Shown here: one piece after another, positions 1 to 64,000 of the stretch
How positions within the stretch are numbered: the first letter of the stretch is position 1
Layout of the letters: each line of letters begins with the position of its first letter
Origin: a phage
Direction: 5' to 3' (one strand)
Sequence record: PZ229304.1
Length of the DNA stretch: 64,000 bases
Made by a program: the position numbers and the translations under genes
Notes under the pieces: generated by a model
Told to the model about the DNA's origin: nothing
Database searches by the model: none
Seen by the model: only the letters and a program-made list of their open reading frames with translations

Positions 1-103
1 GAATGTAAAGGAGACATAAAAATGAAACATCGTTCGACCTATCTCACAAAACGTTTTAGCTTAGATCATAAATTGGGCTATTACGGAAGAAATAGAAAAT
101 AAT

Positions 104-163
104 TTGACAACGTTTTAAATTAGTGTAATATATATCACATAGGGCGGGAAATGGTTTCCCGCC
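104..163 (+). promoter_or_regulatory. early promoter (TTGACA 104-109, -10 near 126-131) followed by PeSL-type stem-loop GGCGGGAAA-tgg-TTTCCCGCC (143-163)
   Basis: Perfect 9-bp GC-rich inverted repeat with 3-nt loop directly downstream of a sigma70-like -35/-10; same cassette recurs upstream of other early ORFs. Confidence 0.6.
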
Positions 164-185
164 AAATCAAAGAAAGGTTATCATT

Positions 186-413
186 ATGGCTATCGTTATT
201 GTTCGCGTATCCGGTACGGTTGGAATCTCTCAGGTAGTAGCAGTTATCACAGAGAAGAAAGGAGATGATCTTCACTCCTCCTTGAATAGCTGGGCGGTCG
301 CTAATTTTGGGCAATGGTCGAGCGTTGAGTACATCGAATCCTACCAGGTGCCAACGATTAGCCTGACCGATCTGAATGTTGATCGCTTGTTGTGCCTGGA
401 TCAATTAAATTAA
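186..413 (+). CDS. hypothetical early protein
   Basis: ORF track; ATG 186 preceded by purine-rich RBS and promoter/PeSL cassette. Confidence 0.45.
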   Translation: MAIVIVRVSGTVGISQVVAVITEKKGDDLHSSLNSWAVANFGQWSSVEYIESYQVPTISLTDLNVDRLLCLDQLN

Positions 414-422
414 AAATAATAT

Positions 423-479
423 TGACAAGATAACTAAAATCAGTAAAATGTAATGCATAGGGCGGCACTATTGCCGCCC
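423..479 (+). promoter_or_regulatory. early promoter (TTGACA 423-428) plus PeSL-like stem-loop GGGCGGCA/TGCCGCCC (460-479)
   Basis: Inverted repeat preceded by conserved CATAGG, downstream of TTGACA. Confidence 0.5.
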
Positions 480-481
480 TA

Positions 482-715
482 GTGAGAGAGATTATCAAAA
501 TGGCTAATATCCGCACACTGTTAAAAAATGCAAGTCAAGTTTTATTTTCAGATGACGAATATTTTAATAAAGATATTACAGGCGTGAAAAATTTAAAAGA
601 CGTGAAGGATGTTATCGGTATCCGTGGATCTTTACGTAAAGGTGACATATACGGTAACAAGGTGCAGTATAAACTGTCAAAAGATTATGATTTTACTTTG
701 ACAATTATTTCATAA
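482..715 (+). CDS. hypothetical early protein (alternative start at 500)
   Basis: ORF track; follows promoter/PeSL cassette. Confidence 0.45.
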   Translation: MREIIKMANIRTLLKNASQVLFSDDEYFNKDITGVKNLKDVKDVIGIRGSLRKGDIYGNKVQYKLSKDYDFTLTIIS

Positions 716-721
716 AACTAC

Positions 722-782
722 TTGCAAACCTGGTAAAATAAAGTAAACTATATTCATTAAGGCGGTGGAATAGCCAACCGCC
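722..782 (+). promoter_or_regulatory. promoter-like TTGCAA plus imperfect PeSL-like hairpin (761-782)
   Basis: GGCGG...CCGCC inverted repeat upstream of RBS AGAGGAA. Confidence 0.4.
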
Positions 783-806
783 TAACAAAGAGAAGAGGAA
801 AACATC

Positions 807-977
807 ATGATCACTTTCGCTACCCGTGAAGCCGCTCGCAACGTTGCACGTAAAGTTAACGCCGCCAACCTGGGCGCTACGCTTAAAGCCCCGGTAAAAG
901 ATGAATCAGGAAAATGGATCTTCCCTGGTCTGCGTCACGCTGATAAGCTGGGAACATTAACGTTAAAAAATAAATAA
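807..977 (+). CDS. hypothetical small protein (56 aa, below the ORF-track cutoff)
   Basis: ATG 807 seven nt after AGAGGAAAA RBS; open to TAA 975-977; preceded by hairpin cassette. Confidence 0.4.
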   Translation: MITFATREAARNVARKVNAANLGATLKAPVKDESGKWIFPGLRHADKLGTLTLKNK

Positions 978-984
978 TATTCGC

Positions 985-1043
985 TTGACAGTAGCATCAT
1001 TTATAAGTAAAGTAACAACAACGGCGGGAAATGGTTTCCCGCC
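985..1043 (+). promoter_or_regulatory. early promoter (TTGACA 985-990) plus PeSL GGCGGGAAA-tgg-TTTCCCGCC (1023-1043)
   Basis: Identical hairpin sequence to the 143-163 copy. Confidence 0.6.
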
Positions 1044-1063
1044 ATCAATAAAGAGATAAGATT

Positions 1064-1423
1064 ATGAAATCAGCAAAAGCAATTAAAACTTACATTTTGT
1101 CGGCTATTTCTTTTGATGGTACTACAACCGAAAAAGAAAAAATCACCGAACTGATGCGCCGTTTTAATTCTGAATACTGGTATCCCGATAATCAAAAACG
1201 TTACAATTATAACGTGATCAAGGCGATAGCCTCATGGTTACAAGGTTTACCGTCAGAAATCAATATTGCTTTTGATTATAACGAGATCGATCACTTGTTA
1301 ATTGAATGGAAGTACATAAAAGAAACAAGCAAAGAAACAACCGTTACCCGTGAGCGGGAAAATTATTGGTTATATATTGCAAGCATGATCGTAATCCTGG
1401 CAAAACAGCATAACGTGGCGTAA
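1064..1423 (+). CDS. hypothetical early protein
   Basis: ORF track; RBS; downstream of PeSL cassette. Confidence 0.5.
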   Translation: MKSAKAIKTYILSAISFDGTTTEKEKITELMRRFNSEYWYPDNQKRYNYNVIKAIASWLQGLPSEINIAFDYNEIDHLLIEWKYIKETSKETTVTRERENYWLYIASMIVILAKQHNVA

Positions 1424-1438
1424 TTAAGAGGAAGAAAC

Positions 1439-1576
1439 ATGAACGCATCACAGCAGATCGAAAAATTCAACCGCAGCAAGGCGCGTAAAGATTGGAACGA
1501 AGAGATCACCAAAAAAGGTGACAAGCGGAACAAAACAAAGAGAGATCGCAGCACAAAAAGATACTGGAACGAATAA
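1439..1576 (+). CDS. hypothetical small basic protein (45 aa)
   Basis: ATG after AAGAGGAAG RBS; lysine/arginine-rich; followed by terminator. Confidence 0.35.
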   Translation: MNASQQIEKFNRSKARKDWNEEITKKGDKRNKTKRDRSTKRYWNE

Positions 1577-1583
1577 CAAAAAA

Positions 1584-1604
1584 GGGCGCAATAAGCGCCC
1601 TTTT
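1584..1604 (+). terminator. rho-independent terminator GGGCGC-aataa-GCGCCC plus TTTT
   Basis: GC hairpin followed by T-run. Confidence 0.6.
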
Positions 1605-1694
1605 AGCTTATATAGAGGCTTGTTACCCATAGGCAATGGTAACGCCAGGGCAAGCCTATAAATCAACGTTAGACGGCTTTACAGGAGCTTTAAA

Positions 1695-1877
1695 ATGAGA
1701 TTAGAAGAAATAAGCAAGGCACTAGCCCAGGGGCAAAGGTTAAACGCCCGTTATCGTGATCAATATGGTTTCATAACTAGCGGCGTGATCCTGGGGATTG
1801 AAGACAATAAGATTTTTATTGACACGTTGAAAAACGTTGTATATAGTGACAATATAATCTCAATAAAACATATATGA
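1695..1877 (+). CDS. hypothetical protein
   Basis: ORF track. Confidence 0.35.
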   Translation: MRLEEISKALAQGQRLNARYRDQYGFITSGVILGIEDNKIFIDTLKNVVYSDNIISIKHI

Positions 1878-1885
1878 GGCAAGAA

Positions 1886-2287
1886 ATGAAAAAATTATTG
1901 ATCGCTGGTTTACTCTCTTTTGGCATGGTTGGAACATCTAGCGCGGCGATATCCTCCACAGTAGCAGAATTAAGCGCCGTTGATGCAATGGAAAACGTCA
2001 TGCTTATTAACAATGCGATCCCCGATGAAATCATGGAGGATTCACACATGATCGCTTATGGTGCTGTTACACAACTAACGGCAAAAATAGATAAATCTAT
2101 TGTTAATGGCTTAAATGAAGATGTACCATGTGAAATTATTACAAGTGTGCTGACTACTCAAAATTTTACGCCGTGGTTAAAAAGTATTCAAAAAGTACAC
2201 AGTACAGCCGCAGATCGTAGCAATGAAAAACTAGTGTCAGCACTTGCAACGTATACCCTGGCAAAATGCACCGAGATAAAAGATTGA
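1886..2287 (+). CDS. hypothetical secreted protein (N-terminal signal peptide MKKLLIAGLLSFGMVGTSSAA)
   Basis: ORF track, start moved to ATG 1886 after GAGGCAAG RBS; hydrophobic signal-like N-terminus. Confidence 0.45.
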   Translation: MKKLLIAGLLSFGMVGTSSAAISSTVAELSAVDAMENVMLINNAIPDEIMEDSHMIAYGAVTQLTAKIDKSIVNGLNEDVPCEIITSVLTTQNFTPWLKSIQKVHSTAADRSNEKLVSALATYTLAKCTEIKD

Positions 2288-2334
2288 CAACATAGAAAGC
2301 ACGTTATAAGATACACACAACAAAGGAGAACTAC

Positions 2335-2631
2335 ATGAACGGCATAGCTAAAACGTTTTTTCTTTTTTCTGGTGTAAATGATCCATCAATAAAAGTCGAT
2401 AGTGTAAAAGAAAACAATACTATCACAGCTAAATTGTATCAAGATGAAACAAATAACGTGCTAATCATTAATCTTAAAGAAATAACAAAAGGTTATTATG
2501 CTATTGCTTACCATGCGATTTATCATGCTGGTACTAGTGAGGAAGTGCAAACAAGCAACAACGAAAGCGCGGCGCTACCTGGTGATCTGGTGCTGGGCGT
2601 TATCAGTTTAATTGTCAATGATTTTTTTTAA
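2335..2631 (+). CDS. hypothetical protein
   Basis: ORF track; RBS AAGGAGAA upstream. Confidence 0.45.
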   Translation: MNGIAKTFFLFSGVNDPSIKVDSVKENNTITAKLYQDETNNVLIINLKEITKGYYAIAYHAIYHAGTSEEVQTSNNESAALPGDLVLGVISLIVNDFF

Positions 2632-2967
2632 GGAGTAAAACCATGCCCTATTTACATTTATTTTTCGGTATCTTATTGACGGGATCTTTTTTCTTCTGTA
2701 TGCTTGTTTCTATTGTAAACCACGTTTTAAGACATTAAGGAAACAGCATGAAAATTATTCCCGTACAATATAGCGTAATAAATCCAGCATACGAGGAAGG
2801 AAGGAAAACAAGCATGGCTTTATGTTGTATTACTACTATAGCCATGTTGTTATACATTGTGTTTTAATAGGTTTTATAGTTGTACGCTTTAAAGGCTTGA
2901 CAATTTTTTGTTATGCTTTAAACTATATCTTGAAAACGGCAAAGGCCGCAAACAAAAGGGTAAAATT

Positions 2968-3291
2968 ATGAAATCTGTGATCGGTGTTTATTTGGATAAC
3001 TCTGATTTTTTCTATCATCGCGCTCGTTTCCTTGATGCGATTGAAATGATAGAATCAGGCTTTAAAGAGTATCGCCTTGCACATGATGACCTGGAAGCAT
3101 TACAGGGCAATAGTGTTTTTACATTGCAAGCGAAAGCACTATGTAAAAGCCGGATCGACATTGCGAGCAAAAAGATAGAACGCGGCATGTCCTGGTTGCG
3201 CACCGCAGAAATCAACATGGGGCAATGGCACGGCGAAAACTTAGAAAATAAACATACTTTTGTCAATGTAGAAAATATTGAAGATTATTGA
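2968..3291 (+). CDS. hypothetical protein
   Basis: ORF track, start moved to internal ATG 2968. Confidence 0.4.
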   Translation: MKSVIGVYLDNSDFFYHRARFLDAIEMIESGFKEYRLAHDDLEALQGNSVFTLQAKALCKSRIDIASKKIERGMSWLRTAEINMGQWHGENLENKHTFVNVENIEDY

Positions 3292-3353
3292 TTGACAGCA
3301 CACCTGATAAGTAGTATATTGTATCTCATAGAGCGGGGAAATGGTTTCCCCGC
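3292..3353 (+). promoter_or_regulatory. early promoter (TTGACA 3292-3297) plus PeSL GCGGGGAAA-tgg-TTTCCCCGC (3333-3353)
   Basis: Same cassette architecture. Confidence 0.55.
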
Positions 3354-3373
3354 CTTAAAAGAAGAGATAAGCT

Positions 3374-3658
3374 ATGAAGATCACAAAAGCACTTTCCAAC
3401 TATGCAGCACGTCGCGGCTTATGTTTAACCGTTGAAAACCTGGGGAAAGAAGATTTTTTGTGCTTTTGGGAGCTTGAGAATGATAATGAGTGGATCTTCT
3501 CTTATTCTATCTGCGAAGATCAAAACGGTTGTTTATTAACCTGGCGCGGTAATATCTATCTACCGGAAGAAATCAAAGAAGAATTGCCAGGCACGATCAT
3601 GACTGAGAAACAGCTTAAGGAAGTGATCAATTTTGTAGGGCAAAACATTAAAAAATAA
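3374..3658 (+). CDS. hypothetical early protein
   Basis: ORF track; RBS; PeSL upstream. Confidence 0.5.
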   Translation: MKITKALSNYAARRGLCLTVENLGKEDFLCFWELENDNEWIFSYSICEDQNGCLLTWRGNIYLPEEIKEELPGTIMTEKQLKEVINFVGQNIKK

Positions 3659-3719
3659 TTTGACACCAGGCAAACAACGTAGTAAAGTTTATCACATAGG
3701 GCGGGAAATGGTTTCCCGC
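3659..3719 (+). promoter_or_regulatory. early promoter (TTGACA 3659-3664) plus PeSL (3701-3719)
   Basis: GCGGGAAA-tgg-TTTCCCGC hairpin after conserved CACATAGG. Confidence 0.55.
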
Positions 3720-3741
3720 TCACAACAAAAGAGAACAAATC

Positions 3742-3912
3742 ATGATCCCGACTATGTTTTACGTATCGCGCAAAGGTCACAATATTTTTTGGTCTGAAGA
3801 TTTAAATGAAGCCATGACGTTTGCCCGTGATCGTGTTGCTATCGGTGGCGTTAACATTACTGTAACCGATGAAAACGGCATTGAATACTATAACGGCGAC
3901 GATGAAGAGTAA
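3742..3912 (+). CDS. hypothetical small protein (56 aa)
   Basis: ATG 3742 after GAGAACAAA; open to TAA 3910-3912. Confidence 0.4.
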   Translation: MIPTMFYVSRKGHNIFWSEDLNEAMTFARDRVAIGGVNITVTDENGIEYYNGDDEE

Positions 3913-3919
3913 TTAATGA

Positions 3920-3940
3920 GGCGGGGGAGTATTCCCCGCC
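3920..3940 (+). promoter_or_regulatory. PeSL-like GC hairpin GGCGGGG/CCCCGCC with no recognisable promoter upstream
   Basis: Inverted repeat between a stop codon and the next RBS. Confidence 0.4.
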
Positions 3941-3959
3941 GTCAATAAAGAGGTAAATC

Positions 3960-4229
3960 ATGAAAATATCATTTGACGTTGCAATCAAGGCCATCGAATC
4001 CGGTTACACCCTGGTAAAAGATGATAAGGCTAAAATAGTGCATCATGTTAACAAGGAAACAGGCGAAAGCATGATCACATATAAAGCCGCCTACTTTCTC
4101 CAATCAGTAGCAGATCCGCGCGTACAGCGCCAGGTCACGGCGGCTATTGCTAAAAAATTATGTGCTTTACAGGGCACAAGTTTTAACGAGATCCCGCCGT
4201 GTTTTGACTGGTCGAGCTTGAAAAAATAG
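3960..4229 (+). CDS. hypothetical protein
   Basis: ORF track; RBS AAGAGGTAAA. Confidence 0.5.
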   Translation: MKISFDVAIKAIESGYTLVKDDKAKIVHHVNKETGESMITYKAAYFLQSVADPRVQRQVTAAIAKKLCALQGTSFNEIPPCFDWSSLKK

Positions 4230-4230
4230 T

Positions 4231-4292
4231 TTGACAATATGCGGTTATCTGGTAAAGTGTACCACGTAGGGCGGGGCAATAAGGCAACGCCC
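4231..4292 (+). promoter_or_regulatory. early promoter (TTGACA 4231-4236) plus degenerate PeSL (4269-4292)
   Basis: GGGCG...CGCCC inverted repeat after CACGTAGG. Confidence 0.45.
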
Positions 4293-4308
4293 ACTAATGA
4301 GGGTAAAA

Positions 4309-4413
4309 TCATGTTAGAGAAAATTTTCACGGTTGTAGTAGTGGGCCTGGCGTTATCGGTTGGATTGGTTGCAACTATGGCTAACATGATCCTATCTTCC
4401 CACGGTATTGGAT
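4309..4413 (+). CDS. hypothetical small hydrophobic peptide (34 aa, probable membrane peptide)
   Basis: ATG after GAGGGTAAAA; hydrophobic stretch VVVVGLALSVGLVA. Confidence 0.3.
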
Positions 4414-4425
4414 AAGGTGAATCAA

Positions 4426-4659
4426 ATGATCACGAATAAGACAGGTAAAACAGAATTTTTACGCGGCTTGCAAATAGGTAAACCTGAAATCTGGCATTGC
4501 ACTAAAACACCACGTGACGAAATGAAAGATTTCACCGCTACTTTACAACGTGTTAAAATATCTATCACACAGAAAAAAGCCTTGTTAGTAGTAGAAAACG
4601 AGATCCCGCAAACCAGATCGGGAATGATTTACATTTTACCCGTAACGGTCACGGCGTAG
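4426..4659 (+). CDS. hypothetical protein
   Basis: ORF track, start moved to ATG 4426 after AAGGTGA. Confidence 0.4.
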   Translation: MITNKTGKTEFLRGLQIGKPEIWHCTKTPRDEMKDFTATLQRVKISITQKKALLVVENEIPQTRSGMIYILPVTVTA

Positions 4660-4786
4660 GCTTTTGGGATCGCCCTGAAATATACACTACTAACACCGCC
4701 AACCGCCTAACAAATGCGGCTAAATTAATGCCATCGGTGCATGCTTACATTGGTGAAGATAATTTGATTTATATTGAATAAAAAGT

Positions 4787-4848
4787 ATTGACACCGATCC
4801 CCCAATATGTTACTATTTACCACGTAGGCGGGAAATGGTTTCCCGCCA
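4787..4848 (+). promoter_or_regulatory. early promoter (TTGACA 4787-4792) plus PeSL GGCGGGAAA-tgg-TTTCCCGCC (4828-4848)
   Basis: Third identical hairpin copy. Confidence 0.6.
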
Positions 4849-4870
4849 GGTAATCAAAAAGGTAAATACT

Positions 4871-5260
4871 ATGCGCAACCTGGTTTCTGTTTCTAACGTT
4901 GAAAAATTCCAATCTTTACAGGGTATCGTTAACAACGTAGCGCCTTTTTTAGTCAATGGCTTGATTGCAAAGATGAAGAATAAACATCATGCCGCATGGT
5001 CTGCTTACTGCTTTGACAATGATGAAAAAGCGGCTGAAATGATGTTAAATATGCTGTTAGACAGTGTAGAATCATCTTTACCGGAAAACATCGCAGAAGA
5101 GATCACCTATCGTTATAATATGGCGATCACTTACCAGGAGGTTGCGCAATTTAATATGATGGACGATGACGAACAACAGGATCAGGAAATATTCTGGGAG
5201 TATGCGGATCGTCAATCGGCTTTTGATGAAAAGTTAGCGATGTATTATAACGAATATTAA
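4871..5260 (+). CDS. hypothetical protein
   Basis: ORF track, start moved to ATG 4871 after AAAAAGGTAAA. Confidence 0.5.
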   Translation: MRNLVSVSNVEKFQSLQGIVNNVAPFLVNGLIAKMKNKHHAAWSAYCFDNDEKAAEMMLNMLLDSVESSLPENIAEEITYRYNMAITYQEVAQFNMMDDDEQQDQEIFWEYADRQSAFDEKLAMYYNEY

Positions 5261-5276
5261 TACACGGTAAAAGAAA

Positions 5277-5300
5277 GGGGCGCACTAAGCGCCCTTTTTT
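5277..5300 (+). terminator. rho-independent terminator GGGGCGC-actaa-GCGCCC plus T6
   Basis: GC hairpin plus T-run. Confidence 0.65.
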
Positions 5301-5722
5301 GTATTCTTTTTTCACAATGGAAGCGACACGTAAAGAATAGGCGTAAAGGTGGCGTAAAACCATCTAAAACCGACTGTAACCGCTTAAACAAGGTAGGAAT
5401 GATTAATCACCTTACCAGGATGAAAAAGCTGTTATAAAGCTATATAGGGCGTTTAAAGCACATAGGAAATAATTTGCTTTTTATCTTGCCTTTTATTCTG
5501 CTTTTGATTATTATTATGGAACGGGCGGCACCTGGGAACAGGGGAAGATAATCACCGGACGACCCCGCTATATATTGATAGCTAACATCTATCAAACAAC
5601 AAAACATCAAAGGAATAAACTATCAAATCTTTACAATCTCATCTATTGACCGGTAAATCATAGCAGTTTAATATTGTTTTTAGAGGGTAGAACATACCCA
5701 AAACGAAAACAGGAAAAAGAAA

Positions 5723-5959
5723 ATGAAAGAAGTCATGATCCTCAAAAAATCACCTATTTTACGTGGTGGCTTTATCGCTTACTCTGATGATCTGTTAATT
5801 GCAACGGTTGCAAAAATACTAAAATCAGAAGAGGATAGTAAAAACGGCGTTTATCGTATCTGTTTCACCCGTGGGAAATTGCAAGGCAAGATCGCCTATG
5901 CTTTTGATTTACAAGATGTAAATGATAAAATCTGCGCTGTTATTGATTATGCAAAATAA
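5723..5959 (+). CDS. hypothetical protein
   Basis: ORF track; RBS AGGAAAAAGAAA. Confidence 0.45.
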   Translation: MKEVMILKKSPILRGGFIAYSDDLLIATVAKILKSEEDSKNGVYRICFTRGKLQGKIAYAFDLQDVNDKICAVIDYAK

Positions 5960-6046
5960 TTAACTTTCTTATTGACACCGGATCACGCTTACATTATTAT
6001 TTATCACGTAGGGCAAATCATTTTAAACGGTAAACGAGGAATCACC

Positions 6047-6430
6047 ATGAGCAATATCATCAACCTGGCGGCTACTGTAAACGGTAAAGATTTTAACGGC
6101 GCTGTAGATCGTGATCCTATGTGGTGCTTATCCGTGTTTAAAGGCGATCTGGTTGAAGTTAGAACAACCGAAGGTTATAGCGACGATTATAAATGCGAGA
6201 TCCATTTACACAACTGGTACACGGGTAAAACTTATGCGCTGAATCATGCGTTTATCGGCAAGGTTGAATATAGAGAAATGATCGACGAAGAAACGGGGCA
6301 AGATTTTAGCGATTATGTTTATATCCGTTCCGAGACATTAGCAGAACGTTTGATCGAGAAAATGAAAGCAAAAAATAAAATTAATTTAGCTCATTGGATT
6401 GATATAACAAACGATCCAGCTTATAAGTAA
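6047..6430 (+). CDS. hypothetical protein
   Basis: ORF track, start moved to ATG 6047 after GAGGAATCACC; promoter TTGACA 5972-5977 upstream. Confidence 0.5.
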   Translation: MSNIINLAATVNGKDFNGAVDRDPMWCLSVFKGDLVEVRTTEGYSDDYKCEIHLHNWYTGKTYALNHAFIGKVEYREMIDEETGQDFSDYVYIRSETLAERLIEKMKAKNKINLAHWIDITNDPAYK

Positions 6431-6446
6431 ATGACACTTCACACCA

Positions 6447-6472
6447 GGGCGCACAAAGCGCCCTTTCTTTTT
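6447..6472 (+). terminator. rho-independent terminator GGGCGC-acaaa-GCGCCC plus T-run
   Basis: GC hairpin plus TTTCTTTTT. Confidence 0.65.
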
Positions 6473-6677
6473 ACCTAAATAAAGATGATAGCTTTTACCT
6501 ATCAAAAACGTTCACCGAAAAAAGTGAATAGATCGCGGTATCGAGCTAATCAAGGAGCAGATGAACAACCATACCATGAAGATCATAAGGCGCTTACAGC
6601 GTGTTTTAGACCGCTTATTTTTAATTTCTTCATGCAACTATTTGGCAAAAACAGCCTTTTTCTTGTCTTTCCTCTTA

Positions 6678-6690
6678 AATGATAATCATT
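6678..6690. promoter_or_regulatory. Fur-box-like palindrome AATGATAATCATT
   Basis: Exact match to the 13-bp core of GATAATGATAATCATTATC. Confidence 0.3.
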
Positions 6691-6733
6691 CTTATTTATA
6701 GCTGATTATTTATGCAATAAACTGCATAATGCA

Positions 6734-6748
6734 ATAATGATAATCATT
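6734..6748. promoter_or_regulatory. Fur-box-like palindrome ATAATGATAATCATT
   Basis: 15 of 16 contiguous positions match the Fur-box consensus. Confidence 0.3.
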
Positions 6749-7613
6749 CTTAACTTATGACCATCTAACCTATAAAATAATAAGTTATCTAACTAAATTA
6801 AAACTAATTATCTTACTTTTATTTATAACTTACTGTTACTATCTCATTGATAACCTTATATTAAACAACAATAACTAATATAAATCATTACTAAGCTAAA
6901 TATAATCTATCTAACCTTTAAAACTATAACTATAATCTATTGAATTATTGCACAAAGTAACTATTAAATCGTTAGTAACATTACTAAATAATTAATATCC
7001 TATCTATTTATGATCTAATCTTTACATTCCTATCTATTACCTAAATAATCATTTCATATAGTAATCATTTCATACAATAACTATAACAAGAAATATAATT
7101 CGCAAGCGTATCATTAGCAGCCTATGCCGGACACATAGGCGGCTAATAATAACGCAACTACACACCCCACATAATAACTATCACCGATAGTTATTATTTG
7201 TGCTTATGTAGCTTGCAACAACTGCAAGCGCAACAATATACATGGTATATTGTATCCCTTACATTGTTGCGGTGCGTTATTATTAGCTAATGTTTAGAAC
7301 ATTGGCTATAATATAAGCTAAATCATAAGCTATGCAATAATAAACATGGTGAATAATGACATTGATGATCATAATGCGCCACCTTCCAGGGGGCGCTATG
7401 TGAACACAAAGAAATCTTTCTTGTCAAGAAAATATTACTACTATTGCGCAAAATTATTTATATCTGAATAGATGATTTTTTATGCTATTGCCCCCTTGAT
7501 TATTACTATTTGTTGCCCTAACTATTGTCATTTGTTGAGCCTACTTTCTTAAAAGCGCAATAAATCAGAATTATCTTGATTTTTAGTCGGTTTTATAGTA
7601 CAGAAAGTATGCA

Positions 7614-7629
7614 AATGATAATCATTATC
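7614..7629. promoter_or_regulatory. Fur-box-like site AATGATAATCATTATC
   Basis: 16 contiguous positions identical to Fur-box consensus positions 4-19. Confidence 0.35.
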
Positions 7630-7795
7630 AGCTATCTTCCACGGGTGGCACTATTTCACGCCAGATCATTTCATTTGGCAAGGTGTATATAGATGTTTAG
7701 AAATGCCAAGCCATTGATTTACTTAGAATTTATCTGTTTTGTTGTGAGTAGTGCCTTTCTTGCTCAGAAAATAATCAAAAGTCTTATAAGTCATT

Positions 7796-7830
7796 GAATG
7801 ATAATGCAAATGATAATTATTCTCATTGAT
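7796..7830. repeat. degenerate tandem of GATAAT-type hexamers (tgaATGATAATgcaAATGATAATTATTCTCATTga)
   Basis: Repeated ATGATAAT units. Confidence 0.3.
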
Positions 7831-8272
7831 ATTTGAGGGGGACGGTCGGCAGAAATCGGGGGGCGCTGAAAATCGCGTTAAGCACCTCTCGCAAGCGAGC
7901 AGTATTTTGCGGCAAGTTATTGATATTATTGACTTTACGCTTAAGAAAAGGGGGCGTGTCGAAATAAATCGGGTATACCGGAAAATTTTTGTGGCATAGA
8001 TATTTATTTGTCTATATTATGTACAAAGGGGTGTGTTAAAAATAATAGGTATATATAGAATAATTGATAGGGAAATCCTATACTAAATCCTTCATTAATG
8101 ATGTTCCTATGTTGCTGTTCTTGTAATAGATGAAAAGACGCTATATGATGTGTGGCATGAAACGTAAACTTATAAGATGCAAATAATGCTTGCATTGAAT
8201 AGAAATGTCTATACACTGTGTTTCATAAGATATGCAATATCGCGCATAACAAACTACTAATGAGAGGTGTAA

Positions 8273-8731
8273 ATGAAAACTGTATCTTTGTATCTTGCTA
8301 ACACGGAGCGTGTACATAATCTTGTAAAAGAATGCGGTGTGAGTGTTCAATTTAACATAGGAAAGCCTTCCGTGGTGACAGGCAGTGAGATGTGTGTTAT
8401 TGATTTCCTCAATGAATATTTTCGTGGAAAACCTATTGCTCGTCACTTCATTCGAGAAATGCGAGATGTACAACAGGATTATGAATTCTACCCAGAAATT
8501 TGTGAACGCTATGAAACTATTCTTAGTTCTGTAGAAGATCCAGATACCAGTGAAACAGGTGTTTCCCACTTACTGTGGATGTTGAATGAAATTCAGGATG
8601 GGTGTAATGGTATGTCTGAAACCAAACGCCATCGTTGGCTAGGCTATATTCAGGGTGTTATGGTTATGAAAAACCTTATTACAGTGAGTGATGAACGTAA
8701 CGCTACACGCCCCGTCTTTAATGGAGCATAA
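8273..8731 (+). CDS. hypothetical protein
   Basis: ORF track; RBS GAGAGGTG. Confidence 0.5.
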   Translation: MKTVSLYLANTERVHNLVKECGVSVQFNIGKPSVVTGSEMCVIDFLNEYFRGKPIARHFIREMRDVQQDYEFYPEICERYETILSSVEDPDTSETGVSHLLWMLNEIQDGCNGMSETKRHRWLGYIQGVMVMKNLITVSDERNATRPVFNGA

Positions 8732-8732
8732 C

Positions 8733-8948
8733 ATGAAAAGCATTCAGGTGTGTATTGAAAATAATTGTGGTTATCTTGGGTTGACACATGTTGCTTTCCC
8801 TCTTATGTTAGATGCTGATATCGCTTACAGCGGAGTTGCTTATGTGTCATTCAAGACAATGAGCCAAGTACCTGGCTGGAAGTGGGAAGTAGTTGATGTT
8901 GTTGAAGGAGAAGATTATGTTTTCCTTCCACACGAATATACTGTTTAA
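8733..8948 (+). CDS. hypothetical protein
   Basis: ORF track, start moved to ATG 8733 after GGAGCA. Confidence 0.4.
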   Translation: MKSIQVCIENNCGYLGLTHVAFPLMLDADIAYSGVAYVSFKTMSQVPGWKWEVVDVVEGEDYVFLPHEYTV

Positions 8949-8963
8949 AGAGAGGAAAAGAAG

Positions 8964-9146
8964 ATGGATAAACAAACTACTGTGTACTTAGTAACAAAGA
9001 ATACCCTAGACTGGAACCAATGCAGCACTGTCCCTTACAAGATCTGTGCAACATTAGAACTAGCACAACGCGCAGAAGCAGAAGTGGATGCCATGCAAAT
9101 GCAACACAGCTATGGTGAGATCATTCCTCTTACTCTTGAACAATAA
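8964..9146 (+). CDS. hypothetical protein
   Basis: ORF track; RBS GAGAGGAAAAGAAG. Confidence 0.45.
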   Translation: MDKQTTVYLVTKNTLDWNQCSTVPYKICATLELAQRAEAEVDAMQMQHSYGEIIPLTLEQ

Positions 9147-9157
9147 GGATTTGTGTA

Positions 9158-9610
9158 ATGTTTGAAATTGGTAAAGTGTATCGTTTTAAAAACCCATCTT
9201 ATATCCGTAAGTTTGCTAACATGTCTGAGTGCAATAGCAGGATTGCTTCTTTTTTAGGTGATTCCTATTTTCGTGTATTAGATGTGGATGATTGGTATGG
9301 TGTCACTGCTTTGCAATCCTTAGCAGGAGAACAAGAAATTATCGCTCAAAATGAAGGAGACTTTCTTCAGTGTTACACGTTGCTTGCAAAAAGTGAGTTT
9401 GAGTATTTTGTAGAAGTAGTAGAGGAAGCACCAAAAAGTAAACACGAAGAGAAATACCTGCTTGTAGTGGATGGAGTTCCGATCATGGAAACCATCTCCC
9501 GTGAGGAAGTTGAAAAAGAGGCGAAACGTTACAAGCTGGATCGTACACAGGGTGTAGTTGAAATCTATTCTCTTGTTGGTGTTGCAGATATTAGTGTGAA
9601 CATCGTATAA
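9158..9610 (+). CDS. hypothetical protein
   Basis: ORF track; RBS AAGGA. Confidence 0.5.
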   Translation: MFEIGKVYRFKNPSYIRKFANMSECNSRIASFLGDSYFRVLDVDDWYGVTALQSLAGEQEIIAQNEGDFLQCYTLLAKSEFEYFVEVVEEAPKSKHEEKYLLVVDGVPIMETISREEVEKEAKRYKLDRTQGVVEIYSLVGVADISVNIV

Positions 9611-9613
9611 TAT

Positions 9614-9826
9614 ATGTGTAATGACAGATACATTCTTCGTGTATCTGATAAGTCTCCTATGTTTGACTGGCGGGGCTGGTGGCTACTAGCTCCGATGCAA
9701 GGTCTGACAGACGTGGAAAAGGAGGCTTATGTGTATACAAAAGAAGAGATAGAAGATAGTCTTTATTTGACAGATAACATTAAGAATGGTATCTTTGAGT
9801 GTAAATTGAAAGGAGAGGAAGAATGA
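9614..9826 (+). CDS. hypothetical protein
   Basis: ORF track. Confidence 0.4.
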   Translation: MCNDRYILRVSDKSPMFDWRGWWLLAPMQGLTDVEKEAYVYTKEEIEDSLYLTDNIKNGIFECKLKGEEE

Positions 9827-10122
9827 CTGTTACAGAAAAACTGCGTTGTATTGCAAAGCAAAGTGGAGAAGGTTTATGGTTTCCTATTGATGAAGTTATT
9901 CAGGACTGTTATGACCAGGCTAAGACTGGCAAATACTCCAAAGCATTTAAACCATCTGTTTTCGGTTTGGATGACTATCCGACAAATGAACAAGCAAGGA
10001 AACGCCAAGTTGATTTGATTGATCTTGCTATGGAAGCACTACGAGAGCGTGGGCTTAGTAAGGTGTATGCTTTAAACACCAAAGAGGGTTTTGTAGATTC
10101 AGTGATCGTAGATTGGCATTAA
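9823..10122 (+). CDS. hypothetical protein
   Basis: ORF track; start overlaps upstream stop (ATGA). Confidence 0.5.
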   Translation: MTVTEKLRCIAKQSGEGLWFPIDEVIQDCYDQAKTGKYSKAFKPSVFGLDDYPTNEQARKRQVDLIDLAMEALRERGLSKVYALNTKEGFVDSVIVDWH

Positions 10123-10135
10123 GGAGAATAGTAAA

Positions 10136-10486
10136 GTGTGTAACATGAAAAGCAGCCCTTATTTGCTACAATTTTATGAATGGTGGTTAGAACAAGAAGA
10201 TACAAACTTTAGCAAAAAGCATTATGGTCTTTGCACGTGTCTTGTAGACTTCTTATACAATATTGCTTGGATAAAAGATGTTGAGAATGTAGCAAACCTC
10301 CAGTCTTCTGTACGAGAGGAAATGAAGGAACAATTTAAGAAAGCAGGTTTGAACCATTTACACCCATTTAATACAGATTTCTCGCACTACTTTACGGAAA
10401 CAGAGCTAGGCATTGCACACCTTAATAAAGAACGTGTACAATGGGTGATTGATCGTATTCGTGATATGGAGGAATACAATGGTTAA
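10136..10486 (+). CDS. hypothetical protein
   Basis: ORF track; RBS GGAGAA. Confidence 0.5.
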   Translation: MCNMKSSPYLLQFYEWWLEQEDTNFSKKHYGLCTCLVDFLYNIAWIKDVENVANLQSSVREEMKEQFKKAGLNHLHPFNTDFSHYFTETELGIAHLNKERVQWVIDRIRDMEEYNG

Positions 10487-10697
10487 GTTTAAAACTTTCT
10501 GTGCAATCACTGTTTGTCTTATTCTTGCATACGTGTTATTCTCTGGTATCGTTCGTTTAGGTGAATATATGGCAAGAGAAGCTCGTGAAAGTGAAGCTAA
10601 AAAAGAACAGTGTATTGTGTTCAAGCATCAAAGAGATGCTGAAAAGTTTCTCGCACTTGATTGCAATCGTTATGTATCTTATCAAATGTATGAGTAA
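10479..10697 (+). CDS. hypothetical membrane-anchored protein
   Basis: Start moved to ATG 10479 after GGAGGAA; N-terminal hydrophobic helix. Confidence 0.4.
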   Translation: MVKFKTFCAITVCLILAYVLFSGIVRLGEYMAREARESEAKKEQCIVFKHQRDAEKFLALDCNRYVSYQMYE

Positions 10698-10706
10698 GGA
10701 GGATTT

Positions 10707-10931
10707 ATGGTAAAACGTCTGGAATGGGATGCGTGTACTGCTCACGCTTGTCACTGTGATATTGTGGAAGATCCTAATGGAGAAATGGTGTATTATGAGG
10801 ATTACGAAGCATTGCATAATGCTGTGATCGCTTTACTGGATGATATTAGCTCACGCTATCCAGGACAACAGTTTACGTGTCCACATATCCAACTATTAGC
10901 CGAACTTACGGAGTATCCAAGTGTTCCATAA
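10707..10931 (+). CDS. hypothetical protein
   Basis: ORF track; RBS AAGGAGGA. Confidence 0.5.
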   Translation: MVKRLEWDACTAHACHCDIVEDPNGEMVYYEDYEALHNAVIALLDDISSRYPGQQFTCPHIQLLAELTEYPSVP

Positions 10932-11109
10932 TATGGGTATCCCTGAACAACTGCTCTTTATTGTAGGATTAGTAGGCTTACTGGCGGCTGGCGCTAAAGC
11001 CGCTTCTCACACGCATCACATAATGTTAAGATTTCTATTCCTACTCCCTTCTATCCTCGTACTATTAGTCATACTGATCGATAACATTTTGCACAATTAA
11101 GGAGAGGTT

Positions 11110-11694
11110 ATGAGTAAAATTATACCAAGCAGTTATGAATTATTGCAGTTTTATGTGTATTATATAGACTGGGTTAATAGATCGAATGTTAAAGACAATG
11201 CGATGTTTAGTAAAAACATCTGTTTAACAGAAAGTATCTTCCGTTACTGGCACACAGGTAGAAAGTGTACACACAGTGAAGCTATGCGCATTGTAGGAGA
11301 ATATCTGGAGCAATTGCAAAAAGCAGAGCTACCTGTCCTTCACCCATTCAATGAATCTAAAGAAGAATTAGAACAAGAGTGTAGAGAAGGTAAGTGCCAT
11401 TTGAATGAAAAACGTATCGAATGGGTGAGGCAACGTTTAGCCGATGCAGGGAATCCTCCTAGTGACTCTGACTATACGTGGTATGATGTAGAGGGTTTAG
11501 TTCAAGGTTTTGAGGCTTGTGCTATAGATAATACCAACTTTGCCAAAGTTTTATGCGAGGCTTATGACTTGGCAGATAAAATCCGAAATCATGGATGGAA
11601 ACAAGAGCATAAAGAATCATATGAACGCCTTGACAAGATTTTCAAACAGATCTATTCTAACCACAAGAAGATGTTCCAAATGGAGGATGTGTAA
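11110..11694 (+). CDS. hypothetical protein
   Basis: ORF track; RBS AAGGAGAGG. Confidence 0.55.
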   Translation: MSKIIPSSYELLQFYVYYIDWVNRSNVKDNAMFSKNICLTESIFRYWHTGRKCTHSEAMRIVGEYLEQLQKAELPVLHPFNESKEELEQECREGKCHLNEKRIEWVRQRLADAGNPPSDSDYTWYDVEGLVQGFEACAIDNTNFAKVLCEAYDLADKIRNHGWKQEHKESYERLDKIFKQIYSNHKKMFQMEDV

Positions 11695-12377
11695 TGAAAG
11701 AGATTATGTTTGAAGGGCATCGTTACGAAGTTCCAGACAATGCAAATTTCATGGCTCGTGATATCACTGGAGATGTGTTCTGGTTTGAAGATGAACCTGT
11801 GTTTTCGAACAAACACTGGTTTTCACAACAATCTTCTTCGGAAAACATGACTTTTGGCTACGTAGAGCCTAAAGTGCGCTGCAAAGCAGCTTCTTCTTTG
11901 GTAAAAATTTCCCAAGATGATCAAGAAAATACTCCATATGTTGTTAGTGCACTACTGAAGTACATTGCAGAACTTGAGAAGAAAATTAAAGAAGCAGAAA
12001 CTAAGGTGAAAGCACGATCAGCCATCATTGAAGCTATGTCTGAACGTATCTTAGAGCTAGAAGATTTGTGTGGAGAGGCTTATCAAGTGGTCGGTGCGCT
12101 GGCTTGCGAAGCACAAATGTTTGAAACTTCAGAACAAGTTTCACATATGTTAGATAATTTAAGTGAATGTAAAATGATTCATGATGATGTATTGCCATTT
12201 TGTTGCAATGTTAACAAAGCAGAGCAAACAGAAGATTCAGAAACAGTTTATGTTCCGCTGATGTGTGTTCCAGATCATCTAAAAGGTGTATTCTCTTGTA
12301 AATGGTCACTGTTGAGCGTTACTAATTGTGGCGAAAACTATTCTGCCAACATTGAATTGCTAAAACACGTTAAATAA
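11694..12377 (+). CDS. hypothetical protein (central coiled-coil segment)
   Basis: ORF track; start overlaps upstream stop. Confidence 0.55.
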   Translation: MKEIMFEGHRYEVPDNANFMARDITGDVFWFEDEPVFSNKHWFSQQSSSENMTFGYVEPKVRCKAASSLVKISQDDQENTPYVVSALLKYIAELEKKIKEAETKVKARSAIIEAMSERILELEDLCGEAYQVVGALACEAQMFETSEQVSHMLDNLSECKMIHDDVLPFCCNVNKAEQTEDSETVYVPLMCVPDHLKGVFSCKWSLLSVTNCGENYSANIELLKHVK

Positions 12378-12387
12378 GGAGAGTAAT

Positions 12388-12792
12388 ATGTGGTCTGTTA
12401 AAATCAAATATAATGCGCAGTATTATGGTGGAAAGCCTTACGAAGTTGTTATTTGTGACTGTATCTCTAAAGAAGTTGCACAGCTTTGTGGCGCTGGGGT
12501 TAGTGAAGCTATGAACAAAATGCATAACTCGACTGTGCGTTACCTGGATCAAGATATTCCAGAAGATGTAAATGATTATGCTTACGAAGTTATTTTCAGT
12601 GAAGGTAAGAAGCTCTCTATTGAAGATGCACTTAAAGCACTACCTGCTATGTGCAGCCCAACACCAGAAGCAGTTAAAGAGATTTTACCAGAATCCAACC
12701 CCGATGAATATGCCTCTATGGTTGCTTCAGACATGTGGAATCTCTGTCGAGAAACTATGATTAAAAATCTTGTGGAAATGGCGCATGAGTAA
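12388..12792 (+). CDS. hypothetical protein
   Basis: ORF track; RBS AAGGAGAG. Confidence 0.5.
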   Translation: MWSVKIKYNAQYYGGKPYEVVICDCISKEVAQLCGAGVSEAMNKMHNSTVRYLDQDIPEDVNDYAYEVIFSEGKKLSIEDALKALPAMCSPTPEAVKEILPESNPDEYASMVASDMWNLCRETMIKNLVEMAHE

Positions 12793-13003
12793 AACACACT
12801 TTATACATCCGTTTGATCCAAAGAACAAGGCGGTTATACACCGCCGTTGGACTGAAACGCGCATTACAAAATGTCCTGTGCCAGCGGCACAGGAATATAA
12901 CAAAACATATAAAGCAGAATTTGTGGAGTATACCTTTGTAAATAACAAAGGGAAGGAGGTTTATGTTCCAGAATACTGCCTTTGGATAAAATGGGAGGAA
13001 TAA
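12785..13003 (+). CDS. hypothetical protein
   Basis: Start moved to ATG 12785 overlapping upstream stop. Confidence 0.4.
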   Translation: MSKTHFIHPFDPKNKAVIHRRWTETRITKCPVPAAQEYNKTYKAEFVEYTFVNNKGKEVYVPEYCLWIKWEE

Positions 13004-13170
13004 TGCAAACATTTTTTATCGACAAATTCAATAAAAGTATGAACACGTGGATGGCAACATTCACTATGCAATTTGCGTCATTTAAAGAAGCTCAAGAATG
13101 GTGCGATCAACACAAGGATTTTGATTTTTACTATCAAATTAATGCAAACCTTTCTCCAGAGGAGAAATAA
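13003..13170 (+). CDS. hypothetical protein
   Basis: Start moved to ATG 13003 after GGGAGGAA. Confidence 0.4.
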   Translation: MQTFFIDKFNKSMNTWMATFTMQFASFKEAQEWCDQHKDFDFYYQINANLSPEEK

Positions 13171-13171
13171 T

Positions 13172-13516
13172 ATGTTAGCTGATATTGAAATCCTTATGTA
13201 CCGACAAGGTATGATCAAAATGTGGCTAGATTCTTTTAGCAATATATACTGTACAGTACGATCAGCAGACGAGCGTAAAACGCTTATCTTATCTGCTATT
13301 GTTGATAAACAACGTTTCTTCAAAGAAGTTTTGCAAACAGGTTTCTCCGATGCAGGAGTAGAAATTGCAACTCTTAGTCTTGGGGTGCTGTCTTACTTGG
13401 AATCCGTTGTTTTATATGTCTTCTCTTTAGAAGAACACTTGCAATTTGAAGCATTAAAACTTATCTTAGATGCTGCAATTGACATAGAACAAAATCGAAT
13501 TGACTCTTTTGAATAA
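13172..13516 (+). CDS. hypothetical protein
   Basis: Start moved to ATG 13172 after GGAGAAATAA. Confidence 0.45.
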   Translation: MLADIEILMYRQGMIKMWLDSFSNIYCTVRSADERKTLILSAIVDKQRFFKEVLQTGFSDAGVEIATLSLGVLSYLESVVLYVFSLEEHLQFEALKLILDAAIDIEQNRIDSFE

Positions 13517-13532
13517 AAATAAGGAGAAAACT

Positions 13533-13991
13533 ATGCAAGAGGTTAAACATCATCCACATGGTCGTAGTTTTGTAGCTGTATGGCATGTTCCTGCTCGTAA
13601 TGAACTGTTTTGTGCATCTTTTCATTACAAAGATGGACAATATTTCACCTATGACGAGACGATGGATGATTTTATCCCAGAGTGCGATCATGGGTATACA
13701 CCAATGTTCTTTAAACGTATGAAAGCTCGTTTCTTCGTTACAGATGTTGATGGTGAACCTACTTGGCACATCGAAGAAGATTGGCAAGATTCTGTGGATA
13801 TTAAAGAAGCCCCAGAATGGGCTACATTACTGGTACACGTCAAAACCCCTACCCTTGACGTTATGGCGTGGGTTAATCATGATGATACCCATTACCAATA
13901 CATAAATGGTAGCACAGAGATTTCTGGTGAGATTATTGGTCGTTGGAAGCCTACGAATCAGGTTGCCATTGTCGGGTATAAGGCAGTATAA
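13533..13991 (+). CDS. hypothetical protein
   Basis: Start moved to ATG 13533 after AAGGAGAAAA. Confidence 0.5.
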   Translation: MQEVKHHPHGRSFVAVWHVPARNELFCASFHYKDGQYFTYDETMDDFIPECDHGYTPMFFKRMKARFFVTDVDGEPTWHIEEDWQDSVDIKEAPEWATLLVHVKTPTLDVMAWVNHDDTHYQYINGSTEISGEIIGRWKPTNQVAIVGYKAV

Positions 13992-13992
13992 T

Positions 13993-14187
13993 ATGAAAAA
14001 TAGTGTAGATTGGGATGATTTATCCGATTTTGAAAAATGGTTCTTAGTTAGTGGTTGTTATGCAGATGGGGATCTCGAAAGAGATCCTTCTGGAAACTAC
14101 ACTATGCCACTAACTCAAGGTTTTTATGAGTGCTGGTGCGCAGCACAAAACAACGTACTAAATAAGGAGACAACACAATGCAATTAA
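13993..14187 (+). CDS. hypothetical protein
   Basis: Start moved to ATG 13993. Confidence 0.4.
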   Translation: MKNSVDWDDLSDFEKWFLVSGCYADGDLERDPSGNYTMPLTQGFYECWCAAQNNVLNKETTQCN

Positions 14188-14417
14188 ACATCGGACAACC
14201 AATTTTTGATGCAGATACTGGTCAATATGCAGTGATTGTTGCTCGTATGAGCGGTGATGACCTTATTGTTTCAGAACTACTCGGATCAGATCCGCAACTC
14301 CGCGTAGTATGTGACCTATATCTTCGAGACGAAAGTGATCGCATTGCACTGAAAGAAGATGGTATGCTCTACTACACCTGGACTAGAGATCCTGGGGTAA
14401 CGGAGGTAGAGGTCTAA
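14178..14417 (+). CDS. hypothetical protein
   Basis: ORF track; RBS AAGGAGA. Confidence 0.45.
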   Translation: MQLNIGQPIFDADTGQYAVIVARMSGDDLIVSELLGSDPQLRVVCDLYLRDESDRIALKEDGMLYYTWTRDPGVTEVEV

Positions 14418-14711
14418 TGGTAAGGAATAGGGTTTACATAAAAGAAGACACCTTACTTACTGGCATCGTAAAGTACATGAACCTGTATCAAAGAAAGAAT
14501 GGCAATATCTGCCTTATGGGAAGGAGCGAAGAAAGTATCTGTTAGCTCACTTAAGGGTACATGGTTCTCTTCCTGTTAACAGTAAGTGGCAATTGCAAAC
14601 AGCTTATGACGAAGATATGAAATATTTGTTAAAGAGAGGCATTATTTGCCTTGTTAAGATAGGGCGATGGAAATCTCGTCAATCCTATATCGTACTTAAA
14701 CAGGAGAAACC

Positions 14712-14963
14712 ATGAATATCAAAGATGTTGTAGCATACGTAGCAGATGAAGTTAAAAACCATACAAGTTTACTGAAAGTAATGGTTGTGGTTAAAAATGG
14801 CATTGGACAAGTAAACGTACAACATGTCTTATCTGATACTGTATATAATGTGTTTGAATGTAAAGACACACCTCATGGAGTACGTGTGGTGTATATTGAT
14901 AACAATTTCAAAGAGTGTGTGAGACATACCTTAAAAAATGAGCTAAGGATCACAACCTTATGA
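14712..14963 (+). CDS. hypothetical protein
   Basis: ORF track; RBS CAGGAGAAA. Confidence 0.45.
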   Translation: MNIKDVVAYVADEVKNHTSLLKVMVVVKNGIGQVNVQHVLSDTVYNVFECKDTPHGVRVVYIDNNFKECVRHTLKNELRITTL

Positions 14964-15133
14964 GTTATTATGTTGTACCCTATGCTAATAAGTGGAGAGT
15001 AAGAGAAACTTGTTTTCTATTCTCCTGGTGGGCTACGTTCGGAGATGGTTGTGGAAATGATACAGGGAAGCCTGTAGAGTATGACACAAAAGAAGAATGT
15101 GAACAGTGGATAAAATTAACACAAAGATGTTGA
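14960..15133 (+). CDS. hypothetical Cys-rich small protein (57 aa)
   Basis: ATG overlapping upstream TGA; open to TGA 15131-15133. Confidence 0.3.
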   Translation: MSYYVVPYANKWRVRETCFLFSWWATFGDGCGNDTGKPVEYDTKEECEQWIKLTQRC

Positions 15134-15186
15134 CACGATCTTAACTTCTTGTTAGTATCAATGTGTACTAACGATAAGGAGGGTTT

Positions 15187-15411
15187 ATGAAGTCTGTAAA
15201 CAAGTTGCAACAATTTTTGTTATCAACAGCAATCTTTTTGCTTTTGTTAATTGGTATTCTGTATGGTGCATCTAACTTATACAATCTACACAACAATGTA
15301 GAACATAATATAGAGAAGTGCACCATTCTAAAACACAATAAACAAGCAGAAGATTTCTTAAAGAATAAGTGTTACAATTACATTGATTATGAGGAGACAA
15401 ACAATGATTAA
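15187..15411 (+). CDS. hypothetical membrane protein
   Basis: ORF track; RBS AAGGAGGG; hydrophobic N-terminus. Confidence 0.45.
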   Translation: MKSVNKLQQFLLSTAIFLLLLIGILYGASNLYNLHNNVEHNIEKCTILKHNKQAEDFLKNKCYNYIDYEETNND

Positions 15412-15646
15412 AGAATTAGGGATGCGAGTATACAGTGAGTGGACTCCAAGCAATGGCCCAGGAGTTGTTGCAGCTAAGTGTATCAATGGTCGTATTGAGT
15501 ACCTGGAAGGTTATGAAGATAATGAAGAGTTAGTAGATTATGCTAAATCTTTTATTGAAGATGATACAGACTTTATTGTATTATATGATACAGGAGAGTT
15601 AGAGTATGGATATGATGGAGATGGGGATATCTTTGAACTTCAATAA
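15404..15646 (+). CDS. hypothetical acidic protein
   Basis: Start moved to ATG 15404 overlapping upstream gene. Confidence 0.4.
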   Translation: MIKELGMRVYSEWTPSNGPGVVAAKCINGRIEYLEGYEDNEELVDYAKSFIEDDTDFIVLYDTGELEYGYDGDGDIFELQ

Positions 15647-15853
15647 GAGTAGTAAGTAAGATATAAAGAGTATATAGTTAGTTATAGAGTTAGTAACATT
15701 ACATATACTCTTTCCATGTATAACATGGAATATTCTCTACCTCGCTATCGCTCGGTATATAAGATTAGGGTAGCATGTTTTTTACGAAAAGTAAAACTGT
15801 TTGTACCGATTGATAGCAGGTTTTTAATAGATTTTATCTATGAGGAGTAGAAA

Positions 15854-16072
15854 GTGTACAAATTATATAAAGCAAAAGATAAGTTTACGGGTAATACATC
15901 TGGTTTCTATGTAACACCTCGTGGTGTTGCTGTGTTCGATTGGATCTCTGGTACTCCAGATCGTGAAATGATCTCTCTTGTAAAACTGTCGGAACAAGAG
16001 TACACTTACGGTGACATTACAACATTCTATTCTCGTGCAGAAAATCCAAAACTGATTGCGGAGTGGGAATAA
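15854..16072 (+). CDS. hypothetical protein (GTG start)
   Basis: ORF track; RBS GAGGAG upstream. Confidence 0.4.
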   Translation: MYKLYKAKDKFTGNTSGFYVTPRGVAVFDWISGTPDREMISLVKLSEQEYTYGDITTFYSRAENPKLIAEWE

Positions 16073-16335
16073 TGGTTACACGATATGGCTTAGAGGTGTA
16101 CAGCCAAGGTGCTGCTGGTCAATGTGATATTGTACCAGATCCAGAAGGGGATTATGTTCTTCTTGCTGATTACAATAAGCTAGAAGAAAGACTTCTGGCT
16201 GTGTATGCTAAAGAGAACAAAACAATCTGCCCTTATTGCAGTGGAATGGGTTGGGTAGTTGCAGATGTTGGACAAATGTATGAATGTGTGCCTTGTAAAA
16301 CCACAGGATTTATTGAAAAGGATACTAACAAATGA
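16072..16335 (+). CDS. hypothetical protein with CxxC pairs (possible zinc-binding)
   Basis: Start moved to ATG 16072; CPYCSG and CVPCK motifs. Confidence 0.4.
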   Translation: MVTRYGLEVYSQGAAGQCDIVPDPEGDYVLLADYNKLEERLLAVYAKENKTICPYCSGMGWVVADVGQMYECVPCKTTGFIEKDTNK

Positions 16336-16580
16336 CTGTAGCAGATAAAATGAGAGAACTGGCAGAAAACGCAGAACTTAACAAAGCAAAGGATAGTCTA
16401 CAAAATATCTACTCGTATATTGAGAGAGCAGCTAAAGATGGAGATAGAGAAGTTGCTATATACACGCTTTATCCAACTTTTGTAAAAGTTCACTTGGATG
16501 CTGAAGGTTTTTCAACTTTTATTGATACAGAAACATCTCATTACGACGAAAACTTTACTCGAATAGTTATTCGATGGTAA
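16332..16580 (+). CDS. hypothetical protein
   Basis: ORF track; overlapping start. Confidence 0.45.
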   Translation: MTVADKMRELAENAELNKAKDSLQNIYSYIERAAKDGDREVAIYTLYPTFVKVHLDAEGFSTFIDTETSHYDENFTRIVIRW

Positions 16581-16685
16581 ATTTCTGACATTTATGCGCC
16601 CTGGCTACCTGGGCGTAATAAATTCAGCTTATATTTGATCCGCGCCTTCGGCGCTTAGGCAAAGCCACGCCACACAGGAGGGTTT

Positions 16686-17096
16686 ATGTTCAAATGGTTA
16701 AAAGGGTTTCTAACATCTTTGGCAGAACCTAAGCAAGATGTTATTAAAAGCTCTATCACAGGAAAACCGCTTGTTATAGTTACAGGCGGCTTTGGTCATG
16801 GGTTTTCTCTTAAACAAACAGATATAGGTTTACAGGGATGTTTGATTAGTTTTAGAATCACTCAATTAGGAGATAATAGACAAACAATCTTAGACCTTTT
16901 CAATGGGGAATTTGATGACTATTTATCCAAGAGTGGTAAAGAACGTCTGATCGAGCATATAAAACACCGCTATGAGCATGGTGGTTACTACTTAGATACA
17001 AAACGTAATACACAAGGTGATCTTGACATAGTTCGTATAGCGTGGGATAATGAATTTAAAACTAAACTTGGTAAACTTCTGGAGGAGTTATGGTAA
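16686..17096 (+). CDS. hypothetical protein
   Basis: ORF track; RBS CAGGAGGG. Confidence 0.5.
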   Translation: MFKWLKGFLTSLAEPKQDVIKSSITGKPLVIVTGGFGHGFSLKQTDIGLQGCLISFRITQLGDNRQTILDLFNGEFDDYLSKSGKERLIEHIKHRYEHGGYYLDTKRNTQGDLDIVRIAWDNEFKTKLGKLLEELW

Positions 17097-17272
17097 ATAT
17101 TAAAACAGGTGATATTGTACGTCTTGCTAGTGAAGAAATGTTAATGACTGTAATGGTATCTACCTATGATACTTGCGAAGTGGTGTGGTTTGATGTTAAT
17201 GAACAACTACAGAAAGCTACATTTGATAAACGTATGCTTCGTAAAGTTGAAGAAGTGAAGGAGGAAGAATAA
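17090..17272 (+). CDS. hypothetical protein
   Basis: ORF track. Confidence 0.4.
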   Translation: MVNIKTGDIVRLASEEMLMTVMVSTYDTCEVVWFDVNEQLQKATFDKRMLRKVEEVKEEE

Positions 17273-17273
17273 T

Positions 17274-17486
17274 ATGACAATGTTGCTTCGTATGTTTGTG
17301 TTTCTTATGTTCTGGATTATCGTTGGTAACGGTATTGTGTTTTTGATTTTTCCTGAAGTAATGACAGGTAATGAAAATAAGGCAGTGCCTTACATTATGC
17401 TTATCGGTTACGGTATTGGTACACTTGGATTACTGTTTGCTGACTGGTTAGTCAATACTTTGTTCTCTAAGTACAGGAACAACTAA
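17274..17486 (+). CDS. hypothetical membrane protein (two predicted TM helices)
   Basis: ORF track; hydrophobic segments. Confidence 0.45.
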   Translation: MTMLLRMFVFLMFWIIVGNGIVFLIFPEVMTGNENKAVPYIMLIGYGIGTLGLLFADWLVNTLFSKYRNN

Positions 17487-17487
17487 T

Positions 17488-17760
17488 ATGTCGGAAAAAT
17501 TACCTAATGTTTTCTTTTGTTTTGTAGATTGTGTTACACAAGAAATTATAGTTGACGAAGAAGGTATGTTTACTTATTTTGCATCTGAAGAAGAGGCAAA
17601 ACTATCAGCTATGAAATGTATAAGCCAATTGTCAGTACCTGCTGTCAACAGGTTCGGTATTGCACAGGTGTATAAAACAGTAACAGAGTTTACACCAGAT
17701 CGAAAACTAACTTTTCTTAACGTTCACTTTGTTTGTAAGTTTAGTGAACTACGACATTAA
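17488..17760 (+). CDS. hypothetical protein
   Basis: ORF track. Confidence 0.4.
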   Translation: MSEKLPNVFFCFVDCVTQEIIVDEEGMFTYFASEEEAKLSAMKCISQLSVPAVNRFGIAQVYKTVTEFTPDRKLTFLNVHFVCKFSELRH

Positions 17761-17773
17761 ATCAGGAGTAAAA

Positions 17774-18373
17774 ATGAAAGAATATTGGAGTGGTGAGAAG
17801 GGCTTGCTAAAGCCAGGAATGCTTTTGCGAGTAAAGAACATGTTGATCACACAAGATTACATAATGCCTAATCCTGGAGCATTAGTAGAATTCCTTACTG
17901 CGCGAGATCAACCTGGGGTTGGTGAAATGTGGATTGTAACGTGGATATCTCTCGATAGTAAATTACGCGTTGCTCCTATTGACCCAAAACACTTGGAATC
18001 TCCTTACGCCAGCATTGATTCTCGGATCATAGATTTGGCTAGAGTTTATAAGGCTAGGACTGGTGTAGAATTAGATGTAGAAATTTTAAATCAATGTATT
18101 GACTTCTTACCTGAAAAAGTGCATAATGCACAACAAGAAGATAGCGGTTTAGAAGTTATTCTTCTGAATGATGGGATGTTCTCTGGTCTGGCATCTGTAG
18201 ATTTTCCAATAACATTAAGATTGTTACCTGGGGAATACGTACTGGATGACACTACTATTGCTATATCCTCTAAAATTTTAGAACTCATTCCAGGTGCAAG
18301 GTGTGTTGGTGATACATCTTCCTTGCTGTTTACTCTGAATGAAGAAGCCATTATAGTTAAAAAGGAGAAGTAA
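17774..18373 (+). CDS. hypothetical protein
   Basis: Start moved to ATG 17774 after CAGGAGTAAAA. Confidence 0.5.
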   Translation: MKEYWSGEKGLLKPGMLLRVKNMLITQDYIMPNPGALVEFLTARDQPGVGEMWIVTWISLDSKLRVAPIDPKHLESPYASIDSRIIDLARVYKARTGVELDVEILNQCIDFLPEKVHNAQQEDSGLEVILLNDGMFSGLASVDFPITLRLLPGEYVLDDTTIAISSKILELIPGARCVGDTSSLLFTLNEEAIIVKKEK

Positions 18374-18529
18374 ATGATGACGTTTATTGTTGGTGTTGTT
18401 GTTGGTTATTTTGGTCACAAGTACCAGGATGTTATCATCGCTAAAGTTGACGAAGTAATCGAAAAATTTAAACACTAATTTTTAAAAAGGCTGTACTGCT
18501 GTGCAGCCTATCTTTCAAAGGAGAGTAAA

Positions 18530-18703
18530 ATGTTCAAAGATACCAATTATAAATGTGTACATTGTGGTAAATCTTTTGGTGATCACAAAGCTAAAACATT
18601 CAATTGTCCACGAAAAGGGCGAGGTAGCTTTAAAGGTTTTAATCCATCCCACGTTTATTCTCCCAACTACGAGAAACCAGAAGAAGAAAAATTTGTAATC
18701 TGA
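18530..18703 (+). CDS. hypothetical small zinc-ribbon protein (57 aa; CxxC...C)
   Basis: ATG after AAGGAGAG RBS; CVHCGK motif. Confidence 0.4.
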   Translation: MFKDTNYKCVHCGKSFGDHKAKTFNCPRKGRGSFKGFNPSHVYSPNYEKPEEEKFVI

Positions 18704-18712
18704 GGAGGCAAT

Positions 18713-19000
18713 ATGGAACTAGTGCAAGAAGTTTATGAAAAACTGAAAGAAGAGAATCTTGATTGGCCTGAACATGCTCTTATTGTCGTCAAAGATACTA
18801 ATGGTGAAATAAAATTCTCAAGTGTAAGTGAAGATGATGTTGTTTTAAGTCCTACAGGATATTATATGAGAGGTGTTACGTGTCTATTCAACACCAAAGT
18901 GTATCCTGAAATTAAACTTAGTTACGGTGAACCTGATCATCCAGAAATCGTTACACGTAATGAATATGAAAATTATTATTTTGCTCGTGAAAGCAAATAA
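18713..19000 (+). CDS. hypothetical protein
   Basis: ORF track; RBS GAGGAGG. Confidence 0.5.
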   Translation: MELVQEVYEKLKEENLDWPEHALIVVKDTNGEIKFSSVSEDDVVLSPTGYYMRGVTCLFNTKVYPEIKLSYGEPDHPEIVTRNEYENYYFARESK

Positions 19001-19008
19001 GGAAAACT

Positions 19009-19332
19009 ATGCAAAAAATAAACACTGGTTCTCGTCCTAAACAGAAGCAAACAAAAGCAAGGGTATCTTATGTTGACAACTCTTGTTATAATTTCAAAAA
19101 TGTTAAAGAAGTTATCATTGATGAAAAAGAAGGTTTGATTCACATTTCATCTGAACGTTTGAAAGGTAGTGTTACTCTTCGTGAGAATGTATCTATACCT
19201 ATGAAAGTTGTGGCTACACTTTGTGTTGATAAACCAGATGTTGTTAACTACTATGTGTTCCGTGATAGTTGTATTTCATTACATAATAAGATTTTTAAAT
19301 CTTCGCACGTTAAAACAAAACACATTGTATAA
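19009..19332 (+). CDS. hypothetical protein
   Basis: ORF track; RBS AAGGAAAA. Confidence 0.5.
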   Translation: MQKINTGSRPKQKQTKARVSYVDNSCYNFKNVKEVIIDEKEGLIHISSERLKGSVTLRENVSIPMKVVATLCVDKPDVVNYYVFRDSCISLHNKIFKSSHVKTKHIV

Positions 19333-19337
19333 CACAT

Positions 19338-19362
19338 AAACCCGCTTCGGCGGGTTTTCTTG
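19338..19362 (+). terminator. rho-independent terminator AAACCCGC-ttcg-GCGGGTTT plus T-run
   Basis: GC hairpin with TTCG loop and T-run. Confidence 0.6.
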
Positions 19363-19406
19363 TATGTGTGTTTTTATTTATCTTAGCATAAACAATAGGA
19401 GGTATT

Positions 19407-19628
19407 ATGTCTGTAGTTGTAGAAGGTAGTATTGGTTTCTTAGTAGATAACCCTCACCCTTTCGTGGTTAAGGTTCATGTTCAAGAAAAGGTAAGCAACA
19501 ATACGTGGTTGTGCTTGTTAGATAGTAAGATACACTCTTATACAGAGGTTTATCTTCACACTTGGCAAATTGGTACGATAACAGCAGAGGATGAATTGAT
19601 AATTGAACTATATGAACGAGATTTATAG
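19407..19628 (+). CDS. hypothetical protein
   Basis: ORF track; RBS AGGAGGT. Confidence 0.5.
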   Translation: MSVVVEGSIGFLVDNPHPFVVKVHVQEKVSNNTWLCLLDSKIHSYTEVYLHTWQIGTITAEDELIIELYERDL

Positions 19629-19707
19629 ATGACTTTATTAGAGAGTATTGTAGTGTTAATCATCTTTATCATTGTTGTCATAGGATATTTTACAGAAGAC
19701 TAAAATA

Positions 19708-19738
19708 AAGCCCCTAGAATCGCTTCTAGGGGCTTTTG
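19708..19738. terminator. bidirectional terminator AAGCCCCTAGAA-tcgc-TTCTAGGGGCTT at the convergence of rightward and leftward units
   Basis: 12-bp stem flanked by A-run and T-run; sits at the strand switch. Confidence 0.6.
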
Positions 19739-19803
19739 TCTACATTAGGTAGGGAAACGTATTACTAAAATAAAAAGCGCGTTAGAATGCGTTACAGGAG
19801 GTT

Positions 19804-20061
19804 TTAGGAATGCATAAAATCTTCTTCAGGGCAGGTTGAGAGATAAGAGATGCATGTTGGGACAACAACAACATTGTCTTTAAGGTTTTCAACCAAGCCT
19901 TTTGTAATCCCAGCCACTGCCCCGTTAATATCTGCTTGACGGATACCAAAACCTTGTTGTGCGGATAGATAACAAAATCCTTCACCTTTCTGTTGATTGT
20001 TATTGAAGTAATAAACGTAGTGCATCATAAAATGGTCTTTAACGATTTGTTCTGTGGTCAT
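19804..20061 (-). CDS. hypothetical protein
   Basis: ORF track; RBS AGGAG seven nt upstream on the minus strand. Confidence 0.45.
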   Translation of the reverse strand: MTTEQIVKDHFMMHYVYYFNNNQQKGEGFCYLSAQQGFGIRQADINGAVAGITKGLVENLKDNVVVVPTCISYLSTCPEEDFMHS

Positions 20062-20081
20062 AATATTCTCCTATAAGAAAA

Positions 20082-20095
20082 GGGGCTTTCGCCCC
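20082..20095 (-). terminator. hairpin GGGGC-tttc-GCCCC (repeated terminator cassette, copy 1)
   Basis: Identical hairpin also at 31367-31380 and 44449-44462. Confidence 0.5.
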
Positions 20096-20104
20096 TTGGT
20101 CAAG

Positions 20105-20917
20105 TTACTTAGTCAAATGATCTTCTATCATTTTTATGAAAGCAGGATTGCTAAAAGCATCTGCTGCCTTTTCTCTATAAACAAAGACTCCTCTATCTTC
20201 GTAAAGAAGAGTTTCTTCGTAATTAATTCCTGGGTTAACAACAATCATTTTTGTACCCATAGTAAGTGCAGGGAATAATTCCCAATTAAAATTGATAACT
20301 TGGTTTGAACATCCTACTACAACAACCAAATCTTGCATGGTCAAAGTATCAAACAAGTGAGCCATATCTGCATACAAAGGTGCAGCCTCACCAAAAAATA
20401 CAACATTAGGCTTCACCCAGTTATAATCATCTATGTTTATACTATTGTAACCAATGTCTACCAGTGTTTTGTAATCTCCAGGATGCATACGGTAAACTAC
20501 TTCAGGAAGATATCCGTGCACGTGAATAACAGAATCCCTGTCTACACCTGCTCGCTCTAGTAGGTCATCAACGTTTGTTGTCAAGTTTACTACTTGGTTA
20601 GGATATTCCTTAAACCACTTTGCTATTTGAATATGTGCAGCATTAGGTTGTACATCTTTAAGCTCAACACGTCTTTTGTTATAAAATTCGTGTGTTTTGG
20701 CATACAAATCCATACCGTTTTCGTCTACACCACCAACCACTGGAAGATCTGGTGATGTTCTCACACGATAACCTGCTTGGAAAGCTCCAATATCGCAGAT
20801 CTCTTCTAAATCCCATTCTTCCCATAGGGCACGACCACTATCTGTGTCTGTTCGGAATGTTCGAATCCCACTGTCTGCACTTAAACCAGCTCCACTAACA
20901 AAAATTACTCTTCGCAT
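20105..20917 (-). CDS. Sir2-family (sirtuin-like) NAD-dependent enzyme, lacking the zinc-ribbon module
   Basis: GAGLSADSGIRTFR NAD-binding motif, TTNVDDL, catalytic HVHG, VVFFGE; no CxxC pairs. Confidence 0.7.
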   Translation of the reverse strand: MRRVIFVSGAGLSADSGIRTFRTDTDSGRALWEEWDLEEICDIGAFQAGYRVRTSPDLPVVGGVDENGMDLYAKTHEFYNKRRVELKDVQPNAAHIQIAKWFKEYPNQVVNLTTNVDDLLERAGVDRDSVIHVHGYLPEVVYRMHPGDYKTLVDIGYNSINIDDYNWVKPNVVFFGEAAPLYADMAHLFDTLTMQDLVVVVGCSNQVINFNWELFPALTMGTKMIVVNPGINYEETLLYEDRGVFVYREKAADAFSNPAFIKMIEDHLTK

Positions 20918-21459
20918 TCAATATCCTCTTCGTAATCATCATCCCAAGAAGATGCGTCGTAACGCTCTTCCTCTTCGAAATCCCAATTAATTTCTACTCC
21001 AAAATCTAAAAACAATTTAACAATGTTTTCTGTAGAGTAGTATTTATCATAAGCGTTAGCTAGTTCCCAATACTTGTCACTCAATTTTTTATATTTAGGA
21101 TCATTATAGTCATAATCTACTTTATAACCATAATCATACATCTCTTGTTCAGCTTTAAGCATAGCTTCTGGTGTAAGAAGATTAGGGAACGGACGATTTC
21201 TTTCTTTTAACTTAGAAACAATCCAGTTTGCAACATTTGCCACTTCACCATCTTGATTATCACCTAAACAACTTGCATAATCTCCATCTTCGTAAGTGCC
21301 TAAATCCCCACAGACTTCATGTACAATAGATGAATACGATCCACACGTTTCACAATCTGAAAAAGTGTCTACTGTTGTAATATCAATAGATAAAACTGGT
21401 AAAGCCATAGCTTCTTTCACACAAGCCTCCTCATATAATAACATATCATCAAAACCCAT
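20905..21459 (-). CDS. hypothetical protein with highly acidic C-terminal tail, translationally coupled to the Sir2-like gene
   Basis: ORF track, start moved to internal ATG with GGAGGA RBS; stop overlaps Sir2 start; C-terminal DDDYEEDIECEE. Confidence 0.45.
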   Translation of the reverse strand: MGFDDMLLYEEACVKEAMALPVLSIDITTVDTFSDCETCGSYSSIVHEVCGDLGTYEDGDYASCLGDNQDGEVANVANWIVSKLKERNRPFPNLLTPEAMLKAEQEMYDYGYKVDYDYNDPKYKKLSDKYWELANAYDKYYSTENIVKLFLDFGVEINWDFEEEERYDASSWDDDYEEDIECEE

Positions 21460-21477
21460 ATATCCTCCACACAAATA

Positions 21478-21505
21478 AAGCCCCTGATTGGGGCTTTGGT
21501 TAAGT
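21478..21505 (-). terminator. hairpin AAAGCCCC-tgatt-GGGGCTTT
   Basis: GC stem flanked by A/T runs. Confidence 0.5.
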
Positions 21506-21513
21506 TTTACGGA

Positions 21514-22122
21514 TTATACCAGACTTTTAAGGTACTTGTCAAGGGCTTCTTGATCACCTTGACAAACATAGCAACGGAAGTCTTGAGCAGAAGGTTCTTT
21601 GTCCTCGTCCCAATCCCAATAAACAGTACCTTTATAACGTGAGCCTGGGAACTCGAAATATGCTGTATGAGTAATATGATGTGGGCCACCCCAAAACTGT
21701 GTAAAAGTAAATTGAGGATACGCTGCTTTAACTGTATTTTCAAACCAAGTTTTACGATCTAATGCTTCGTTTATAAAATAAGCATGGCGTTCCATTTCAT
21801 CCCAGTCTTTCCAAACGCATTTTTCATCCAGAGAAAAAACAAAATCCTTGCTGTTGAATTCATCTGTATCTTCCAAAATATCATAATCATGTGCACTAGG
21901 TATCCACCATCCAGCTTCTAATAGTGCTTTCACGGGTACAAAACCTTTTTCAGCATATTGATCAAATTCTTTTACTCTACGTACAGTGCAGTATTCATCT
22001 TCACCACCAATGTCCAGTAGACAAGCACCTTTGCGTCTTGCTGCAAGACCATGTGTATCAAAAACTACAACACTACCTTCACCATCTTCACGATCTACTT
22101 GATATGCAACTTTTTGAGTCAT
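21514..22122 (-). CDS. hypothetical protein
   Basis: ORF track. Confidence 0.5.
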   Translation of the reverse strand: MTQKVAYQVDREDGEGSVVVFDTHGLAARRKGACLLDIGGEDEYCTVRRVKEFDQYAEKGFVPVKALLEAGWWIPSAHDYDILEDTDEFNSKDFVFSLDEKCVWKDWDEMERHAYFINEALDRKTWFENTVKAAYPQFTFTQFWGGPHHITHTAYFEFPGSRYKGTVYWDWDEDKEPSAQDFRCYVCQGDQEALDKYLKSLV

Positions 22123-22245
22123 ATTACCCCCAATGTATATGGGAAATTAACCAAAAGATAAATTCCCAAAAACACCAACCAAGAAAAGTTAATGGAATTA
22201 TAAAAGCTATCAGAGCAGTCTTCCAGCCTTTCCACAATGTTTCCA

Positions 22246-23235
22246 CTATTCCTCCATACATTTAAGAATATGTGCAATGACAGGTATAGTCCAACCGTTA
22301 CCTAACATCTTATATGCTTGTGTGTTACTACTCAGCTTAAAGTAGTCATCTGGCACACCTTGCAAGCGACAACACTCTTTAACCGTTAACTTTCTATAAT
22401 GTACGCCTTCACTCAATTTTTCAAAAGCATCTAGATATCTTCCAGGTGGAATGTAGGCTAATAGTACGTCTTTAGGCACAGTCGTGAGGCAACGAGTTTT
22501 TTCACTGTCCTGAACTTCCAAACAATGTACCAAACGATCAGTTTTAGATGTACTACGTTTGCCATTTTCATTAATTCTACGCCCATATATTGCTGCCGGA
22601 TAAAAAACCAGTTGTCTGCGACTCTTTTCAAAATACTGTTCTATATTACCACCTTTGGCATAATTTGCATCTATGCAATAAGCCTTATCTCTGTCTACAA
22701 TACTATCATCTTCAATGATATCTTGCAACACTTCATTGGTGATCTCCCAGGGTTTTATTTCCCAGTTGCACCAGTATAAACGTTGTCTATTCTGTGCCGT
22801 GAAATCTGCGGAGTTAATGAATACGGGATCAACACCTAAGTAACTTGTGATCACGTTTTCCCACTCCACTTTCATCTTAACGTTTTCAAGCATGAACTTA
22901 ACATTAGGATTAAACTTTTTAATATGTTCAAGAATTTCAACATATTCGAAGAATAGCTTAGATCGCGGATCTTGAAAGTTCAAACCCTTACCAGAAGAAG
23001 AGAAGCCTTGACACGGACTACCACCTAACAAAAGATCAATTTCTCCCCACGGGATATCCCATTCTCTCCATTTTGTAACATCACCTAACTGAATAATATC
23101 TGGAAAATTTGCTTGGCTTTCAGCTATGGCAAATTTGTCTAATTCTGAAGCATAATATGTATCTACTTCAATACCTGCACTTTTTAGCGCAAGCATTCCT
23201 CCTGACATACCATCAAAAAGACTTAAAACTTTCAT
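22246..23235 (-). CDS. dcm: DNA (cytosine-5)-methyltransferase
   Basis: Motif I FDGMSGG, motif IV GSPCQGFS, motif VI FMLENV, motif VIII QNRQR. Confidence 0.8.
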   Translation of the reverse strand: MKVLSLFDGMSGGMLALKSAGIEVDTYYASELDKFAIAESQANFPDIIQLGDVTKWREWDIPWGEIDLLLGGSPCQGFSSSGKGLNFQDPRSKLFFEYVEILEHIKKFNPNVKFMLENVKMKVEWENVITSYLGVDPVFINSADFTAQNRQRLYWCNWEIKPWEITNEVLQDIIEDDSIVDRDKAYCIDANYAKGGNIEQYFEKSRRQLVFYPAAIYGRRINENGKRSTSKTDRLVHCLEVQDSEKTRCLTTVPKDVLLAYIPPGRYLDAFEKLSEGVHYRKLTVKECCRLQGVPDDYFKLSSNTQAYKMLGNGWTIPVIAHILKCMEE

Positions 23236-23237
23236 TA

Positions 23238-23648
23238 TTACTTCTTCTCCTTAACACTAGCTGGTAACTCTACCTTGAGGCAGAAGTTTAAACGGTAAGC
23301 CTCATTCTCATTTAAAAGTACAGATTCACACGATAACCAGAACAAGAGATCCTCAATACTAGGGCTGTTAAGCCAACAGTGCAAAAGAGAATGTTGTTCT
23401 ATATCAATGTAATTTAGTAACAAGGCTTGTAAGGCGTAACTAGTTCCTGTCGTTTTTGCTTTTTCAAGGATGATATTGTGTTTACTAACAACTTTCTTCC
23501 TAAGACCAAACCATTTATTAACAACAACAGTCTCCTCTTGTAGTTGTTTTCTTATTTTCTCACATTCTTTAACTACAATCTGCATCTTATCCACTGCTGA
23601 TTGAAGCTGTTCTTTTGTTGGGTTTACAAAATAGTCACTATAGTACAT
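23238..23648 (-). CDS. hypothetical protein
   Basis: ORF track; coupled to downstream methyltransferase gene. Confidence 0.5.
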   Translation of the reverse strand: MYYSDYFVNPTKEQLQSAVDKMQIVVKECEKIRKQLQEETVVVNKWFGLRKKVVSKHNIILEKAKTTGTSYALQALLLNYIDIEQHSLLHCWLNSPSIEDLLFWLSCESVLLNENEAYRLNFCLKVELPASVKEKK

Positions 23649-23733
23649 GCTAATCTTCTCCTCTTCTGTTTTTCTGTAGTTTATTTGAAAAAACTGGTGT
23701 TGTCAACAAAAAACCCGCCGAAGCGGGTTTATA

Positions 23734-23991
23734 TTATTCTACAGGAACTTCTTCACCAAGAGAAACTTCTAAACGGAATGCTTTACTTTCAATACACTCA
23801 CTACCTTTTAGAAAATCAAATTGCACTATAGACTGACTTAATAGGATAGATAGAATCACATCGCAATCTTCACTGGGCGCTAGATGTTTGTATTCTTCCT
23901 TCAAGGTAACATCATAAAAACATAAATCCCCTACTCCTAGTTCATCCCATCCTTCCCACGCATCTACAAAGTTAAACTCTAAACCTTTCAT
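23734..23991 (-). CDS. hypothetical protein
   Basis: ORF track. Confidence 0.4.
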   Translation of the reverse strand: MKGLEFNFVDAWEGWDELGVGDLCFYDVTLKEEYKHLAPSEDCDVILSILLSQSIVQFDFLKGSECIESKAFRLEVSLGEEVPVE

Positions 23992-24512
23992 ACAACCTCC
24001 TCGTAATTGTTATTGTGTTTTACTGTCTCAACATACAATAAAGATTCCATCTGTAATACATTACCAGAAATAATAAACCCATAAGCCATTTCAGATGTGT
24101 CTATATCATATGCCCCGTCTTCCGGTTTAGCAAAGTGTAAAACTATTTCATCTGGGTTTTCTTCATCCCATAGTTTAGAAATTTTCCGAACCAGAATGTT
24201 AGCTAAAATAGTTGACATTCGGGATAAAGCTGTATCCTCATATCTTTTAAAACCTAGCCAATAGAGGTTAAGAATTTCTACTTCTTCTTGTGTTAAGTTT
24301 TTATCTAAAGTAATCAGATCTGTAGAGCACGGCGTTTTTGTTGAACCTACTGTTACAAAACCTGGAGTGTTATGAAAAACAATCTTAACTTTATCACGTA
24401 TAAAGTTTAAACCTTGTGCCTCAACTATATATTGTATTGTAGGTACAATATCGTTTGTTACATCAATAAAACTATCTTTAATGACGCTTATATTATTTCT
24501 GGACAAGACCAT
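23988..24512 (-). CDS. hypothetical protein
   Basis: ORF track. Confidence 0.5.
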   Translation of the reverse strand: MVLSRNNISVIKDSFIDVTNDIVPTIQYIVEAQGLNFIRDKVKIVFHNTPGFVTVGSTKTPCSTDLITLDKNLTQEEVEILNLYWLGFKRYEDTALSRMSTILANILVRKISKLWDEENPDEIVLHFAKPEDGAYDIDTSEMAYGFIISGNVLQMESLLYVETVKHNNNYEEVV

Positions 24513-25074
24513 TCTCCTCTAAAATAGGCTTAATAAATTCGAAAATTTGTTTTTTACTTTTACCTCTAATATTAAAACAAGGAACATTAAACTTTTTAGC
24601 CAACATCCAAGCTGTTCTTGTACCACCTAAAGGATCTCCATTTTTATCTGTATTTGCACAAGCTAAAAGAAAACAAGATGGTTTTGGATTCTCAAGATCC
24701 CTGCCAAGAACTTGGTGGATATTTCTTTGATGTAATTTTTTAGCACCTTGAGATAATCTGTCCCAAGCTGGATGCAATTCTTTTGCATATTGCAAGGTTA
24801 GAGCATAGTTTACACTATCTGGTCTGTCAAGAACAATAACCTCTCCCTCTATCTCATTACCTTTAAACGAAGGCCAAGGAATGTATATTTCTTTCTTTGT
24901 ATTGTTTCCACTATCATACACCCCGCATTCAAATGCGGAATCTGCACCTTCTGCTTTACCAGATCGTAAAATGAACCATGTAGATAACCATTTTGCAACA
25001 GCTACCATAGTGTCCCATTCTTCGTCTGTAATATCTCTGCTACCAACACCTGTGTAGAATAAATCGCTCATGGT
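24493..25074 (-). CDS. DprA/SLOG-like Rossmann-fold protein
   Basis: Start moved to MSDLF with AAGGAG RBS; GVGSRD...RSGKAEGADSAF resembles the DprA/Smf/LOG pattern. Confidence 0.45.
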   Translation of the reverse strand, partial: TMSDLFYTGVGSRDITDEEWDTMVAVAKWLSTWFILRSGKAEGADSAFECGVYDSGNNTKKEIYIPWPSFKGNEIEGEVIVLDRPDSVNYALTLQYAKELHPAWDRLSQGAKKLHQRNIHQVLGRDLENPKPSCFLLACANTDKNGDPLGGTRTAWMLAKKFNVPCFNIRGKSKKQIFEFIKPILEENGLVQK

Positions 25075-25081
25075 TTTCTCC

Positions 25082-25402
25082 TTAACAAGTAATATTTGGA
25101 ATAATACTGGGAGTAACAATTGGAGTAATAGGGTACGTAAACCAAGGGCTTCCAATTTCCCAAGGACTATAAGGTGTACGAGGATCAAATGGAGGCGTTA
25201 CTTGAGGCTTTTTCCAAATCTCCGCTAGTTGTTTCTTCCATTTATCCCTTGCTGTATCGTTATCTTCATCCAACTGTTCGTCATTATCTTTTATTTCTGA
25301 TTTTGGAAATAAAAGCTCTTTGACTAACTCAACGTCTTCCGTTTCAATAGTAGTTTCTTTCGTAATATTCCCTACCGTCTCTTTAATTGTGACTTTATAC
25401 AT
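25082..25402 (-). CDS. hypothetical protein
   Basis: ORF track. Confidence 0.4.
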   Translation of the reverse strand: MYKVTIKETVGNITKETTIETEDVELVKELLFPKSEIKDNDEQLDEDNDTARDKWKKQLAEIWKKPQVTPPFDPRTPYSPWEIGSPWFTYPITPIVTPSIIPNITC

Positions 25403-26148
25403 TAGTCCTCCTCTAAAGTAGAATAAAATTGTAACGTATTTGAATCATCAAAATATGCAAAGGTTAAATTACCATTGAAGCAAGATCCTGTGTCCATATA
25501 TACCCTATTACTGCTAATTACAGGTTTAGGAACATAAGAATGCCCGTGAAATACATAATCTACTCCTGAAACTCTAGGAAGAAGAATCCCTTCAAGGGCG
25601 CAATCTATCATATCACGATCCCACATTAAAGATTCTGTGAATCGAGATACTTGCTCTTTATTCATATTCAAACAAAATGGCAAAACTTCTGTCACTGGTA
25701 AATGTTCCAAAACTGAAGGATACCCACCGTGAATAAAGCCTAGTTTCATATCACGATAATTGACAACAAGTACAACAGGTAAATCTTCTAGCATCAAAGC
25801 AAGAGCAGTTGCACCCTCTTCTCCACACTCGTCTAGAACTGTATGGCCTCCGTTCTGAAACCAACATTCGTAATATCGTCTATCACCTTCTAGCAACCCT
25901 TTAATCATCATATCTTCATGATTTCCACGAATACCATAACGATTTAGCTTTCTGGTGAATTCAACAACACAACGAAAATTCTGCTTGCCGCGATCTGTAA
26001 GATCTCCTAAAGATACAACAACATCTTGATCTCGGATACCTAAAGTATTAACACCTTTCTGGTACAAATCAAAGCAACCATGTAAATCACCAATAATAAA
26101 TAGGTCTTGATCATCTTTTACACTAATTTCTTGATATACTAGCATCAA
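25402..26148 (-). CDS. PPP-family Ser/Thr protein phosphatase (lambda-phosphatase-like metallophosphoesterase)
   Basis: GDLHG, GDLTDRG, GNHE metallophosphatase motifs. Confidence 0.75.
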   Translation of the reverse strand: MMLVYQEISVKDDQDLFIIGDLHGCFDLYQKGVNTLGIRDQDVVVSLGDLTDRGKQNFRCVVEFTRKLNRYGIRGNHEDMMIKGLLEGDRRYYECWFQNGGHTVLDECGEEGATALALMLEDLPVVLVVNYRDMKLGFIHGGYPSVLEHLPVTEVLPFCLNMNKEQVSRFTESLMWDRDMIDCALEGILLPRVSGVDYVFHGHSYVPKPVISSNRVYMDTGSCFNGNLTFAYFDDSNTLQFYSTLEED

Positions 26149-26471
26149 CTCTCCTCAAAATCCATAAGTATAAAGATATTAACTTTACCTTCTATATTAT
26201 GTTCTACAACAAGATCTGCAAATTCTTTGTAGGCTTTTTCTTCTATTTGTTCAATGTGAGACGCTACATCTTTGTATATAGCGTCACCATCTACTTTAAC
26301 AAGGAGGAATAGAGATCTTACTTCAATCTCTTTATTTTTACGGGGTAGAAAATCGACGGCTTCTTGTATACGCCAGCCGAGATACCCTGGAGTCCTTTGA
26401 ATATCCTCCAAATGACTTTCTAAGATTTCCCTTCCTTTGTCTATTAAAGCCTGTTCTGTCGTTATTTTCAT
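26145..26471 (-). CDS. hypothetical protein
   Basis: ORF track. Confidence 0.45.
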   Translation of the reverse strand: MKITTEQALIDKGREILESHLEDIQRTPGYLGWRIQEAVDFLPRKNKEIEVRSLFLLVKVDGDAIYKDVASHIEQIEEKAYKEFADLVVEHNIEGKVNIFILMDFEES

Positions 26472-26481
26472 CCCCTTCTCC

Positions 26482-27054
26482 TTAATGTGTTAATGAAACT
26501 GCGTAGCTAAACACAGGTTCAGATATTACATCGGCTACAGTAATAAAAACGTCTTCGTCTTGAGTTGTTTCTACACGACATACAGTTACACCATTCACCA
26601 CGAATTCAACGCAATGTGGAATATCTTCACAAACGAAGGTAGTGTAAGTAACACCCAAAGCATCATACAAAGATTTAACAGTGTTTGCAAGTGCCGCAGT
26701 TTCTTCTTTTTCTGAGACAATGAATGCTGTAACAACAAGATTGTTTGCATAGTTTAGACTGTCCTCTATAGCCAATGATTTACAAGGTAGTAATGCAAAA
26801 TATTTACCTGGTTTAATCAGACCTGCTTCCCATTGATTCAAAATTGCTTGGGATGGTTTAGTAATATAAAACAGATTTTCACTTGGGTTATCAATATTAC
26901 TTCTGGCGATACAACGTGAAGGATTATTAATATCAAACACATGATCAAAATCTACACAAACTGGTAAACTGAAAGGTGTGAATTTTTTACCTAATAATCC
27001 TACTGCTGACAATATGTTTACTGTGCTTATCTTCCCGTTAAAAGCTAAACGCAT
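26482..27054 (-). CDS. hypothetical protein
   Basis: ORF track. Confidence 0.5.
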   Translation of the reverse strand: MRLAFNGKISTVNILSAVGLLGKKFTPFSLPVCVDFDHVFDINNPSRCIARSNIDNPSENLFYITKPSQAILNQWEAGLIKPGKYFALLPCKSLAIEDSLNYANNLVVTAFIVSEKEETAALANTVKSLYDALGVTYTTFVCEDIPHCVEFVVNGVTVCRVETTQDEDVFITVADVISEPVFSYAVSLTH

Positions 27055-27065
27055 ATTTAACTCCT

Positions 27066-27269
27066 TTAACTAGCAACCGTAACTTCCGAACTTTCTTCTT
27101 TCGTACTGTCTACGATATGCCTGGTGGCAATATACGAGACTTGCCAGTTACCATCTGGTGTAGTCTCAATAAGTACCCTATCTACTTCGAGAAAATGCAA
27201 AAATTCAACCATCGCTCGCTTCGATAGGAATTGTTTTTTAACAGTCTCCTCAAAAGATTGAACTGCCAT
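27066..27269 (-). CDS. hypothetical protein
   Basis: ORF track. Confidence 0.4.
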   Translation of the reverse strand: MAVQSFEETVKKQFLSKRAMVEFLHFLEVDRVLIETTPDGNWQVSYIATRHIVDSTKEESSEVTVAS

Positions 27270-27278
27270 GTTTCCTCC

Positions 27279-27941
27279 TTATTTAATATTCAATTTTGCA
27301 CAAAGACGTTGTACCGCTTTGGCATCGAACAAACTCCCACGAATAGTTCTCTTTCCTGATTCATTCAGATGCTTTGCAATCGTCATATATGGCGTTTTAC
27401 AAGCTCTGTATGCAACTAAAGAATCTTTTAAAGAAAGCGCAAACTCTTTTGAGCGTTTTGCTTCTTCCGTTTTCGTATAATCTGTTCTTTTGTATTTAGG
27501 GTTTGCTGCACCAAGAAGCGTTCCCTTCGCTTTTGCTACCTTAAGGCTCTTCTTAACACGATCAGATATTGCACGAGCCTCTTCTTCTGCCAGAACTGCT
27601 AAAATATTTATTATCATATTTTCAGCGGAGGGCATAGTTGCTATTCGTACATTAATCATCTCTAACAAGGTTGCAACAGAAGCTGTGTTACGTCCAAGAC
27701 GGTCAACCTTAGCAACAACAAGTGTAGCACCTGTTTCTTTGCAAAGATTAACAGCTTTTACAAGCTCTCTACGTTGCTTCCAATCGCCTTTACCAGAATA
27801 AAACTCTGCAAAGCTACCTACAATAGTATAATTTTCTTGTGAATCCAGGAAGCGTTGAATATCTGCTTCCTGTGATTCTATACCATACTGGTTGCCTTGT
27901 TGTTTCTTCTTAGAAAGTCGATGATATAGTACAAACTTCAT
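27279..27941 (-). CDS. serine recombinase (resolvase/invertase family)
   Basis: YHRLSKKKQ catalytic-serine motif, VAKVDRLGRN, ILAVLAEEEARAISDRV; resolvase-like catalytic domain plus C-terminal extension. Confidence 0.7.
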   Translation of the reverse strand: MKFVLYHRLSKKKQQGNQYGIESQEADIQRFLDSQENYTIVGSFAEFYSGKGDWKQRRELVKAVNLCKETGATLVVAKVDRLGRNTASVATLLEMINVRIATMPSAENMIINILAVLAEEEARAISDRVKKSLKVAKAKGTLLGAANPKYKRTDYTKTEEAKRSKEFALSLKDSLVAYRACKTPYMTIAKHLNESGKRTIRGSLFDAKAVQRLCAKLNIK

Positions 27942-27998
27942 AATACCCTCCTGTTCTGTTACAGGAAGTATGCACTACCTTAATGTTAAAGTCAACAG

Positions 27999-28202
27999 TT
28001 AAGTAGTGGTAATATCATCCTCTTGAATACCAGGGTCAACTTCTGCAAAGATAGCCTCTACAGGAATTTCTTCACCTGCTATTCTAGAAAGAAGCACTGA
28101 ACCAATAGCTTTTGCGTGTTCTTCGGATTCCGCATAAACATTAGTTCCTGTGTCTTTTTTCTTAGTTTCGTTAAAATATACCAGATAGTAATTGTATGCC
28201 AT
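27999..28202 (-). CDS. hypothetical protein
   Basis: ORF track. Confidence 0.4.
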   Translation of the reverse strand: MAYNYYLVYFNETKKKDTGTNVYAESEEHAKAIGSVLLSRIAGEEIPVEAIFAEVDPGIQEDDITTT

Positions 28203-28453
28203 TATTCATCCCAATCGCCGTTACGAGCACTTTCAAGAACCTTGACAACTTCTGCATACTCTACAGCTAAACCAGCACATACTTCAGCTTGTTTTGCAAT
28301 TGCTTGCTTAAAGAACATAGCGATTGCAACACTCTGTGTTGTGTGAATGTTATCTGCTTTAGTTGATACATGAAGATCAAAATCTTCTTCATCAAAGGTG
28401 AGTTCCATAGTAACAATAAATTTCTCGGTCATAAAAATGCTCCTCTTAAACAA
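28202..28453 (-). CDS. hypothetical protein
   Basis: ORF track. Confidence 0.4.
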   Translation of the reverse strand: MFKRSIFMTEKFIVTMELTFDEEDFDLHVSTKADNIHTTQSVAIAMFFKQAIAKQAEVCAGLAVEYAEVVKVLESARNGDWDE

Positions 28454-28955
28454 AATAGAAAGGTTGAGTTAAACCCAGCCTGTTTTTTGGGTCGTAGACG
28501 TACCAAGCATATGCTGTCTTATCAGTACCACCTGCAACAAAAGATGGTCGTTCAGAAAGAACAATCAAATTTGTTGGTGGATTCTGTTTATGGAATTCCC
28601 TTCGTTTAATAGACTCTAGGAACCCAAGACGCAACAAGTATATGCAAACGTCTGCTTCTTTTAAGCTCTTTTGCAAGAACTCAAGTGCAAGTTTGAATGG
28701 GGGATTTGTGATTATAATATCCGGCTTAGTATGCCATTCGTGGTTAAAATAATCTTTCCCTTCTTCTAACTCACAATATTCTGATCCTTCTGGAAAATGT
28801 TGATAAATTGCAGCAGCAGCGCCTTTACACGGTTCTGCAAAAATAAAACCTTCTTCTTTAAGGTTATTAAAATCTATTACACTAAATAATGCATTTATAC
28901 ATTTTTGTGGAGTAGGATAGTAATCAGTTGGTGGACGATCATACTTATTTGCCAC
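28446..28955 (-). CDS. small DNA methyltransferase, probable N6-adenine type (NPPF catalytic motif)
   Basis: IITNPPF motif IV-like plus N-terminal DYYPTP / EPCKG AdoMet-pocket-like segment. Confidence 0.55.
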   Translation of the reverse strand: MANKYDRPPTDYYPTPQKCINALFSVIDFNNLKEEGFIFAEPCKGAAAAIYQHFPEGSEYCELEEGKDYFNHEWHTKPDIIITNPPFKLALEFLQKSLKEADVCIYLLRLGFLESIKRREFHKQNPPTNLIVLSERPSFVAGGTDKTAYAWYVYDPKNRLGLTQPFYFV

Positions 28956-29373
28956 TACTTAAAATCTCCTCTTTTGTGATTTCAGGGTCTTCTTCAAAAA
29001 CCATAATATCTCTTAAGAACGTTAATTCTTCCATAGATACTGGTATTGTATCTTCTTCTGTTTTTCGTTTACATAAATCGTCAAGAAAGTTTTTAAAGTT
29101 TTCTGACAAATCGTAAAATTTCAACAGTTGATAATCACAGGAGGAGATCCTATCTAGTTCTAACATTCTTTCTAAGATATTTTCTGTGTTGCCATACAGC
29201 ACACGAACTTCTCCGAAAGGGTTGACTGAGTATTGTGAAGTTCTGAACCATCCCTTTTTAGATACAGTGTAACGCTGTTCTGCTAAACTTTCAATAAAAT
29301 TTTTAGCTCTTTTACAGTTTTGTTCTAAAGAGTAGTAGGCTTTTTCTACAAAGGTTACAGGTACTGGTAACAT
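28945..29373 (-). CDS. hypothetical protein
   Basis: ORF track. Confidence 0.45.
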   Translation of the reverse strand: MLPVPVTFVEKAYYSLEQNCKRAKNFIESLAEQRYTVSKKGWFRTSQYSVNPFGEVRVLYGNTENILERMLELDRISSCDYQLLKFYDLSENFKNFLDDLCKRKTEEDTIPVSMEELTFLRDIMVFEEDPEITKEEILSSGK

Positions 29374-29413
29374 ATCTCCTCCTAATAACCCCCTCGCGGG
29401 GGTTTATACTAGA

Positions 29414-30067
29414 TTAATTATCAGAGGACACTTTATCAAGTTTTTCAGAGACTGTCAATACTTTTTCTTGTGATTCTTTCATTTCTGCTAAAATACTTTC
29501 AGCTTCATCACTATCAGGATCACCAGTCAACAGCATACTAATTAGTTGCTCCTTGCTGAAGTTCAGAATATCTTCCGCTGTTAACTCCAGTTGTTCTTCG
29601 ATCTCTTCGATAAAAGTTTCACCGCCTGAAAAAGCATCTCGCAGTTTTGCAACTTCCATCGCTTCTTCTGGAGTTGCCCCTGCATCTAAAGCTGCTAAAG
29701 CAAAATCTGCCCCACTACCAACAGCATAATAATCTTCAGTTAAAGGATATGCTCGCGTTGGATTATTACCCTCGTGCATATAAATTTTACCGTCTGGGTG
29801 AACAACCAATGCCACAAACTCTTCATCTTCTTTATCAGGATCGGACTGGATCACCAAACCTGGGATTGTCTCTTGTGCTGCTTGGCATTGTAAGTTTTGT
29901 TCGAACCAAGAAAAGAAAGTCAGGATAGAAGACAGACGTCCTGCACCACCAACAAGGTAGTCCCCAATTTTACGCACTTTCTTGAAATTTAAAGTGTCTA
30001 CACGACTACCTACTGTTACTTTACCGTCAGACAGAATTTTGTTACGTGTTGCAATAATTGTTGTCAT
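29414..30067 (-). CDS. HslV-like Ntn-hydrolase peptidase (proteasome beta-like) with C-terminal acidic extension
   Basis: N-terminal MTTIIATR (Thr at position 2), GDYLVGGAGR, pattern resembling HslV TTIVSVR...GFAGG. Confidence 0.55.
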   Translation of the reverse strand: MTTIIATRNKILSDGKVTVGSRVDTLNFKKVRKIGDYLVGGAGRLSSILTFFSWFEQNLQCQAAQETIPGLVIQSDPDKEDEEFVALVVHPDGKIYMHEGNNPTRAYPLTEDYYAVGSGADFALAALDAGATPEEAMEVAKLRDAFSGGETFIEEIEEQLELTAEDILNFSKEQLISMLLTGDPDSDEAESILAEMKESQEKVLTVSEKLDKVSSDN

Positions 30068-30558
30068 TGTACTTCCTCCTGTAGTGTTTTAAGGACTGCT
30101 TTACCACCGCTTACATATTTACGGAGGTAATCAATAGCTCTTAGTGTTTCTTTATCCACAAGAATTTTATTAGTTCTTGTTAGTGGATGATTTAGTAAAT
30201 CACTGCAATTTCTTACTAACATAGATTTCTTGTGAAAAATACTGCTAAGAAAAAGAAGTTTAGAATCTTCTTCATCAATCAGGAGTAATTCTGAATTAGA
30301 CCCAGCTACATTTATTATACACTCAAACAAGCCTTCTTGACTATCAGATAATTCCTGGTAATATTTAGTTAGCCAATCCTCGCCTTTTAACCAACTAAAA
30401 AACATCTGAACTTTTTGCAAAGTTGTCATGTTCTCTAAACGAAGAGATATTTCTTTTTCAATCTTGTCAATATAAATCTGTCTAAACTCATTCGGCTTAA
30501 CTAAGCCAGCTTGATAGCATTCATCAATACCATTGCGATCAATCTCAATTAGCGTCAT
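30064..30558 (-). CDS. hypothetical protein
   Basis: ORF track. Confidence 0.5.
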   Translation of the reverse strand: MTLIEIDRNGIDECYQAGLVKPNEFRQIYIDKIEKEISLRLENMTTLQKVQMFFSWLKGEDWLTKYYQELSDSQEGLFECIINVAGSNSELLLIDEEDSKLLFLSSIFHKKSMLVRNCSDLLNHPLTRTNKILVDKETLRAIDYLRKYVSGGKAVLKTLQEEVQ

Positions 30559-30594
30559 TTAACCTCCATAACAGGCATCCTTGCCTTGTAATTA

Positions 30595-31347
30595 TTAGTA
30601 TACTTCCGTGATGAACTGAGACAAACGGGAACGTTGGTTATCAGCAGTTGTCATTTCAACATAACCAATAAAATCCACAATAGCTTCCCTTTCTCCTTCT
30701 TCATTAATAGGAACAACACGATCTAACAAATCACCTAACCCGTTAGCTCTTCGTTTAATTGCATATGTTTGATTAACATCGCCCATAATGACAATACGTG
30801 TATTAAGACCTGCTCGCTCAAGGAGAAGTTTTACTGTATTTGGTGACATAAGTTGAACTTCATCAATAAGAATAATGCTGTTATCCCACGTAGCACCTAG
30901 TGCATAGTTTGGAATATTAAGTTCAATTTTGCCACTTGCAATATCGTTTTCCAATTTATTTGCAGTCATAAACTGTTGGAAAATTCTTTTAGTTGATTCG
31001 TAGTGTGCTGCTAGTTTATCAGTCTTATCTCCAGATAAGAAACCAATTTGATCATCACCTACTTCTGTCGGGTTTTTAAGGAAAATCAACTTTCTGAAAT
31101 CACCAGCTTTAAGCATTTGCAATGCTTTCCACAGTGCTGTTGTCGTTTTTCCTGTTCCTGCTGGGGCATTAACAATGGTTAAATCATTCCAAACCATGCT
31201 TCTTACAATAGCTTCTTGATTCCCAACAGGGGTAAATTCATCAAGACGGTAATCATCATTTCCTACTGCTTTAGCCGCATAACGACTGGCACGTTTGTCA
31301 TCATTGGCTGCTGATTGACGACGAGCCTTTGCGGTTTTATTTCCCAT
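30595..31347 (-). CDS. phoH: PhoH-like P-loop ATPase
   Basis: Walker A NAPAGTGKTT, IGFLSGD, LIDEVQ motifs. Confidence 0.8.
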   Translation of the reverse strand: MGNKTAKARRQSAANDDKRASRYAAKAVGNDDYRLDEFTPVGNQEAIVRSMVWNDLTIVNAPAGTGKTTTALWKALQMLKAGDFRKLIFLKNPTEVGDDQIGFLSGDKTDKLAAHYESTKRIFQQFMTANKLENDIASGKIELNIPNYALGATWDNSIILIDEVQLMSPNTVKLLLERAGLNTRIVIMGDVNQTYAIKRRANGLGDLLDRVVPINEEGEREAIVDFIGYVEMTTADNQRSRLSQFITEVY

Positions 31348-31366
31348 GTTTGCACTCCTTATAAAA

Positions 31367-31380
31367 GGGGCTTTCGCCCC
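31367..31380 (-). terminator. hairpin GGGGC-tttc-GCCCC (repeated terminator cassette, copy 2)
   Basis: Between lysozyme stop and phoH start; flanked by A/T runs. Confidence 0.55.
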
Positions 31381-31385
31381 TTTGT

Positions 31386-31886
31386 TTAGTTATAAGCGTC
31401 TAATGTTCCAGTTTTAAGTACCTGAATTACACGCTCTGCGCGATTAGGCGTTTGGCGATACCATTTACTTTTACGTAAATTTATAGAGGCTTGAGTATAA
31501 TATGAATTACTCACTAAAGTCAAGCTATTTTTGAAAGATTCTGCACCTTTCAATCCCATTTGAAATACCATATTGATAATAGCCATTTTACGATTAGGAC
31601 TTACTTTATCGTAAATAGGAGATAATATGGTGCTTGAATGGATCTGTTGTATCGCTTTCTTTACGTCACTCTCAAAGATTTTTCTAGCTTCCGCTTCAGT
31701 AATAACCCCATTGGTTTTTCTACCTACTAAGTTATCAAGAATGCGTATAGCTTCTGCTTTATCTTTGCGTTTTGTCAGAAGGTGTCCAATACCAACTGTC
31801 CAATACCCTTCGGTATCAGGATACACAGTTAGCTTTAGTCCTTCATCAAAACGTAACATATCAAACACATCAACTACTTTAGCCAT
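31386..31886 (-). CDS. e: T4-type lysozyme (endolysin, gene e homolog)
   Basis: Near-collinear with T4 lysozyme: MLRFDEGLKLTVYPDTEGYWTVGIGHLLTK, INMVFQMG, SKWYRQTPNRAERV. Confidence 0.9.
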   Translation of the reverse strand: MAKVVDVFDMLRFDEGLKLTVYPDTEGYWTVGIGHLLTKRKDKAEAIRILDNLVGRKTNGVITEAEARKIFESDVKKAIQQIHSSTILSPIYDKVSPNRKMAIINMVFQMGLKGAESFKNSLTLVSNSYYTQASINLRKSKWYRQTPNRAERVIQVLKTGTLDAYN

Positions 31887-32046
31887 GTTTTCCTTATATT
31901 AGTCGCCCTCCCCATGATCTAGCTCTTGAAACAGTAGGTGTTCAGGAGACATTTCACGTTTAGGCTTCGTCTTTTTAGTTTGGGACTTAAGCTCTGTTGC
32001 CAAAGCACGAGAAAAGATCTTACGTTTCTGTTTACCTTTCATATTG

Positions 32047-32313
32047 TTACTCCGCAATCTGAGCCATGAATTCACGTAGTTCAGAAAAACCTCCTACGTG
32101 GGTTAGCTGTTCACCATCTTCCACAAAAATCTGAGGAAATGTGCGTGGTAGAACACCTGTTTTCTCTAAAACCAGATTCTGAATCTGATCTAAAGAATAG
32201 TCTTCATCTAAGGTAAGGTATTTAAAATCCTGTTCACGCTGTTCTAGTAGAATCTTAGCGTTAGTGCAGAAAGGACAATTTGGTTTACCGTAGATAATAA
32301 AATTCATTTTCAC
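32047..32313 (-). CDS. glutaredoxin/NrdH-like redoxin
   Basis: CPFC active site; about 88 aa; within nucleotide metabolism module. Confidence 0.75.
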   Translation of the reverse strand: MKMNFIIYGKPNCPFCTNAKILLEQREQDFKYLTLDEDYSLDQIQNLVLEKTGVLPRTFPQIFVEDGEQLTHVGGFSELREFMAQIAE

Positions 32314-33140
32314 TCCTTGTTTAAAAGTATAGTTAAAGTTCTTACAATACCGCTATCAACACTTCGCGGATTTAAAGTAGGATCTGTTTTTAAATAAGAT
32401 GTTGCTGGTCTGACTGCTTTGGAATTATAGGTTGAAGCAGATACAGGATTAACTGTAACAGACAAATCTATAACAAGAAATATCTTTCGTGCAAAATCAT
32501 ACCAAGAAATATAATCTGCACCTGCATAGTGTACAATTTTACTATTTACACCATCTTTTACAAGTTTAAAAATTGTTTCTGCAAGATCAGGTGCATAAGT
32601 AGGACATGATAAATGATCACATACTACATTAAATTCTTTTTGACCACCGTTGTAGCGTTCCAACATAGTTTTCAAAAAGTTATGTCCAAATTCACTATAA
32701 ACAGAAGCTGTTCTGATAATAAGTGCTGTAGGACAAACTGCTTGTACTAAAGTTTCACCTAATTGTTTACTGTAACCGTAGGTGTTCAAGGGGTTTGTTT
32801 TACTCTCTTCTGTGCCAGCAACATGTCCATCAAAAACATAGTCTGTTGAAATATGTACAAACTGTATCAGTAAATCATTACATGCTTTGGCAATGTTTGT
32901 TGCACCGTATGCATTAACATTTATACAGGTGTTAACATCTTCTTCAGCTTTATCTACTGCCGTGTAAGCCGCACAATTCACAACAACATCAGGCACGTGC
33001 TGTACAAGACTATTCATAACATCTTTAAAGTTGGTAATGTCTATATCACTTGCTTCAATCAAAATAACATCTTCGGGCGCAACTTTTGCCAAAGACTGTC
33101 CTAATTGACCTTTTGAACCAAAGACTAAAAATTTTGTCAA
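32310..33140 (-). CDS. rmlD: dTDP-4-dehydrorhamnose reductase
   Basis: N-terminal Rossmann GSKGQLG; size and position in rml operon. Confidence 0.65.
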   Translation of the reverse strand: MTKFLVFGSKGQLGQSLAKVAPEDVILIEASDIDITNFKDVMNSLVQHVPDVVVNCAAYTAVDKAEEDVNTCINVNAYGATNIAKACNDLLIQFVHISTDYVFDGHVAGTEESKTNPLNTYGYSKQLGETLVQAVCPTALIIRTASVYSEFGHNFLKTMLERYNGGQKEFNVVCDHLSCPTYAPDLAETIFKLVKDGVNSKIVHYAGADYISWYDFARKIFLVIDLSVTVNPVSASTYNSKAVRPATSYLKTDPTLNPRSVDSGIVRTLTILLNKE

Positions 33141-33691
33141 AATATGATCTCCTTTAGTGTTTTGGCTTGCTGATCTTTTTGTGACAAGATAGGTTTAAAA
33201 TTAATATCATTAAAGATTAAATCAAAACCCCAATCTATATTGATATCTGGATCATTCCACGCAAGACTACACTCTGAAGTCGGATCGTAATATTCTGTAC
33301 ATTTATATTCAAAATCAGCAATGTCGCTAATCACAACAAAACCATGAGCGAAACCAGGAGGAATCCAAAATTGTGTTTTATTCTTTTCAGATAAAAGAAC
33401 ACCTACCCATTCTCCAAATGTTGGACTACCAACCCTAATATCTACAGCAACATCATAAACTTCACCACGAACACAACGTACTAACTTCCCTTGTGGGTTT
33501 TTCTTTTGAAAATGAAGCCCACGTAGAACTCCTCGAATAGAACGTGAGTGGTTATCCTGGACAAAGTTTTGTTTACCTATGTATTGATCATATAAAGCCT
33601 GATTAAAACTTTCTAAGAAAAAGCCACGTTCATCTCCGTAAACGTCAGGTTGAATGATCAACAAATCTTCGATTTTTGTTGCTTGAATCAT
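33137..33691 (-). CDS. rmlC: dTDP-4-dehydrorhamnose 3,5-epimerase
   Basis: Cupin RmlC signatures RGLHFQ, WIPPGFAHGF. Confidence 0.8.
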   Translation of the reverse strand: MIQATKIEDLLIIQPDVYGDERGFFLESFNQALYDQYIGKQNFVQDNHSRSIRGVLRGLHFQKKNPQGKLVRCVRGEVYDVAVDIRVGSPTFGEWVGVLLSEKNKTQFWIPPGFAHGFVVISDIADFEYKCTEYYDPTSECSLAWNDPDINIDWGFDLIFNDINFKPILSQKDQQAKTLKEIIF

Positions 33692-33704
33692 TTAATTCCC
33701 CCTT

Positions 33705-34574
33705 TTATTTTAATTTAAGTAAATACTTACCGTAGTCTGTTTTACTTAAAACCTCTCCAGAACTTTTTACAGAGTCTAAAGTAATCCATTCATTTTTAAA
33801 AGCAATCTCTTCCAGGCATGCAACCTTCATACCTTGTTGCTTTTCTATTGCATGAACAAATTGAGATGCTTCCATAAGACTTTCATGTGTTCCTGTATCC
33901 AGCCAAGTGAAACCTCTTCCTAGTTTACAGACACGTAAAGTCTTTTCTTTCCAGTACATCTCATTTATATCTGTAATCTCTAACTCCCCTCTAGCAGAAG
34001 GTTTAACGCTCTTAGCTTTCTGTATAACAGAATTATCGTAAAAGTACAAGCCTGTGATTGCGTAGTTGCTTTTTGGTGCTTTTGGTTTTTCTTCAATACT
34101 CACCACTGTACCTTCAGAATCAAACTCAACAACACCAAATCTTTCAGGATCATTTACGTGATACCCAAAAATATTAGCTCCACCATTCTTTTCAATATAT
34201 TCTTTAGCAGAATCTAAAATGCTACCAAAACTCTGACCAAAGAATAAATTATCACCTAGCACAAGTGCTACAGAATCTTCACCAATAAAGTTCTCACCAA
34301 TAATAAATGCTTCTGCTAAACCTTTTGGGCTATCCTGTATTGCATACTGTAGGGAAATACCAAAAGAAGAGCCATCACCTAGAAGATTTACAAAATTAAT
34401 TTGATCTTCTGGTGTTGTAATTATTAGTATTTCCCTAATTCCAGAAAGCATTAGGACAGAGAGTGGATAATAAATCATAGGTTTATCGTAAATTGGTAAT
34501 AGTTGTTTACTAACCCCTTTAGTAACTGGGTAAAGTCTTGTTCCACTACCACCTGCTAAGATAATACCTTTCAT
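33705..34574 (-). CDS. rmlA: glucose-1-phosphate thymidylyltransferase
   Basis: [19 protein letters not shown]-terminus and 289 aa length typical of RmlA. Confidence 0.85.
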
Positions 34575-34582
34575 ACTCCTCC

Positions 34583-35572
34583 TTAAACTTTATTTTCCCA
34601 CCACTCTTTGTTATCTACATACCAATCAATGGTTGAATAAAGTTTTTCTTCAAATGTGCCTTTAGCTTTCCACCCTAATTCCTTTTCAATCTTATAAGGA
34701 TTCACTTCATATCTTAAATCATGCCCAGGCCTATCTGTAACCATCTCAATGAGGCTACAAGCATCTGTTTCAGATGGATATACCGCATCCATATAATCAC
34801 AAATCATATAGATTACATCAATATTAGTTCTAGGGTTTCTGCTCCCAATATTATATGTCTCTCCAGATTTGCCTTTAGTTACTACTAGGTGTAATGCCTC
34901 TGCGTGATCGTCAACGTATAACCAGTCTCTTACTTGAAGACCATTACCATAAACAGGGATTGGTTTATGCATTAAGATATTTGTTATCGTTTTAGGTATT
35001 AGTTTTTCTGGATGATGATATGCTCCAAAATTATTTGAACAATTTGTTATAACTGTCGGAATACCATAAGTACGATGCCACGCTCTTACCAAATGATCGC
35101 TTGCAGCTTTAGATGCAGCATATGGACTACTTGGTTTATAAGGATTCTGTTCTGTAAACGGATAATCTCCTTCTTCCAGATCACCATATACTTCATCTGT
35201 TGAAATATGATGGAACATTTTAAGATTTGATTTATCTCCCATTAAACGAACAGCTTCTAGAAGATTAAATGTCCCAACAATATTTGAATTTATAAAAACA
35301 CTCGGTGATGCTATTGAATTATCTACGTGACTCTCTGCTGCAAGATGCATTATATAATCTGGATTAACATCTGCCACAATCTTAGCAGTTAACTGCGCAT
35401 TTGTCAAGTCAACACGACAAAACTTTACATTAGGTGTTTCTGATAAATTCCTAGGGTCTGAAGCGTAACCCCATTTATCTATAACGTAAATATCATTCTT
35501 AGTATTTTTAGCTAGGAAACGAACTACCGCACTTCCAATAAAGCCTAAACCACCTGTTACTAAGTATTTCAT
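34583..35572 (-). CDS. rmlB: dTDP-glucose 4,6-dehydratase
   Basis: TGGLGFIGS Rossmann motif, SDR YxxxK (YAASK), about 330 aa. Confidence 0.8.
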
Positions 35573-35766
35573 TTAGTCTCCTTCCAATTATTCCCTTCAG
35601 TAAAAATAATACCTTCATAAAACAACCATCTGGAACCTTTTTCAACAGGAACAGGAAGCTCTTCTTCAGTAAAGTTATAAACCTCTCTAGCATCTTCTAA
35701 AAGTGATGCAAATGTTTTTGGACTTACTGTTACGCGAGGAGCATTGATCAGTTGATCTAGCATCAT
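35569..35766 (-). CDS. hypothetical protein
   Basis: Start moved to ATG with AAGGAGGA RBS; stop overlaps rmlB start. Confidence 0.4.
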   Translation of the reverse strand: MMLDQLINAPRVTVSPKTFASLLEDAREVYNFTEEELPVPVEKGSRWLFYEGIIFTEGNNWKETK

Positions 35767-35779
35767 TCTACTATCCTCC

Positions 35780-36106
35780 TTACCAAACGTGTTGAGAAAT
35801 AATAGTTTCCGTTTCAATGTTATATTTTTCAAGAAGTTGTGCATAGGCTTCTTTTGCATTTTTATTTAGTTGCTCAAGATCTACAGCTACACTTCCTTCG
35901 CCACCTTCTAAATAAATGCCATATATGCAATAAGATTCATCAGCGTCATAGAAAGGAGAGATACGACTTAAATCAAGACCTTCTTGTAAGAACCAGTTAA
36001 AGTCTCCATCAAATTCTTCTTCAACTCTAGGATCTTCTCCTACAGCTTCTTCCCATTTATTAAAAGGTGCGCCCTGTAACATACGCCATTCAATATTAGT
36101 CCCCAT
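35780..36106 (-). CDS. hypothetical protein
   Basis: ORF track. Confidence 0.45.
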   Translation of the reverse strand: MGTNIEWRMLQGAPFNKWEEAVGEDPRVEEEFDGDFNWFLQEGLDLSRISPFYDADESYCIYGIYLEGGEGSVAVDLEQLNKNAKEAYAQLLEKYNIETETIISQHVW

Positions 36107-36236
36107 TATCTTCCTCTTCTTCTTCAGTATGAACGAAACCTAAACCGTTACAATTCCAACAAGGAATAAATTGTTCCATACTAACAATAAAATTCCCAGT
36201 ACCACCGCAGATAGGACAAATACTTACATCATCCAT
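36099..36236 (-). CDS. hypothetical small zinc-ribbon protein (45 aa)
   Basis: CPICGG...CWNCNG; start overlaps upstream stop. Confidence 0.3.
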
Positions 36237-36238
36237 TA

Positions 36239-36445
36239 TTAAAGCTCCTCAATCTTTTCTAACATCTGTTTTAACTCATTCTCTGTTAACAGAATTTCTG
36301 TGATACCATCATAAGTTTCCACCATCAGAGTAAAACATTTCTCTCCATCTGAACACACAAAAGCACCACCTTCATCTTCTGTTAAGTCAGAATTAATATC
36401 TACATCAACAAAATCAATCATCTTTTTCTCCTTTGATAATTTCAA
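36239..36445 (-). CDS. hypothetical protein
   Basis: ORF track. Confidence 0.4.
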   Translation of the reverse strand: MKLSKEKKMIDFVDVDINSDLTEDEGGAFVCSDGEKCFTLMVETYDGITEILLTENELKQMLEKIEEL

Positions 36446-36632
36446 ACTTGGCTACACCATTAACTATAATGTGACCGCAAGACATAACTCCTAGCCAATG
36501 ATCACCATTCTTTTTTAAACGTTTACCGTAAACATCACAGAAACCATTCTGTAATTCGGAAGCCTCATAAGAGGCTCCCTTTTCGAAAACGTCTTTGAAG
36601 TCAGAAATTAATCCAACACAAAGTAGTTTCAT
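36414..36632 (-). CDS. hypothetical protein
   Basis: ORF track. Confidence 0.4.
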   Translation of the reverse strand: MKLLCVGLISDFKDVFEKGASYEASELQNGFCDVYGKRLKKNGDHWLGVMSCGHIIVNGVAKFEIIKGEKDD

Positions 36633-37717
36633 TAAAAATCTAACTCCTCGTCATCACTTACATCTTTATTTGCTGAATTCAGTTTGTAAGCTGTAATTTG
36701 GATCTCCTGTGCTGCTGCTTGAATTTGATCTGGATTTAACCAAACATCCATCCAAGGCAGTGGACTTTTCTTCGGTGCACGGAATTTGTGTTTCATTTTC
36801 AGTCTGCGATAGATAGGCGCAGCATTGAAGTAAACCCAAAGTTTGAACAGCTCTGCGTTACCACCAACGATAATCCTTCCTTCACTAAACAGATAGTCAC
36901 ACCAATCTTCCTCTTGTCCAACTACCGTGTCAAGAATTGCTGTCAGAACGTCGATATTATCTTCGTATACTTTTCTCCAGACAGGATCTTTCAGCAATGC
37001 ATCAATAATAGCATAATCCATTTTAACGTGCAATAGTTCATCCAACATAATTTTTTGAATGAGTTTAGCTGCACCTACAAACAGTTGCTGCTCTGCTAAG
37101 GCAAATGTTGCAGCAAAAGATGATATGAATTGAATGCCTTCCAGACCGATAAGTGCAATCATTCCTTTCAGAATCAGTAGACGAAGGTTATCATCCTTCT
37201 CAATCAGACCTAGAGCATACTTATGCCCTGCCTCTGCCAGATCACTCATTATCTCTTCAACTATACCCATCCTCTGGAAGATTCTTTCGTTCTCCATAAT
37301 CTGATCGATAACTTCATTTGGATTAGGGATACACTGACGAATAATTTCAGAATATGTCAAAGCGTGTAAAACTTCCATTTCTGATTGCTTCATCATCATT
37401 GCACATGCTTCGTTGTTGCTTAAAAATGGTGCAAACAAAGTGATGATTGATTTAGCAAGTGAATCATTTTCCCATTGGAAAGATAGGTTTTTGATCATAA
37501 CATCATAGTTGCTTTTAGAACAAGCTACGAAATCTTTTCGTGTCTGATCTAAGTTTACTTCGTTTTCATCCCAATCTTGCTGTTTTTGTAGTTTGTACAG
37601 ACGATGCATTTCTGGGTATGTTACATTAATAGAATCAAAAATACCTAACTGTTCTCCCAAAAACACAGGGTAGAAACCTTCTTTGTAAGTGTCGTTGTAT
37701 AAGTTAATTGCTGCCAT
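36632..37717 (-). CDS. nrdB: ribonucleotide reductase class Ia small (beta) subunit
   Basis: About 360 aa ferritin-like protein immediately downstream of nrdA; acidic C-terminal tail. Confidence 0.75.
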   Translation of the reverse strand: MAAINLYNDTYKEGFYPVFLGEQLGIFDSINVTYPEMHRLYKLQKQQDWDENEVNLDQTRKDFVACSKSNYDVMIKNLSFQWENDSLAKSIITLFAPFLSNNEACAMMMKQSEMEVLHALTYSEIIRQCIPNPNEVIDQIMENERIFQRMGIVEEIMSDLAEAGHKYALGLIEKDDNLRLLILKGMIALIGLEGIQFISSFAATFALAEQQLFVGAAKLIQKIMLDELLHVKMDYAIIDALLKDPVWRKVYEDNIDVLTAILDTVVGQEEDWCDYLFSEGRIIVGGNAELFKLWVYFNAAPIYRRLKMKHKFRAPKKSPLPWMDVWLNPDQIQAAAQEIQITAYKLNSANKDVSDDEELDF

Positions 37718-38039
37718 TTAAATCCTCCACAATATCGCACATTGCTTTTATTGTATCAATGTGTTCTCTCTCCATACCATGCTCTATGTAAGCCTTCTCT
37801 AATGCGTCCCATACACTCTTTGTGAGTAGTACAGTAACCTCTCCCTCATACCTTGCCCTGGTTAAAGCATACCAGGTAGCTATGGGATCATTGGAAGCCC
37901 ATATTTCAACACTGGAAAATTGAAAACCTGCAATATAATTGCAACACCAATCGAATGTAAAATCTTTACTATCTACCAGTGTATAATTTCCCCAACGCCT
38001 TTGTGGTGTTGCTCCAGGTAATACAACTAATGTAGGCAT
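37704..38039 (-). CDS. hypothetical protein between nrdA and nrdB
   Basis: Start moved to ATG with AAGGAGG RBS. Confidence 0.45.
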   Translation of the reverse strand: MPTLVVLPGATPQRRWGNYTLVDSKDFTFDWCCNYIAGFQFSSVEIWASNDPIATWYALTRARYEGEVTVLLTKSVWDALEKAYIEHGMEREHIDTIKAMCDIVEDLNGSN

Positions 38040-38051
38040 ATTCCTCCTTAA

Positions 38052-38075
38052 GAAAGGGGGACAAAGCCCCCTAGT
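38052..38075 (-). terminator. hairpin GGGGGACAAAGCCCCC-like stem-loop downstream of nrdA
   Basis: GC stem with flanking T/A runs. Confidence 0.45.
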
Positions 38076-38079
38076 TTCA

Positions 38080-40341
38080 TTACATCTTACAAGCCTCACA
38101 ACCGGATTCTTCATCCTCTTGAGCGAGTGAGGTTGCCGATTTTGTTCTACTATTTAGATAGTACAAAGATTTACCACCAAGTTTTGCAAACTGAAGGATA
38201 TATTGCATTTCTGATTTAATGGATAAACGACCACCTTCCATCTTAGAGTAGTCAATCCACTTATCACATGATGCACCTTGATCTAAGAATTTAGTCAACA
38301 GGCCATATGCTTCAGCCATATCTTTATCTGGCGTATCCCAAGCCGATTGGTAAATATCTTTTAGTTTATCGTAATCTGGCACAATAAACAGAACATTACC
38401 TTTTTGGCTTTGTTTATAAACTATAGTATCTCGTACAGGATACACAGAGTTAGTCGTATTACTTACAAGACTACTGGACTCATTTGGAGCAATAGCTGCT
38501 AATACGCTATTTCGGATACCACCTTGTGCAATGATATCTTGTCGTAAACCTTCCCAATCCATTTTAAGTTTAAAATTGCCGATATCGTCTACAGCTTTAG
38601 CGTAGGTATCAATAGGCAACCATCCTTCAGGCCACTTGGTTTTATGCATCCATTCTGCATTACCTTTCTCTTTTGCCAAACGAAGAGAAGCTCTTGCTAA
38701 CCAGTAATAATGTCTTTCTGCTAATTCGTGAATTAGTTTTTTGCCGTAAGGATCTGAGTAAGTAACAAAATTACTTGCCAGATAATGTGCAAGGTTTGTA
38801 ATACCTACGCCGATAGACCTACGTGCTTTAGCAGTGATTTCGTTATGTTTAAACGGATACTGCATTGTTTCAATAACATTATCAATAGTCAGAACGGTAT
38901 AATATGCAACATCTTCATATTCTTCTGGTGTAACACGACCAGCTACAATAGAAGACAGGAAGCATAATGCCAATTCTTGATCTTCTGTATTCTCACCTGT
39001 GAAAAGATCAGTCATATTGTGAAATGCTTTCGTAGGTAAGAAAATTTCTTGGCACAAGTTTGACTGGTAAATAACATCCTTAAACGGAGTATGCTTATTA
39101 GCATTATCCGCAAAGAACATATAAATACGTCCTGTCTCTGCTCTTTGTGTAATAATTTCTGCCAGAAGATCTCGTGCTTTTACAAACTTCTTCTTAATTC
39201 GTTTGCGACTAACTTTTTCATATACTTCTTCAAACTCTTCCTCGCTTTTATAAAGCGCCTCATAGAGTTCTGGTGCTTCGTCATAACTGACTAGCATCCA
39301 ATCTTTACCTTTTGCTGCACGGCGCAGGAAAGCATTGTTTACTACAATAGAGTAATCAAGTTTATCTACTCGTTTTTCACTAACAGTAGTTGGATTTTTC
39401 AAACGTACCAGATCTTCAAAATCAGGTTCTAATATTGTAAACGTTACTGTTGCACTTCCACCACGGCTTGCTTGTTTTGATGCTCCAACACTTGTTTCCA
39501 TCCATTTCAGATATGGTAAAAGACCACCGTGAACGATACGGTTGTTCTTAACACCTTGTCCTGTAGCACGGGTTTGGAGGTTAACACCAATACCTGCATT
39601 ATTCAATGTATATTCATGAGCAAGATAGTTAGCAATTGCTAAAGATTCTGCTGTATCATCTGCTCTAAACAGACAACAAGAAGCACTACCTTTAATCTTA
39701 GTACGCAAAGTTGTTAAATAAGGCGATGGTAAATTAATCTTAAGATCACTTACGTAGGTATATAGACGTTTAATGTCTTCTACTCTGCGATCTTTTGGTT
39801 GAATTTCCATTACCTTCATTGCTACACCAATGAATAAAAACTGTGGTGATTCAAAAACAACATCATTGATCGCATCTTTCACAAGATACTTATCAACCAT
39901 CTGGCGCAGTACGGAATAACCATAAGTTAGGTTTTTATCGTGATTGACAATTTTACCAATCTCAATAATTTCTTCTTCTGTATAATCCATTTTTCCCCAA
40001 TAGCCTTTACTTACAGACATATTGTAGAAATCCAGGAGGGAGGGGATATTGTGATATCCCCCATGAGCCTGTTTATAAATCATACCAAGAAGTAACCGAC
40101 CTGCCATATCACTATATGCCTGATCTTTCTTATCAATACATGCTGCTATCATAGCTTTATGTAAATCACGAGTAGGCACACCGTCGTAACAACGTTTAAC
40201 AGCTTCGAGTTCAATTTCAGACCAATTTAATTTACCAGCAGCAAACTCTGACCATTTACGAAGTTTTTCTGGATTAAATTCTTCTTTCTTGCCGTTTGTT
40301 TTTGTTACATAACGGATAGATTTGCTTAGATACTGAGTCAC
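38080..40341 (-). CDS. nrdA: ribonucleotide reductase class Ia large (alpha) subunit
   Basis: 753 aa; N-terminal ATP-cone-like region; conserved NLCQEI segment; C-terminal CxxC tail. Confidence 0.9.
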   Translation of the reverse strand: MTQYLSKSIRYVTKTNGKKEEFNPEKLRKWSEFAAGKLNWSEIELEAVKRCYDGVPTRDLHKAMIAACIDKKDQAYSDMAGRLLLGMIYKQAHGGYHNIPSLLDFYNMSVSKGYWGKMDYTEEEIIEIGKIVNHDKNLTYGYSVLRQMVDKYLVKDAINDVVFESPQFLFIGVAMKVMEIQPKDRRVEDIKRLYTYVSDLKINLPSPYLTTLRTKIKGSASCCLFRADDTAESLAIANYLAHEYTLNNAGIGVNLQTRATGQGVKNNRIVHGGLLPYLKWMETSVGASKQASRGGSATVTFTILEPDFEDLVRLKNPTTVSEKRVDKLDYSIVVNNAFLRRAAKGKDWMLVSYDEAPELYEALYKSEEEFEEVYEKVSRKRIKKKFVKARDLLAEIITQRAETGRIYMFFADNANKHTPFKDVIYQSNLCQEIFLPTKAFHNMTDLFTGENTEDQELALCFLSSIVAGRVTPEEYEDVAYYTVLTIDNVIETMQYPFKHNEITAKARRSIGVGITNLAHYLASNFVTYSDPYGKKLIHELAERHYYWLARASLRLAKEKGNAEWMHKTKWPEGWLPIDTYAKAVDDIGNFKLKMDWEGLRQDIIAQGGIRNSVLAAIAPNESSSLVSNTTNSVYPVRDTIVYKQSQKGNVLFIVPDYDKLKDIYQSAWDTPDKDMAEAYGLLTKFLDQGASCDKWIDYSKMEGGRLSIKSEMQYILQFAKLGGKSLYYLNSRTKSATSLAQEDEESGCEACKM

Positions 40342-40352
40342 TTCCTCTCCTA

Positions 40353-40601
40353 TTAATTATGCATATTTAGAACATCTACATCATAACCGCCACGCATCTC
40401 ATTATATAAGCCATTTGCGTATAGAAAACCTTCAAAATGATCTATACCTTCAAAACCTTTTGCCTTTGCTTTGCGGTCTGCTTCTTGTCTTTTTGGGGAT
40501 AATCTTTTAGATGTATCAAGGATAACTGTTACATTGCAACCTAATGTTTCATCAAAATAGACTTCAATTTCACAGCCTTCATATTTATTACTTTCTGTCA
40601 T
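40353..40601 (-). CDS. hypothetical protein
   Basis: Start moved to ATG with GAGAGG RBS. Confidence 0.4.
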   Translation of the reverse strand: MTESNKYEGCEIEVYFDETLGCNVTVILDTSKRLSPKRQEADRKAKAKGFEGIDHFEGFLYANGLYNEMRGGYDVDVLNMHN

Positions 40602-40613
40602 TTGGCCTCTCAA

Positions 40614-41024
40614 TTAGAATTCAGAATCATCATCTCGTGATGGATCATGTTCATTTCCGAAGTCTTCCATTTTGATATGAGAGCTACCCCAACCTGTAAA
40701 ATCTTCTTCTCCAAAGTGCAAAATATCCACACCTTGATAGATTCGCTTATATTTATAGTCTTGTCGAACTGGGAAAGTATACAATGTAGTATTTGCAAAC
40801 ACCACACGTCGATTGTTGTTACTACGAATATTAACACCACGTTCTACTGTATAATGTCCATCGGTAGACATACCAAGCATTACTAATGCTGCTCGCAATG
40901 TAGTGTTATGATACTCGTGAGGAATTTTTCCTCCGTGCTTTTTAGCCATTTCTTTCCAGATCGGTGTAGCCTTAATGGTAGACATACTTACGGTCGCCCA
41001 AATGGTTGTATTAATTAGTGACAT
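40614..41024 (-). CDS. hypothetical protein
   Basis: ORF track. Confidence 0.5.
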   Translation of the reverse strand: MSLINTTIWATVSMSTIKATPIWKEMAKKHGGKIPHEYHNTTLRAALVMLGMSTDGHYTVERGVNIRSNNNRRVVFANTTLYTFPVRQDYKYKRIYQGVDILHFGEEDFTGWGSSHIKMEDFGNEHDPSRDDDSEF

Positions 41025-41121
41025 AAATTCTCCTTCTCTCTTTTAAGGAGAGCATAGCTCTCCTAACGTTAGCCTATACTACACGAATCTCAATTAAAAG
41101 TCAACTATAATTTTAAGTTGA

Positions 41122-42093
41122 TCACCATTTTGTATGATTAGTCAAAAGTTGACGATGTTGAATCCAACCACAGAAGTTTCCACTCCACAAACGATGTTTA
41201 CGATCCATATGTGTAATACCTTCCTCCCAAGAAGAAGGGAACGGAGGCATATTAATACCATCTTTCTGTTGTTTTAATCCTGACAGATCCATTTCTTTCA
41301 TTGGCGTTGCCTGGTGTTCAAACGGAGATGCATGTACCTTTTGTCCAGACAGCAAACGAGAATAGATATCCAATGCTTTATCTTTAGTATCATTCAATTT
41401 ACGATAACTTACCTGAGCGCAACAAGAAGCTGAAATAGCTTTTGCTTCCTCTTCTGTCAACATTTTCTCGTTGGAGAAGGTTTCACCCAAGAAATAACGG
41501 ATCATACCAGTTTCTGGATCTCGATCACGATTAACGTAAGGTGTATGCCATTCCCCTGGGAAAAGAAGATATGGTTCAGAAGATTCATACAGTTTTTTAA
41601 TTTCTTTAGCAAGAGCCTCAATAGTAGGATCTGCATCAGCATCCACGCGCAACCACAAGAAGTTTTCTAGCTCTGTAGTTGTTACTACAGTCTTCATACG
41701 TTGGAATGGTTCTAGTAGGCGGTTTGCAACCTGTTTATGATAACCAGCAAGGGCAAACTCTTCTGCAAAACGTGCAGCACTTAGCGCAGCTAAGTCCCAC
41801 CATTCTTTTGCAGTGTAACCTGCATCAATCAGGGCATCGTGATCTGTGCCTTTATCTTGCATACCTGGTTGGTTAGCACCAAAACGATAAGGACGTGCTG
41901 GAGATTGCCGTACCATTTCAATTAGAGTTTTAACAGGAATAGCTCGACTTGATGCGGCATTACGAGAAAACAAACGATGCGTCATCAATTCAGAGTGAAT
42001 GATTCGGGGATATTCAAGTTCAAAGGTAACAATATCTTTACCTTCAGATGTTTGAGAGTGTGCAATAATTTTTGCTGAAATAGAATTTGTCAT
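41122..42093 (-). CDS. thyX: ThyX-like flavin-dependent thymidylate synthase homolog (divergent signature)
   Basis: THRLFSRNAASSRA resembles the ThyX RHRxxSxxxxSxRY signature with substitutions; sits next to tk and nrd genes. Confidence 0.5.
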   Translation of the reverse strand: MTNSISAKIIAHSQTSEGKDIVTFELEYPRIIHSELMTHRLFSRNAASSRAIPVKTLIEMVRQSPARPYRFGANQPGMQDKGTDHDALIDAGYTAKEWWDLAALSAARFAEEFALAGYHKQVANRLLEPFQRMKTVVTTTELENFLWLRVDADADPTIEALAKEIKKLYESSEPYLLFPGEWHTPYVNRDRDPETGMIRYFLGETFSNEKMLTEEEAKAISASCCAQVSYRKLNDTKDKALDIYSRLLSGQKVHASPFEHQATPMKEMDLSGLKQQKDGINMPPFPSSWEEGITHMDRKHRLWSGNFCGWIQHRQLLTNHTKW

Positions 42094-42102
42094 TATTTCT
42101 CC

Positions 42103-42693
42103 TTAAGGTAGTAAAATACTTTCAATTTCTTCCCACTGATTATCTAAACCAGTGATAATTACATTAGGAAGTTTCTTTAACTCTTCCAAGTATGGATCTT
42201 CGTAAATAGTGTTGAAATATATTTTCAACGTTTCATCTGGAAATAGGACAAGATTTTCAGCCCTATCGTCAATAGTTACGTCGCAAGGTAATAAGTATTT
42301 TTCTTTTGTTGCGAAAAAACCATTACCAGATGTTCTACTAAAATCCACTTTATCTAAAGATCGTGTTACGTGTCTATATTTAGAACTAAGGTGTCCACCC
42401 TTAGTGTGGCTCGCTATAGATATATTAGCTCCATTTGCAATTATACGATGAACAACATCTGTACTATTAGGTACTACTCCCATAGTATCATATAGATGTT
42501 GGTTATCCCAAAAAGAGTAAGGATCTACACCAAATTGCTTTTTAAAATCAGGGAAATATTTCGTAATATCGTAGTGCACAGTTTTATGTGTCTTATCAAA
42601 TTTGATATTAGATCTACTTACCGCATTTAACCAATTTAACCATTCTATATCTGCTGGAGCTATTACTAAATCCCAATCACATACTAGACGCAT
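42103..42693 (-). CDS. HAD-family 5-prime nucleotidase-like protein
   Basis: Start moved to MRLVCDWDLV (DxD motif I); later DDRAENL; overlaps tk stop. Confidence 0.4.
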   Translation of the reverse strand: MRLVCDWDLVIAPADIEWLNWLNAVSRSNIKFDKTHKTVHYDITKYFPDFKKQFGVDPYSFWDNQHLYDTMGVVPNSTDVVHRIIANGANISIASHTKGGHLSSKYRHVTRSLDKVDFSRTSGNGFFATKEKYLLPCDVTIDDRAENLVLFPDETLKIYFNTIYEDPYLEELKKLPNVIITGLDNQWEEIESILLP

Positions 42694-43240
42694 TATTTCT
42701 CCTGTTATAACATTTTCTACACATTGTTTCGTAAATGTCTTCTCCTCCAATAACAATCTGTTCTTTAGAGTCGATAAGTCTAGCATTGAAAATAGCTTTT
42801 CTTCCACATTTACAAATGCTTTTCAATTCTGTAATTGAATCTGCTATGGCTAATAACCGTTCAGAACCTTCAAACAATTCTGTAGCAAAATCTGTTTTAA
42901 GTCCATAGCAGAATACAGGAATATCGTAATTGTCTACCACATCTCCAAGAATGTCAACCATATCTTTAGTTAGGAATTGTGATTCATCCACAAATACTGC
43001 ATCTACTGGATTTTCTTTAAGCTGTGTATAAATTTCCAGCATATCTTCTTTTGTTTTAACTGGTTTTGCTTCCTCTTTAATACCTATCCTAGAAGCAATA
43101 GCACAACCAGATCTGGTATCTAAAGCCGAAGTTAAAAGAAGAACTTTCATATTTCTTTCTTTATAGTTCCAAGCTGTTTGTAAAAGATGTGTGCTTTTAC
43201 CACTGTTCATTGGACTATATCGGAAATAAAGTTTAGCCAT
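42677..43240 (-). CDS. tdk: thymidine kinase
   Basis: P-loop MNSGKST, about 190 aa, C-terminal zinc-binding CxxC pairs typical of TK. Confidence 0.85.
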   Translation of the reverse strand: MAKLYFRYSPMNSGKSTHLLQTAWNYKERNMKVLLLTSALDTRSGCAIASRIGIKEEAKPVKTKEDMLEIYTQLKENPVDAVFVDESQFLTKDMVDILGDVVDNYDIPVFCYGLKTDFATELFEGSERLLAIADSITELKSICKCGRKAIFNARLIDSKEQIVIGGEDIYETMCRKCYNRRNNASSM

Positions 43241-43285
43241 ATTTTCTCCTCTAACGCTCCCGTTTGTGGGAGCGATAATACTTTA

Positions 43286-43861
43286 TTATTTCTCTTCGTC
43301 AAGAAGAATTTTTACTATCTGTTTTCTTCGCTTAGTTATTGTACTTTCTGGTGAAATTCCGCGCTTCGTTAGCCAATTTTTATCCTTTTTAGACTGGCAT
43401 AAAGCTATCGCTTCTTTCTCCGCTTTTGCTTCCCTGAATGTCATATCGTGCTTGTCAGCATAAGCCAGGATAGCGTTACACTTCTTACAAACTACACGCA
43501 GGTCGTCTTCTGTTACATACAATAGGCGTAAAACAAAACTTGGGATATCTTCATAACAGGTTAATGTACCTGCTGCATTAATATGGTCTACTTGAAAGTC
43601 TTTCATACCTCCTGTATGTCCACACAATTCACATTTACAATTCCAAACCTGTTTCGGTTTGCCTATTTTCTTATCTAAAACTACATTGCCATCTTTATCC
43701 AACCTATCGGCTTTAAATCGTACAGATTGGATCTTTTTTATCTTATTCGGGTGTCTCACCCATGCTTTCCTTAAGCAACCCCTTAAATATGTATAAAAGG
43801 CTGCTTGAGTTTTCCAAGGTGTTCCATCTCCCCAAATAACTTTAGGTTCTTTATTTTCCAA
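43286..43861 (-). CDS. HNH endonuclease-like protein
   Basis: CELCGH...HINAAG...CKKCN HNH-like motif. Confidence 0.5.
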   Translation of the reverse strand: MENKEPKVIWGDGTPWKTQAAFYTYLRGCLRKAWVRHPNKIKKIQSVRFKADRLDKDGNVVLDKKIGKPKQVWNCKCELCGHTGGMKDFQVDHINAAGTLTCYEDIPSFVLRLLYVTEDDLRVVCKKCNAILAYADKHDMTFREAKAEKEAIALCQSKKDKNWLTKRGISPESTITKRRKQIVKILLDEEK

Positions 43862-44045
43862 TAGTGCTCACCTTTTTAGCTACATAATCTCCAGGTGGAA
43901 TGTTATATTTAAAGAAAAGCATACGGTCTAAACCAGCTTTACACATATTTTCTGGGATTGTGATTGTATATAGGAGTTTATCTCCGCGTTTATTGTATAT
44001 TTTATATACTTCACCCTCTCCGTATTGTTTACCGTGAGAAGCCAT
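43851..44045 (-). CDS. hypothetical protein
   Basis: ORF track. Confidence 0.4.
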   Translation of the reverse strand: MASHGKQYGEGEVYKIYNKRGDKLLYTITIPENMCKAGLDRMLFFKYNIPPGDYVAKKVSTIGK

Positions 44046-44430
44046 CTACACTCTCCTTCAATTGTTCAATAGCATCTGCTGCTTCAATATACTTACCTTT
44101 ATACATTGCTTTTAAAGCCTTACGAACAAGATCATCGTCTGTATATAAATCAATTAGTTGATTAGCTAACTCAATTTTTACAGGATTTTTTAAGTTAGGG
44201 TAGGCTTCATACAACATATTGTAATACTTATCACTCAATTCTTTTTCAATATGAATAACGTGAATCGCTTTGTTTAGGTTGATCACACGATCACCTTTGT
44301 TTCGACAAGCATACTTAGCTAACTTAGTGAAACAAGGAGTTGCACCAATTAGATATGCAAGTTCCAAAGGTTGCATACGCATACGTTTGTAGTGATCACC
44401 ATCAATTTGAATATCCAGTGCTGTAGTCAT
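44029..44430 (-). CDS. hypothetical protein
   Basis: ORF track. Confidence 0.5.
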   Translation of the reverse strand: MTTALDIQIDGDHYKRMRMQPLELAYLIGATPCFTKLAKYACRNKGDRVINLNKAIHVIHIEKELSDKYYNMLYEAYPNLKNPVKIELANQLIDLYTDDDLVRKALKAMYKGKYIEAADAIEQLKESVDGFSR

Positions 44431-44448
44431 AAATCCTCCAAAAATAAA

Positions 44449-44462
44449 GGGGCTTTCGCCCC
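44449..44462 (-). terminator. hairpin GGGGC-tttc-GCCCC (repeated terminator cassette, copy 3)
   Basis: Third identical copy with flanking A/T runs. Confidence 0.55.
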
Positions 44463-44468
44463 TTTTTA

Positions 44469-45431
44469 TTAAATTCCAATAACAGTGTTTACACGCTTCT
44501 CTTTGCTACGCAAATTAACACGTCCACGAGACAGGCTATTACATGATGTGCATCTTAGCACTTGGAATGTACTAACCGCTGTTGTGTAAACCTTACCAGG
44601 AACAACTTCAAGGTGCTCTTTACCGCAACGAGGACAACGAAGTTTTTCATCGTCATAGAATGCAGATACGTTAGGATGTTGTGGAATCCACGCACGAAGT
44701 TTGATGTAAAGATCTCTAAGAGAAACAACATCACCATCATTGTATGTTTGCATACGGAAGAAGGCATGTCTGTCTCCTTCACAACATGCTTTCCACAAAG
44801 GAAAACCTTCATTATCAAGTTTAAAGTTTTCTGTATCAAAATACAAACACATTTCTTTAAGCGCATTAGAAGGTAGTGCAAACTGCTTCTTAGCTGCCTT
44901 GAGTGTATCAATTACAACATAATGTGATGGTGGCTCCATACCGTGAAAAGCAAAACGTTGGTTAATATAAGCCTTATCAAACTTAATACCATTGTGCGCG
45001 ATCACAATATCTGCATCGTCAAGTAAGTGCCAGAGATCTTGACATAATTCCCAATCATCTGTATGATCTATGTCAAACAAAGGGTAATTGCTAAGGTTCT
45101 TACCTTCTACTTCCCCTGTTTCTAAATCAGCAGATGAATAGGAAAGCAAGTAACCTCGACGAATAACTTGTTCAGGTGCAATAAAGGCTTTGAAACGTGA
45201 GAAGCTATACACAATCTCCGGTGCTGTCTCTACGTCAATAATTTTAATTACTGGCCCACCTTTATCTTGTGGAGCACCGCGATGCGGTGAATTTACACGA
45301 GCTAAGTAATCATTTACTGTGCTCTTCTTAGTAGAACTTCCCAACACCTCTTGTGCAATCTTACGCGAAGAATAACCTTGTGCTTTCATAGATACAATCA
45401 AGGCTTTCTGTTCGTCTGTTAATTTACTCAA
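44469..45431 (-). CDS. DEDDh-type 3-5 exonuclease (DnaQ-like) with N-terminal HTH and C-terminal zinc ribbon
   Basis: Exo I IDVET, Exo II HNGIKFD, Exo III H-x4-D; N-terminal sigma-region-4-like HTH; C-terminal CPRCG...CTSCN. Confidence 0.6.
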   Translation of the reverse strand: MSKLTDEQKALIVSMKAQGYSSRKIAQEVLGSSTKKSTVNDYLARVNSPHRGAPQDKGGPVIKIIDVETAPEIVYSFSRFKAFIAPEQVIRRGYLLSYSSADLETGEVEGKNLSNYPLFDIDHTDDWELCQDLWHLLDDADIVIAHNGIKFDKAYINQRFAFHGMEPPSHYVVIDTLKAAKKQFALPSNALKEMCLYFDTENFKLDNEGFPLWKACCEGDRHAFFRMQTYNDGDVVSLRDLYIKLRAWIPQHPNVSAFYDDEKLRCPRCGKEHLEVVPGKVYTTAVSTFQVLRCTSCNSLSRGRVNLRSKEKRVNTVIGI

Positions 45432-46462
45432 TGTTCCTCCTGCTCTGAAATATATGCTTGTAGCATACTTTCAAAAGTTGTTTCATCATTCGCCCAACGT
45501 TTCATATATACCAACTGAAAAATTGTCTCTATCCATTCGTCAGTTGTCATTTCTACTTCTTCACCATCCCAAGAAGTAAATTTAACGCCATCTGGGAACC
45601 ATTCATAATACTGATCTTTAACGGTCTGAAAAAGTTCAGCTTGTGTTTTACATTTGGAAATAAGATTAAAGCAAGTAATATCTCCAAACTTAACATCGAA
45701 ATCTTGGTAAGGTCGAATACTATCTGTCTTATCGCCCATTAGCATTTGATAAGCTAACCAGTAACTACCCCAGCCCTTAATTTCTTTTTTCTTACCTTTT
45801 TCTACGATCCAGATATCACCGATAGATTCATCAATCAGAATAATACAAGGATTTTTATAAACACCATCCTCTTTATAAAAGTTAAAGAGTAAACTTGGTG
45901 TGTGTAAGCTATCTTTGTCGATAGATGCTACAATATGAGAAAACTTGCCAGTTTCCTTGTAGGCTTTATACCCTGCATATCCATAGATTTCTAAAGCATC
46001 ATCTGCCTCAATACCAGTAACAACGTCACCGTTATGTTTTTCAACTAGATAATCTTTAGTATCTGATAAATGGATTGGTCTTAAATCTGATCGTTCTGAT
46101 TTATATTCTTTTGGCATTTTGAAAGAATGCCGGAAGGTTTTTCCTACCCCGATGACACCGCAATACTTTTGAAGTTTTAGGTGATCCATCATCTGGGTTA
46201 TTTTTGTCTTTGCAGCTTGAAACGTAAAAGAAATATTATCTGGGACTATTTGAACATCTTTTATTTCAAAATCTTCTCTAGAGAACAACTTCTTACCAGC
46301 AGCTTCGCGTTGCGCGTTAAGTGCTCCTAACCATCCTCCAATATTTTTTGAAGATTTACCCCAAAAATCTGTTCTTGTTTCAAACTCTTTTACATTACCG
46401 GAAGCCTTATGTACAGCGTGGATTTTTCTTTGTTCTAAAGCTGAAGACGCCTGGAACGCCAC
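45428..46462 (-). CDS. FEN-type 5-3 exonuclease / RNase H-like nuclease (T4 rnh-like)
   Basis: GIEADDALE and IDKDS resemble the acidic-cluster motifs of T4 RNase H/FEN. Confidence 0.45.
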   Translation of the reverse strand: MAFQASSALEQRKIHAVHKASGNVKEFETRTDFWGKSSKNIGGWLGALNAQREAAGKKLFSREDFEIKDVQIVPDNISFTFQAAKTKITQMMDHLKLQKYCGVIGVGKTFRHSFKMPKEYKSERSDLRPIHLSDTKDYLVEKHNGDVVTGIEADDALEIYGYAGYKAYKETGKFSHIVASIDKDSLHTPSLLFNFYKEDGVYKNPCIILIDESIGDIWIVEKGKKKEIKGWGSYWLAYQMLMGDKTDSIRPYQDFDVKFGDITCFNLISKCKTQAELFQTVKDQYYEWFPDGVKFTSWDGEEVEMTTDEWIETIFQLVYMKRWANDETTFESMLQAYISEQEEH

Positions 46463-46554
46463 TTGATCGTAGTCTATTGCAAGAATTGTGTTCTCGTCAA
46501 CATATTTGTGCAGGTCTTCCGGTTGGATTAAAATGTAACCGCTAATATTACCTC

Positions 46555-46767
46555 CTATTCATCATCTGAACTCTCTGTTGAGAATGTTCGTGTGTAGGGA
46601 CACTGACGACTTGCAGAAACCTCTATAACCTTGTCGTACATACCGTTAGAGTAAAAACAGTATTTTGTACTTCCAGAAACTTGTTCTCCAGAATTAATTA
46701 AAGTTATTTGACCAGCATAAGAATAAGAACTGATTACTAAAAGTAAACCGACAAGAAGTTTTTTCAT
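46555..46767 (-). CDS. hypothetical secreted small protein (signal peptide)
   Basis: MKKLLVGLLLVISSYSYAG N-terminus. Confidence 0.45.
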   Translation of the reverse strand: MKKLLVGLLLVISSYSYAGQITLINSGEQVSGSTKYCFYSNGMYDKVIEVSASRQCPYTRTFSTESSDDE

Positions 46768-46841
46768 GGTGTGTCTCCTTAAAAGCCCACCTAACTAAGT
46801 AGGTAGGCATATTAACACATATTAAATTAGTAAGTCAAGTA

Positions 46842-47726
46842 TTATTTTTGAATAGTTGACTTGATAAGGTCTTGCATAATACCACGGATTTCGTTAAAGC
46901 ACAGAAGGACAGATGCTTCAAAAGATCCTTCTTCATCATTAAAGTATTTAGGGAATTTAATACCACTCAACTTAAATTCTTTATCAACAATAAAGTTAAC
47001 GAAACCGTCATATTCCAGGCCAATGGCAACAACGCGCTTACCATCTTCCATAAGTTCTACTGCACGAGATTCATAAAGGGATTCTTTACTCCATACAACC
47101 ACACCTTCCGAATCTTCAAGTTTAATATAATTACCAAGGGTCAGTCGTTCAGCCTCATGTTCTTCTAAGATGGTATCAAAACCTTTAATAATGGCTTCTT
47201 CGTGTACACTAAACGGCAGGACTGGGAAAGTACCCAACACCTCACGAAGAAACACAGCAATATCTTCACTAATTTTCTTAGTACCATTAAGAACATAGGT
47301 AATACTGTTTTCAGTGTCTACAACAACATAGTTATAGAAATCATCTGCCTCTGTTTCTGGAAGCAGAGAAAACACAATATCAGCCTCAATTGCTTTTTTA
47401 CTTTCTTTGTCCAAGAAGAACTCTTTAGTAGGATTTGCAGCAATAAACTCTTGTTCCATCTCCTGGAGTTTTTCATTAAGAATGCGTTTAACTTTCTTCT
47501 TATTAACTTTCTTAACAGACTGCCCTACTTTAATAACCTCTAAACCAGAGAACACTTTTACATAGGAACCATCATCTTCAAAACGAACAAGACCAATGGT
47601 ATGTGCTTGTTGCCCCTGTGCCACAACAAAATCCAGCGGTTTGTCTGTTACTGTGTTCAGTGCTGAAATAGACAGACCATCACCAGAAATCAGGGTTACG
47701 CAAGATTTGAAATTTTTAGCAAACAT
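46842..47726 (-). CDS. hypothetical protein
   Basis: Start moved to ATG with GAGGAG RBS. Confidence 0.5.
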   Translation of the reverse strand: MFAKNFKSCVTLISGDGLSISALNTVTDKPLDFVVAQGQQAHTIGLVRFEDDGSYVKVFSGLEVIKVGQSVKKVNKKKVKRILNEKLQEMEQEFIAANPTKEFFLDKESKKAIEADIVFSLLPETEADDFYNYVVVDTENSITYVLNGTKKISEDIAVFLREVLGTFPVLPFSVHEEAIIKGFDTILEEHEAERLTLGNYIKLEDSEGVVVWSKESLYESRAVELMEDGKRVVAIGLEYDGFVNFIVDKEFKLSGIKFPKYFNDEEGSFEASVLLCFNEIRGIMQDLIKSTIQK

Positions 47727-47736
47727 AGTTTTCTCC

Positions 47737-48015
47737 TCAAATAACAACTACAAAATATTTTACACCATCATATTCGACAATATGATCAGGATATTTAAAT
47801 CCTTTATAAGATTTACCAAACAGACTAACAGCTTCATTAGCTTTGTTTTGCGGATTACTCAACCACTGTTCTTCTGTGTAAAACTTAAATTCTGTTCTCT
47901 TACCTTCTTTTTCTAAACCAACAATTTCCTGTGTGATATCTTCAATACCTGCATTCTTCAAGGATTTGATTACCTGACGCAAACCGTGTTTAAAGATATC
48001 TTCTGCTGTTAACAT
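47737..48015 (-). CDS. hypothetical protein
   Basis: ORF track. Confidence 0.45.
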   Translation of the reverse strand: MLTAEDIFKHGLRQVIKSLKNAGIEDITQEIVGLEKEGKRTEFKFYTEEQWLSNPQNKANEAVSLFGKSYKGFKYPDHIVEYDGVKYFVVVI

Positions 48016-48027
48016 AATACCTCCAAT

Positions 48028-48046
48028 AAGCCCCCGAAGGGGCTTT
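48028..48046 (-). terminator. hairpin AAGCCCC-cgaa-GGGGCTT
   Basis: GC stem, flanking T-run. Confidence 0.5.
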
Positions 48047-48051
48047 ATTTC

Positions 48052-48774
48052 TTAAGCAATGATTGCTGCGATATTAGGTTTAACAAAGGTAGATGGTTTC
48101 ATAATTTTACCTTTGTCATCAAAGAATACGTACACCTTTTGAACTTCGTTATATACAGCATGTACCCCAGTATAAGAACCTTCTGCACGATCTTTGCTTC
48201 GCATCTCGATAGCATCACACTCTTTTTCAAGAGCTTCAATAATATCCTTAGTTTCCCAAATAGCCAGAAGTTGCTTCTTAGTAGGATACTTGGACTCATT
48301 GCTATTCAACACTTCACGCATAACCTTCTTCTCGTTATAAACAGAACGCACCAAAGTATCTCGTGCCATACGTGTAAGTGTAAGAGACATTAAGGCAAAT
48401 TGCAAGTCATTTTCTACCATTTTATCAAATTCAATGATAACATCGTAAATGTTTTCTGCCAGAACATCGCCTGTCGGCATTTCCAGAGCTTTATCAACAC
48501 CTTCTTTACCAAAGAACATAAATGCCAGATAGGATGCTACCACAAAAATATCTGCTGCTGCATCAAGTAATTCAACGTGATCATTTTCCTGTGCTGCTGC
48601 TTGAAACTCTTTAAGTTCTTCTCGTACAAAAGAAAGTTGAGCTTCAAACATCTCTTGAGTAAATTCTGGAGTTACTCCACCGCGTGCCTTAGCATTCCAA
48701 GCAACAATTTGATCGGCAGCTTTGATAAAGAAGCTATTGTCCACTTTTACTTGTTTGAAAAAATTCTCGATCAT
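48052..48774 (-). CDS. MazG-like nucleoside triphosphate pyrophosphohydrolase domain protein
   Basis: REELKEF...LLDAAADIFVV helix pair resembling MazG/dUTPase-like all-alpha NTP-PPase. Confidence 0.4.
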   Translation of the reverse strand: MIENFFKQVKVDNSFFIKAADQIVAWNAKARGGVTPEFTQEMFEAQLSFVREELKEFQAAAQENDHVELLDAAADIFVVASYLAFMFFGKEGVDKALEMPTGDVLAENIYDVIIEFDKMVENDLQFALMSLTLTRMARDTLVRSVYNEKKVMREVLNSNESKYPTKKQLLAIWETKDIIEALEKECDAIEMRSKDRAEGSYTGVHAVYNEVQKVYVFFDDKGKIMKPSTFVKPNIAAIIA

Positions 48775-48783
48775 TGTTTCTCC

Positions 48784-48963
48784 TTATTTAAAATATTGTT
48801 CTAACAAAACACTAATGCGAACTACCGATTCGCCCATATACGCCCCAGCACAGAGGAAAACAACAAATCTACAAAAATTGCAGTACCATTTGTCCACTGG
48901 AAACGAGGCTAACATTATAATTGCAATAGCAATTAACATCATAAGAACTGTTACTAATACCAT
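48784..48963 (-). CDS. hypothetical small membrane protein
   Basis: Start moved to MVLVTV; two hydrophobic segments. Confidence 0.35.
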   Translation of the reverse strand: MVLVTVLMMLIAIAIIMLASFPVDKWYCNFCRFVVFLCAGAYMGESVVRISVLLEQYFK

Positions 48964-48971
48964 ATTACCTC

Positions 48972-50087
48972 TTACTCTGCTGGTTCCCAAGTACCTGGAA
49001 TCATCTTACGTACACGTACCCCAACAGGCTTGGTAGGAATACCTTCGTCTGAAAATTCTTCGTACTCTATTTCAACAAATTGACCAATAAGTGTCAAAGC
49101 ATTTTCTTCTTTACGATAGTTAATGGTTTCATCTGAATCCTTACGCATCAGGAATTCGACTACTTTACCATTTTCCATCTCACCTGTCAATACCCCGTCA
49201 CCATTTTTATCACGTTTTGCACTTACCACTTTAACTTCAAGCGTCTGCCGTGGTTTACGTTTAATAACATCATAAGAACGTTTATCAAACTCATAAACAC
49301 CTTGTGCATTACGATACACAACACCTTCCGCTTTCTCACGCAGAGCTTTTGCATAGAATTCATCAAACTGCTCTTGGTTTTCAATGTACTCTGTATGTAC
49401 TACACAAATAAGTTCATCTAAACCTTTATCTTCAACAACGTCTTTCAGAGCAGCCAAAACTTCAACCCTCTTCTCAAATGGTACAGATGGCACAGGAACA
49501 TCATATACATAGTATTTAAGAAGCGGAGTGTTAGAATTATGCTTTTTCCACGCACTATTAATTTGTTGAAGGCTAAGTACACCCAAACCAGCAAAAACTT
49601 CACCATCAAGAGGATGACCAACTACTTCTTTAATGAAGGTTGGAATTTCTTTCCAGTGAGGTGGAAGTTTATATACTTCACCAGCTTTAGATAAGCATTC
49701 ACCTTGCATGTTAATCATTGAACGTAGGCCATTCAATTTATACTGTGCATAACCTGGGAACAAAACACGATCAGCATAATCTTTATAATCCTGACATTTC
49801 ATGGGTGTGGAAGGAACATGGTTTTCAGCTTCCTCTTTTGTTTTATAATACCCATTCTTAAGTTGTTTTGTCCATTTGGCAAGAGCTTCTATTTCAGCTT
49901 GTTCTTCTGCTGTTGTTTCATTTGAGCGACCAATATTTTTAGGTTCTGCTGTATAAGATTTGCTAGTAATCTTCCCACCTAATTGACCATGAGCAACAGT
50001 TACAACACTACCTTCGGTATAGACTGACCACTGTTTAATTTTACCTGTAGAAGTTTTACCATACAATGTAGGATTAGTTTGTTTCAT
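48972..50087 (-). CDS. ATP-dependent DNA ligase
   Basis: Nucleotidyltransferase motifs KLNGLR (motif I), LDGEV, EGVVYR, KRKPRQ; C-terminal OB-like region; start moved to MKQTNP with GGAGG RBS. Confidence 0.65.
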   Translation of the reverse strand: MKQTNPTLYGKTSTGKIKQWSVYTEGSVVTVAHGQLGGKITSKSYTAEPKNIGRSNETTAEEQAEIEALAKWTKQLKNGYYKTKEEAENHVPSTPMKCQDYKDYADRVLFPGYAQYKLNGLRSMINMQGECLSKAGEVYKLPPHWKEIPTFIKEVVGHPLDGEVFAGLGVLSLQQINSAWKKHNSNTPLLKYYVYDVPVPSVPFEKRVEVLAALKDVVEDKGLDELICVVHTEYIENQEQFDEFYAKALREKAEGVVYRNAQGVYEFDKRSYDVIKRKPRQTLEVKVVSAKRDKNGDGVLTGEMENGKVVEFLMRKDSDETINYRKEENALTLIGQFVEIEYEEFSDEGIPTKPVGVRVRKMIPGTWEPAE

Positions 50088-50277
50088 CTTTAACCTCCAG
50101 TTGCGAAAGAACCCATTTAGCCATTTCAATCTCACCGTGTAGTCTGCCTAGTTCATAGGCATCATCAATATTACCACCAGTGTAATCATCCACCATAAAG
50201 TAAGGATCTTCGCTACTGTTAGGTGCGTTTGCAATTCTCGTTAGTTCTTCAATAAATGTCATAGTTACCCTTACCAA
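50074..50277 (-). CDS. hypothetical protein
   Basis: ORF track. Confidence 0.4.
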   Translation of the reverse strand: MVRVTMTFIEELTRIANAPNSSEDPYFMVDDYTGGNIDDAYELGRLHGEIEMAKWVLSQLEVKDETN

Positions 50278-50495
50278 TTATACACAAGAGTTTGAATCTC
50301 TTCCATCAAATCTTCAAGATCTGTATCAACGTATTCAGAAGATGTTGCCATAAAGTATGTAATCATTGTGAACCCTTCCGAAGAAAGAGCATCAAGGATA
50401 TCATTAAACATATCTTCCATTTCAGTATTCTCACCAAACGAGAATAACATTTGTTGATCTTCGCTTACACCTTTAACATAGATAGCTGTGCTCAT
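50271..50495 (-). CDS. hypothetical acidic protein
   Basis: ORF track. Confidence 0.4.
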   Translation of the reverse strand: MSTAIYVKGVSEDQQMLFSFGENTEMEDMFNDILDALSSEGFTMITYFMATSSEYVDTDLEDLMEEIQTLVYNW

Positions 50496-50498
50496 ATA

Positions 50499-50819
50499 TT
50501 AATCCTTAAGACGTTCATTTAAATCTGCAATAACATCATTTAAATCTTCACATTCCAGTGTTAACTCTGAAACTTGTTCATTCAAACAAGAAACTTCTTC
50601 ATTTAGATCTGAAATAATGTTTTCTAATGAATCTACTTGGTCATCATATGAACGTTTTGTTTCTTCAAGTTCTTCCGTAAGATCATTAATCAAACGGAGC
50701 AAAGATAAGATATAGCCGTCTCCTGTCTCGTTCCTCCACTCACTTCCATAGCGATAAATAATAATTTCACCATTATCGACTACTGTAAAATACTTACCTT
50801 CACCAGAATAAATTTCCAT
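50499..50819 (-). CDS. hypothetical coiled-coil protein
   Basis: Heptad-like LxxxLxE repeats. Confidence 0.45.
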   Translation of the reverse strand: MEIYSGEGKYFTVVDNGEIIIYRYGSEWRNETGDGYILSLLRLINDLTEELEETKRSYDDQVDSLENIISDLNEEVSCLNEQVSELTLECEDLNDVIADLNERLKD

Positions 50820-50828
50820 ACACTCTCC

Positions 50829-51233
50829 TTATTGTAGTTTAAGTGAACTGCGAAGACGTTTTTCTTGCTGATCACGAATATGTTGTGGAACCTCATGAAT
50901 TGAGTCGTTACCGTGCCTATTTTCAACTACTAAAGAGATAACTTGATAACCAAACTCTTCAGCAAGAGTTAAATAAGGTTTAAGTTCTTTCTCTGTGGTT
51001 GAAGTGTTAGAGACAATAATCTTTTTAATATTAGATGCCATAGCATCACGAACAATACTCTGACACCATGCGTGTGCTTTACCTACATTCTCTGGCTTCC
51101 AATCGTAAACACCACTTTCTGTGTAATGATATTGATCTGCCTCACAGATAGGCCAATAACCTTCAGAAATAATTTCTGCTACTGTAGATTTACCTGCACC
51201 TGAAACACCACGTAAGATGATAAGTTGTTTCAT
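50829..51233 (-). CDS. P-loop kinase, polynucleotide-kinase-like (resembles the kinase domain of T4 Pnk)
   Basis: Walker A GVSGAGKST; IIVSNTSTT parallels the T4 Pnk VIISDTNLN segment; coupled to RNA ligase gene. Confidence 0.55.
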   Translation of the reverse strand: MKQLIILRGVSGAGKSTVAEIISEGYWPICEADQYHYTESGVYDWKPENVGKAHAWCQSIVRDAMASNIKKIIVSNTSTTEKELKPYLTLAEEFGYQVISLVVENRHGNDSIHEVPQHIRDQQEKRLRSSLKLQ

Positions 51234-52166
51234 TTAGCCTCCAAAGAAGTTTTCTATTTCTTTACGTCGCTCTTGTGGATCTAAAGCAGCCCATTGAGTC
51301 TTAGTAAAGTTGTTTCGAAGCCATTCTAGCAAAGTATAATATTCTTCGTCAACAATTTGTTTAGCATTGTTTGGGTTGTCCCAAATCATATCCCACTTCT
51401 TATTGCCACCACGCATAAGGAATTTTTTAGCAAGATAGTATGGTGACTTAATTTTTAACAGTAAGTTAAACGGGTAGTTTGTTTCACGAACAACAAACCC
51501 TTCGTGTTTACAATGTTTAGACATTTCAACAACATCTGAAAATTTAATCATCGGATAAACTTCAGGACGTTTAAATTTTGTAATAGATGCAATCCCATCA
51601 AGAACACCTTCAGGTAACATGAAACTTGTCCCATCAAGATTTTGAATTCTTGCTCCAATTAAGTATGCGCCTGGTTCTTCTTCGACAATATGTGGATCAG
51701 AAGGATCACAGATTTCAAAAAGAAAAGTTGCTTTTGCACTTTCTGTCCACTTAATGAAATACTCTATGTCGTCACACTCGGAAACAATACGGTTCTTTGC
51801 CATAATTGCGAAATCTGATTCTAGGCTCCCTGTTGTTGATACAACAAGTTTCCCTTTGTACACACCTACAGATGCCATAAAACCGTTTACTTTACGGACA
51901 GCATCTACAATTTCGTCTGCTGGAAGATCTGTACCATTTTCAAAACGATTAAAGATTTTAGTAAAAGGCCAAATAACAACATTGTCTTCTGAGTCAACAA
52001 CCAACCCACGACAATCTAAAAGTCGTTTGTCAACGTTCCACAAGTTATCCCAGAATACATTGTTTTTGTATTTAAGTACAGCAAGACCAGCATACTCTCC
52101 AGATTTAACTTCTTTTTTATGAACTAAACCTTTTGCAATCAGGTCATCACAATTGAACTTAGCCAC
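51234..52166 (-). CDS. RNA ligase (covalent nucleotidyltransferase superfamily)
   Basis: Motif I KVNGFM, motif IV EGFVVR, motif V LLKIK. Confidence 0.65.
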   Translation of the reverse strand: MAKFNCDDLIAKGLVHKKEVKSGEYAGLAVLKYKNNVFWDNLWNVDKRLLDCRGLVVDSEDNVVIWPFTKIFNRFENGTDLPADEIVDAVRKVNGFMASVGVYKGKLVVSTTGSLESDFAIMAKNRIVSECDDIEYFIKWTESAKATFLFEICDPSDPHIVEEEPGAYLIGARIQNLDGTSFMLPEGVLDGIASITKFKRPEVYPMIKFSDVVEMSKHCKHEGFVVRETNYPFNLLLKIKSPYYLAKKFLMRGGNKKWDMIWDNPNNAKQIVDEEYYTLLEWLRNNFTKTQWAALDPQERRKEIENFFGG

Positions 52167-52167
52167 C

Positions 52168-52719
52168 TTAATCTCCTTTGATTATCTTATGATGATCTAC
52201 AACAATAATATCACGCTTATCCATAATAGAGATGATTTCGTCAAAATGCAAGATTTTCCCGTGTGCATCCCAACCAACATCCAACATTTTCCCATACAAA
52301 TGATCAGGGAATGATCCGTGAGAGTGTCCGTGTAGCATGATTGATCCATGCCCTTGTTTATTCCAGGCAGCCATAGGGTAATGACTTAAGACGAAGAACA
52401 GCTTCTGATATTTCACTTCGTCATAATACACAACTTCTCCATACTCTGCAAGCACTTTTCTGTGTTTGCTGTAATCATGGTTCCCAACACAGTAAGTAAT
52501 ATCCCCTTGGAGACGGGAAGCAATCTTACGGGTATCTTCTTCAGTCCCGAAACAGAAGTCCCCAAGATGGTACATCTTTACTCCTGGTGTTGTGGCACAT
52601 TTATTCCATGCTTCGATCAGTGCTTCTGTCATATGCTCCATATCTTCCCACGGGCGATATTCAGGAGCAAACTCTCGGATACGTTTGTGCATAAAATGCA
52701 AATCACTTGTAATAAACAT
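52168..52719 (-). CDS. calcineurin-like metallophosphoesterase (candidate RNA 2,3-cyclic / 3-phosphate end-healing phosphatase)
   Basis: SDLHF, HLGDF, GNHD, LHGHSHG metallophosphoesterase motifs; coupled to ligase and kinase. Confidence 0.7.
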   Translation of the reverse strand: MFITSDLHFMHKRIREFAPEYRPWEDMEHMTEALIEAWNKCATTPGVKMYHLGDFCFGTEEDTRKIASRLQGDITYCVGNHDYSKHRKVLAEYGEVVYYDEVKYQKLFFVLSHYPMAAWNKQGHGSIMLHGHSHGSFPDHLYGKMLDVGWDAHGKILHFDEIISIMDKRDIIVVDHHKIIKGD

Positions 52720-53081
52720 TAGTATAATCCCTCGCTGAATAGTTCACTGTTGTGACCATTTCTTTCGTAGTTAATTTGTTTGGCGTTATCTGCAATGATA
52801 TAAGCATCTTTGCGACTCCACCAGTTATAATACTGATCAATAAACCCTTGATTATCAGGTAAGCAAAACAGTTTATCGATCAATCCTGCATCTTTTAAAA
52901 CATTAAGTTGTGCAGATAGTACAGGATTTGCATGCCTAACACAAGGAATAATTAACTCTTCGCCATTGTTAAGAATATACTTATTCGCAGCGCATACTAT
53001 AACACGTTGAGCATAGTAATCCTCACCAATCCAAGTAAGAGGTTGGTAACAAATATCATGTTGATTAGTAGCGCACATCAA
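52719..53081 (-). CDS. hypothetical protein
   Basis: ORF track. Confidence 0.45.
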   Translation of the reverse strand: MMCATNQHDICYQPLTWIGEDYYAQRVIVCAANKYILNNGEELIIPCVRHANPVLSAQLNVLKDAGLIDKLFCLPDNQGFIDQYYNWWSRKDAYIIADNAKQINYERNGHNSELFSEGLY

Positions 53082-53236
53082 TTTTCTCCGTACTCTTTTA
53101 ATCTATCAGCGAAAAAACTGTAATCAGGAAGTAAAAGATCATTACTCATATCGTTACAGTTTTCTTCCTCTTTATAGATAAAACGCCCTTCATCCTCTTC
53201 TTGCTCTGACCAAACTGAGTAATGCATAATACCTAC

Positions 53237-53578
53237 TTAATAGTTAACACGTTTAATTTCAACACCATAGGATGAAATAAAATTTTCCTTAGCTAACATA
53301 TATTTACCAGCAGCAGAAGGATTTGATGTATGAACATAGATAGTTTTAAGAGCATCCCATTCACCCGCGTACAACATACATTCTACGTCTAAGAACGCAT
53401 GATATCCTTCTTGATCTTCTCCAAGATCATTATCGAAGTGTATCTCTGAGATATTATTGAAATTATCTTCATCCGAAACAAAAGATAACCAATCCTCAAA
53501 AGATTTTAACCAAATAGCATCCTCATAACCATAATCTTTAGGATCTCTTAAATCGTCTAACCAAAGAATTTTAGCCAC
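53237..53578 (-). CDS. hypothetical protein
   Basis: ORF track. Confidence 0.45.
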   Translation of the reverse strand: MAKILWLDDLRDPKDYGYEDAIWLKSFEDWLSFVSDEDNFNNISEIHFDNDLGEDQEGYHAFLDVECMLYAGEWDALKTIYVHTSNPSAAGKYMLAKENFISSYGVEIKRVNY

Positions 53579-53772
53579 TATCTACCCCCTTCCTGTTTCT
53601 CTTCTTTCCAAGTTTTACCATTATCTACCAACTTCTTAGAAACAGCAAATCTTTCTCCATTGATATAAAACAAATAAAGAATAAAGGATTTTCCTATAGT
53701 TACAGTATCTGCTACTTCTACACGCTTTACACCTTGCATGTATTTGGCTTTACCTGAATAAATAAGAAACAT
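53578..53772 (-). CDS. hypothetical protein
   Basis: ORF track. Confidence 0.4.
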   Translation of the reverse strand: MFLIYSGKAKYMQGVKRVEVADTVTIGKSFILYLFYINGERFAVSKKLVDNGKTWKEEKQEGGR

Positions 53773-54050
53773 TACTTATTCCTTTTGTTGTTGATCACAT
53801 CTAAAGCTGTGTAAGGTTTGTTTGTACCGCTGTATTCAAGAATAATTGGTACATATTCATAGACCAACTCAAAAGTACCATACACAGAATCTGCAACTGA
53901 AATAAGCATTTCAGTGCCTTCATCGTTCTTAATTAATGAAAACCTTGCCCCTGGTTTATTGAGCACTTCATATTTCTTACCTGCTGTCAGCAAACCTGAA
54001 TACCATTCATTTTGCACAACAGACAAACACTTCAGGTAGGTTTTTCTCAT
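53772..54050 (-). CDS. hypothetical protein
   Basis: ORF track. Confidence 0.45.
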   Translation of the reverse strand: MRKTYLKCLSVVQNEWYSGLLTAGKKYEVLNKPGARFSLIKNDEGTEMLISVADSVYGTFELVYEYVPIILEYSGTNKPYTALDVINNKRNK

Positions 54051-54388
54051 TTCTTTTTGCTCCTTCTTTTAGGCTTCTCGTATAAACCTAACACAGCCGA
54101 TTCTTTTGCACAAATAGGAACTGACTTCATTCCTCGTTTTTTAGCTTCTGGTAGATTCAAAACCCACCAGCCAAACCAGTACAATTCATCTTCTGTGAAA
54201 GGATCTGCCATAGGATCTGCATCACGTGCTTCAAATTTAGCAAGAGCTTCTTCTATCTTTTCTATTGGAGTATCAAAGACAAAAGCCTCTGTGTCAAATT
54301 TTTGTTTCTTAGGAGCGGCTTTTGCCGCCCCATCTTTAGATGCGCGCTTTGTTACGGATCGCTTCTTCGGTGTTTTCGCCATCAACAA
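54047..54388 (-). CDS. hypothetical basic protein
   Basis: ORF track; lysine-rich termini. Confidence 0.45.
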   Translation of the reverse strand: MLMAKTPKKRSVTKRASKDGAAKAAPKKQKFDTEAFVFDTPIEKIEEALAKFEARDADPMADPFTEDELYWFGWWVLNLPEAKKRGMKSVPICAKESAVLGLYEKPKRRSKKK

Positions 54389-54575
54389 CCTCCATGCGGT
54401 GTAAGAAATCTTGCTGGAATCGCCAATACTGTTGACCAGTCCTTACATCTTCGTAGATCACAACAGGATCAAATACTTTAGATACACCCGCTGGTTTAGG
54501 AAAGCCAACTACACGATATAAACCGCCTTTGCTAATACAAGAATATGTTACATCAGTTAAAATTTCTTTTTTCAT
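54336..54575 (-). CDS. hypothetical protein
   Basis: ORF track. Confidence 0.4.
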   Translation of the reverse strand: MKKEILTDVTYSCISKGGLYRVVGFPKPAGVSKVFDPVVIYEDVRTGQQYWRFQQDFLHRMEVVDGENTEEAIRNKARI

Positions 54576-54769
54576 TTCTTAATAAACTCCAATACAGGTA
54601 CGTGATCAGCAGTTAAAGTTACACAATTGTAACTCACCTTTTCAACTTCAGAGAATGCTTCAACCCAAAGCAAGAAATTCTCTTTAGCTTCTTCATAATT
54701 CAATGTTGACTTAACAACATGGAACTCACCAAGGATGACTCTATAGATTGTTTGCATAGTTTGATTCAT
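54572..54769 (-). CDS. hypothetical protein
   Basis: ORF track. Confidence 0.4.
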   Translation of the reverse strand: MNQTMQTIYRVILGEFHVVKSTLNYEEAKENFLLWVEAFSEVEKVSYNCVTLTADHVPVLEFIKK

Positions 54770-54835
54770 TTATTTTTCCTTTGTTTAAAATGTGTTAAAC
54801 AATCGCAAATGCTTGTGACGCACTTTGTGATTCCA

Positions 54836-55204
54836 CTAATTAATGTCAGCACTATGATTGTTGAAAGTATAGGATACTCCATCGCCCAAGTCAACATGAA
54901 TCTCAACTCCTAACTGTCTTTCTAATGGTAAACGTTTTGAGAATTGATAATTACAAAGTTTACAGTCTAAGTCAAGCAATTCATGTTTGCTTAAACCTGC
55001 AACGATAACTTTGCTTCCCGCTGTCCACTCAATACCTTCAAAGTTATCTCTTCTTTTCAAAATGTCAAGTAAGAAGATGATTTGTTGCCATTCCGTAGAC
55101 AAGTCTTCTTCATAGAACGCAGAACAAAAAGTTTTATCATCGTAGAAAGCATACATTATGCCTCCATCTATTGTTTCACTTCTAACGTAACGTGTGACCC
55201 TCAT
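54836..55204 (-). CDS. hypothetical protein
   Basis: ORF track; RBS AGGAGGAAA. Confidence 0.5.
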   Translation of the reverse strand: MRVTRYVRSETIDGGIMYAFYDDKTFCSAFYEEDLSTEWQQIIFLLDILKRRDNFEGIEWTAGSKVIVAGLSKHELLDLDCKLCNYQFSKRLPLERQLGVEIHVDLGDGVSYTFNNHSADIN

Positions 55205-55335
55205 TGTTTCCTCCTGTACGGCTCTGTAACGAGCTAATAGCCTCTAAGATATGTAATCACATTACCTCACAGTAAAACTCGTTACAATCGTTTTTAGGAG
55301 GTTTAGGTTGTACTTAAAAATAATTTAAAAAGGTG

Positions 55336-55365
55336 TTGACAAACGCAAAAAAGTATGCTACCCTA
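55336..55365 (+). promoter_or_regulatory. sigma70-like promoter (TTGACA 55336-55341) in the divergent intergenic region upstream of the Adps-like gene
   Basis: TTGACA followed about 17 bp later by TATGCT. Confidence 0.4.
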
Positions 55366-55612
55366 ACCCCGAAAAACGCCGAGCGCAGCGAGGGGGTGTT
55401 ATCTAATCTTGTGATACATGATCTAACAGACAACTGAGTAGTCTACATATAGCACTATGTTATGTCTATAATACTAACATACATGCTCTATACTAACAAT
55501 AGATTCTTTATTAATTTTATTATTAATTAAATAATAAATATCTATTGACTTTAGATCTATCTGTATGTAGAGTAGAGAACATAAAGTCCTAACTCAACTA
55601 AGGAGATAAACA

Positions 55613-56506
55613 ATGAAAGTTAGTATTCTACATGGTGTTGACTGTTATGTTACTGATGTAGACGTTAAAGTCTTTACATTCTCTGGTGGAGAACAGCATG
55701 TTCAACTAGATACGAATCTATCAGGTTTCAATCATGCTACAGACAGAATCTTACTCACTTTAGAAGTAAGATCTGCTAAAGACTTGATGACTTTGGTTAT
55801 GACTAAGAATGCATTGGACAATATGCTATATCATAAACCATATTGTGTTGATTTGCTCATGTTGTATGTGCCGTATGCACGACAAGACAGAGTGTGTGAG
55901 CCTGGGGAAGCATTCGGAGTTAAAGCCTTTGCTTCTATAATTAATTCATTAAATTTCTCACGTGTTATCGTTGCTGATCCACATAGTGATGTTACGCCAG
56001 CAGTGTTTGACAGACTCTGTGTAATACCTCAAGAAGAGATTGCTTACGAAACTTTAAAGTGGAAGTTACGTATGGAGAATTTTGCTCTTGTTAGTCCTGA
56101 TGGTGGTGCTCTTAAGAAAATATTTAAATTATCTAAGAAAATGTCTTTAGATGTGTTCTGTGCAGAGAAGGTTAGAGATACTGCAACAGGTGCTATTGTT
56201 CGTACAGACATTTCTGTACAGGATTTCAATAAGCGTAACCTGATGATCGTAGATGATATCTGTGATGGTGGTAGAACTTTTATCGAATTGGCTAAAGTGC
56301 TACGTGCTCGTAACGCAGGTAAGATTGAGTTATATGTTACACACGGTATCTTTTCTAAAGGTCTTAAAGAGTTAAGTGAGCACTTTGACTGCATTCATTC
56401 TCTTAATGTGTGGGAAGATAACATCCAAGAAGATTCCGGTGTTCTTGTTAAGAATCAGCCAGATTTGCAACAACAAATTGTATCTCCATACGTGTGGAAT
56501 TTTTAA
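55613..56506 (+). CDS. adps: ribose-phosphate pyrophosphokinase (PRPP synthetase)-like enzyme; candidate ADP-ribose pyrophosphate synthetase (Adps) of NARP1
   Basis: Prs-family motifs PYARQDR, VSPDGGALKK, MIVDDICDGGRTF; directly upstream of Nampt-like gene. Confidence 0.7.
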   Translation: MKVSILHGVDCYVTDVDVKVFTFSGGEQHVQLDTNLSGFNHATDRILLTLEVRSAKDLMTLVMTKNALDNMLYHKPYCVDLLMLYVPYARQDRVCEPGEAFGVKAFASIINSLNFSRVIVADPHSDVTPAVFDRLCVIPQEEIAYETLKWKLRMENFALVSPDGGALKKIFKLSKKMSLDVFCAEKVRDTATGAIVRTDISVQDFNKRNLMIVDDICDGGRTFIELAKVLRARNAGKIELYVTHGIFSKGLKELSEHFDCIHSLNVWEDNIQEDSGVLVKNQPDLQQQIVSPYVWNF

Positions 56507-56514
56507 ATAATAAG

Positions 56515-56545
56515 TGTTGACAATAGGGAGTATGCTTAGTAAGAT
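56515..56545 (+). promoter_or_regulatory. promoter-like TTGACA upstream of the Nampt-like gene
   Basis: TTGACA 56517-56522 with AT-rich -10 region. Confidence 0.35.
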
Positions 56546-56577
56546 ACTCCCACACTAACAAACAAGGAGACATAATT

Positions 56578-63992: not shown

Positions 63993-64000
63993 GAGGAGAT

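Follow-up and report, generated by a model that had tools for sequence, protein, structure and literature searches.

The recombinases with which the gene described here can be compared are the Tn3 and gamma-delta resolvases and Sin, the Hin/Gin/Cin/Pin invertases, the large serine recombinases (Bxb1, SPbeta SprA, CcrB and XisF), the IS607-type proteins and, by function, Cre of phage P1. The Tn3 and gamma-delta resolvases autoregulate at their own promoters, and in integrases zinc-ribbon and coiled-coil domains give directionality. Small serine integrases of the phiRSM type are similar to the protein described here in length and domain order. From what is known of the family, dimers would bind a dyad site and two such sites would synapse in a tetramer; Ser10 would then cut both strands with 2-nt overhangs, the subunits would rotate, and the DNA would be religated. 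Six residues (Y6, R8, S10, D36, R68 and R71) are crucial in Tn3 resolvase (PMC2794168).

We analysed a gene for a protein of this family in a 64,000-nucleotide stretch of phage DNA (sequence record PZ229304.1), referred to here as the window. The explanation that we lean to, and put forward tentatively as a whole, is a small active serine recombinase with a gated leader that carries out a resolvase-like reaction on phage DNA.

The recombinase gene, its protein and its family

Positions 24000-32000 of the window match 56 phage records over the full length, with 95-99.5% identity. These are phi92-like Escherichia phages of the genus Justusliebigvirus, subfamily Stephanstirmvirinae, and by sequence the window is that of a phi92-like virulent coliphage. 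The phage is of a size class of about 150 kb and strictly virulent, and related phages have been described without lysogeny genes (PMC5374246, PMC10269720). The deposited genomes of phi92 and of Salmonella phage UAB_1 are linear, with 343-bp direct terminal repeats (Table 1). The recombinase gene lies about 20 kb from the left end, inside a long leftward block, and its neighbours are small phage early genes; the setting given in the preliminary description (a virulent phage, a leftward block, neighbouring methyltransferases) is confirmed. Among the neighbouring genes checked there is no transposase or plasmid maintenance module.

The open reading frame begins with ATG, and GGAGG lies 7 nt upstream. 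In the phi92 reference its counterpart, Phi92_gp053 (PHI92_gene_053), is annotated as 'putative recombinase, resolvase family protein / DNA invertase', and the protein is 99-100% identical across all 56 phi92-like genomes. The best PHROG match is phrog_125 'DNA invertase' (E = 1.3e-31), followed by phrog_95 'integrase'. Neither the gene nor its assignment to this family is new, since public records already contain both; literature searches found no functional study of Phi92_gp053.

Table 1. Features of the recombinase locus and the terminal repeat, in window coordinates
Feature	Position	Strand	Basis or detail
Serine recombinase gene, 220 aa + stop	27279..27941	-	ORF list; PF00239; identical to Phi92_gp053
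Catalytic domain and long E-helix, aa 1-141	27519..27941	-	Family alignment, gamma-delta alignment, AF2, Foldseek
C-terminal DNA-binding domain (predicted), aa 154-220	27282..27482	-	PF07508, CcrB profile, SPbeta profile match, fold search
Leader hairpin (predicted), with the palindrome of the preliminary description as its core	27947..27968	-	Fold energy and orthologue comparison
Hairpin 5' arm	27968-27961	-	CUUCCUGU
Hairpin loop	27960-27955	-	
Hairpin 3' arm	27954-27947	-	ACAGGAGG, with the Shine-Dalgarno sequence
Sigma-70-type promoter (predicted)	27967..27995	-	Consensus scan; TTGACT, 17 nt, CATACT
Direct terminal repeat (DTR)	7538-7880		343 bp

Pfam PF00239 (Resolvase) matches residues 4-141 with E = 8.4e-22 and 78.3 bits, against a cut-off of 23.3. 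This bears out the earlier reading of a 220-aa serine recombinase with a catalytic core, the motifs of which are present. In a family alignment of 26 homologues (30-88% identity), Y6, R8, S10, Q24, E46, G50, R57, D80, R81, R84, E121 and R128 are invariant or nearly so. Apart from Q24 and G50, these are the residues of note in the catalytic domain, and in an alignment with gamma-delta resolvase their counterparts are Y6, R8, S10, D36, R45, D67, R68, R71, E118 and R125. All six residues crucial in Tn3 resolvase are present, as Y6, R8, S10, E46 (= D36), R81 (= R68) and R84 (= R71). The AlphaFold (AF2) model (pLDDT 87) consists of a catalytic alpha/beta domain, a long helix (residues 108-138), a disordered linker and a helical C-terminal domain, and the best structural matches of the whole model in Foldseek are Bxb1 integrase, Sin and gamma-delta resolvase. 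Judged by these sequence features, the gene is genuine and intact and codes for a strongly conserved serine recombinase, a small enzyme that is, by its residues, catalytically competent. Ser10 would be the nucleophile of the N-terminal resolvase-type domain, and the long E-helix would serve dimer and tetramer formation. We regard it as almost certain that the enzyme is active and of use to the phage.

The C-terminal extension noted in the preliminary description turns out to be an extra HTH domain (aa 154-220), predicted to be of integrase type. It is helical, with an inserted G..T.RG loop. Pfam PF07508 'Recombinase' is matched by 18 of the 26 family members, the alignment to the NCBIfam CcrB profile reaches residue 212 of the window protein, and a profile of the C-terminal domain weakly matches the recombinase domain of the SPbeta integrase (E = 0.055); for a model of the isolated domain the best folds are those of Bxb1, which are not significant (E about 1.4). 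HTH_7, the Hin/Tn3-type domain, has no match in the window protein or in a scan of the family (26 members). The NCBIfam families CcrB, Mpi, YneB and XisF all score far under their cut-offs (CcrB 35.8 against 900 bits, Mpi 33.5 against 272, XisF 25.8 against 375), and IS607 gives no match for the window protein at E <= 0.01, with only distant relatives matching, far below the cut-off. By these profile matches, the C-terminal HTH is akin to the opening part of the 'recombinase domain' in large serine integrases. Because HTH_7 is missing, the C-terminus is recombinase-domain-like and the NCBIfam scores fall below their cut-offs, we class the protein as a small serine recombinase with a 'mini recombinase-domain' HTH, outside the invertase, Tn3-resolvase, large-integrase and IS607 groups.

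This architecture of about 220 aa is very common and is found in large virulent phages, other phages and small plasmids. An exhaustive profile search returns 3,394 cluster representatives at E <= 1e-30, and the top matches are mostly 215-240 aa long and aligned over their full length. The family is without a characterised member. Small plasmids carry full-length homologues (35% identity over 98-100% of the length); one homologue, on a 7.3-kb Phaeobacter plasmid, adjoins rep, ParA and RHH genes. Such a neighbourhood is the usual setting of a multimer resolvase, and it suggests that members of this architecture could serve as multimer resolvases, an analogy with plasmid resolvases that rests on gene context.

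The predicted leader hairpin and promoter

The preliminary description placed a near-palindrome just upstream of the start, at 27947-27964, and proposed it as a binding or crossover site. The palindrome is present, but at 27950-27965 (CCTGTTCTGTTACAGG; two 5-bp arms around a 6-nt spacer). At the DNA level it is trivial: palindromes of equal grade (5-bp arms with a spacer of 0-8) number 971 in the window and turn up in 39% of 60-nt tiles. A second copy, for which a search had been proposed, is not found in the window within 3 mismatches (0.49 expected by chance), and in the complete phi92 genome the other matches occur only at 3 mismatches.

As RNA, the palindrome is the core of a predicted leader hairpin, whose helix of 8 pairs (CUUCCUGU/ACAGGAGG) takes in the Shine-Dalgarno (SD) sequence. 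The fold of the 46-nt leader has an energy of -15.2 kcal/mol (z = -4.6), which ranks second by z among the 106 SD-bearing gene starts in the window, and only 3% of these 106 starts, this leader among them, have the whole SD base-paired in a structure at least as strong as -10 kcal/mol. Hairpins that pair the SD, each of differing sequence, are predicted in seven of nine orthologues (z -1.6 to -4.3) and are weak in the other two. The orthologue L021 has a perfect 10-bp helix (AAUCUCCUCU/AGAGGAGAUU), and L055 has an equivalent helix (CUCCUCUU/AAGAGGAG). RNAalifold finds no column-wise consensus or covariation for the leader hairpin across the orthologues because their hairpins lie in different registers; the support for the hairpin is parallel occurrence in these sequences, not formal covariation.

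Of the predicted promoter, TTGAC, a 17-nt spacing and a -10-like hexamer are kept in all nine distinct orthologous upstream regions, and in each of them the -10 element is followed by a pyrimidine-rich stretch, a short loop and the SD. The -10 element overlaps the 5' arm of the hairpin, and thus transcripts from the gene's own promoter, with a predicted start inside the loop, should lack that arm and would be translatable. In transcripts that read through from upstream, the anti-SD stretch would pair with the SD, which would be sequestered and the message translationally silent.

From one orthologue to another the dyads are entirely different in sequence (CCTGT.. versus CTCCTCT..). Every dyad takes in the SD. 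The same orthologues all share one predicted recognition helix, DAKAVQRLC, without change, which makes the dyad an unlikely binding site for the enzyme itself. Since most orthologues form an equivalent hairpin from different sequences, we infer that translation gating by a leader hairpin explains the palindrome better than a crossover site does. The site first proposed is further disfavoured by the lack of sequence conservation, by the lack of a partner copy and by the overlap with the SD.

Target sites, distribution and possible roles

No target site for the recombinase was identified in any of our searches. Apart from the terminal repeat, the repeats of the window and of the complete phi92 genome consist of terminator hairpins and of promoter/hairpin units at the right end. 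Self-BLAST of the whole phi92 genome gives no inverted repeats of at least 18 nt that bracket a segment, terminator hairpins aside, and at 21 orthologous loci inverted repeats near the gene occur at chance level only. The upstream intergenic region contains the promoter and one hairpin, and at 57 bp it is too short for a classical res site. A dyad scan of 27000-28300 returned chance-level matches only (9/12), with no repeated half-sites. Even-spaced 12-bp dyads, looked for within and next to the terminal repeat, gave a single match (10/12, at 7450-7479), just outside the repeat, and its equivalent is absent from phAPEC8.

Other candidates were examined and set aside. A perfect 19-nt inverted repeat (26203-26221 and 62815-62833) was dropped, as it has no associated inversion and both copies lie inside called ORFs (ORF 26145-26471 and phi92 gp115); in phi92 it has one mismatch. 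A cluster of palindromes at 7110-7290 was rejected as a set of recombinase sites; its three dyads are mutually unrelated, all have odd spacers, and by sequence pattern they look like hairpins. Fur-box-like palindromes of the terminal region match the host Fur consensus and were rejected also, and an Rfam search of the terminal region found nothing.

No inversion variants occur among the approximately 56 relatives over window positions 1-25000, 24000-32000 and 39001-64000 and the phi92 tail module, across which they are collinear. The only differences among them in the compared segments and the tail-fibre module are replacements of receptor-binding genes. With window positions 25000-31000 as the query, phi92-like sequence is absent from 5,426 complete E. 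coli genomes.

Orthologues of the recombinase are encoded in all Justusliebigvirus records (100%), in Klebsiella phage FKP3 (78%) and in phAPEC8-like Phapecoctavirus (57%), as well as in large Vibrio and Shewanella phages (33-50% identity). Metagenomic relatives come from large virulent phages, where they lie beside NAMPT and rIIA/rIIB genes, and others from other phage-like contexts. Against orthologues of 72-79% identity, dN/dS is 0.07-0.10, with synonymous sites near saturation. In L021, the syntenic locus that has diverged most, identity is 72% for the recombinase and 31-68% for the flanking genes. These values indicate that the recombinase is conserved at least as well as nearby core genes and that the gene is kept under strong purifying selection, at odds with the decayed remnant that the preliminary description had considered. 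In the copy of one relative, Schickermooser, several indels shift the reading frame within the 5' half of the gene; if that sequence is correct and these are not sequencing errors, the gene would be dispensable for propagation and plaque formation.

The gene does have a history of relocation, with another locus in phAPEC8-like phages and an empty site at the locus described here. In phi92-type phages the recombinase lies between gp054 and gp052. The phage phAPEC8 keeps the syntenic block (DprA, phosphatase, gp051-like, gp052-like, gp054-like, methyltransferase, HslV and PhoH); there, only 45 bp, with a terminator hairpin, separate the gp052-like from the gp054-like gene, and the phage's own recombinase copy (57% identical) is about 16 kb away, in a rightward early block. 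By this comparison, the insert in the phi92 lineage is a promoter, a leader and an ORF only, a single-gene cassette between two conserved small genes, and the junction sequences contain no terminal repeats or duplicated target at its borders. The position is stable inside each genus, so ongoing hopping is disfavoured, and the pattern would fit an old relocation or two separate acquisitions. In a comparison of neighbourhoods across genera, no partner gene (directionality factor or accessory protein) is conserved beside the recombinase beyond the genus. In the Vibrio and metagenomic phages, the recombinase is the sole gene in common with the window neighbourhood.

Several functions could be proposed for such an enzyme. 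A DNA invertase that flips a phage segment, for example a tail-fibre or promoter switch, with the palindrome as one crossover site, would agree with the best PHROG match, with a weak similarity to the catalytic domains of Gin, Cin and Hin, and with the annotated multi-fibre adsorption apparatus of phi92, which is complex. We consider it highly improbable, however: HTH_7 is missing and the Mpi score is far below its cut-off, inverted repeats of at least 18 nt that bracket a segment are absent from phi92 and at chance level at the 21 orthologous loci, collinearity extends through the compared window segments and the tail module in the approximately 56 relatives, and the palindrome is neither repeated nor conserved in sequence. 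The invertible segment suggested in the preliminary description finds no footing in these results. We give little credence, too, to a protein that has lost recombination and been repurposed as a DNA-binding regulator, or as a covalent DNA-end-binding or nicking protein, with the palindrome as the operator of an autoregulatory circuit. The centre of the dyad coincides with the predicted transcription start of the gene's own promoter, which recalls the autoregulating resolvases, and no recombination site was found. Yet all catalytic residues are conserved in the family down to 30% identity, and a mere binder would not need them; the dyad sequences vary between orthologues while the predicted recognition helix does not, and the inclusion of the SD in every dyad points to a role at the RNA level.

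Action on host DNA is an unlikely explanation, whether as a small serine integrase that would allow occasional integration or pseudolysogeny or in the early rearrangement, excision or inactivation of a prophage, satellite or defence island. It draws on the predicted early sigma-70-type promoter, the integrase (LSR) type of the DNA-binding domain, the lack of a site on the phage in the repeat and dyad scans, the second PHROG match (phrog_95) and distant homologues of about 205 aa in Staphylococcus epidermidis phages that are annotated as integrases (25% identity); phage adsorption can also be affected by host serine invertases (PMC12529663). Against it stand the absence of phi92-like sequence from the 5,426 E. 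coli genomes, descriptions of related phages that report no lysogeny genes (PMC5374246, PMC10269720), a length of only 220 aa without zinc-ribbon or coiled-coil domains, and the lack of a recombination directionality factor or partner gene conserved alongside. Since prophage copies are absent from these E. coli genomes and integrase-specific domains are missing, the sequence evidence says that this is not the integrase of a temperate phage. This bears on phage therapy, for which phi92-like and phAPEC8-like phages are used or proposed and where a recombinase gene is often read as a warning of lysogeny. We also doubt that the gene is a selfish, hitch-hiking single-gene cassette of promoter and recombinase, comparable to free-standing homing endonuclease genes and of little direct benefit to the phage. 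Its non-homologous loci in sister genera (gp054/gp052 in the phi92 type, the rightward early block in phAPEC8), its predicted own promoter, the frameshifted copy in one relative and its standing as the only gene shared with the neighbourhood in Vibrio and metagenomic phages would all suit such a cassette. Its position is stable within the genus, however, the recombinase is 72% identical where its flanks are at 31-39%, dN/dS is about 0.08, no terminal repeats or duplicated target are seen at the borders, and the domain order is unlike that of IS607-type serine transposases.

We return to an active recombinase with a gated leader that acts on phage DNA. Its most likely role, and the least certain part of the explanation, would be a resolvase-like reaction between directly repeated sites on phage DNA, either in resolving multimeric or circular replicative forms or in cyclisation by way of a site within the 343-bp terminal repeats or close to them. 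This is our leading but weakly supported guess, with an inversion switch or integration less likely. The recombinase may resolve concatemers, as in the preliminary description, or dimers. On the other side, no cognate site was identified, no repeated dyad lies near the gene, and multimer resolution is of no evident use to a linear phage that has direct terminal repeats and packages its DNA from concatemers. With low probability, the enzyme could serve an undescribed step of the lytic cycle, its synthesis restricted by the hairpin to transcripts from its own early promoter; this step might be cyclisation or concatemer formation through the terminal repeats, or early rearrangement or excision of a host element. 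The architecture, with its thousands of members, would in that case form a functional class of its own among serine recombinases. If found, the target could show site-specific recombination in a role that is new for lytic development. At present, the finding concerns an already annotated gene, of a 220-aa class that is common yet has no characterised member, and labels of 'DNA invertase' have spread through phage records without an invertible segment to back them.

Comparison with known systems

Like the Hin/Gin/Cin/Pin invertases, the window protein is a phage-borne small serine recombinase, and its gene is named 'DNA invertase' in records. Unlike them, it lacks a Hin-type HTH, crossover sites, an invertible segment and orientation variants, and identity to these invertases is 30-36% over part of the catalytic domain. 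IS607-type proteins have an N-terminal MerR-like HTH and a C-terminal catalytic domain, whereas the order in the window protein is reversed, with the catalytic domain N-terminal (residues 4-141). The 'integrases' of about 205 aa from the Staphylococcus epidermidis phages CNPH82 and phiIPLA7 align over residues 8-212 with 25% identity, but those phages are temperate, and integrated phi92-like sequence is absent from the 5,426 E. coli genomes.

The role proposed here would be of the same kind as that of Cre/loxP in P1, where a phage recombinase can cyclise terminally redundant DNA and resolve dimers. The analogy is functional only: Cre is a tyrosine recombinase of an unrelated family, P1 is a plasmid prophage, and no lox-like site was identified in the window phage.

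Among the large serine recombinases, Bxb1 provides the best structural match of the whole model and CcrB the best NCBIfam alignment (residues 10-225), and the start of the recombinase domain of Bxb1, SPbeta SprA, CcrB and XisF resembles the C-terminal HTH of the window protein. In contrast to their 450-700 aa, the window protein has 220, and it has neither the remainder of the recombinase domain nor a zinc-ribbon or coiled coil; the phage, unlike those with large serine integrases, lacks attP/attB, a directionality factor and lysogeny.

From Tn3 resolvase, gamma-delta resolvase and Sin, the window protein differs in that it is only about 25% identical, has a region after S10 of large-serine-recombinase type (RLSKKKQQGNQYGIESQ), lacks HTH_7, and carries 11 additional residues within its HTH as well as a longer linker helix. 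In comparison with Tn3 and gamma-delta, the gene also lacks an upstream res site of three subsites and a transposon context. It is like these three proteins in catalytic fold, key residues, long E-helix and a size of about 200 aa and, as with plasmid resolvases, homologues of the window protein are encoded on small plasmids beside rep and par genes.

Palindromes and repeated units at the genome end

Several palindromes of the AATGATAATCATT type are spread over the non-coding terminal region of about 1.6 kb, which includes the 343-bp terminal repeat. Their sequences are close to GATAATGATAATCATTATC, the E. coli Fur-box consensus, and two sites in the terminal region lie within three mismatches of it (≤3), versus 0.04 expected. 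Fur-box-like motifs also have counterparts in the homologous region of phAPEC8, a phage of the sister genus. These palindromes may provide iron- or Fur-dependent control, or titrate Fur, at the genome end.

The same region contains a cluster of three different palindromes. A 15-bp inverted repeat (GCTAATAATAACGCA/TGCGTTATTATTAGC) encloses palindromes 2 and 3, and its left arm overlaps the end of palindrome 1. In phAPEC8 the dyads are kept via compensatory changes (ACTATC/GATAGT to ACCATC/GATGGT). The occurrence of the cluster is limited to the Stephanstirmvirinae, and it has no match in Rfam. It could serve as an origin or as a packaging signal, or form a structured RNA. The right end of the genome also holds repeated units in which a promoter-like sequence (..TATCACATAGG) precedes a GGCGGGAAATGGTTTCCCGCC hairpin, and the same units recur at 138-147 kb in phi92.

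Positions of repeats, palindromes and the gene neighbouring the recombinase in the window
Feature	Position	Strand	Details
Repeated promoter/hairpin units	125-6012		5-6 units, upstream of small rightward genes
Terminal region with AATGATAATCATT-type palindromes	6640-8260		Sites resembling the Fur-box consensus at about 6680, 6733-6751, 7355, 7611-7629 and 7808
Terminal repeat	7538-7880		343 bp
Palindrome cluster	7110-7290		Just inside the right terminal repeat
Palindrome 1	within 7110-7290		TTAGCAGCCTATG-7-CATAGGCGGCTAA
Palindrome 2	within 7110-7290		AATAACTATC-3-GATAGTTATT
Palindrome 3	within 7110-7290		GCTTGCA-5-TGCAAGC
Direct repeat, 20 nt, perfect	25064-25083; 60881-60900		Each copy takes in a leftward gene's RBS and start codon
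Inverted repeat, 19 nt, perfect	26203-26221; 62815-62833		Copies 36.6 kb apart
190-aa gene	26482-27054	-	Neighbour of the recombinase; PHROGs and RefSeq name: 'histidyl tRNA synthetase'

Long-distance repeats and doubtful names

Chance occurrence is improbable for both the 19-nt inverted and the 20-nt direct repeat, and no rearrangement linked to either was found. The inverted repeat has one mismatch in phi92.

The product of the 190-aa gene is much too short for a histidyl tRNA synthetase. It lacks a Pfam match and has a paralogue elsewhere in phi92 (gp196); its name looks like a propagated misannotation. Separately, several records named 'Campylobacter phage' (A150, A145, C3, A110a and MG0656xx) are 98-99% identical to phi92-like coliphages, and are probably mislabelled or contaminant genomes.

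The recombinase locus in other phages

A metagenomic phage contig (IMGVR_UViG_3300025809_001961) encodes two paralogous copies of the recombinase family (4-651 and 6001-6627) in the same orientation, about 5.3 kb apart. The recombinase copy of Escherichia phage Schickermooser (MK373788.1, 11200-11955) bears the annotation of a truncated hypothetical protein. Compared with phAPEC8 it lacks 1, 2 or 7 nt at several places, concentrated in its 5' 330 nt. This copy is either a natural pseudogene or the product of a run of sequencing errors. phAPEC8 itself (NC_020079.1) has an empty site, a 45-bp spacer that contains a terminator hairpin (32713-32759), exactly at the position of the phi92-like recombinase cassette. 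Its own recombinase copy, 57% identical, is encoded at a different locus (16627-17298), within an oppositely transcribed block.

Follow-up and report, generated by a model that had tools for sequence, protein, structure and literature searches.

A virulent coliphage that makes its own activated rhamnose must have an acceptor for this sugar. The locus that raises the question of the acceptor lies in a stretch of 64,000 nucleotides of phage DNA (sequence record PZ229304.1), hereafter called the window, which belongs to a phi92-like E. coli phage (Justusliebigvirus). An earlier note, made from the sequence alone, had described there four consecutive leftward genes for RmlB, RmlA, RmlC and RmlD, followed by a glutaredoxin gene and neighboured by nrdB, nrdA, a ThyX-like gene and tk. 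The gene identities, their order and the completeness of the dTDP-L-rhamnose pathway were borne out, as were the neighbours, of which nrdB and nrdA agree with the open reading frame (ORF) list and the phi92 annotation. The relevant features are arranged as follows:

22246-23235, C5-cytosine methylase gene
32047-32313, minus strand, glutaredoxin gene (grx), 88 aa, PF00462 45.4 bits
32310-33140, minus strand, rmlD, dTDP-4-dehydrorhamnose reductase, 276 aa, TTG start, phi92 gp064
33137-33691, minus strand, rmlC, dTDP-4-dehydrorhamnose 3,5-epimerase, 184 aa, phi92 gp065
33705-34574, minus strand, rmlA, glucose-1-phosphate thymidylyltransferase, 289 aa, phi92 gp066
34583-35572, minus strand, rmlB, dTDP-glucose 4,6-dehydratase, 329 aa, phi92 gp067
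35569-36632, minus strand, run of small ORFs between nrdB and rmlB, equivalents of gp068-gp072
35780-36106, minus strand, gp069-like acidic protein, 108 aa, pI 4.1
36632-37717, minus strand, nrdB, ribonucleotide reductase small subunit (ORF list, phi92 annotation)
38080-40341, nrdA, matching the phi92 annotation
41122-42093, ThyX-like gene
42677-43240, tk

The assignment of the four rml genes is far above chance. Their products exceed the cut-offs of the respective NCBIfam equivalog models, with 442.5 bits for RmlB (TIGR01181, cut-off 365.1), 472.1 for RmlA (TIGR01207, 360.65), 260.4 for RmlC (TIGR01221, 155.75) and, by a modest margin, 253.8 for RmlD (TIGR01214, 224.05); Pfam profiles agree for all four ORFs. 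RmlB aligns over its full length with Salmonella RmlB (1g1a, E 7e-117) and has the features of an extended SDR dehydratase, namely GxxGxxG, the Thr-Asp-Glu triad and YxxxK. Relative to 1g1a, GGx[13 protein letters not shown] and YxxSK are kept, and [16 protein letters not shown] and YAASK match. RmlA, also aligned over its full length (1iim, E 5e-125), keeps GGSGTRLYP with its G-G-x-G-T-R-L motif. RmlC is a cupin epimerase in which the catalytic His (LRGLHFQ), Lys (GKLVRC) and Tyr of 1dzr (E 6e-64) are retained; the C-terminal Asp, in SQKD, lies beyond the printed 1dzr alignment and was spotted by eye. RmlD is the most divergent of the four and has low identity to solved RmlD structures, aligning with 1vl0 (E 3e-44) and 1kbz (E 6e-35), with GxxGxxG, STDYVFDG and YGYSK present. 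The full-length alignments and the preserved catalytic motifs show that the genes are intact and not pseudogenised. The encoded enzymes would convert glucose-1-phosphate and dTTP into dTDP-glucose (RmlA), then into dTDP-4-keto-6-deoxy-glucose (RmlB), dTDP-4-keto-rhamnose (RmlC) and finally dTDP-L-rhamnose (RmlD), so that the rml block could supply activated L-rhamnose without dependence on the host. Since the sequence does not give the stereochemistry of the last reduction, 6-deoxy-L-talose may be an alternative product of RmlD.

The organization of the cluster is compact. Between the rml genes there are gaps of 8 and 13 nt or, where rmlD meets the rmlC stop, an overlap of 4 nt, and a Shine-Dalgarno sequence precedes each gene of the cluster. 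A coding-strand scan of 30500-38500 gave a single terminator-like site (38071-38057), located inside the nrdA start region; from 38057 down through rmlBACD and grx to phoH, it found none. All four genes are thus contiguous, on one strand and free of internal terminator-like sites. They are probably transcribed together with nrdAB and grx in a long leftward block, whose timing of expression they may share. The counts from the promoter and terminator scan were at the level of shuffled sequences and so give no grounds for a dedicated rml promoter.

The cluster itself is not new. Its enzymes are annotated in dozens of GenBank records and it has been flagged twice in the literature, once as "peculiar", with DNA glycosylation proposed by analogy with T-even phages (Olsen 2020), and once as a "putative dTDP glycosylation machinery" (Maffei 2021). 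Apart from these speculative mentions and one echo of them, our literature search for a rhamnosylated product found nothing. The earlier note called such a cluster uncommon. This holds for phages overall, RmlC being present in 170 of 50,697 phage records, but not for two heavily sampled genera, Justusliebigvirus and Phapecoctavirus, throughout which the cluster occurs (about 130 records). In the cluster, the window is 99.3% identical in nucleotide sequence to phi92 gp064-067, from which it differs by a few substitutions, most of them synonymous, and by an intergenic indel of 1 bp. Since the codon differences are 21 synonymous versus 4 non-synonymous, and at least 54 genomes carry full-length copies with 95-99% identity and intact reading frames, comparison of the sequences indicates that the rml genes are under purifying selection. 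What we add is context rather than discovery: the insertion history of the block, a variant with rmlC and rmlD only, a co-inherited gp069 and a linked set of glycosyltransferases.

How the cluster came to its present place was revealed by comparison with related phages. In the Vequintavirus RudolfGeigy and in Klebsiella phage KP13-16, both without rml genes at this junction, nrdB and grx are adjacent, and no gp068-gp072-like ORFs are found between them. The inserted block, 32310-36632, comprises rmlBACD and the gp068-gp072 equivalents and occupies one and the same site in the window, in phAPEC8 and in Klebsiella phage KP2025. Its ancestral flanks are nrdB upstream and grx, which is outside the sugar pathway, downstream. 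Since these flanks are adjacent in relatives lacking rml, the embedding in a nucleotide-metabolism module described earlier, correct as to location, is better read as an insertion between nrdB and grx, and would reflect history and not a role in supplying DNA precursors.

The NrdB of the window is 84-88% identical to those of phAPEC8 and KP2025, and gp072 is 84% identical in phAPEC8. The Rml proteins of the window and phAPEC8 share 54-72% identity. For RmlD, identity is 53-62% between phages versus at most 41% between phage and sampled bacteria, and for RmlB the corresponding values are 62% and at most 55%. Since phage-phage identity exceeds phage-bacterium identity for all four genes, the block looks like one old, lineage-specific acquisition, which would date from a common ancestor that Justusliebigvirus, Phapecoctavirus and KP2025-like phages share. 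It has persisted in genera whose proteins differ by 30-45%. A recent capture from E. coli was rejected, given the 65-67% nucleotide identity of the rfb loci, their other gene order and the 69% identity of the best bacterial RmlA. The base composition of the block (34.9% GC versus 37% for the window) was uninformative as a sign of foreign origin. The gp069-like protein upstream of the rml genes is co-inherited with them: it is found in the window, in phAPEC8 (92% identity) and, directly before rmlC, in KP2025 (48%), and is not found in the complete genome of KP13-16, which is without rml. It has no Pfam match and falls into a family of unknown function (phrog_15453); a search for relatives in another context, covering 5.8 billion proteins, gave only 3 homologs, and these belong to the same phage group.

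The complete genome of KP2025 keeps rmlC and rmlD without rmlA and rmlB. In 10 of 11 flanking genes, KP2025 resembles the window phage as much as phAPEC8 does or more, and both the window and phAPEC8 have the complete set of four genes at the shared insertion site; we therefore prefer a loss of rmlB and rmlA in KP2025, and an intermediate that gained only rmlC and rmlD was rejected. Host supply would explain how the two genes can serve alone. Every E. coli is able to make dTDP-4-keto-6-deoxy-glucose via RffH/RffG of the enterobacterial common antigen pathway, RmlC and RmlD being present in only some strains; at least one rmlA/B-like locus was found in each of the 5,426 complete E. coli genomes.

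The presumed users of the sugar lie elsewhere. The absence of an evident glycosyltransferase, pointed out in the earlier note, applies within the window only: about 68 kb from rml, four glycosyltransferase genes are located beside the primase/helicase genes (PaulScherrer genome). Three of them also occur in KP13-16, and are older than the rml genes; the fourth is a GT4-like paralog (phi92 gp163). Their presence in this rml-less phage indicates that the transferase cluster does not need phage-made rhamnose. The paralog, an extra GT-B with a GT4-like fold in the predicted structure, was found only in genera with all four rml genes. It is present in every listed Justusliebigvirus and Phapecoctavirus record but one unannotated 'alia' record (OZ035799, one place), and GT-B is single in KP2025 and KP13-16. 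The database distribution of the transferases is that of RmlC, with 106-107 'Escherichia' records for RmlC, GT-A and GT-B versus 217 for glutaredoxin; the lack of rml and transferases in Vequintavirus is based on these database counts and the nrdB-grx locus of RudolfGeigy. Such a shared distribution could be mere common ancestry within one subfamily. KP2025 lost the extra GT-B yet kept rmlC and rmlD, which poorly fits a one-to-one link between paralog and rhamnose.

Both transferase models are confident (pLDDT 88.6 and 94.6). Reading the acceptor from these folds was rejected, as the matches are generic GT-A/GT4 enzymes acting on lipid, small-molecule, teichoic-acid or protein acceptors; Megavirus GT2-like proteins are among those of GT-A. 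Generic folds of this kind say nothing on donor or acceptor. In sequence, the only Pfam similarity of the GT-A protein is to PF20691 (TAGT, TET-associated), 60 residues at 23.3 bits, below the 27.5 cut-off. It also weakly matches phrog_842, the PHROG of T-even hmC glucosyltransferases (E 5e-5), and is 26% identical over 183 residues to the GT-A domain of Pacc40 gp98, a large transferase of a Cheoctovirus locus; the latter match (E 2e-13 in a one-locus search, about 1e-7 database-wide) reflects generic GT-A homology, not a shared acceptor.

With moderate confidence, we favour an intact dTDP-L-rhamnose pathway that feeds phage transferases acting on a virion-protein or cell-envelope acceptor, not on DNA. 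The rhamnose would most likely be used by the phage's own transferases beside the primase, with gp163, the lineage-specific paralog, as candidate rhamnosyltransferase. The rml block and the transferase cluster are far apart on the genome. Among the acceptors listed earlier, namely phage DNA, a virion protein or a host surface polysaccharide, DNA now appears the least likely, whereas the virion protein and the host envelope remain.

Transfer of dTDP-rhamnose onto hydroxymethylated bases of the phage DNA, which would evade restriction as in T4, is the proposal already in print (Olsen 2020). It would suit the position of rml among DNA-metabolism genes and of the transferases beside primase and polymerase, as well as the two weak GT-A similarities to TAGT and to hmC glucosyltransferases, and the C5-cytosine methylase could in principle mark sites. 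However, a Pfam scan of about 50 proteins from across the genome revealed neither a ThyA-type hydroxymethylase nor a TET/JBP or 2OG oxygenase, an absence that is not absolute, as many small ORFs matched no family. DNA glucosyltransferases are likewise missing from the 50 best structural matches of each of the two modelled transferases. The ThyX-like gene is common to Vequintavirus, which is without rml. To our knowledge, characterised DNA glycosyltransferases use UDP-sugars. Moreover, phi92-like phages have been described as 'exceptionally susceptible' to restriction-modification systems (Maffei 2021), as echoed in other literature. Together, this susceptibility and the failure to detect a hydroxymethylase or TET enzyme disfavour a DNA acceptor, and we consider it quite improbable. 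A sparse, sequence-specific rhamnosylation of DNA bases, perhaps at C5-methylase sites after oxidation by an as yet unrecognised enzyme, would have gone unnoticed in the restriction assays done to date, since it would leave most sites unmodified; we regard it as a long shot, which, if true, would be a new DNA modification with a dTDP-sugar donor.

The pathway could instead act on glycan synthesis of the host, either by sustaining rhamnosylation of its O-antigen, core or capsule, or by diverting dTDP-4-keto-6-deoxy-glucose from Fuc4NAc. The diversion would reduce enterobacterial common antigen or a related receptor glycan and so limit superinfection or the loss of progeny on debris. Indeed, the primary receptor of these phages is a wecB-dependent surface glycan, RmlC and RmlD draw on the intermediate that the common-antigen pathway also needs, and the two genes kept by KP2025 are the minimal set for diversion; rml genes of cyanophages and other phages are often interpreted as auxiliary genes for surface polysaccharides. 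On the other hand, rmlA and rmlB raise the supply of the intermediate, which argues against diversion, a virulent phage has little time for surface remodelling, the annotations of phi92 and PaulScherrer contain no flippase, ligase or Gtr-type membrane component, and the co-conserved phage transferases are left unaccounted for. We therefore hold this role to be possible but unlikely. Even less probable is that RmlA and the downstream enzymes adjust dNTP pools in replication by acting as a sink or buffer for dTTP. The use of dTTP by RmlA and the location and probable co-transcription with nrdAB, tk and the thymidylate-synthase-like gene would agree with such a sink, but the location is explained by the insertion between nrdB and grx, purifying selection on all four enzymes would be unnecessary for a sink, KP2025 lost rmlA and kept the two genes whose products use no dTTP, and close relatives replicate without the block; this makes it very improbable. 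That the rml genes are decaying passengers without a present function would agree with the lack of any reported phenotype and with relatives that live without them. Nevertheless, the conservation pattern (the intact frames, the excess of synonymous differences from phi92, the kept catalytic residues and the retention of the block across divergent genera) effectively refutes this reading, to which we give hardly any credence.

Among known systems, the orthologs in phi92 (gp064-gp067) and other Stephanstirmvirinae (Justusliebigvirus, Phapecoctavirus) have the same genes, order and insertion site, and nothing material differs. Bacterial rmlBACD/rfbBDAC operons for O-antigen, capsule or cell-wall rhamnose encode the same four enzymes with the same catalytic residues, and the B-A-C-D order was found in 12 of 80 sampled bacterial loci, for instance in Pseudomonas, Dickeya and Marinomonas, the E. 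coli order being B-D-A-C. Unlike these operons, the phage cluster has no glycosyltransferase, flippase or polymerase genes beside it and lies between nrdB and grx of a virulent phage, and its proteins share at most 69% (RmlA) and 41% (RmlD) identity with those of sampled bacteria. T-even phages, which make glucosyl-hydroxymethylcytosine, are likewise virulent, with sugar-transfer enzymes in early or DNA-metabolism regions; however, they use host UDP-glucose and a dCMP hydroxymethylase, whereas here the dTDP-sugar would be made by a restriction-sensitive phage with no hydroxymethylase or TET detected. Prophage O-antigen modules (Gtr/Oac) differ by their GtrA/GtrB-type membrane components, none of which is annotated in phi92 or PaulScherrer, and by the temperate lifestyle of their carriers, in contrast to this large virulent myovirus.

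Sets of phage-encoded transferases also occur in the virion glycosylation loci of mycobacteriophages (Che8 and other Cheoctovirus, Corndog, Myrna). Glycans have been reported on capsid proteins of Che8 and Rita, and Cheoctovirus relatives glycosylate capsid and tail proteins. The Pacc40 match of GT-A is distant and concerns gp98, not the small transferase gp100, which is probably what corresponds to the essential Che8 gp110, and in the Pacc40 locus examined no sugar-nucleotide pathway was seen, unlike in the rml cluster. No glycosylated virion protein is known for phi92-like phages, and our literature search found no report of glycans on their capsid or tail proteins. Giant viruses combine their own activated rhamnose with their own transferases, as in Mimivirus (UDP-L-rhamnose for fibril glycans) and in chloroviruses (capsid glycans), but they use the eukaryote-type two-enzyme UDP route and not the bacterial four-enzyme dTDP route.

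Owing to their very broad host range, these phages are often proposed for therapy. If a virion protein is the acceptor, theirs would be the first glycosylated coliphage virions known to us, which would matter for their immune recognition. If the acceptor is instead the host envelope, the rml block would give a lytic phage a novel means of controlling receptors or superinfection.

Five consecutive minus-strand ORFs were found exactly where the earlier note had placed an rml operon, and the identities it had read for RmlB, RmlA, RmlC and RmlD hold, since each protein scores above its NCBIfam curated equivalog cut-off, with Pfam in agreement on all four. The neighbours it had named, nrdB, nrdA, the ThyX-like gene and tk, were likewise correct.

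The rml genes and the adjoining glutaredoxin gene
34583-35572, minus strand: RmlB, 329 aa; TIGR01181, 442.5 bits (cut-off 365.1)
33705-34574, minus strand: RmlA, 289 aa; TIGR01207, 472.1 bits (cut-off 360.65)
33137-33691, minus strand: RmlC, 184 aa; TIGR01221, 260.4 bits (cut-off 155.75)
32310-33140, minus strand: RmlD, 276 aa, TTG start; TIGR01214, 253.8 bits (cut-off 224.05)
32047-32313, minus strand: glutaredoxin (grx), 88 aa; Pfam PF00462

Full-length alignments to solved structures show that the catalytic signatures are kept, namely GGx[13 protein letters not shown] and YxxSK in RmlB (compared with 1g1a), GGSGTRLYP in RmlA (1iim), the His, Lys and Tyr residues in RmlC (1dzr), and STDYVFDG and YGYSK in RmlD (1vl0 and 1kbz). 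Judged from their sequences, the four enzymes very probably make dTDP-L-rhamnose. A Shine-Dalgarno sequence precedes each of the genes, which are separated by gaps of 8 and 13 nt or else overlap by 4 nt. Between 30500 and 38500, the only terminator-like site on the coding strand lies at 38071-38057, within the nrdA start, and none was seen from 38057 down to phoH; promoter-like sites were no more numerous than in shuffled sequence.

The rml region shares 99.3% identity with gp063-gp067 of Escherichia phage phi92 and 95-99% with over 50 further Justusliebigvirus genomes. In the phi92 record, "putative dTDP-..." notes have been attached to the four genes ever since its deposition, and all four enzymes are named in most other Justusliebigvirus records. 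Olsen et al. (2020) called the place of the cluster in the DNA-metabolism region "peculiar" and proposed rhamnosylation of hydroxymethylated nucleotides, Maffei et al. (2021) noted that phi92-like phages are "exceptionally susceptible" to restriction-modification systems, and a 2024 paper echoes both the proposal and the restriction sensitivity. Thus, the observation and the main speculation of the earlier note were already in the record; no experimental follow-up of the phage rml cluster was found in the literature searched. Several records labelled "Campylobacter phage" (A150, A145, C3, A110a and others) match this E. coli phage genus with 98.6% identity over the rml region, and "Acinetobacter phage vB_AbaM_ABPW7" and "Pseudomonas phage PsgM04F" are Phapecoctavirus-like; these host labels are probably wrong or come from contaminating coliphages.

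The rml genes are under purifying selection. Between the window and phi92, 21 of the 25 codon differences in the five genes are synonymous, all 54 full-length rml copies read without interruption at the nucleotide level, and the genes are kept in Phapecoctavirus at 54-72% protein identity. The synonymous excess, the uninterrupted copies and this retention rule out decay.

Comparison of gene order explains the unusual location of the cluster. The Vequintavirus RudolfGeigy has thymidylate synthase, nrdA, nrdB and grx in that order, with grx starting 4 nt past nrdB, and in the Klebsiella phage KP13-16, which branches deeply within the subfamily of the window phage, grx also directly follows nrdB. 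Precisely this junction is occupied by an inserted block in the window, in phAPEC8 (a Phapecoctavirus) and in the Klebsiella phage KP2025. Furthermore, the phi92 annotation carries PVP-SE1 similarity notes on nrdB and grx and none on the rml genes. Since the junction is intact in some relatives and occupied in others, the position of the rml genes reflects an insertion event; they are indeed embedded in the nucleotide-metabolism module, as the earlier note stated, but this location does not have to mean that they help to make DNA precursors.

The inserted block also holds small ORFs, including the following one.

Small ORF of the inserted block
35780-36106, minus strand: gp069-like acidic protein, 108 aa, pI 4.1

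This protein matches no Pfam family or known domain, and just three homologs turned up in the databases. All three lineages with rml genes carry it upstream of that cluster; the complete genome of KP13-16, which has no rml genes, lacks it. Its identity between the window and KP2025 is 48%, and at 92% between the window and phAPEC8 it is better conserved than the Rml enzymes (54-72%), which points to strong constraint on it or, alternatively, to recent exchange of this small segment.

The nearby nrdA-nrdB slot also varies in content and seems to attract small genes of a mobile or selfish kind. It holds a 218-aa HNH endonuclease in phi92 and, in the window (37704-38114, minus strand), a 136-aa ORF that overlaps both neighbours, has no Pfam match and has counterparts 50-53% identical in phAPEC8 and KP2025. 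The ThyX-like protein (41122-42093, minus strand, 323 aa) gives a weak partial Thy1 match (36.9 bits, profile positions 59-186 of 191) and is conserved in Vequintavirus and KP13-16 at 52-66% identity; a divergent flavin-dependent thymidylate synthase is one possible identity for it.

As for the source of the block, when one genome per species was compared, the best bacterial RmlA was 69% identical and the spread across phyla was flat (59-69%). All 5,426 complete E. coli genomes gave a DNA match, with an identity of only 65-67% over at most about half of the query, and their gene order differs (rfbB-D-A-C). This low identity and different order indicate that the genes were not captured from the present host. 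Compared with bacteria from 80 loci sampled by RmlA similarity, the phage proteins are closer to each other, with phage-phage identities of 62% for RmlB (at most 55% to bacteria), 72% for RmlA (69%), 62-77% for RmlC (61%) and 53-62% for RmlD (41%). The B-A-C-D order of the phage occurs in 12 of these 80 loci, e.g. in Pseudomonas, Dickeya and Marinomonas. The closer phage-phage identities, together with the shared insertion site, indicate one old acquisition from some bacterium.

Local tblastn on complete genomes revealed three arrangements of the rml genes and of the glycosyltransferase genes.

rml genes and glycosyltransferases by lineage
Window genus and Phapecoctavirus: rmlB, rmlA, rmlC and rmlD; GTx, GT-A and two GT-B copies
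KP2025 (149.5 kb): rmlC and rmlD only; GTx, relocated GT-A and one GT-B
KP13-16 (137.2 kb): no rml genes; GTx, GT-A and one GT-B

In 10 of 11 flanking genes, the window phage is no more similar to phAPEC8 than to KP2025, in which rmlC directly follows gp069. Given this closeness, the state of KP2025 is best read as a loss, by deletion, of the adjacent rmlB and rmlA. Retained alone, rmlC and rmlD would be viable only with host-supplied dTDP-4-keto-6-deoxy-glucose. Enterobacteria make this intermediate via RffH and RffG, in the enterobacterial common antigen pathway, and the presence of at least one rmlA/B-like locus in every E. coli genome (median two) is consistent with such a supply. That a phage should keep the last two steps and presumably take the intermediate from its host argues for a need for the end product, dTDP-L-rhamnose, and against the pathway serving as a sink for dTTP.

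The earlier note had seen no glycosyltransferase in the window. This is correct: tblastn gave no match there, and the corresponding part of phi92 (its first 50 kb, covering most of the window) has none annotated. Searching the rest of the genome, as that note had proposed, found four consecutive transferase genes outside the window, which in PaulScherrer, a phi92-like relative, sit next to the primase/helicase, the distance to the rml block being about 68 kb.

Transferase cluster
PaulScherrer MZ501100 47580-50756 (2580-5756 of stretch L003), minus strand: whole cluster; phi92 counterpart from about 102203
Two GT-B paralogs: 314 and 337 aa, 41% mutual identity, phrog_7162
GT-A protein: 228 aa, phrog_2456
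Fourth protein: 187 aa, phrog_14179

Database-wide, the distribution of the transferases mirrors that of RmlC, whereas glutaredoxin occurs in 217 Escherichia phage records, Vequintavirus included.

Records by identity class
RmlC: 55 at 95% or above; 77 at 60-80%; 106 "Escherichia" records
GT-A: 56 at 95% or above; 71 at 60-80%; 107 "Escherichia" records
GT-B: 54 at 95% or above; 74 at 60-80%; 107 "Escherichia" records

Since KP13-16 has three of the four transferases, these three predate the rml block. The second GT-B (phi92 gp163) occurs in all Justusliebigvirus and Phapecoctavirus records listed, bar one unannotated "alia" record, and is absent from the complete genomes of KP2025 and KP13-16 by tblastn. 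In KP2025 (PP919962), a GT-A homolog with 35% identity lies on the opposite strand among the early genes (94204-94836, plus strand; 2707-3339 of stretch L011) and not inside the transferase cluster, so the set is modular and rearrangeable. Next to the PaulScherrer transferases (L003 7762-17103) is a Ter-type module with TerD, vWA-TerF-like, TelA, TerC, ComF-like PRTase_3, HAD hydrolase and an annotated macrodomain protein; KP2025 and KP13-16 also have similar annotated genes.

The predicted structures of GT-A and GT-B are confident (pLDDT 88.6 and 94.6). An invariant DDD motif is present in the GT-A protein, whose model matches generic GT-A enzymes only (TM scores up to about 0.5), the nearest viral structures being GT2-like proteins of phages and giant viruses. 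The GT-B model is GT4-like, with PglA, MshA, BshA, GtfC, SdgB and TarM as nearest folds, and T4 DNA glucosyltransferase is not among the top 50 structural matches of either model. The phi92-type GT-A is 26% identical to the GT-A domain of gp98, the large glycosyltransferase in the right-arm locus of the Cheoctovirus Pacc40; glycosylation of capsid and tail proteins is reported for Cheoctovirus phages.

Phage DNA is a very unlikely rhamnose acceptor. Although the GT-A protein has sub-threshold matches to TET-associated and T-even DNA glycosyltransferase families, a C5-cytosine methylase is encoded (22246-23235) and many small ORFs are unannotated, the published restriction sensitivity of phi92-like phages (Maffei et al.) speaks against modified DNA, as does the fact that no ThyA-type hydroxymethylase, TET/JBP or 2OG oxygenase was seen among about 50 proteins scanned genome-wide; moreover, the ThyX-like gene is common to relatives without rml. 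Under the mechanism we propose, the phage pathway would make dTDP-L-rhamnose whatever the O-antigen genotype of the host, probably early in infection, with nrdAB, and the phage's own transferases would put rhamnose on a non-DNA acceptor (a virion protein or else a glycoconjugate of the cell envelope), with the lineage-specific GT4 paralog as the candidate rhamnosyltransferase. Use by the phage's own transferases is somewhat favoured; a virion protein is a tentative choice of acceptor, the host envelope an equally tentative one, and the remaining probability falls to something other than these or DNA.

The methylase gene (minus strand) is full-length (PF00145, E 2e-43), and a small second methyltransferase-like gene, so annotated in phi92, lies at 28446-28955 with no Pfam match here; restriction sensitivity is reported despite both. 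By correspondence to the phi92 annotation, other metabolic and host-takeover genes at 55613-58311 (plus strand), 20105-20917 and 29414-30067 (both minus strand) include PRPP synthetase, nicotinamide phosphoribosyltransferase (NAD salvage), a Sir2-like deacetylase and an HslV-like peptidase.

Collectively, the rml cluster is real, intact and conserved, and was previously annotated and flagged in the literature; what is added here is its insertion history, its origin in a single acquisition, a variant with only rmlC and rmlD, gp069 as a co-inherited gene, and a linked set of transferases beyond the window.

Follow-up and report, generated by a model that had tools for sequence, protein, structure and literature searches.

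Three adjacent genes on the minus strand of a phi92-like coliphage probably constitute an RNA end-healing-and-sealing module. They encode a stand-alone dinuclear metallophosphoesterase (MPE; 52168–52719, 183 aa), an Rnl1-type ATP-dependent RNA ligase (51234–52166, 310 aa) and a minimal Pnk-type P-loop kinase, a predicted 5′-OH polynucleotide kinase (50829–51233, 134 aa). The window in which they lie, that is, the whole 64,000-nucleotide stretch of DNA that was analysed, is 97–99% identical to phi92-like phages, and the phi92-like phage infects E. coli. The catalytic motifs are intact, the proteins have clear family and fold matches, the linkage of the genes is conserved and the corresponding domains are fused in bacteria; together, these in silico findings lend good support to a role in RNA end healing and sealing. 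From these observations, we infer which substrates are used, in what sequence the reactions proceed, that the MPE acts at the 3′ end and that the module serves counter-defence, as proposed below; no measured activity for the trio or for close homologs was found in the literature searched.

Layout of the locus and neighbouring genes

The earlier note, made from the sequence alone, had described three tightly packed leftward genes, and the ORF list bears this out, with three minus-strand ORFs at exactly these coordinates; the motifs that it had quoted are all found in the translations (GNHD and HGHSHG in the MPE; KVNGFM, EGFVVR and LLKIK in the ligase), and the P-loop motif GVSGAGKST is read in that of the kinase. 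The three genes are translationally coupled: a TAATG overlap joins the stop codon of the upstream ORF (52719–53081) to the MPE start, a single base separates the MPE stop codon, TAA, from the GTG start codon of the ligase gene, and the ATG of the kinase gene abuts the TAA of the ligase gene. Moreover, there are Shine–Dalgarno-like sequences within the 3′ end of each preceding gene. Since genes lie just as close together throughout the leftward block that spans about 20–55 kb, tight packing is by itself not specific to the trio. Promoter and terminator matches at the locus were no better than those in shuffled controls, and operon boundaries could, therefore, not be drawn. The cassette is surrounded by a block of DNA metabolism genes, encoding a DNA ligase (48972–50135), RdgC, an exonuclease, a thymidine kinase and a ThyX-like protein; NAD salvage genes border this block.

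The ORF immediately upstream of the MPE gene (minus strand, 120 aa) encodes a homolog of phi92 gp098 (phrog_839, 3.9e-47), for which neither Pfam nor NCBIfam gave a match. Its membership of the cassette is doubtful: it is found beside the ligase in only three of 70 viral loci, and in one related phage (L074) it stays with the MPE and with the product of the next gene upstream. The latter, cREC (cyclic-phosphate-processing Receiver-like; 53237–53578, minus strand, 113 aa), scores 54.3 bits against PF20274 (cutoff 27); within its family, the motifs FDNDLG and VH-x-SNP and the residue K92 do not vary, and WLDD is conserved. A role for cREC in cyclic phosphate processing has been proposed (PMC7824862), and it is probably a fourth member of the cassette in the phi92-type lineage. 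Five proteins were also queried against NCBIfam, with no useful result for any of them.

Two further genes merit consideration. A MazG-like nucleotide pyrophosphohydrolase (48052–48774, minus strand; PF01503 at 3.2e-7, phrog_671) has counterparts in 13 of the 70 ligase loci, and Iyer et al. (2022; PMC9503650) count MazG among the members of the neighbourhood that they describe. The window also encodes a sirtuin (SIR2; 20105–20917, minus strand; PF02146 at 2.8e-22; tblastn 2.6e-100), which is possibly a remote accessory of the cassette: it shares 55% identity with the sirtuin encoded directly after the kinase in rV5-like phages, but here it lies about 30 kb away. No sirtuin was seen beside the cassette in Pfam and PHROG scans of the ORFs from 41 to 55 kb, and small ORFs fill the place that it occupies in rV5. 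The three-gene cassette of the earlier note, thus, holds as regards the trio itself, which is linked by synteny and by bacterial fusions, but the neighbourhood is larger than the note supposed, with cREC and MazG nearby and the sirtuin elsewhere in the window.

Family, fold and catalytic residues of the three proteins

The MPE is matched by phrog_547 ('phosphoesterase') at 8.5e-55, whereas Pfam Metallophos_2 gives only 20.6 bits, under its cutoff of 27. In an alignment of 36 family members, D6, H8, G53–D54, G79–N80–H81, H113, G131–H132 and H134 are all invariant; the motifs DxH, GD, GNH[DE], H and GHxH are complete and make up a full dinuclear metal site. The relevant structure is that of aq_1665 (PDB code: 1xm7), matched at 1.3e-6 by the single sequence and at 3.6e-22 by the family profile; indeed, it was the only PDB entry that the profile retrieved at E ≤ 1, with no Pnkp or λ-phosphatase entry among the results. 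Additionally, hhalign aligned the MPE to the MPE domain of a bacterial tri-domain homolog (see below) with 32% probability over 43 columns. The likeness to bacterial Pnkp drawn in the earlier note is, therefore, correct at the level of the superfamily but not at that of the family: the profile places the phage protein in the aq_1665 family rather than in the Pnkp/λ-phosphatase type with its GDxxDRG motif. Members of the MPE superfamily have documented 2′,3′-cyclic phosphodiesterase activity (PMC2190708). For the aq_1665 family itself no substrate is known; the phage MPE would be the healer of 2′,3′-cyclic-phosphate or 3′-phosphate ends.

The nucleotidyltransferase-family RNA ligase that the earlier note had recognized proves to be of the Rnl1 type according to Pfam, profile and fold matches alike. 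PF09511 (RNA_lig_T4_1) scores 54 bits (cutoff 28.3) and phrog_562 gives 7e-69. Within motif I (K92-V-N94-G95), K92, N94 and G95 are invariant in 29 homologs, and in the family alignment, built from homologs of 50–85% identity, the same is true of F150-E151-I152 in motif III, E222-G223 in motif IV and K238-x-K240 in motif V, and likewise of S110-T111-T112-G113. T4 Rnl1 was the sole PDB match of the family profile (1.9e-9); motif I aligns with its K99 and G102, and motifs III, IV and V align with E159, E227–G228, and K240 together with K242, respectively. One position in this alignment counts against a role in RNA repair, namely, that of T112, which corresponds to K119 of T4 Rnl1, an essential residue. 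The phage ligase is also the shorter of the two proteins (310 aa against 374 aa): the profile alignment ends at residue 236, leaving the C-terminal domain that gives the T4 enzyme its tRNA specificity (about residues 255–374) unmatched, and the AF2 model of the phage protein (pLDDT 92) has a helical C-terminal region of ~70 aa, which is shorter than that of T4 Rnl1. In a Foldseek search with this model, T4 Rnl1 came first (2e-13, TM 0.64–0.68), followed by the ligase domains of fungal Trl1, with Rnl3, Rnl2 and Rnl5 scoring below T4 Rnl1. The CthPnkp ligase-domain structure was absent both from the profile search and from the 50 best fold matches listed. T4 Rnl1 and the fungal tRNA ligase both seal tRNA breaks; DNA ligases score far lower than these tRNA ligases as relatives of the phage protein in sequence and in fold. 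The PHROG label 'tail fibre attachment' (T4 gp63) carried by the ligase was rejected as a T4-specific annotation that has been carried over, for which there is no supporting evidence here.

The kinase is recognized by PF13671 (AAA_33) at 39.8 bits (cutoff 27; 6.9e-10) and by phrog_2071 at 9e-58. Its P-loop reads G9-VSGAG-K15-S16, of which G12, G14 and K15 are invariant within the family, as are D33, N76–T77, R106–H107 and H113. D33 aligns with the general-base Asp of T4 Pnk, D35. By contrast, the arginine by which T4 Pnk binds the phosphate of the terminal nucleotide, R38, is replaced by the nearly invariant His36, and the T4 counterpart of R106 is R122 rather than the lid arginine R126, four residues further on, in a loop whose alignment is uncertain; both points, too, count against a role in RNA repair. 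The best PDB matches of the family profile were the kinase domain of Capnocytophaga Pnkp1 (1e-6), followed by the Trl1 kinase, T4 Pnk and the CthPnkp kinase. The single-sequence search gave only marginal Pnk matches (E 0.24–0.83), and that with the ligase gave nothing at all, so family profiles are needed for both proteins. The claimed resemblance to the kinase domain of T4 Pnk is upheld by the AF2 model (pLDDT 91), as Foldseek ranks 1–21 are all occupied by CthPnkp kinase or T4 Pnk structures (TM 0.73–0.80), whereas gluconokinase and adenylate kinase reach only TM 0.53–0.58.

Conservation of the trio and alternative readings

The linkage of the three genes was assessed in 70 IMG/VR loci seeded with ligase homologs of 30–97% identity, 41 of them with full flanks, with neighbours sought within ±8 kb. 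An MPE is found beside the ligase homolog in 67 of the 70 loci and a kinase in 65; where the flanks are complete, all three genes occur together in 40 of 41 loci, and all 41 have an MPE no more than 8 kb from the ligase. Two gene orders prevail, MPE–ligase–kinase (33 loci) and kinase–ligase–MPE (28 loci), and the ligase is in the middle of 61 out of 63 trios. Moreover, the association extends to bacterial chromosomes. Those of Cardiobacteriaceae encode a kinase–ligase fusion and, after it, an MPE from the aq_1665-type phage family (HMM 2.8e-47), whereas Leptolyngbyaceae have tri-domain proteins with the architecture AAA_33-Metallophos-RNA_lig_T4_1, in which the ligase domain is 31–35% identical to the phage ligase. 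The phage kinase profile aligns with the kinase domain of these tri-domain proteins with an hhalign probability of 96.5%. When the loci are seeded with the MPE or the kinase instead, about half have no such ligase within 8 kb (for the MPE, 26 of 56 full-flank loci). Four kinase-only loci were sampled for an alternative ligase; in one, an HD-domain protein is encoded next to the kinase and the rest have unrelated neighbours, but this sample is too small for generalizing.

The surroundings of the cassette raise the question of whether its substrate might be DNA. The kinase and MPE would then heal 5′-OH and 3′-phosphate DNA ends for the ATP-dependent DNA ligase encoded alongside and for the products of the recombination genes, and the ligase-like protein would have a role related to DNA or RNA primers. 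The cassette does lie within a block of DNA metabolism genes, a DNA ligase homolog is present within 8 kb in 29 of the 70 ligase loci, T4 Pnk is also active on DNA ends, and the PDB entries among the kinase's Foldseek matches include complexes with single-stranded DNA. However, what is conserved beside the kinase and the MPE is the Rnl1-type ligase and not the DNA ligase: the former is found with them in 40 of the 41 full-flank loci and, in bacteria, is fused to the kinase; moreover, its closest relatives are tRNA ligases. We, thus, consider a DNA-end function improbable.

A more serious challenge to the RNA end-healing-and-sealing module concerns not the substrate but the part played by the MPE. 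Iyer, Burroughs, Anantharaman and Aravind (2022; Viruses 14:1977, section 3.7.3; PMC9503650) have described a sirtuin-linked neighbourhood of the rV5/Mydo type, for which they proposed a role in RNA repair. Its T4-like tRNA ligase, cREC, small 'nucleotide kinase', MazG and calcineurin-like phosphoesterase all have counterparts in the window, where the five families fall within 48052–53578 on one strand. An rV5-like locus in our sample (L005) has the published arrangement, MPE-x-x-ligase-cREC-kinase-SIR2-DNA ligase-MazG, with a sirtuin gene (9724–10500) adjoining that for the kinase; cREC likewise lies between the ligase and the kinase in rV5/PVP-SE1-like loci. In the phi92-type window, by comparison, cREC has shifted upstream of the MPE, so that the ligase and kinase genes abut, and the sirtuin is outside the neighbourhood.

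In the published model, the ligase and kinase form the RNA repair pair, and cREC opens the cyclic phosphate to leave a 2′-phosphate; the Rnl1/Trl1-like ligase seals the break, and the sirtuin, using NAD+, strips the 2′-phosphate from the junction, as in yeast. The MPE would, accordingly, be employed elsewhere, for example to degrade the by-product ADP-ribose cyclic phosphate, or immune signals made of cyclic nucleotides, and would not heal 3′ ends. The positions of cREC and of the sirtuin in rV5-like loci accord with this scheme, as do the presence of a sirtuin in the window, the flanking NAD salvage genes and a ligase fold for which the Trl1 ligase is nearly as good a match as T4 Rnl1. Furthermore, two related phages (L074 and L078) keep cREC and the MPE at a locus from which the ligase and kinase are absent, so the MPE can work without them, and the ligase-less MPE-seeded loci noted above are to the same effect. 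The phosphoesterase is, however, termed 'occasional' in PMC9503650, whereas in our ligase-seeded sample it is cREC (10/70) and the sirtuin (11/70; 16/230 viral loci overall) that are restricted to a lineage, and the MPE that is the near-constant companion of the ligase. Moreover, the Cardiobacteriaceae locus, in which an MPE of this family comes after the kinase–ligase fusion, yielded no cREC homolog, nor did the scanned neighbours include a sirtuin, the MPE domain lies between kinase and ligase in the bacterial tri-domain proteins, and in this phage the sirtuin is distant. On balance, we regard it as unlikely that the MPE is a bystander to the sealing reaction.

The two schemes could also be joined. 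The aq_1665-type MPE, the miniature Pnk and the short Rnl1 may form the conserved core of a widespread three-protein RNA repair system, found in phages and, fused or adjacent, in bacterial chromosomes, onto which the rV5/phi92 lineage may layer cREC and a sirtuin to obtain an NAD+-dependent, yeast-like pathway via a 2′-phosphate junction. We put this combined reading forward tentatively.

A candidate repair pathway in relation to known systems

The nearest functional precedent is the T4 pair Pnkp (PseT) and Rnl1 (gp63), which shares with the phage cassette the Rnl1 ligase family, the kinase fold, the P-loop and the general-base Asp, and would need the same chemistry. In T4, according to PMC3592404, the phosphatase activity comes from a HAD/DxDxT domain in the same polypeptide as the kinase; the contrast made in the earlier note, thus, stands, as the kinase here is alone, with no fused phosphatase, and the candidate phosphatase, the MPE, is encoded by a separate gene. 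The three activities expected of the cassette (Pnk-type kinase, dinuclear MPE and covalent nucleotidyltransferase ligase) are those of the Clostridium thermocellum Pnkp–Hen1 system, but they are distributed over three ORFs with separate start and stop codons instead of a single polypeptide. Among the neighbours scanned, no gene resembled Hen1, and the ORFs between 48 and 55 kb yielded no methyltransferase domain; a C-5 DNA methylase (22246–23235) was the sole methylase seen. The Capnocytophaga Pnkp1–Rnl–Hen1 complex (PDB code: 4xrp) likewise splits the repair activities over separate polypeptides, although there is no Hen1 in the phage cassette, and the complex was not matched by the ligase or MPE profiles in the PDB search. 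Lastly, in Pseudomonas phage Adele (Pakpunavirus), a putative polynucleotide 5′-kinase that lacks a 3′-phosphatase domain adjoins an RNA ligase, and tRNA repair has been proposed; no phosphatase is named in that report (PMC12846349), whereas the MPE is a conserved third partner here.

Based on these comparisons, the following pathway may be envisaged. Cleavage of tRNA by host ribotoxins, such as anticodon nucleases, would leave a 2′,3′-cyclic phosphate and a 5′-OH. The latter would be phosphorylated by the 134-aa Pnk-type kinase, the cyclic or 3′-phosphate would be opened and removed by the Mn/Ni-type metallophosphoesterase, and the break would be resealed by the Rnl1-type ligase via lysyl-AMP at K92. 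In the phi92-type lineage, cREC, two genes upstream, may help with the cyclic phosphate. The large tRNA array reported in the earlier note was recovered by a tRNA scan as 16 tRNA genes (59058–62200, plus strand), and these might provide a parallel escape from the same attack.

The array, only 6 kb away, could also suggest that the module serves the phage's own RNAs, for example in the maturation or quality control of the 16 tRNAs, and is not directed against host nucleases, particularly as the present data do not pinpoint a host nuclease target. Yet all 16 genes are complete, with no introns or split genes flagged by a standard tRNA scan, and, to our knowledge, the reversal of PrrC damage is the only characterized function of T4 Rnl1 with Pnk; a house-keeping role of this kind, accordingly, seems very improbable indeed. 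We, therefore, continue to favour a healing-and-sealing module that acts on RNA broken by the host.

Neither the trio nor its neighbourhood is new. Some near-identical phage records in GenBank already annotate an RNA ligase, a polynucleotide kinase and a phosphoesterase, and a computational description of the rV5 neighbourhood has been published (Iyer et al. 2022; PMC9503650), so that the finding will be no surprise to a specialist. A literature search for experiments on the trio, on the aq_1665 family and on phage RNA-repair counter-defence beyond T4 returned nothing relevant.

Defence by tRNA cleavage is common, the agents including PrrC, RloC, PARIS, retron-associated nucleases, HEPN proteins such as ApeA, and Schlafens, and we know of no phage repair pathway other than T4 Pnkp/Rnl1 that has been tested so far. 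Close relatives of the cassette are present in the E. coli phages phi92 and JohannJBalmer, the latter from the BASEL collection, both of which are easily handled; hence, whether repair with a stand-alone MPE affords protection, and what the aq_1665-type MPE does, are testable questions. The cassette would represent a second phage repair architecture, apparently a widespread one, and, if the proposed pathway is correct, RNA 2′,3′-cyclic phosphodiesterase/3′-phosphatase activity would be the first biochemical function for the uncharacterized aq_1665 MPE family.

Gene layout and the ligase and kinase

Identities of 99.0% to Escherichia phage vB_Eco_J-01 and 97.8% to phi92 over positions 48000–54000 show that the source of the window is a phi92-like myophage (Justusliebigvirus, Stephanstirmvirinae); this stretch is matched over at least 80% of its length by 56 phage records. 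The three leftward ORFs that the earlier note took for a split RNA healing-and-sealing cassette lie exactly where it placed them, namely, a metallophosphoesterase (MPE; 52168–52719, 183 aa), an RNA ligase (51234–52166, 310 aa) and a kinase (50829–51233, 134 aa), and they contain every motif that it quoted. Their phi92 counterparts are gp097, gp096 and gp095, to which RefSeq gives the names 'phosphoesterase', a locus name only and 'ATPase', respectively; the record of the BASEL phage JohannJBalmer names the trio 'putative phosphoesterase', 'RNA ligase' and 'polynucleotide kinase'. The genes are indeed tightly packed (junctions TAATG, TAA-G-GTG and TAAATG), with ribosome-binding sites situated within the 3'-terminal part of the gene before. 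Taken alone, this packing is weak evidence of coupling, because the leftward block is similarly dense throughout 20–55 kb, and a scan for promoters and terminators gave matches not above shuffled controls.

The ligase scores 54 bits against PF09511 (cutoff 28.3) and matches phrog_562 at 7e-69, in agreement with its proposed membership of the nucleotidyltransferase-family RNA ligases. Across 29 homologs (50–85% identity), K92-x-N94-G95, S110-T111-T112-G113, F150-E151-I152, E222-G223 and K238-x-K240 are invariant. A PDB search with the profile of this alignment gave T4 Rnl1 as its sole match (1.9e-9): the motifs correspond residue for residue, the equivalent of T4 K119 is Thr, and the alignment stops at residue 236. 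T4 Rnl1 is also the best fold match (E 2e-13, TM 0.64–0.68) of the AF2 model (pLDDT 92), followed by fungal Trl1 ligase domains (TM about 0.6), and then by Rnl3, Rnl2 and Rnl5. The protein is, therefore, a ligase of the Rnl1 clade, with a shorter, helical C-terminal region.

As a single sequence, the kinase is barely similar to T4 Pnk (E 0.24); its family profile is much clearer, with Capnocytophaga Pnkp1 as the best PDB match (1e-6) and further matches to a Trl1 kinase of Mucorales, to T4 Pnk (1.5e-5) and to the CthPnkp kinase. The T4 general base D35 aligns with the invariant D33, the position of R38 is taken by His36, and, in a loop whose alignment is uncertain, R106 aligns with T4 R122, not R126. 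The suggested resemblance to the T4 Pnk kinase domain is borne out by the AF2 model (pLDDT 91), for which the best 21 Foldseek matches are all to the CthPnkp kinase or T4 Pnk (TM 0.73–0.80); gluconokinase and adenylate kinase rank behind these, with lower TM.

The metallophosphoesterase

The dinuclear-site motifs of the MPE are all invariant in 36 homologs. Its sole solved sequence relative is Aquifex aq_1665 (PDB code: 1xm7; 3.6e-22 with the profile), a structural-genomics protein for which a literature search found no functional literature. The earlier comparison with Pnkp is sound as regards the superfamily, but not as regards the family, which is aq_1665-type; profile comparisons gave no match to Pnkp-type or lambda-phosphatase-type MPEs. 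Given that 2',3'-cyclic phosphodiesterase activity is documented in that other branch of the superfamily (PMC2190708), the same chemistry would be plausible for the aq_1665-type family; the MPE is the inferred healer of 3' ends.

Linkage in viruses and bacterial fusions

Scanning IMG/VR with the ligase alignment yielded 70 loci (30–97% identity), with the MPE and the kinase within 8 kb of the ligase in 67 and 65, respectively; where the full 8 kb flanks are present, all three genes occur in 40 of 41 loci. The ligase lies between its partners in 61 of the 63 complete trios (MPE-ligase-kinase in 33, kinase-ligase-MPE in 28), and the kinase (38 trios) or the MPE (30 trios) is within 100 nt of it. 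The reverse association is looser, the ligase being found in 30/56 MPE-seeded and 22/47 kinase-seeded full-flank loci. Two related phage contigs, L074 (IMGVR_UViG_3300014004_000001, 7145–9237) and L078, keep the MPE and cREC, a cyclic-phosphate-processing Receiver-like protein, but have neither the ligase nor the kinase at this locus; a homolog of phi92 gp098 is likewise retained in L074, where a 112-aa ORF (8558–8896, HEAIH motif) stands in place of the missing pair. The ligase-kinase pair therefore shows natural presence/absence polymorphism, and phages in nature can do without it; nor is the MPE strictly bound to the pair.

At a further locus, L165 (7995–8941), the gene directly after a kinase homolog (~47% identity) encodes an HD-domain protein, and no Rnl1-type ligase lies within 8 kb of the kinase homolog. 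The layout resembles the reported pairing of kinase and HD phosphatase in the Rhodothermus phage RM378 Pnk.

On Cardiobacteriaceae chromosomes, kinase and ligase are fused into one protein of about 495 aa, whose gene precedes that of an MPE of the phage (aq_1665-type) family (L234, 5446–7576; also L242, L254 and L263); ordinary cellular genes flank the pair (mscS-like, rpiB and eamA in L234). In Leptolyngbyaceae, chromosomal AAA_33-Metallophos-RNA_lig_T4_1 proteins (about 730 aa; L236, 4708–6906; L253; about 25 other loci) have a Pnkp-like domain arrangement, except that their ligase domain is Rnl1-type and 31–35% identical to the phage ligase. Their kinase domain aligns with the phage kinase profile at 96.5% probability (hhalign), their MPE domain belongs to a different family from the phage MPE, and the neighbours scanned in L236 include no Hen1 gene. 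Together, the synteny and the bacterial fusions are the strongest evidence for a functional link between the three proteins.

Neighbourhood and published proposals

The cREC gene (53237–53578, minus strand) is the second upstream of the MPE; its product (PF20274, 54.3 bits) has a conserved Rec-like acidic pocket. The gp098 homolog (phrog_839; 52719–53081, minus strand, 120 aa) has no detectable domain, and its stop codon overlaps with the start of the MPE gene. The place of cREC in rV5/PVP-SE1-like loci is between ligase and kinase, and a sirtuin directly follows the kinase there. The window has a SIR2 gene 55% identical to that sirtuin (20105–20917, minus strand), located at the opposite end of the leftward block that holds the cassette, about 30 kb from it and near a C-5 cytosine DNA methylase gene (22246–23235, minus strand). 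Both extras are restricted to the rV5/phi92 lineage (cREC in 10/70 and sirtuin in 11/70 ligase-seeded loci; sirtuin in 16/230 viral loci overall). Within 41122–47747, also on the minus strand, are genes for ThyX-like, NT5C-like nucleotidase, thymidine kinase, HNH endonuclease, RNase H-fold exonuclease subunit, phrog_107 exonuclease and RdgC proteins. Just past the leftward block, on the plus strand, are a PRPP-synthetase-type domain gene (55613–56506) and an NAPRTase-family gene (56578–58311); in phi92 their annotations read ribose-phosphate pyrophosphokinase and nicotinamide phosphoribosyltransferase, and this NAD+ salvage pair is compatible with phage NAD+ replenishment or with an NAD+-dependent RNA repair step. 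Beyond it, the large tRNA array remarked on earlier comprises 16 genes (59058–62200, plus strand), including three with CAT anticodons, and Lys-UUU, Tyr, Asn, Gln and Thr.

Iyer et al. 2021 (PMC7824862) defined cREC, pointed out its operonic links to RNA ligases, and noted that the 3' end is sometimes served by calcineurin-like phosphatases. The neighbourhood 'prototyped by Escherichia phage V5' was described by Iyer et al. 2022 (PMC9503650), who proposed NAD+-dependent clean-up of cyclic phosphate ends, and in Pseudomonas phage Adele, a kinase without a phosphatase domain adjoins an RNA ligase (2025; PMC12846349). The RNA repair idea for this neighbourhood has, therefore, already been published in silico; the literature search found no experimental test of these proteins. 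Overall, the healing-and-sealing reading is supported as far as computation reaches, except that the MPE, which would heal the 3' end, is not of the Pnkp family, and that the cassette has lineage-specific extras (cREC and sirtuin) beyond the three genes. Our additions to the literature covered are modest: the near-constant partner of the ligase is the MPE rather than cREC or the sirtuin; the ligase is central in almost all trios; and fusions in bacteria connect all three families.
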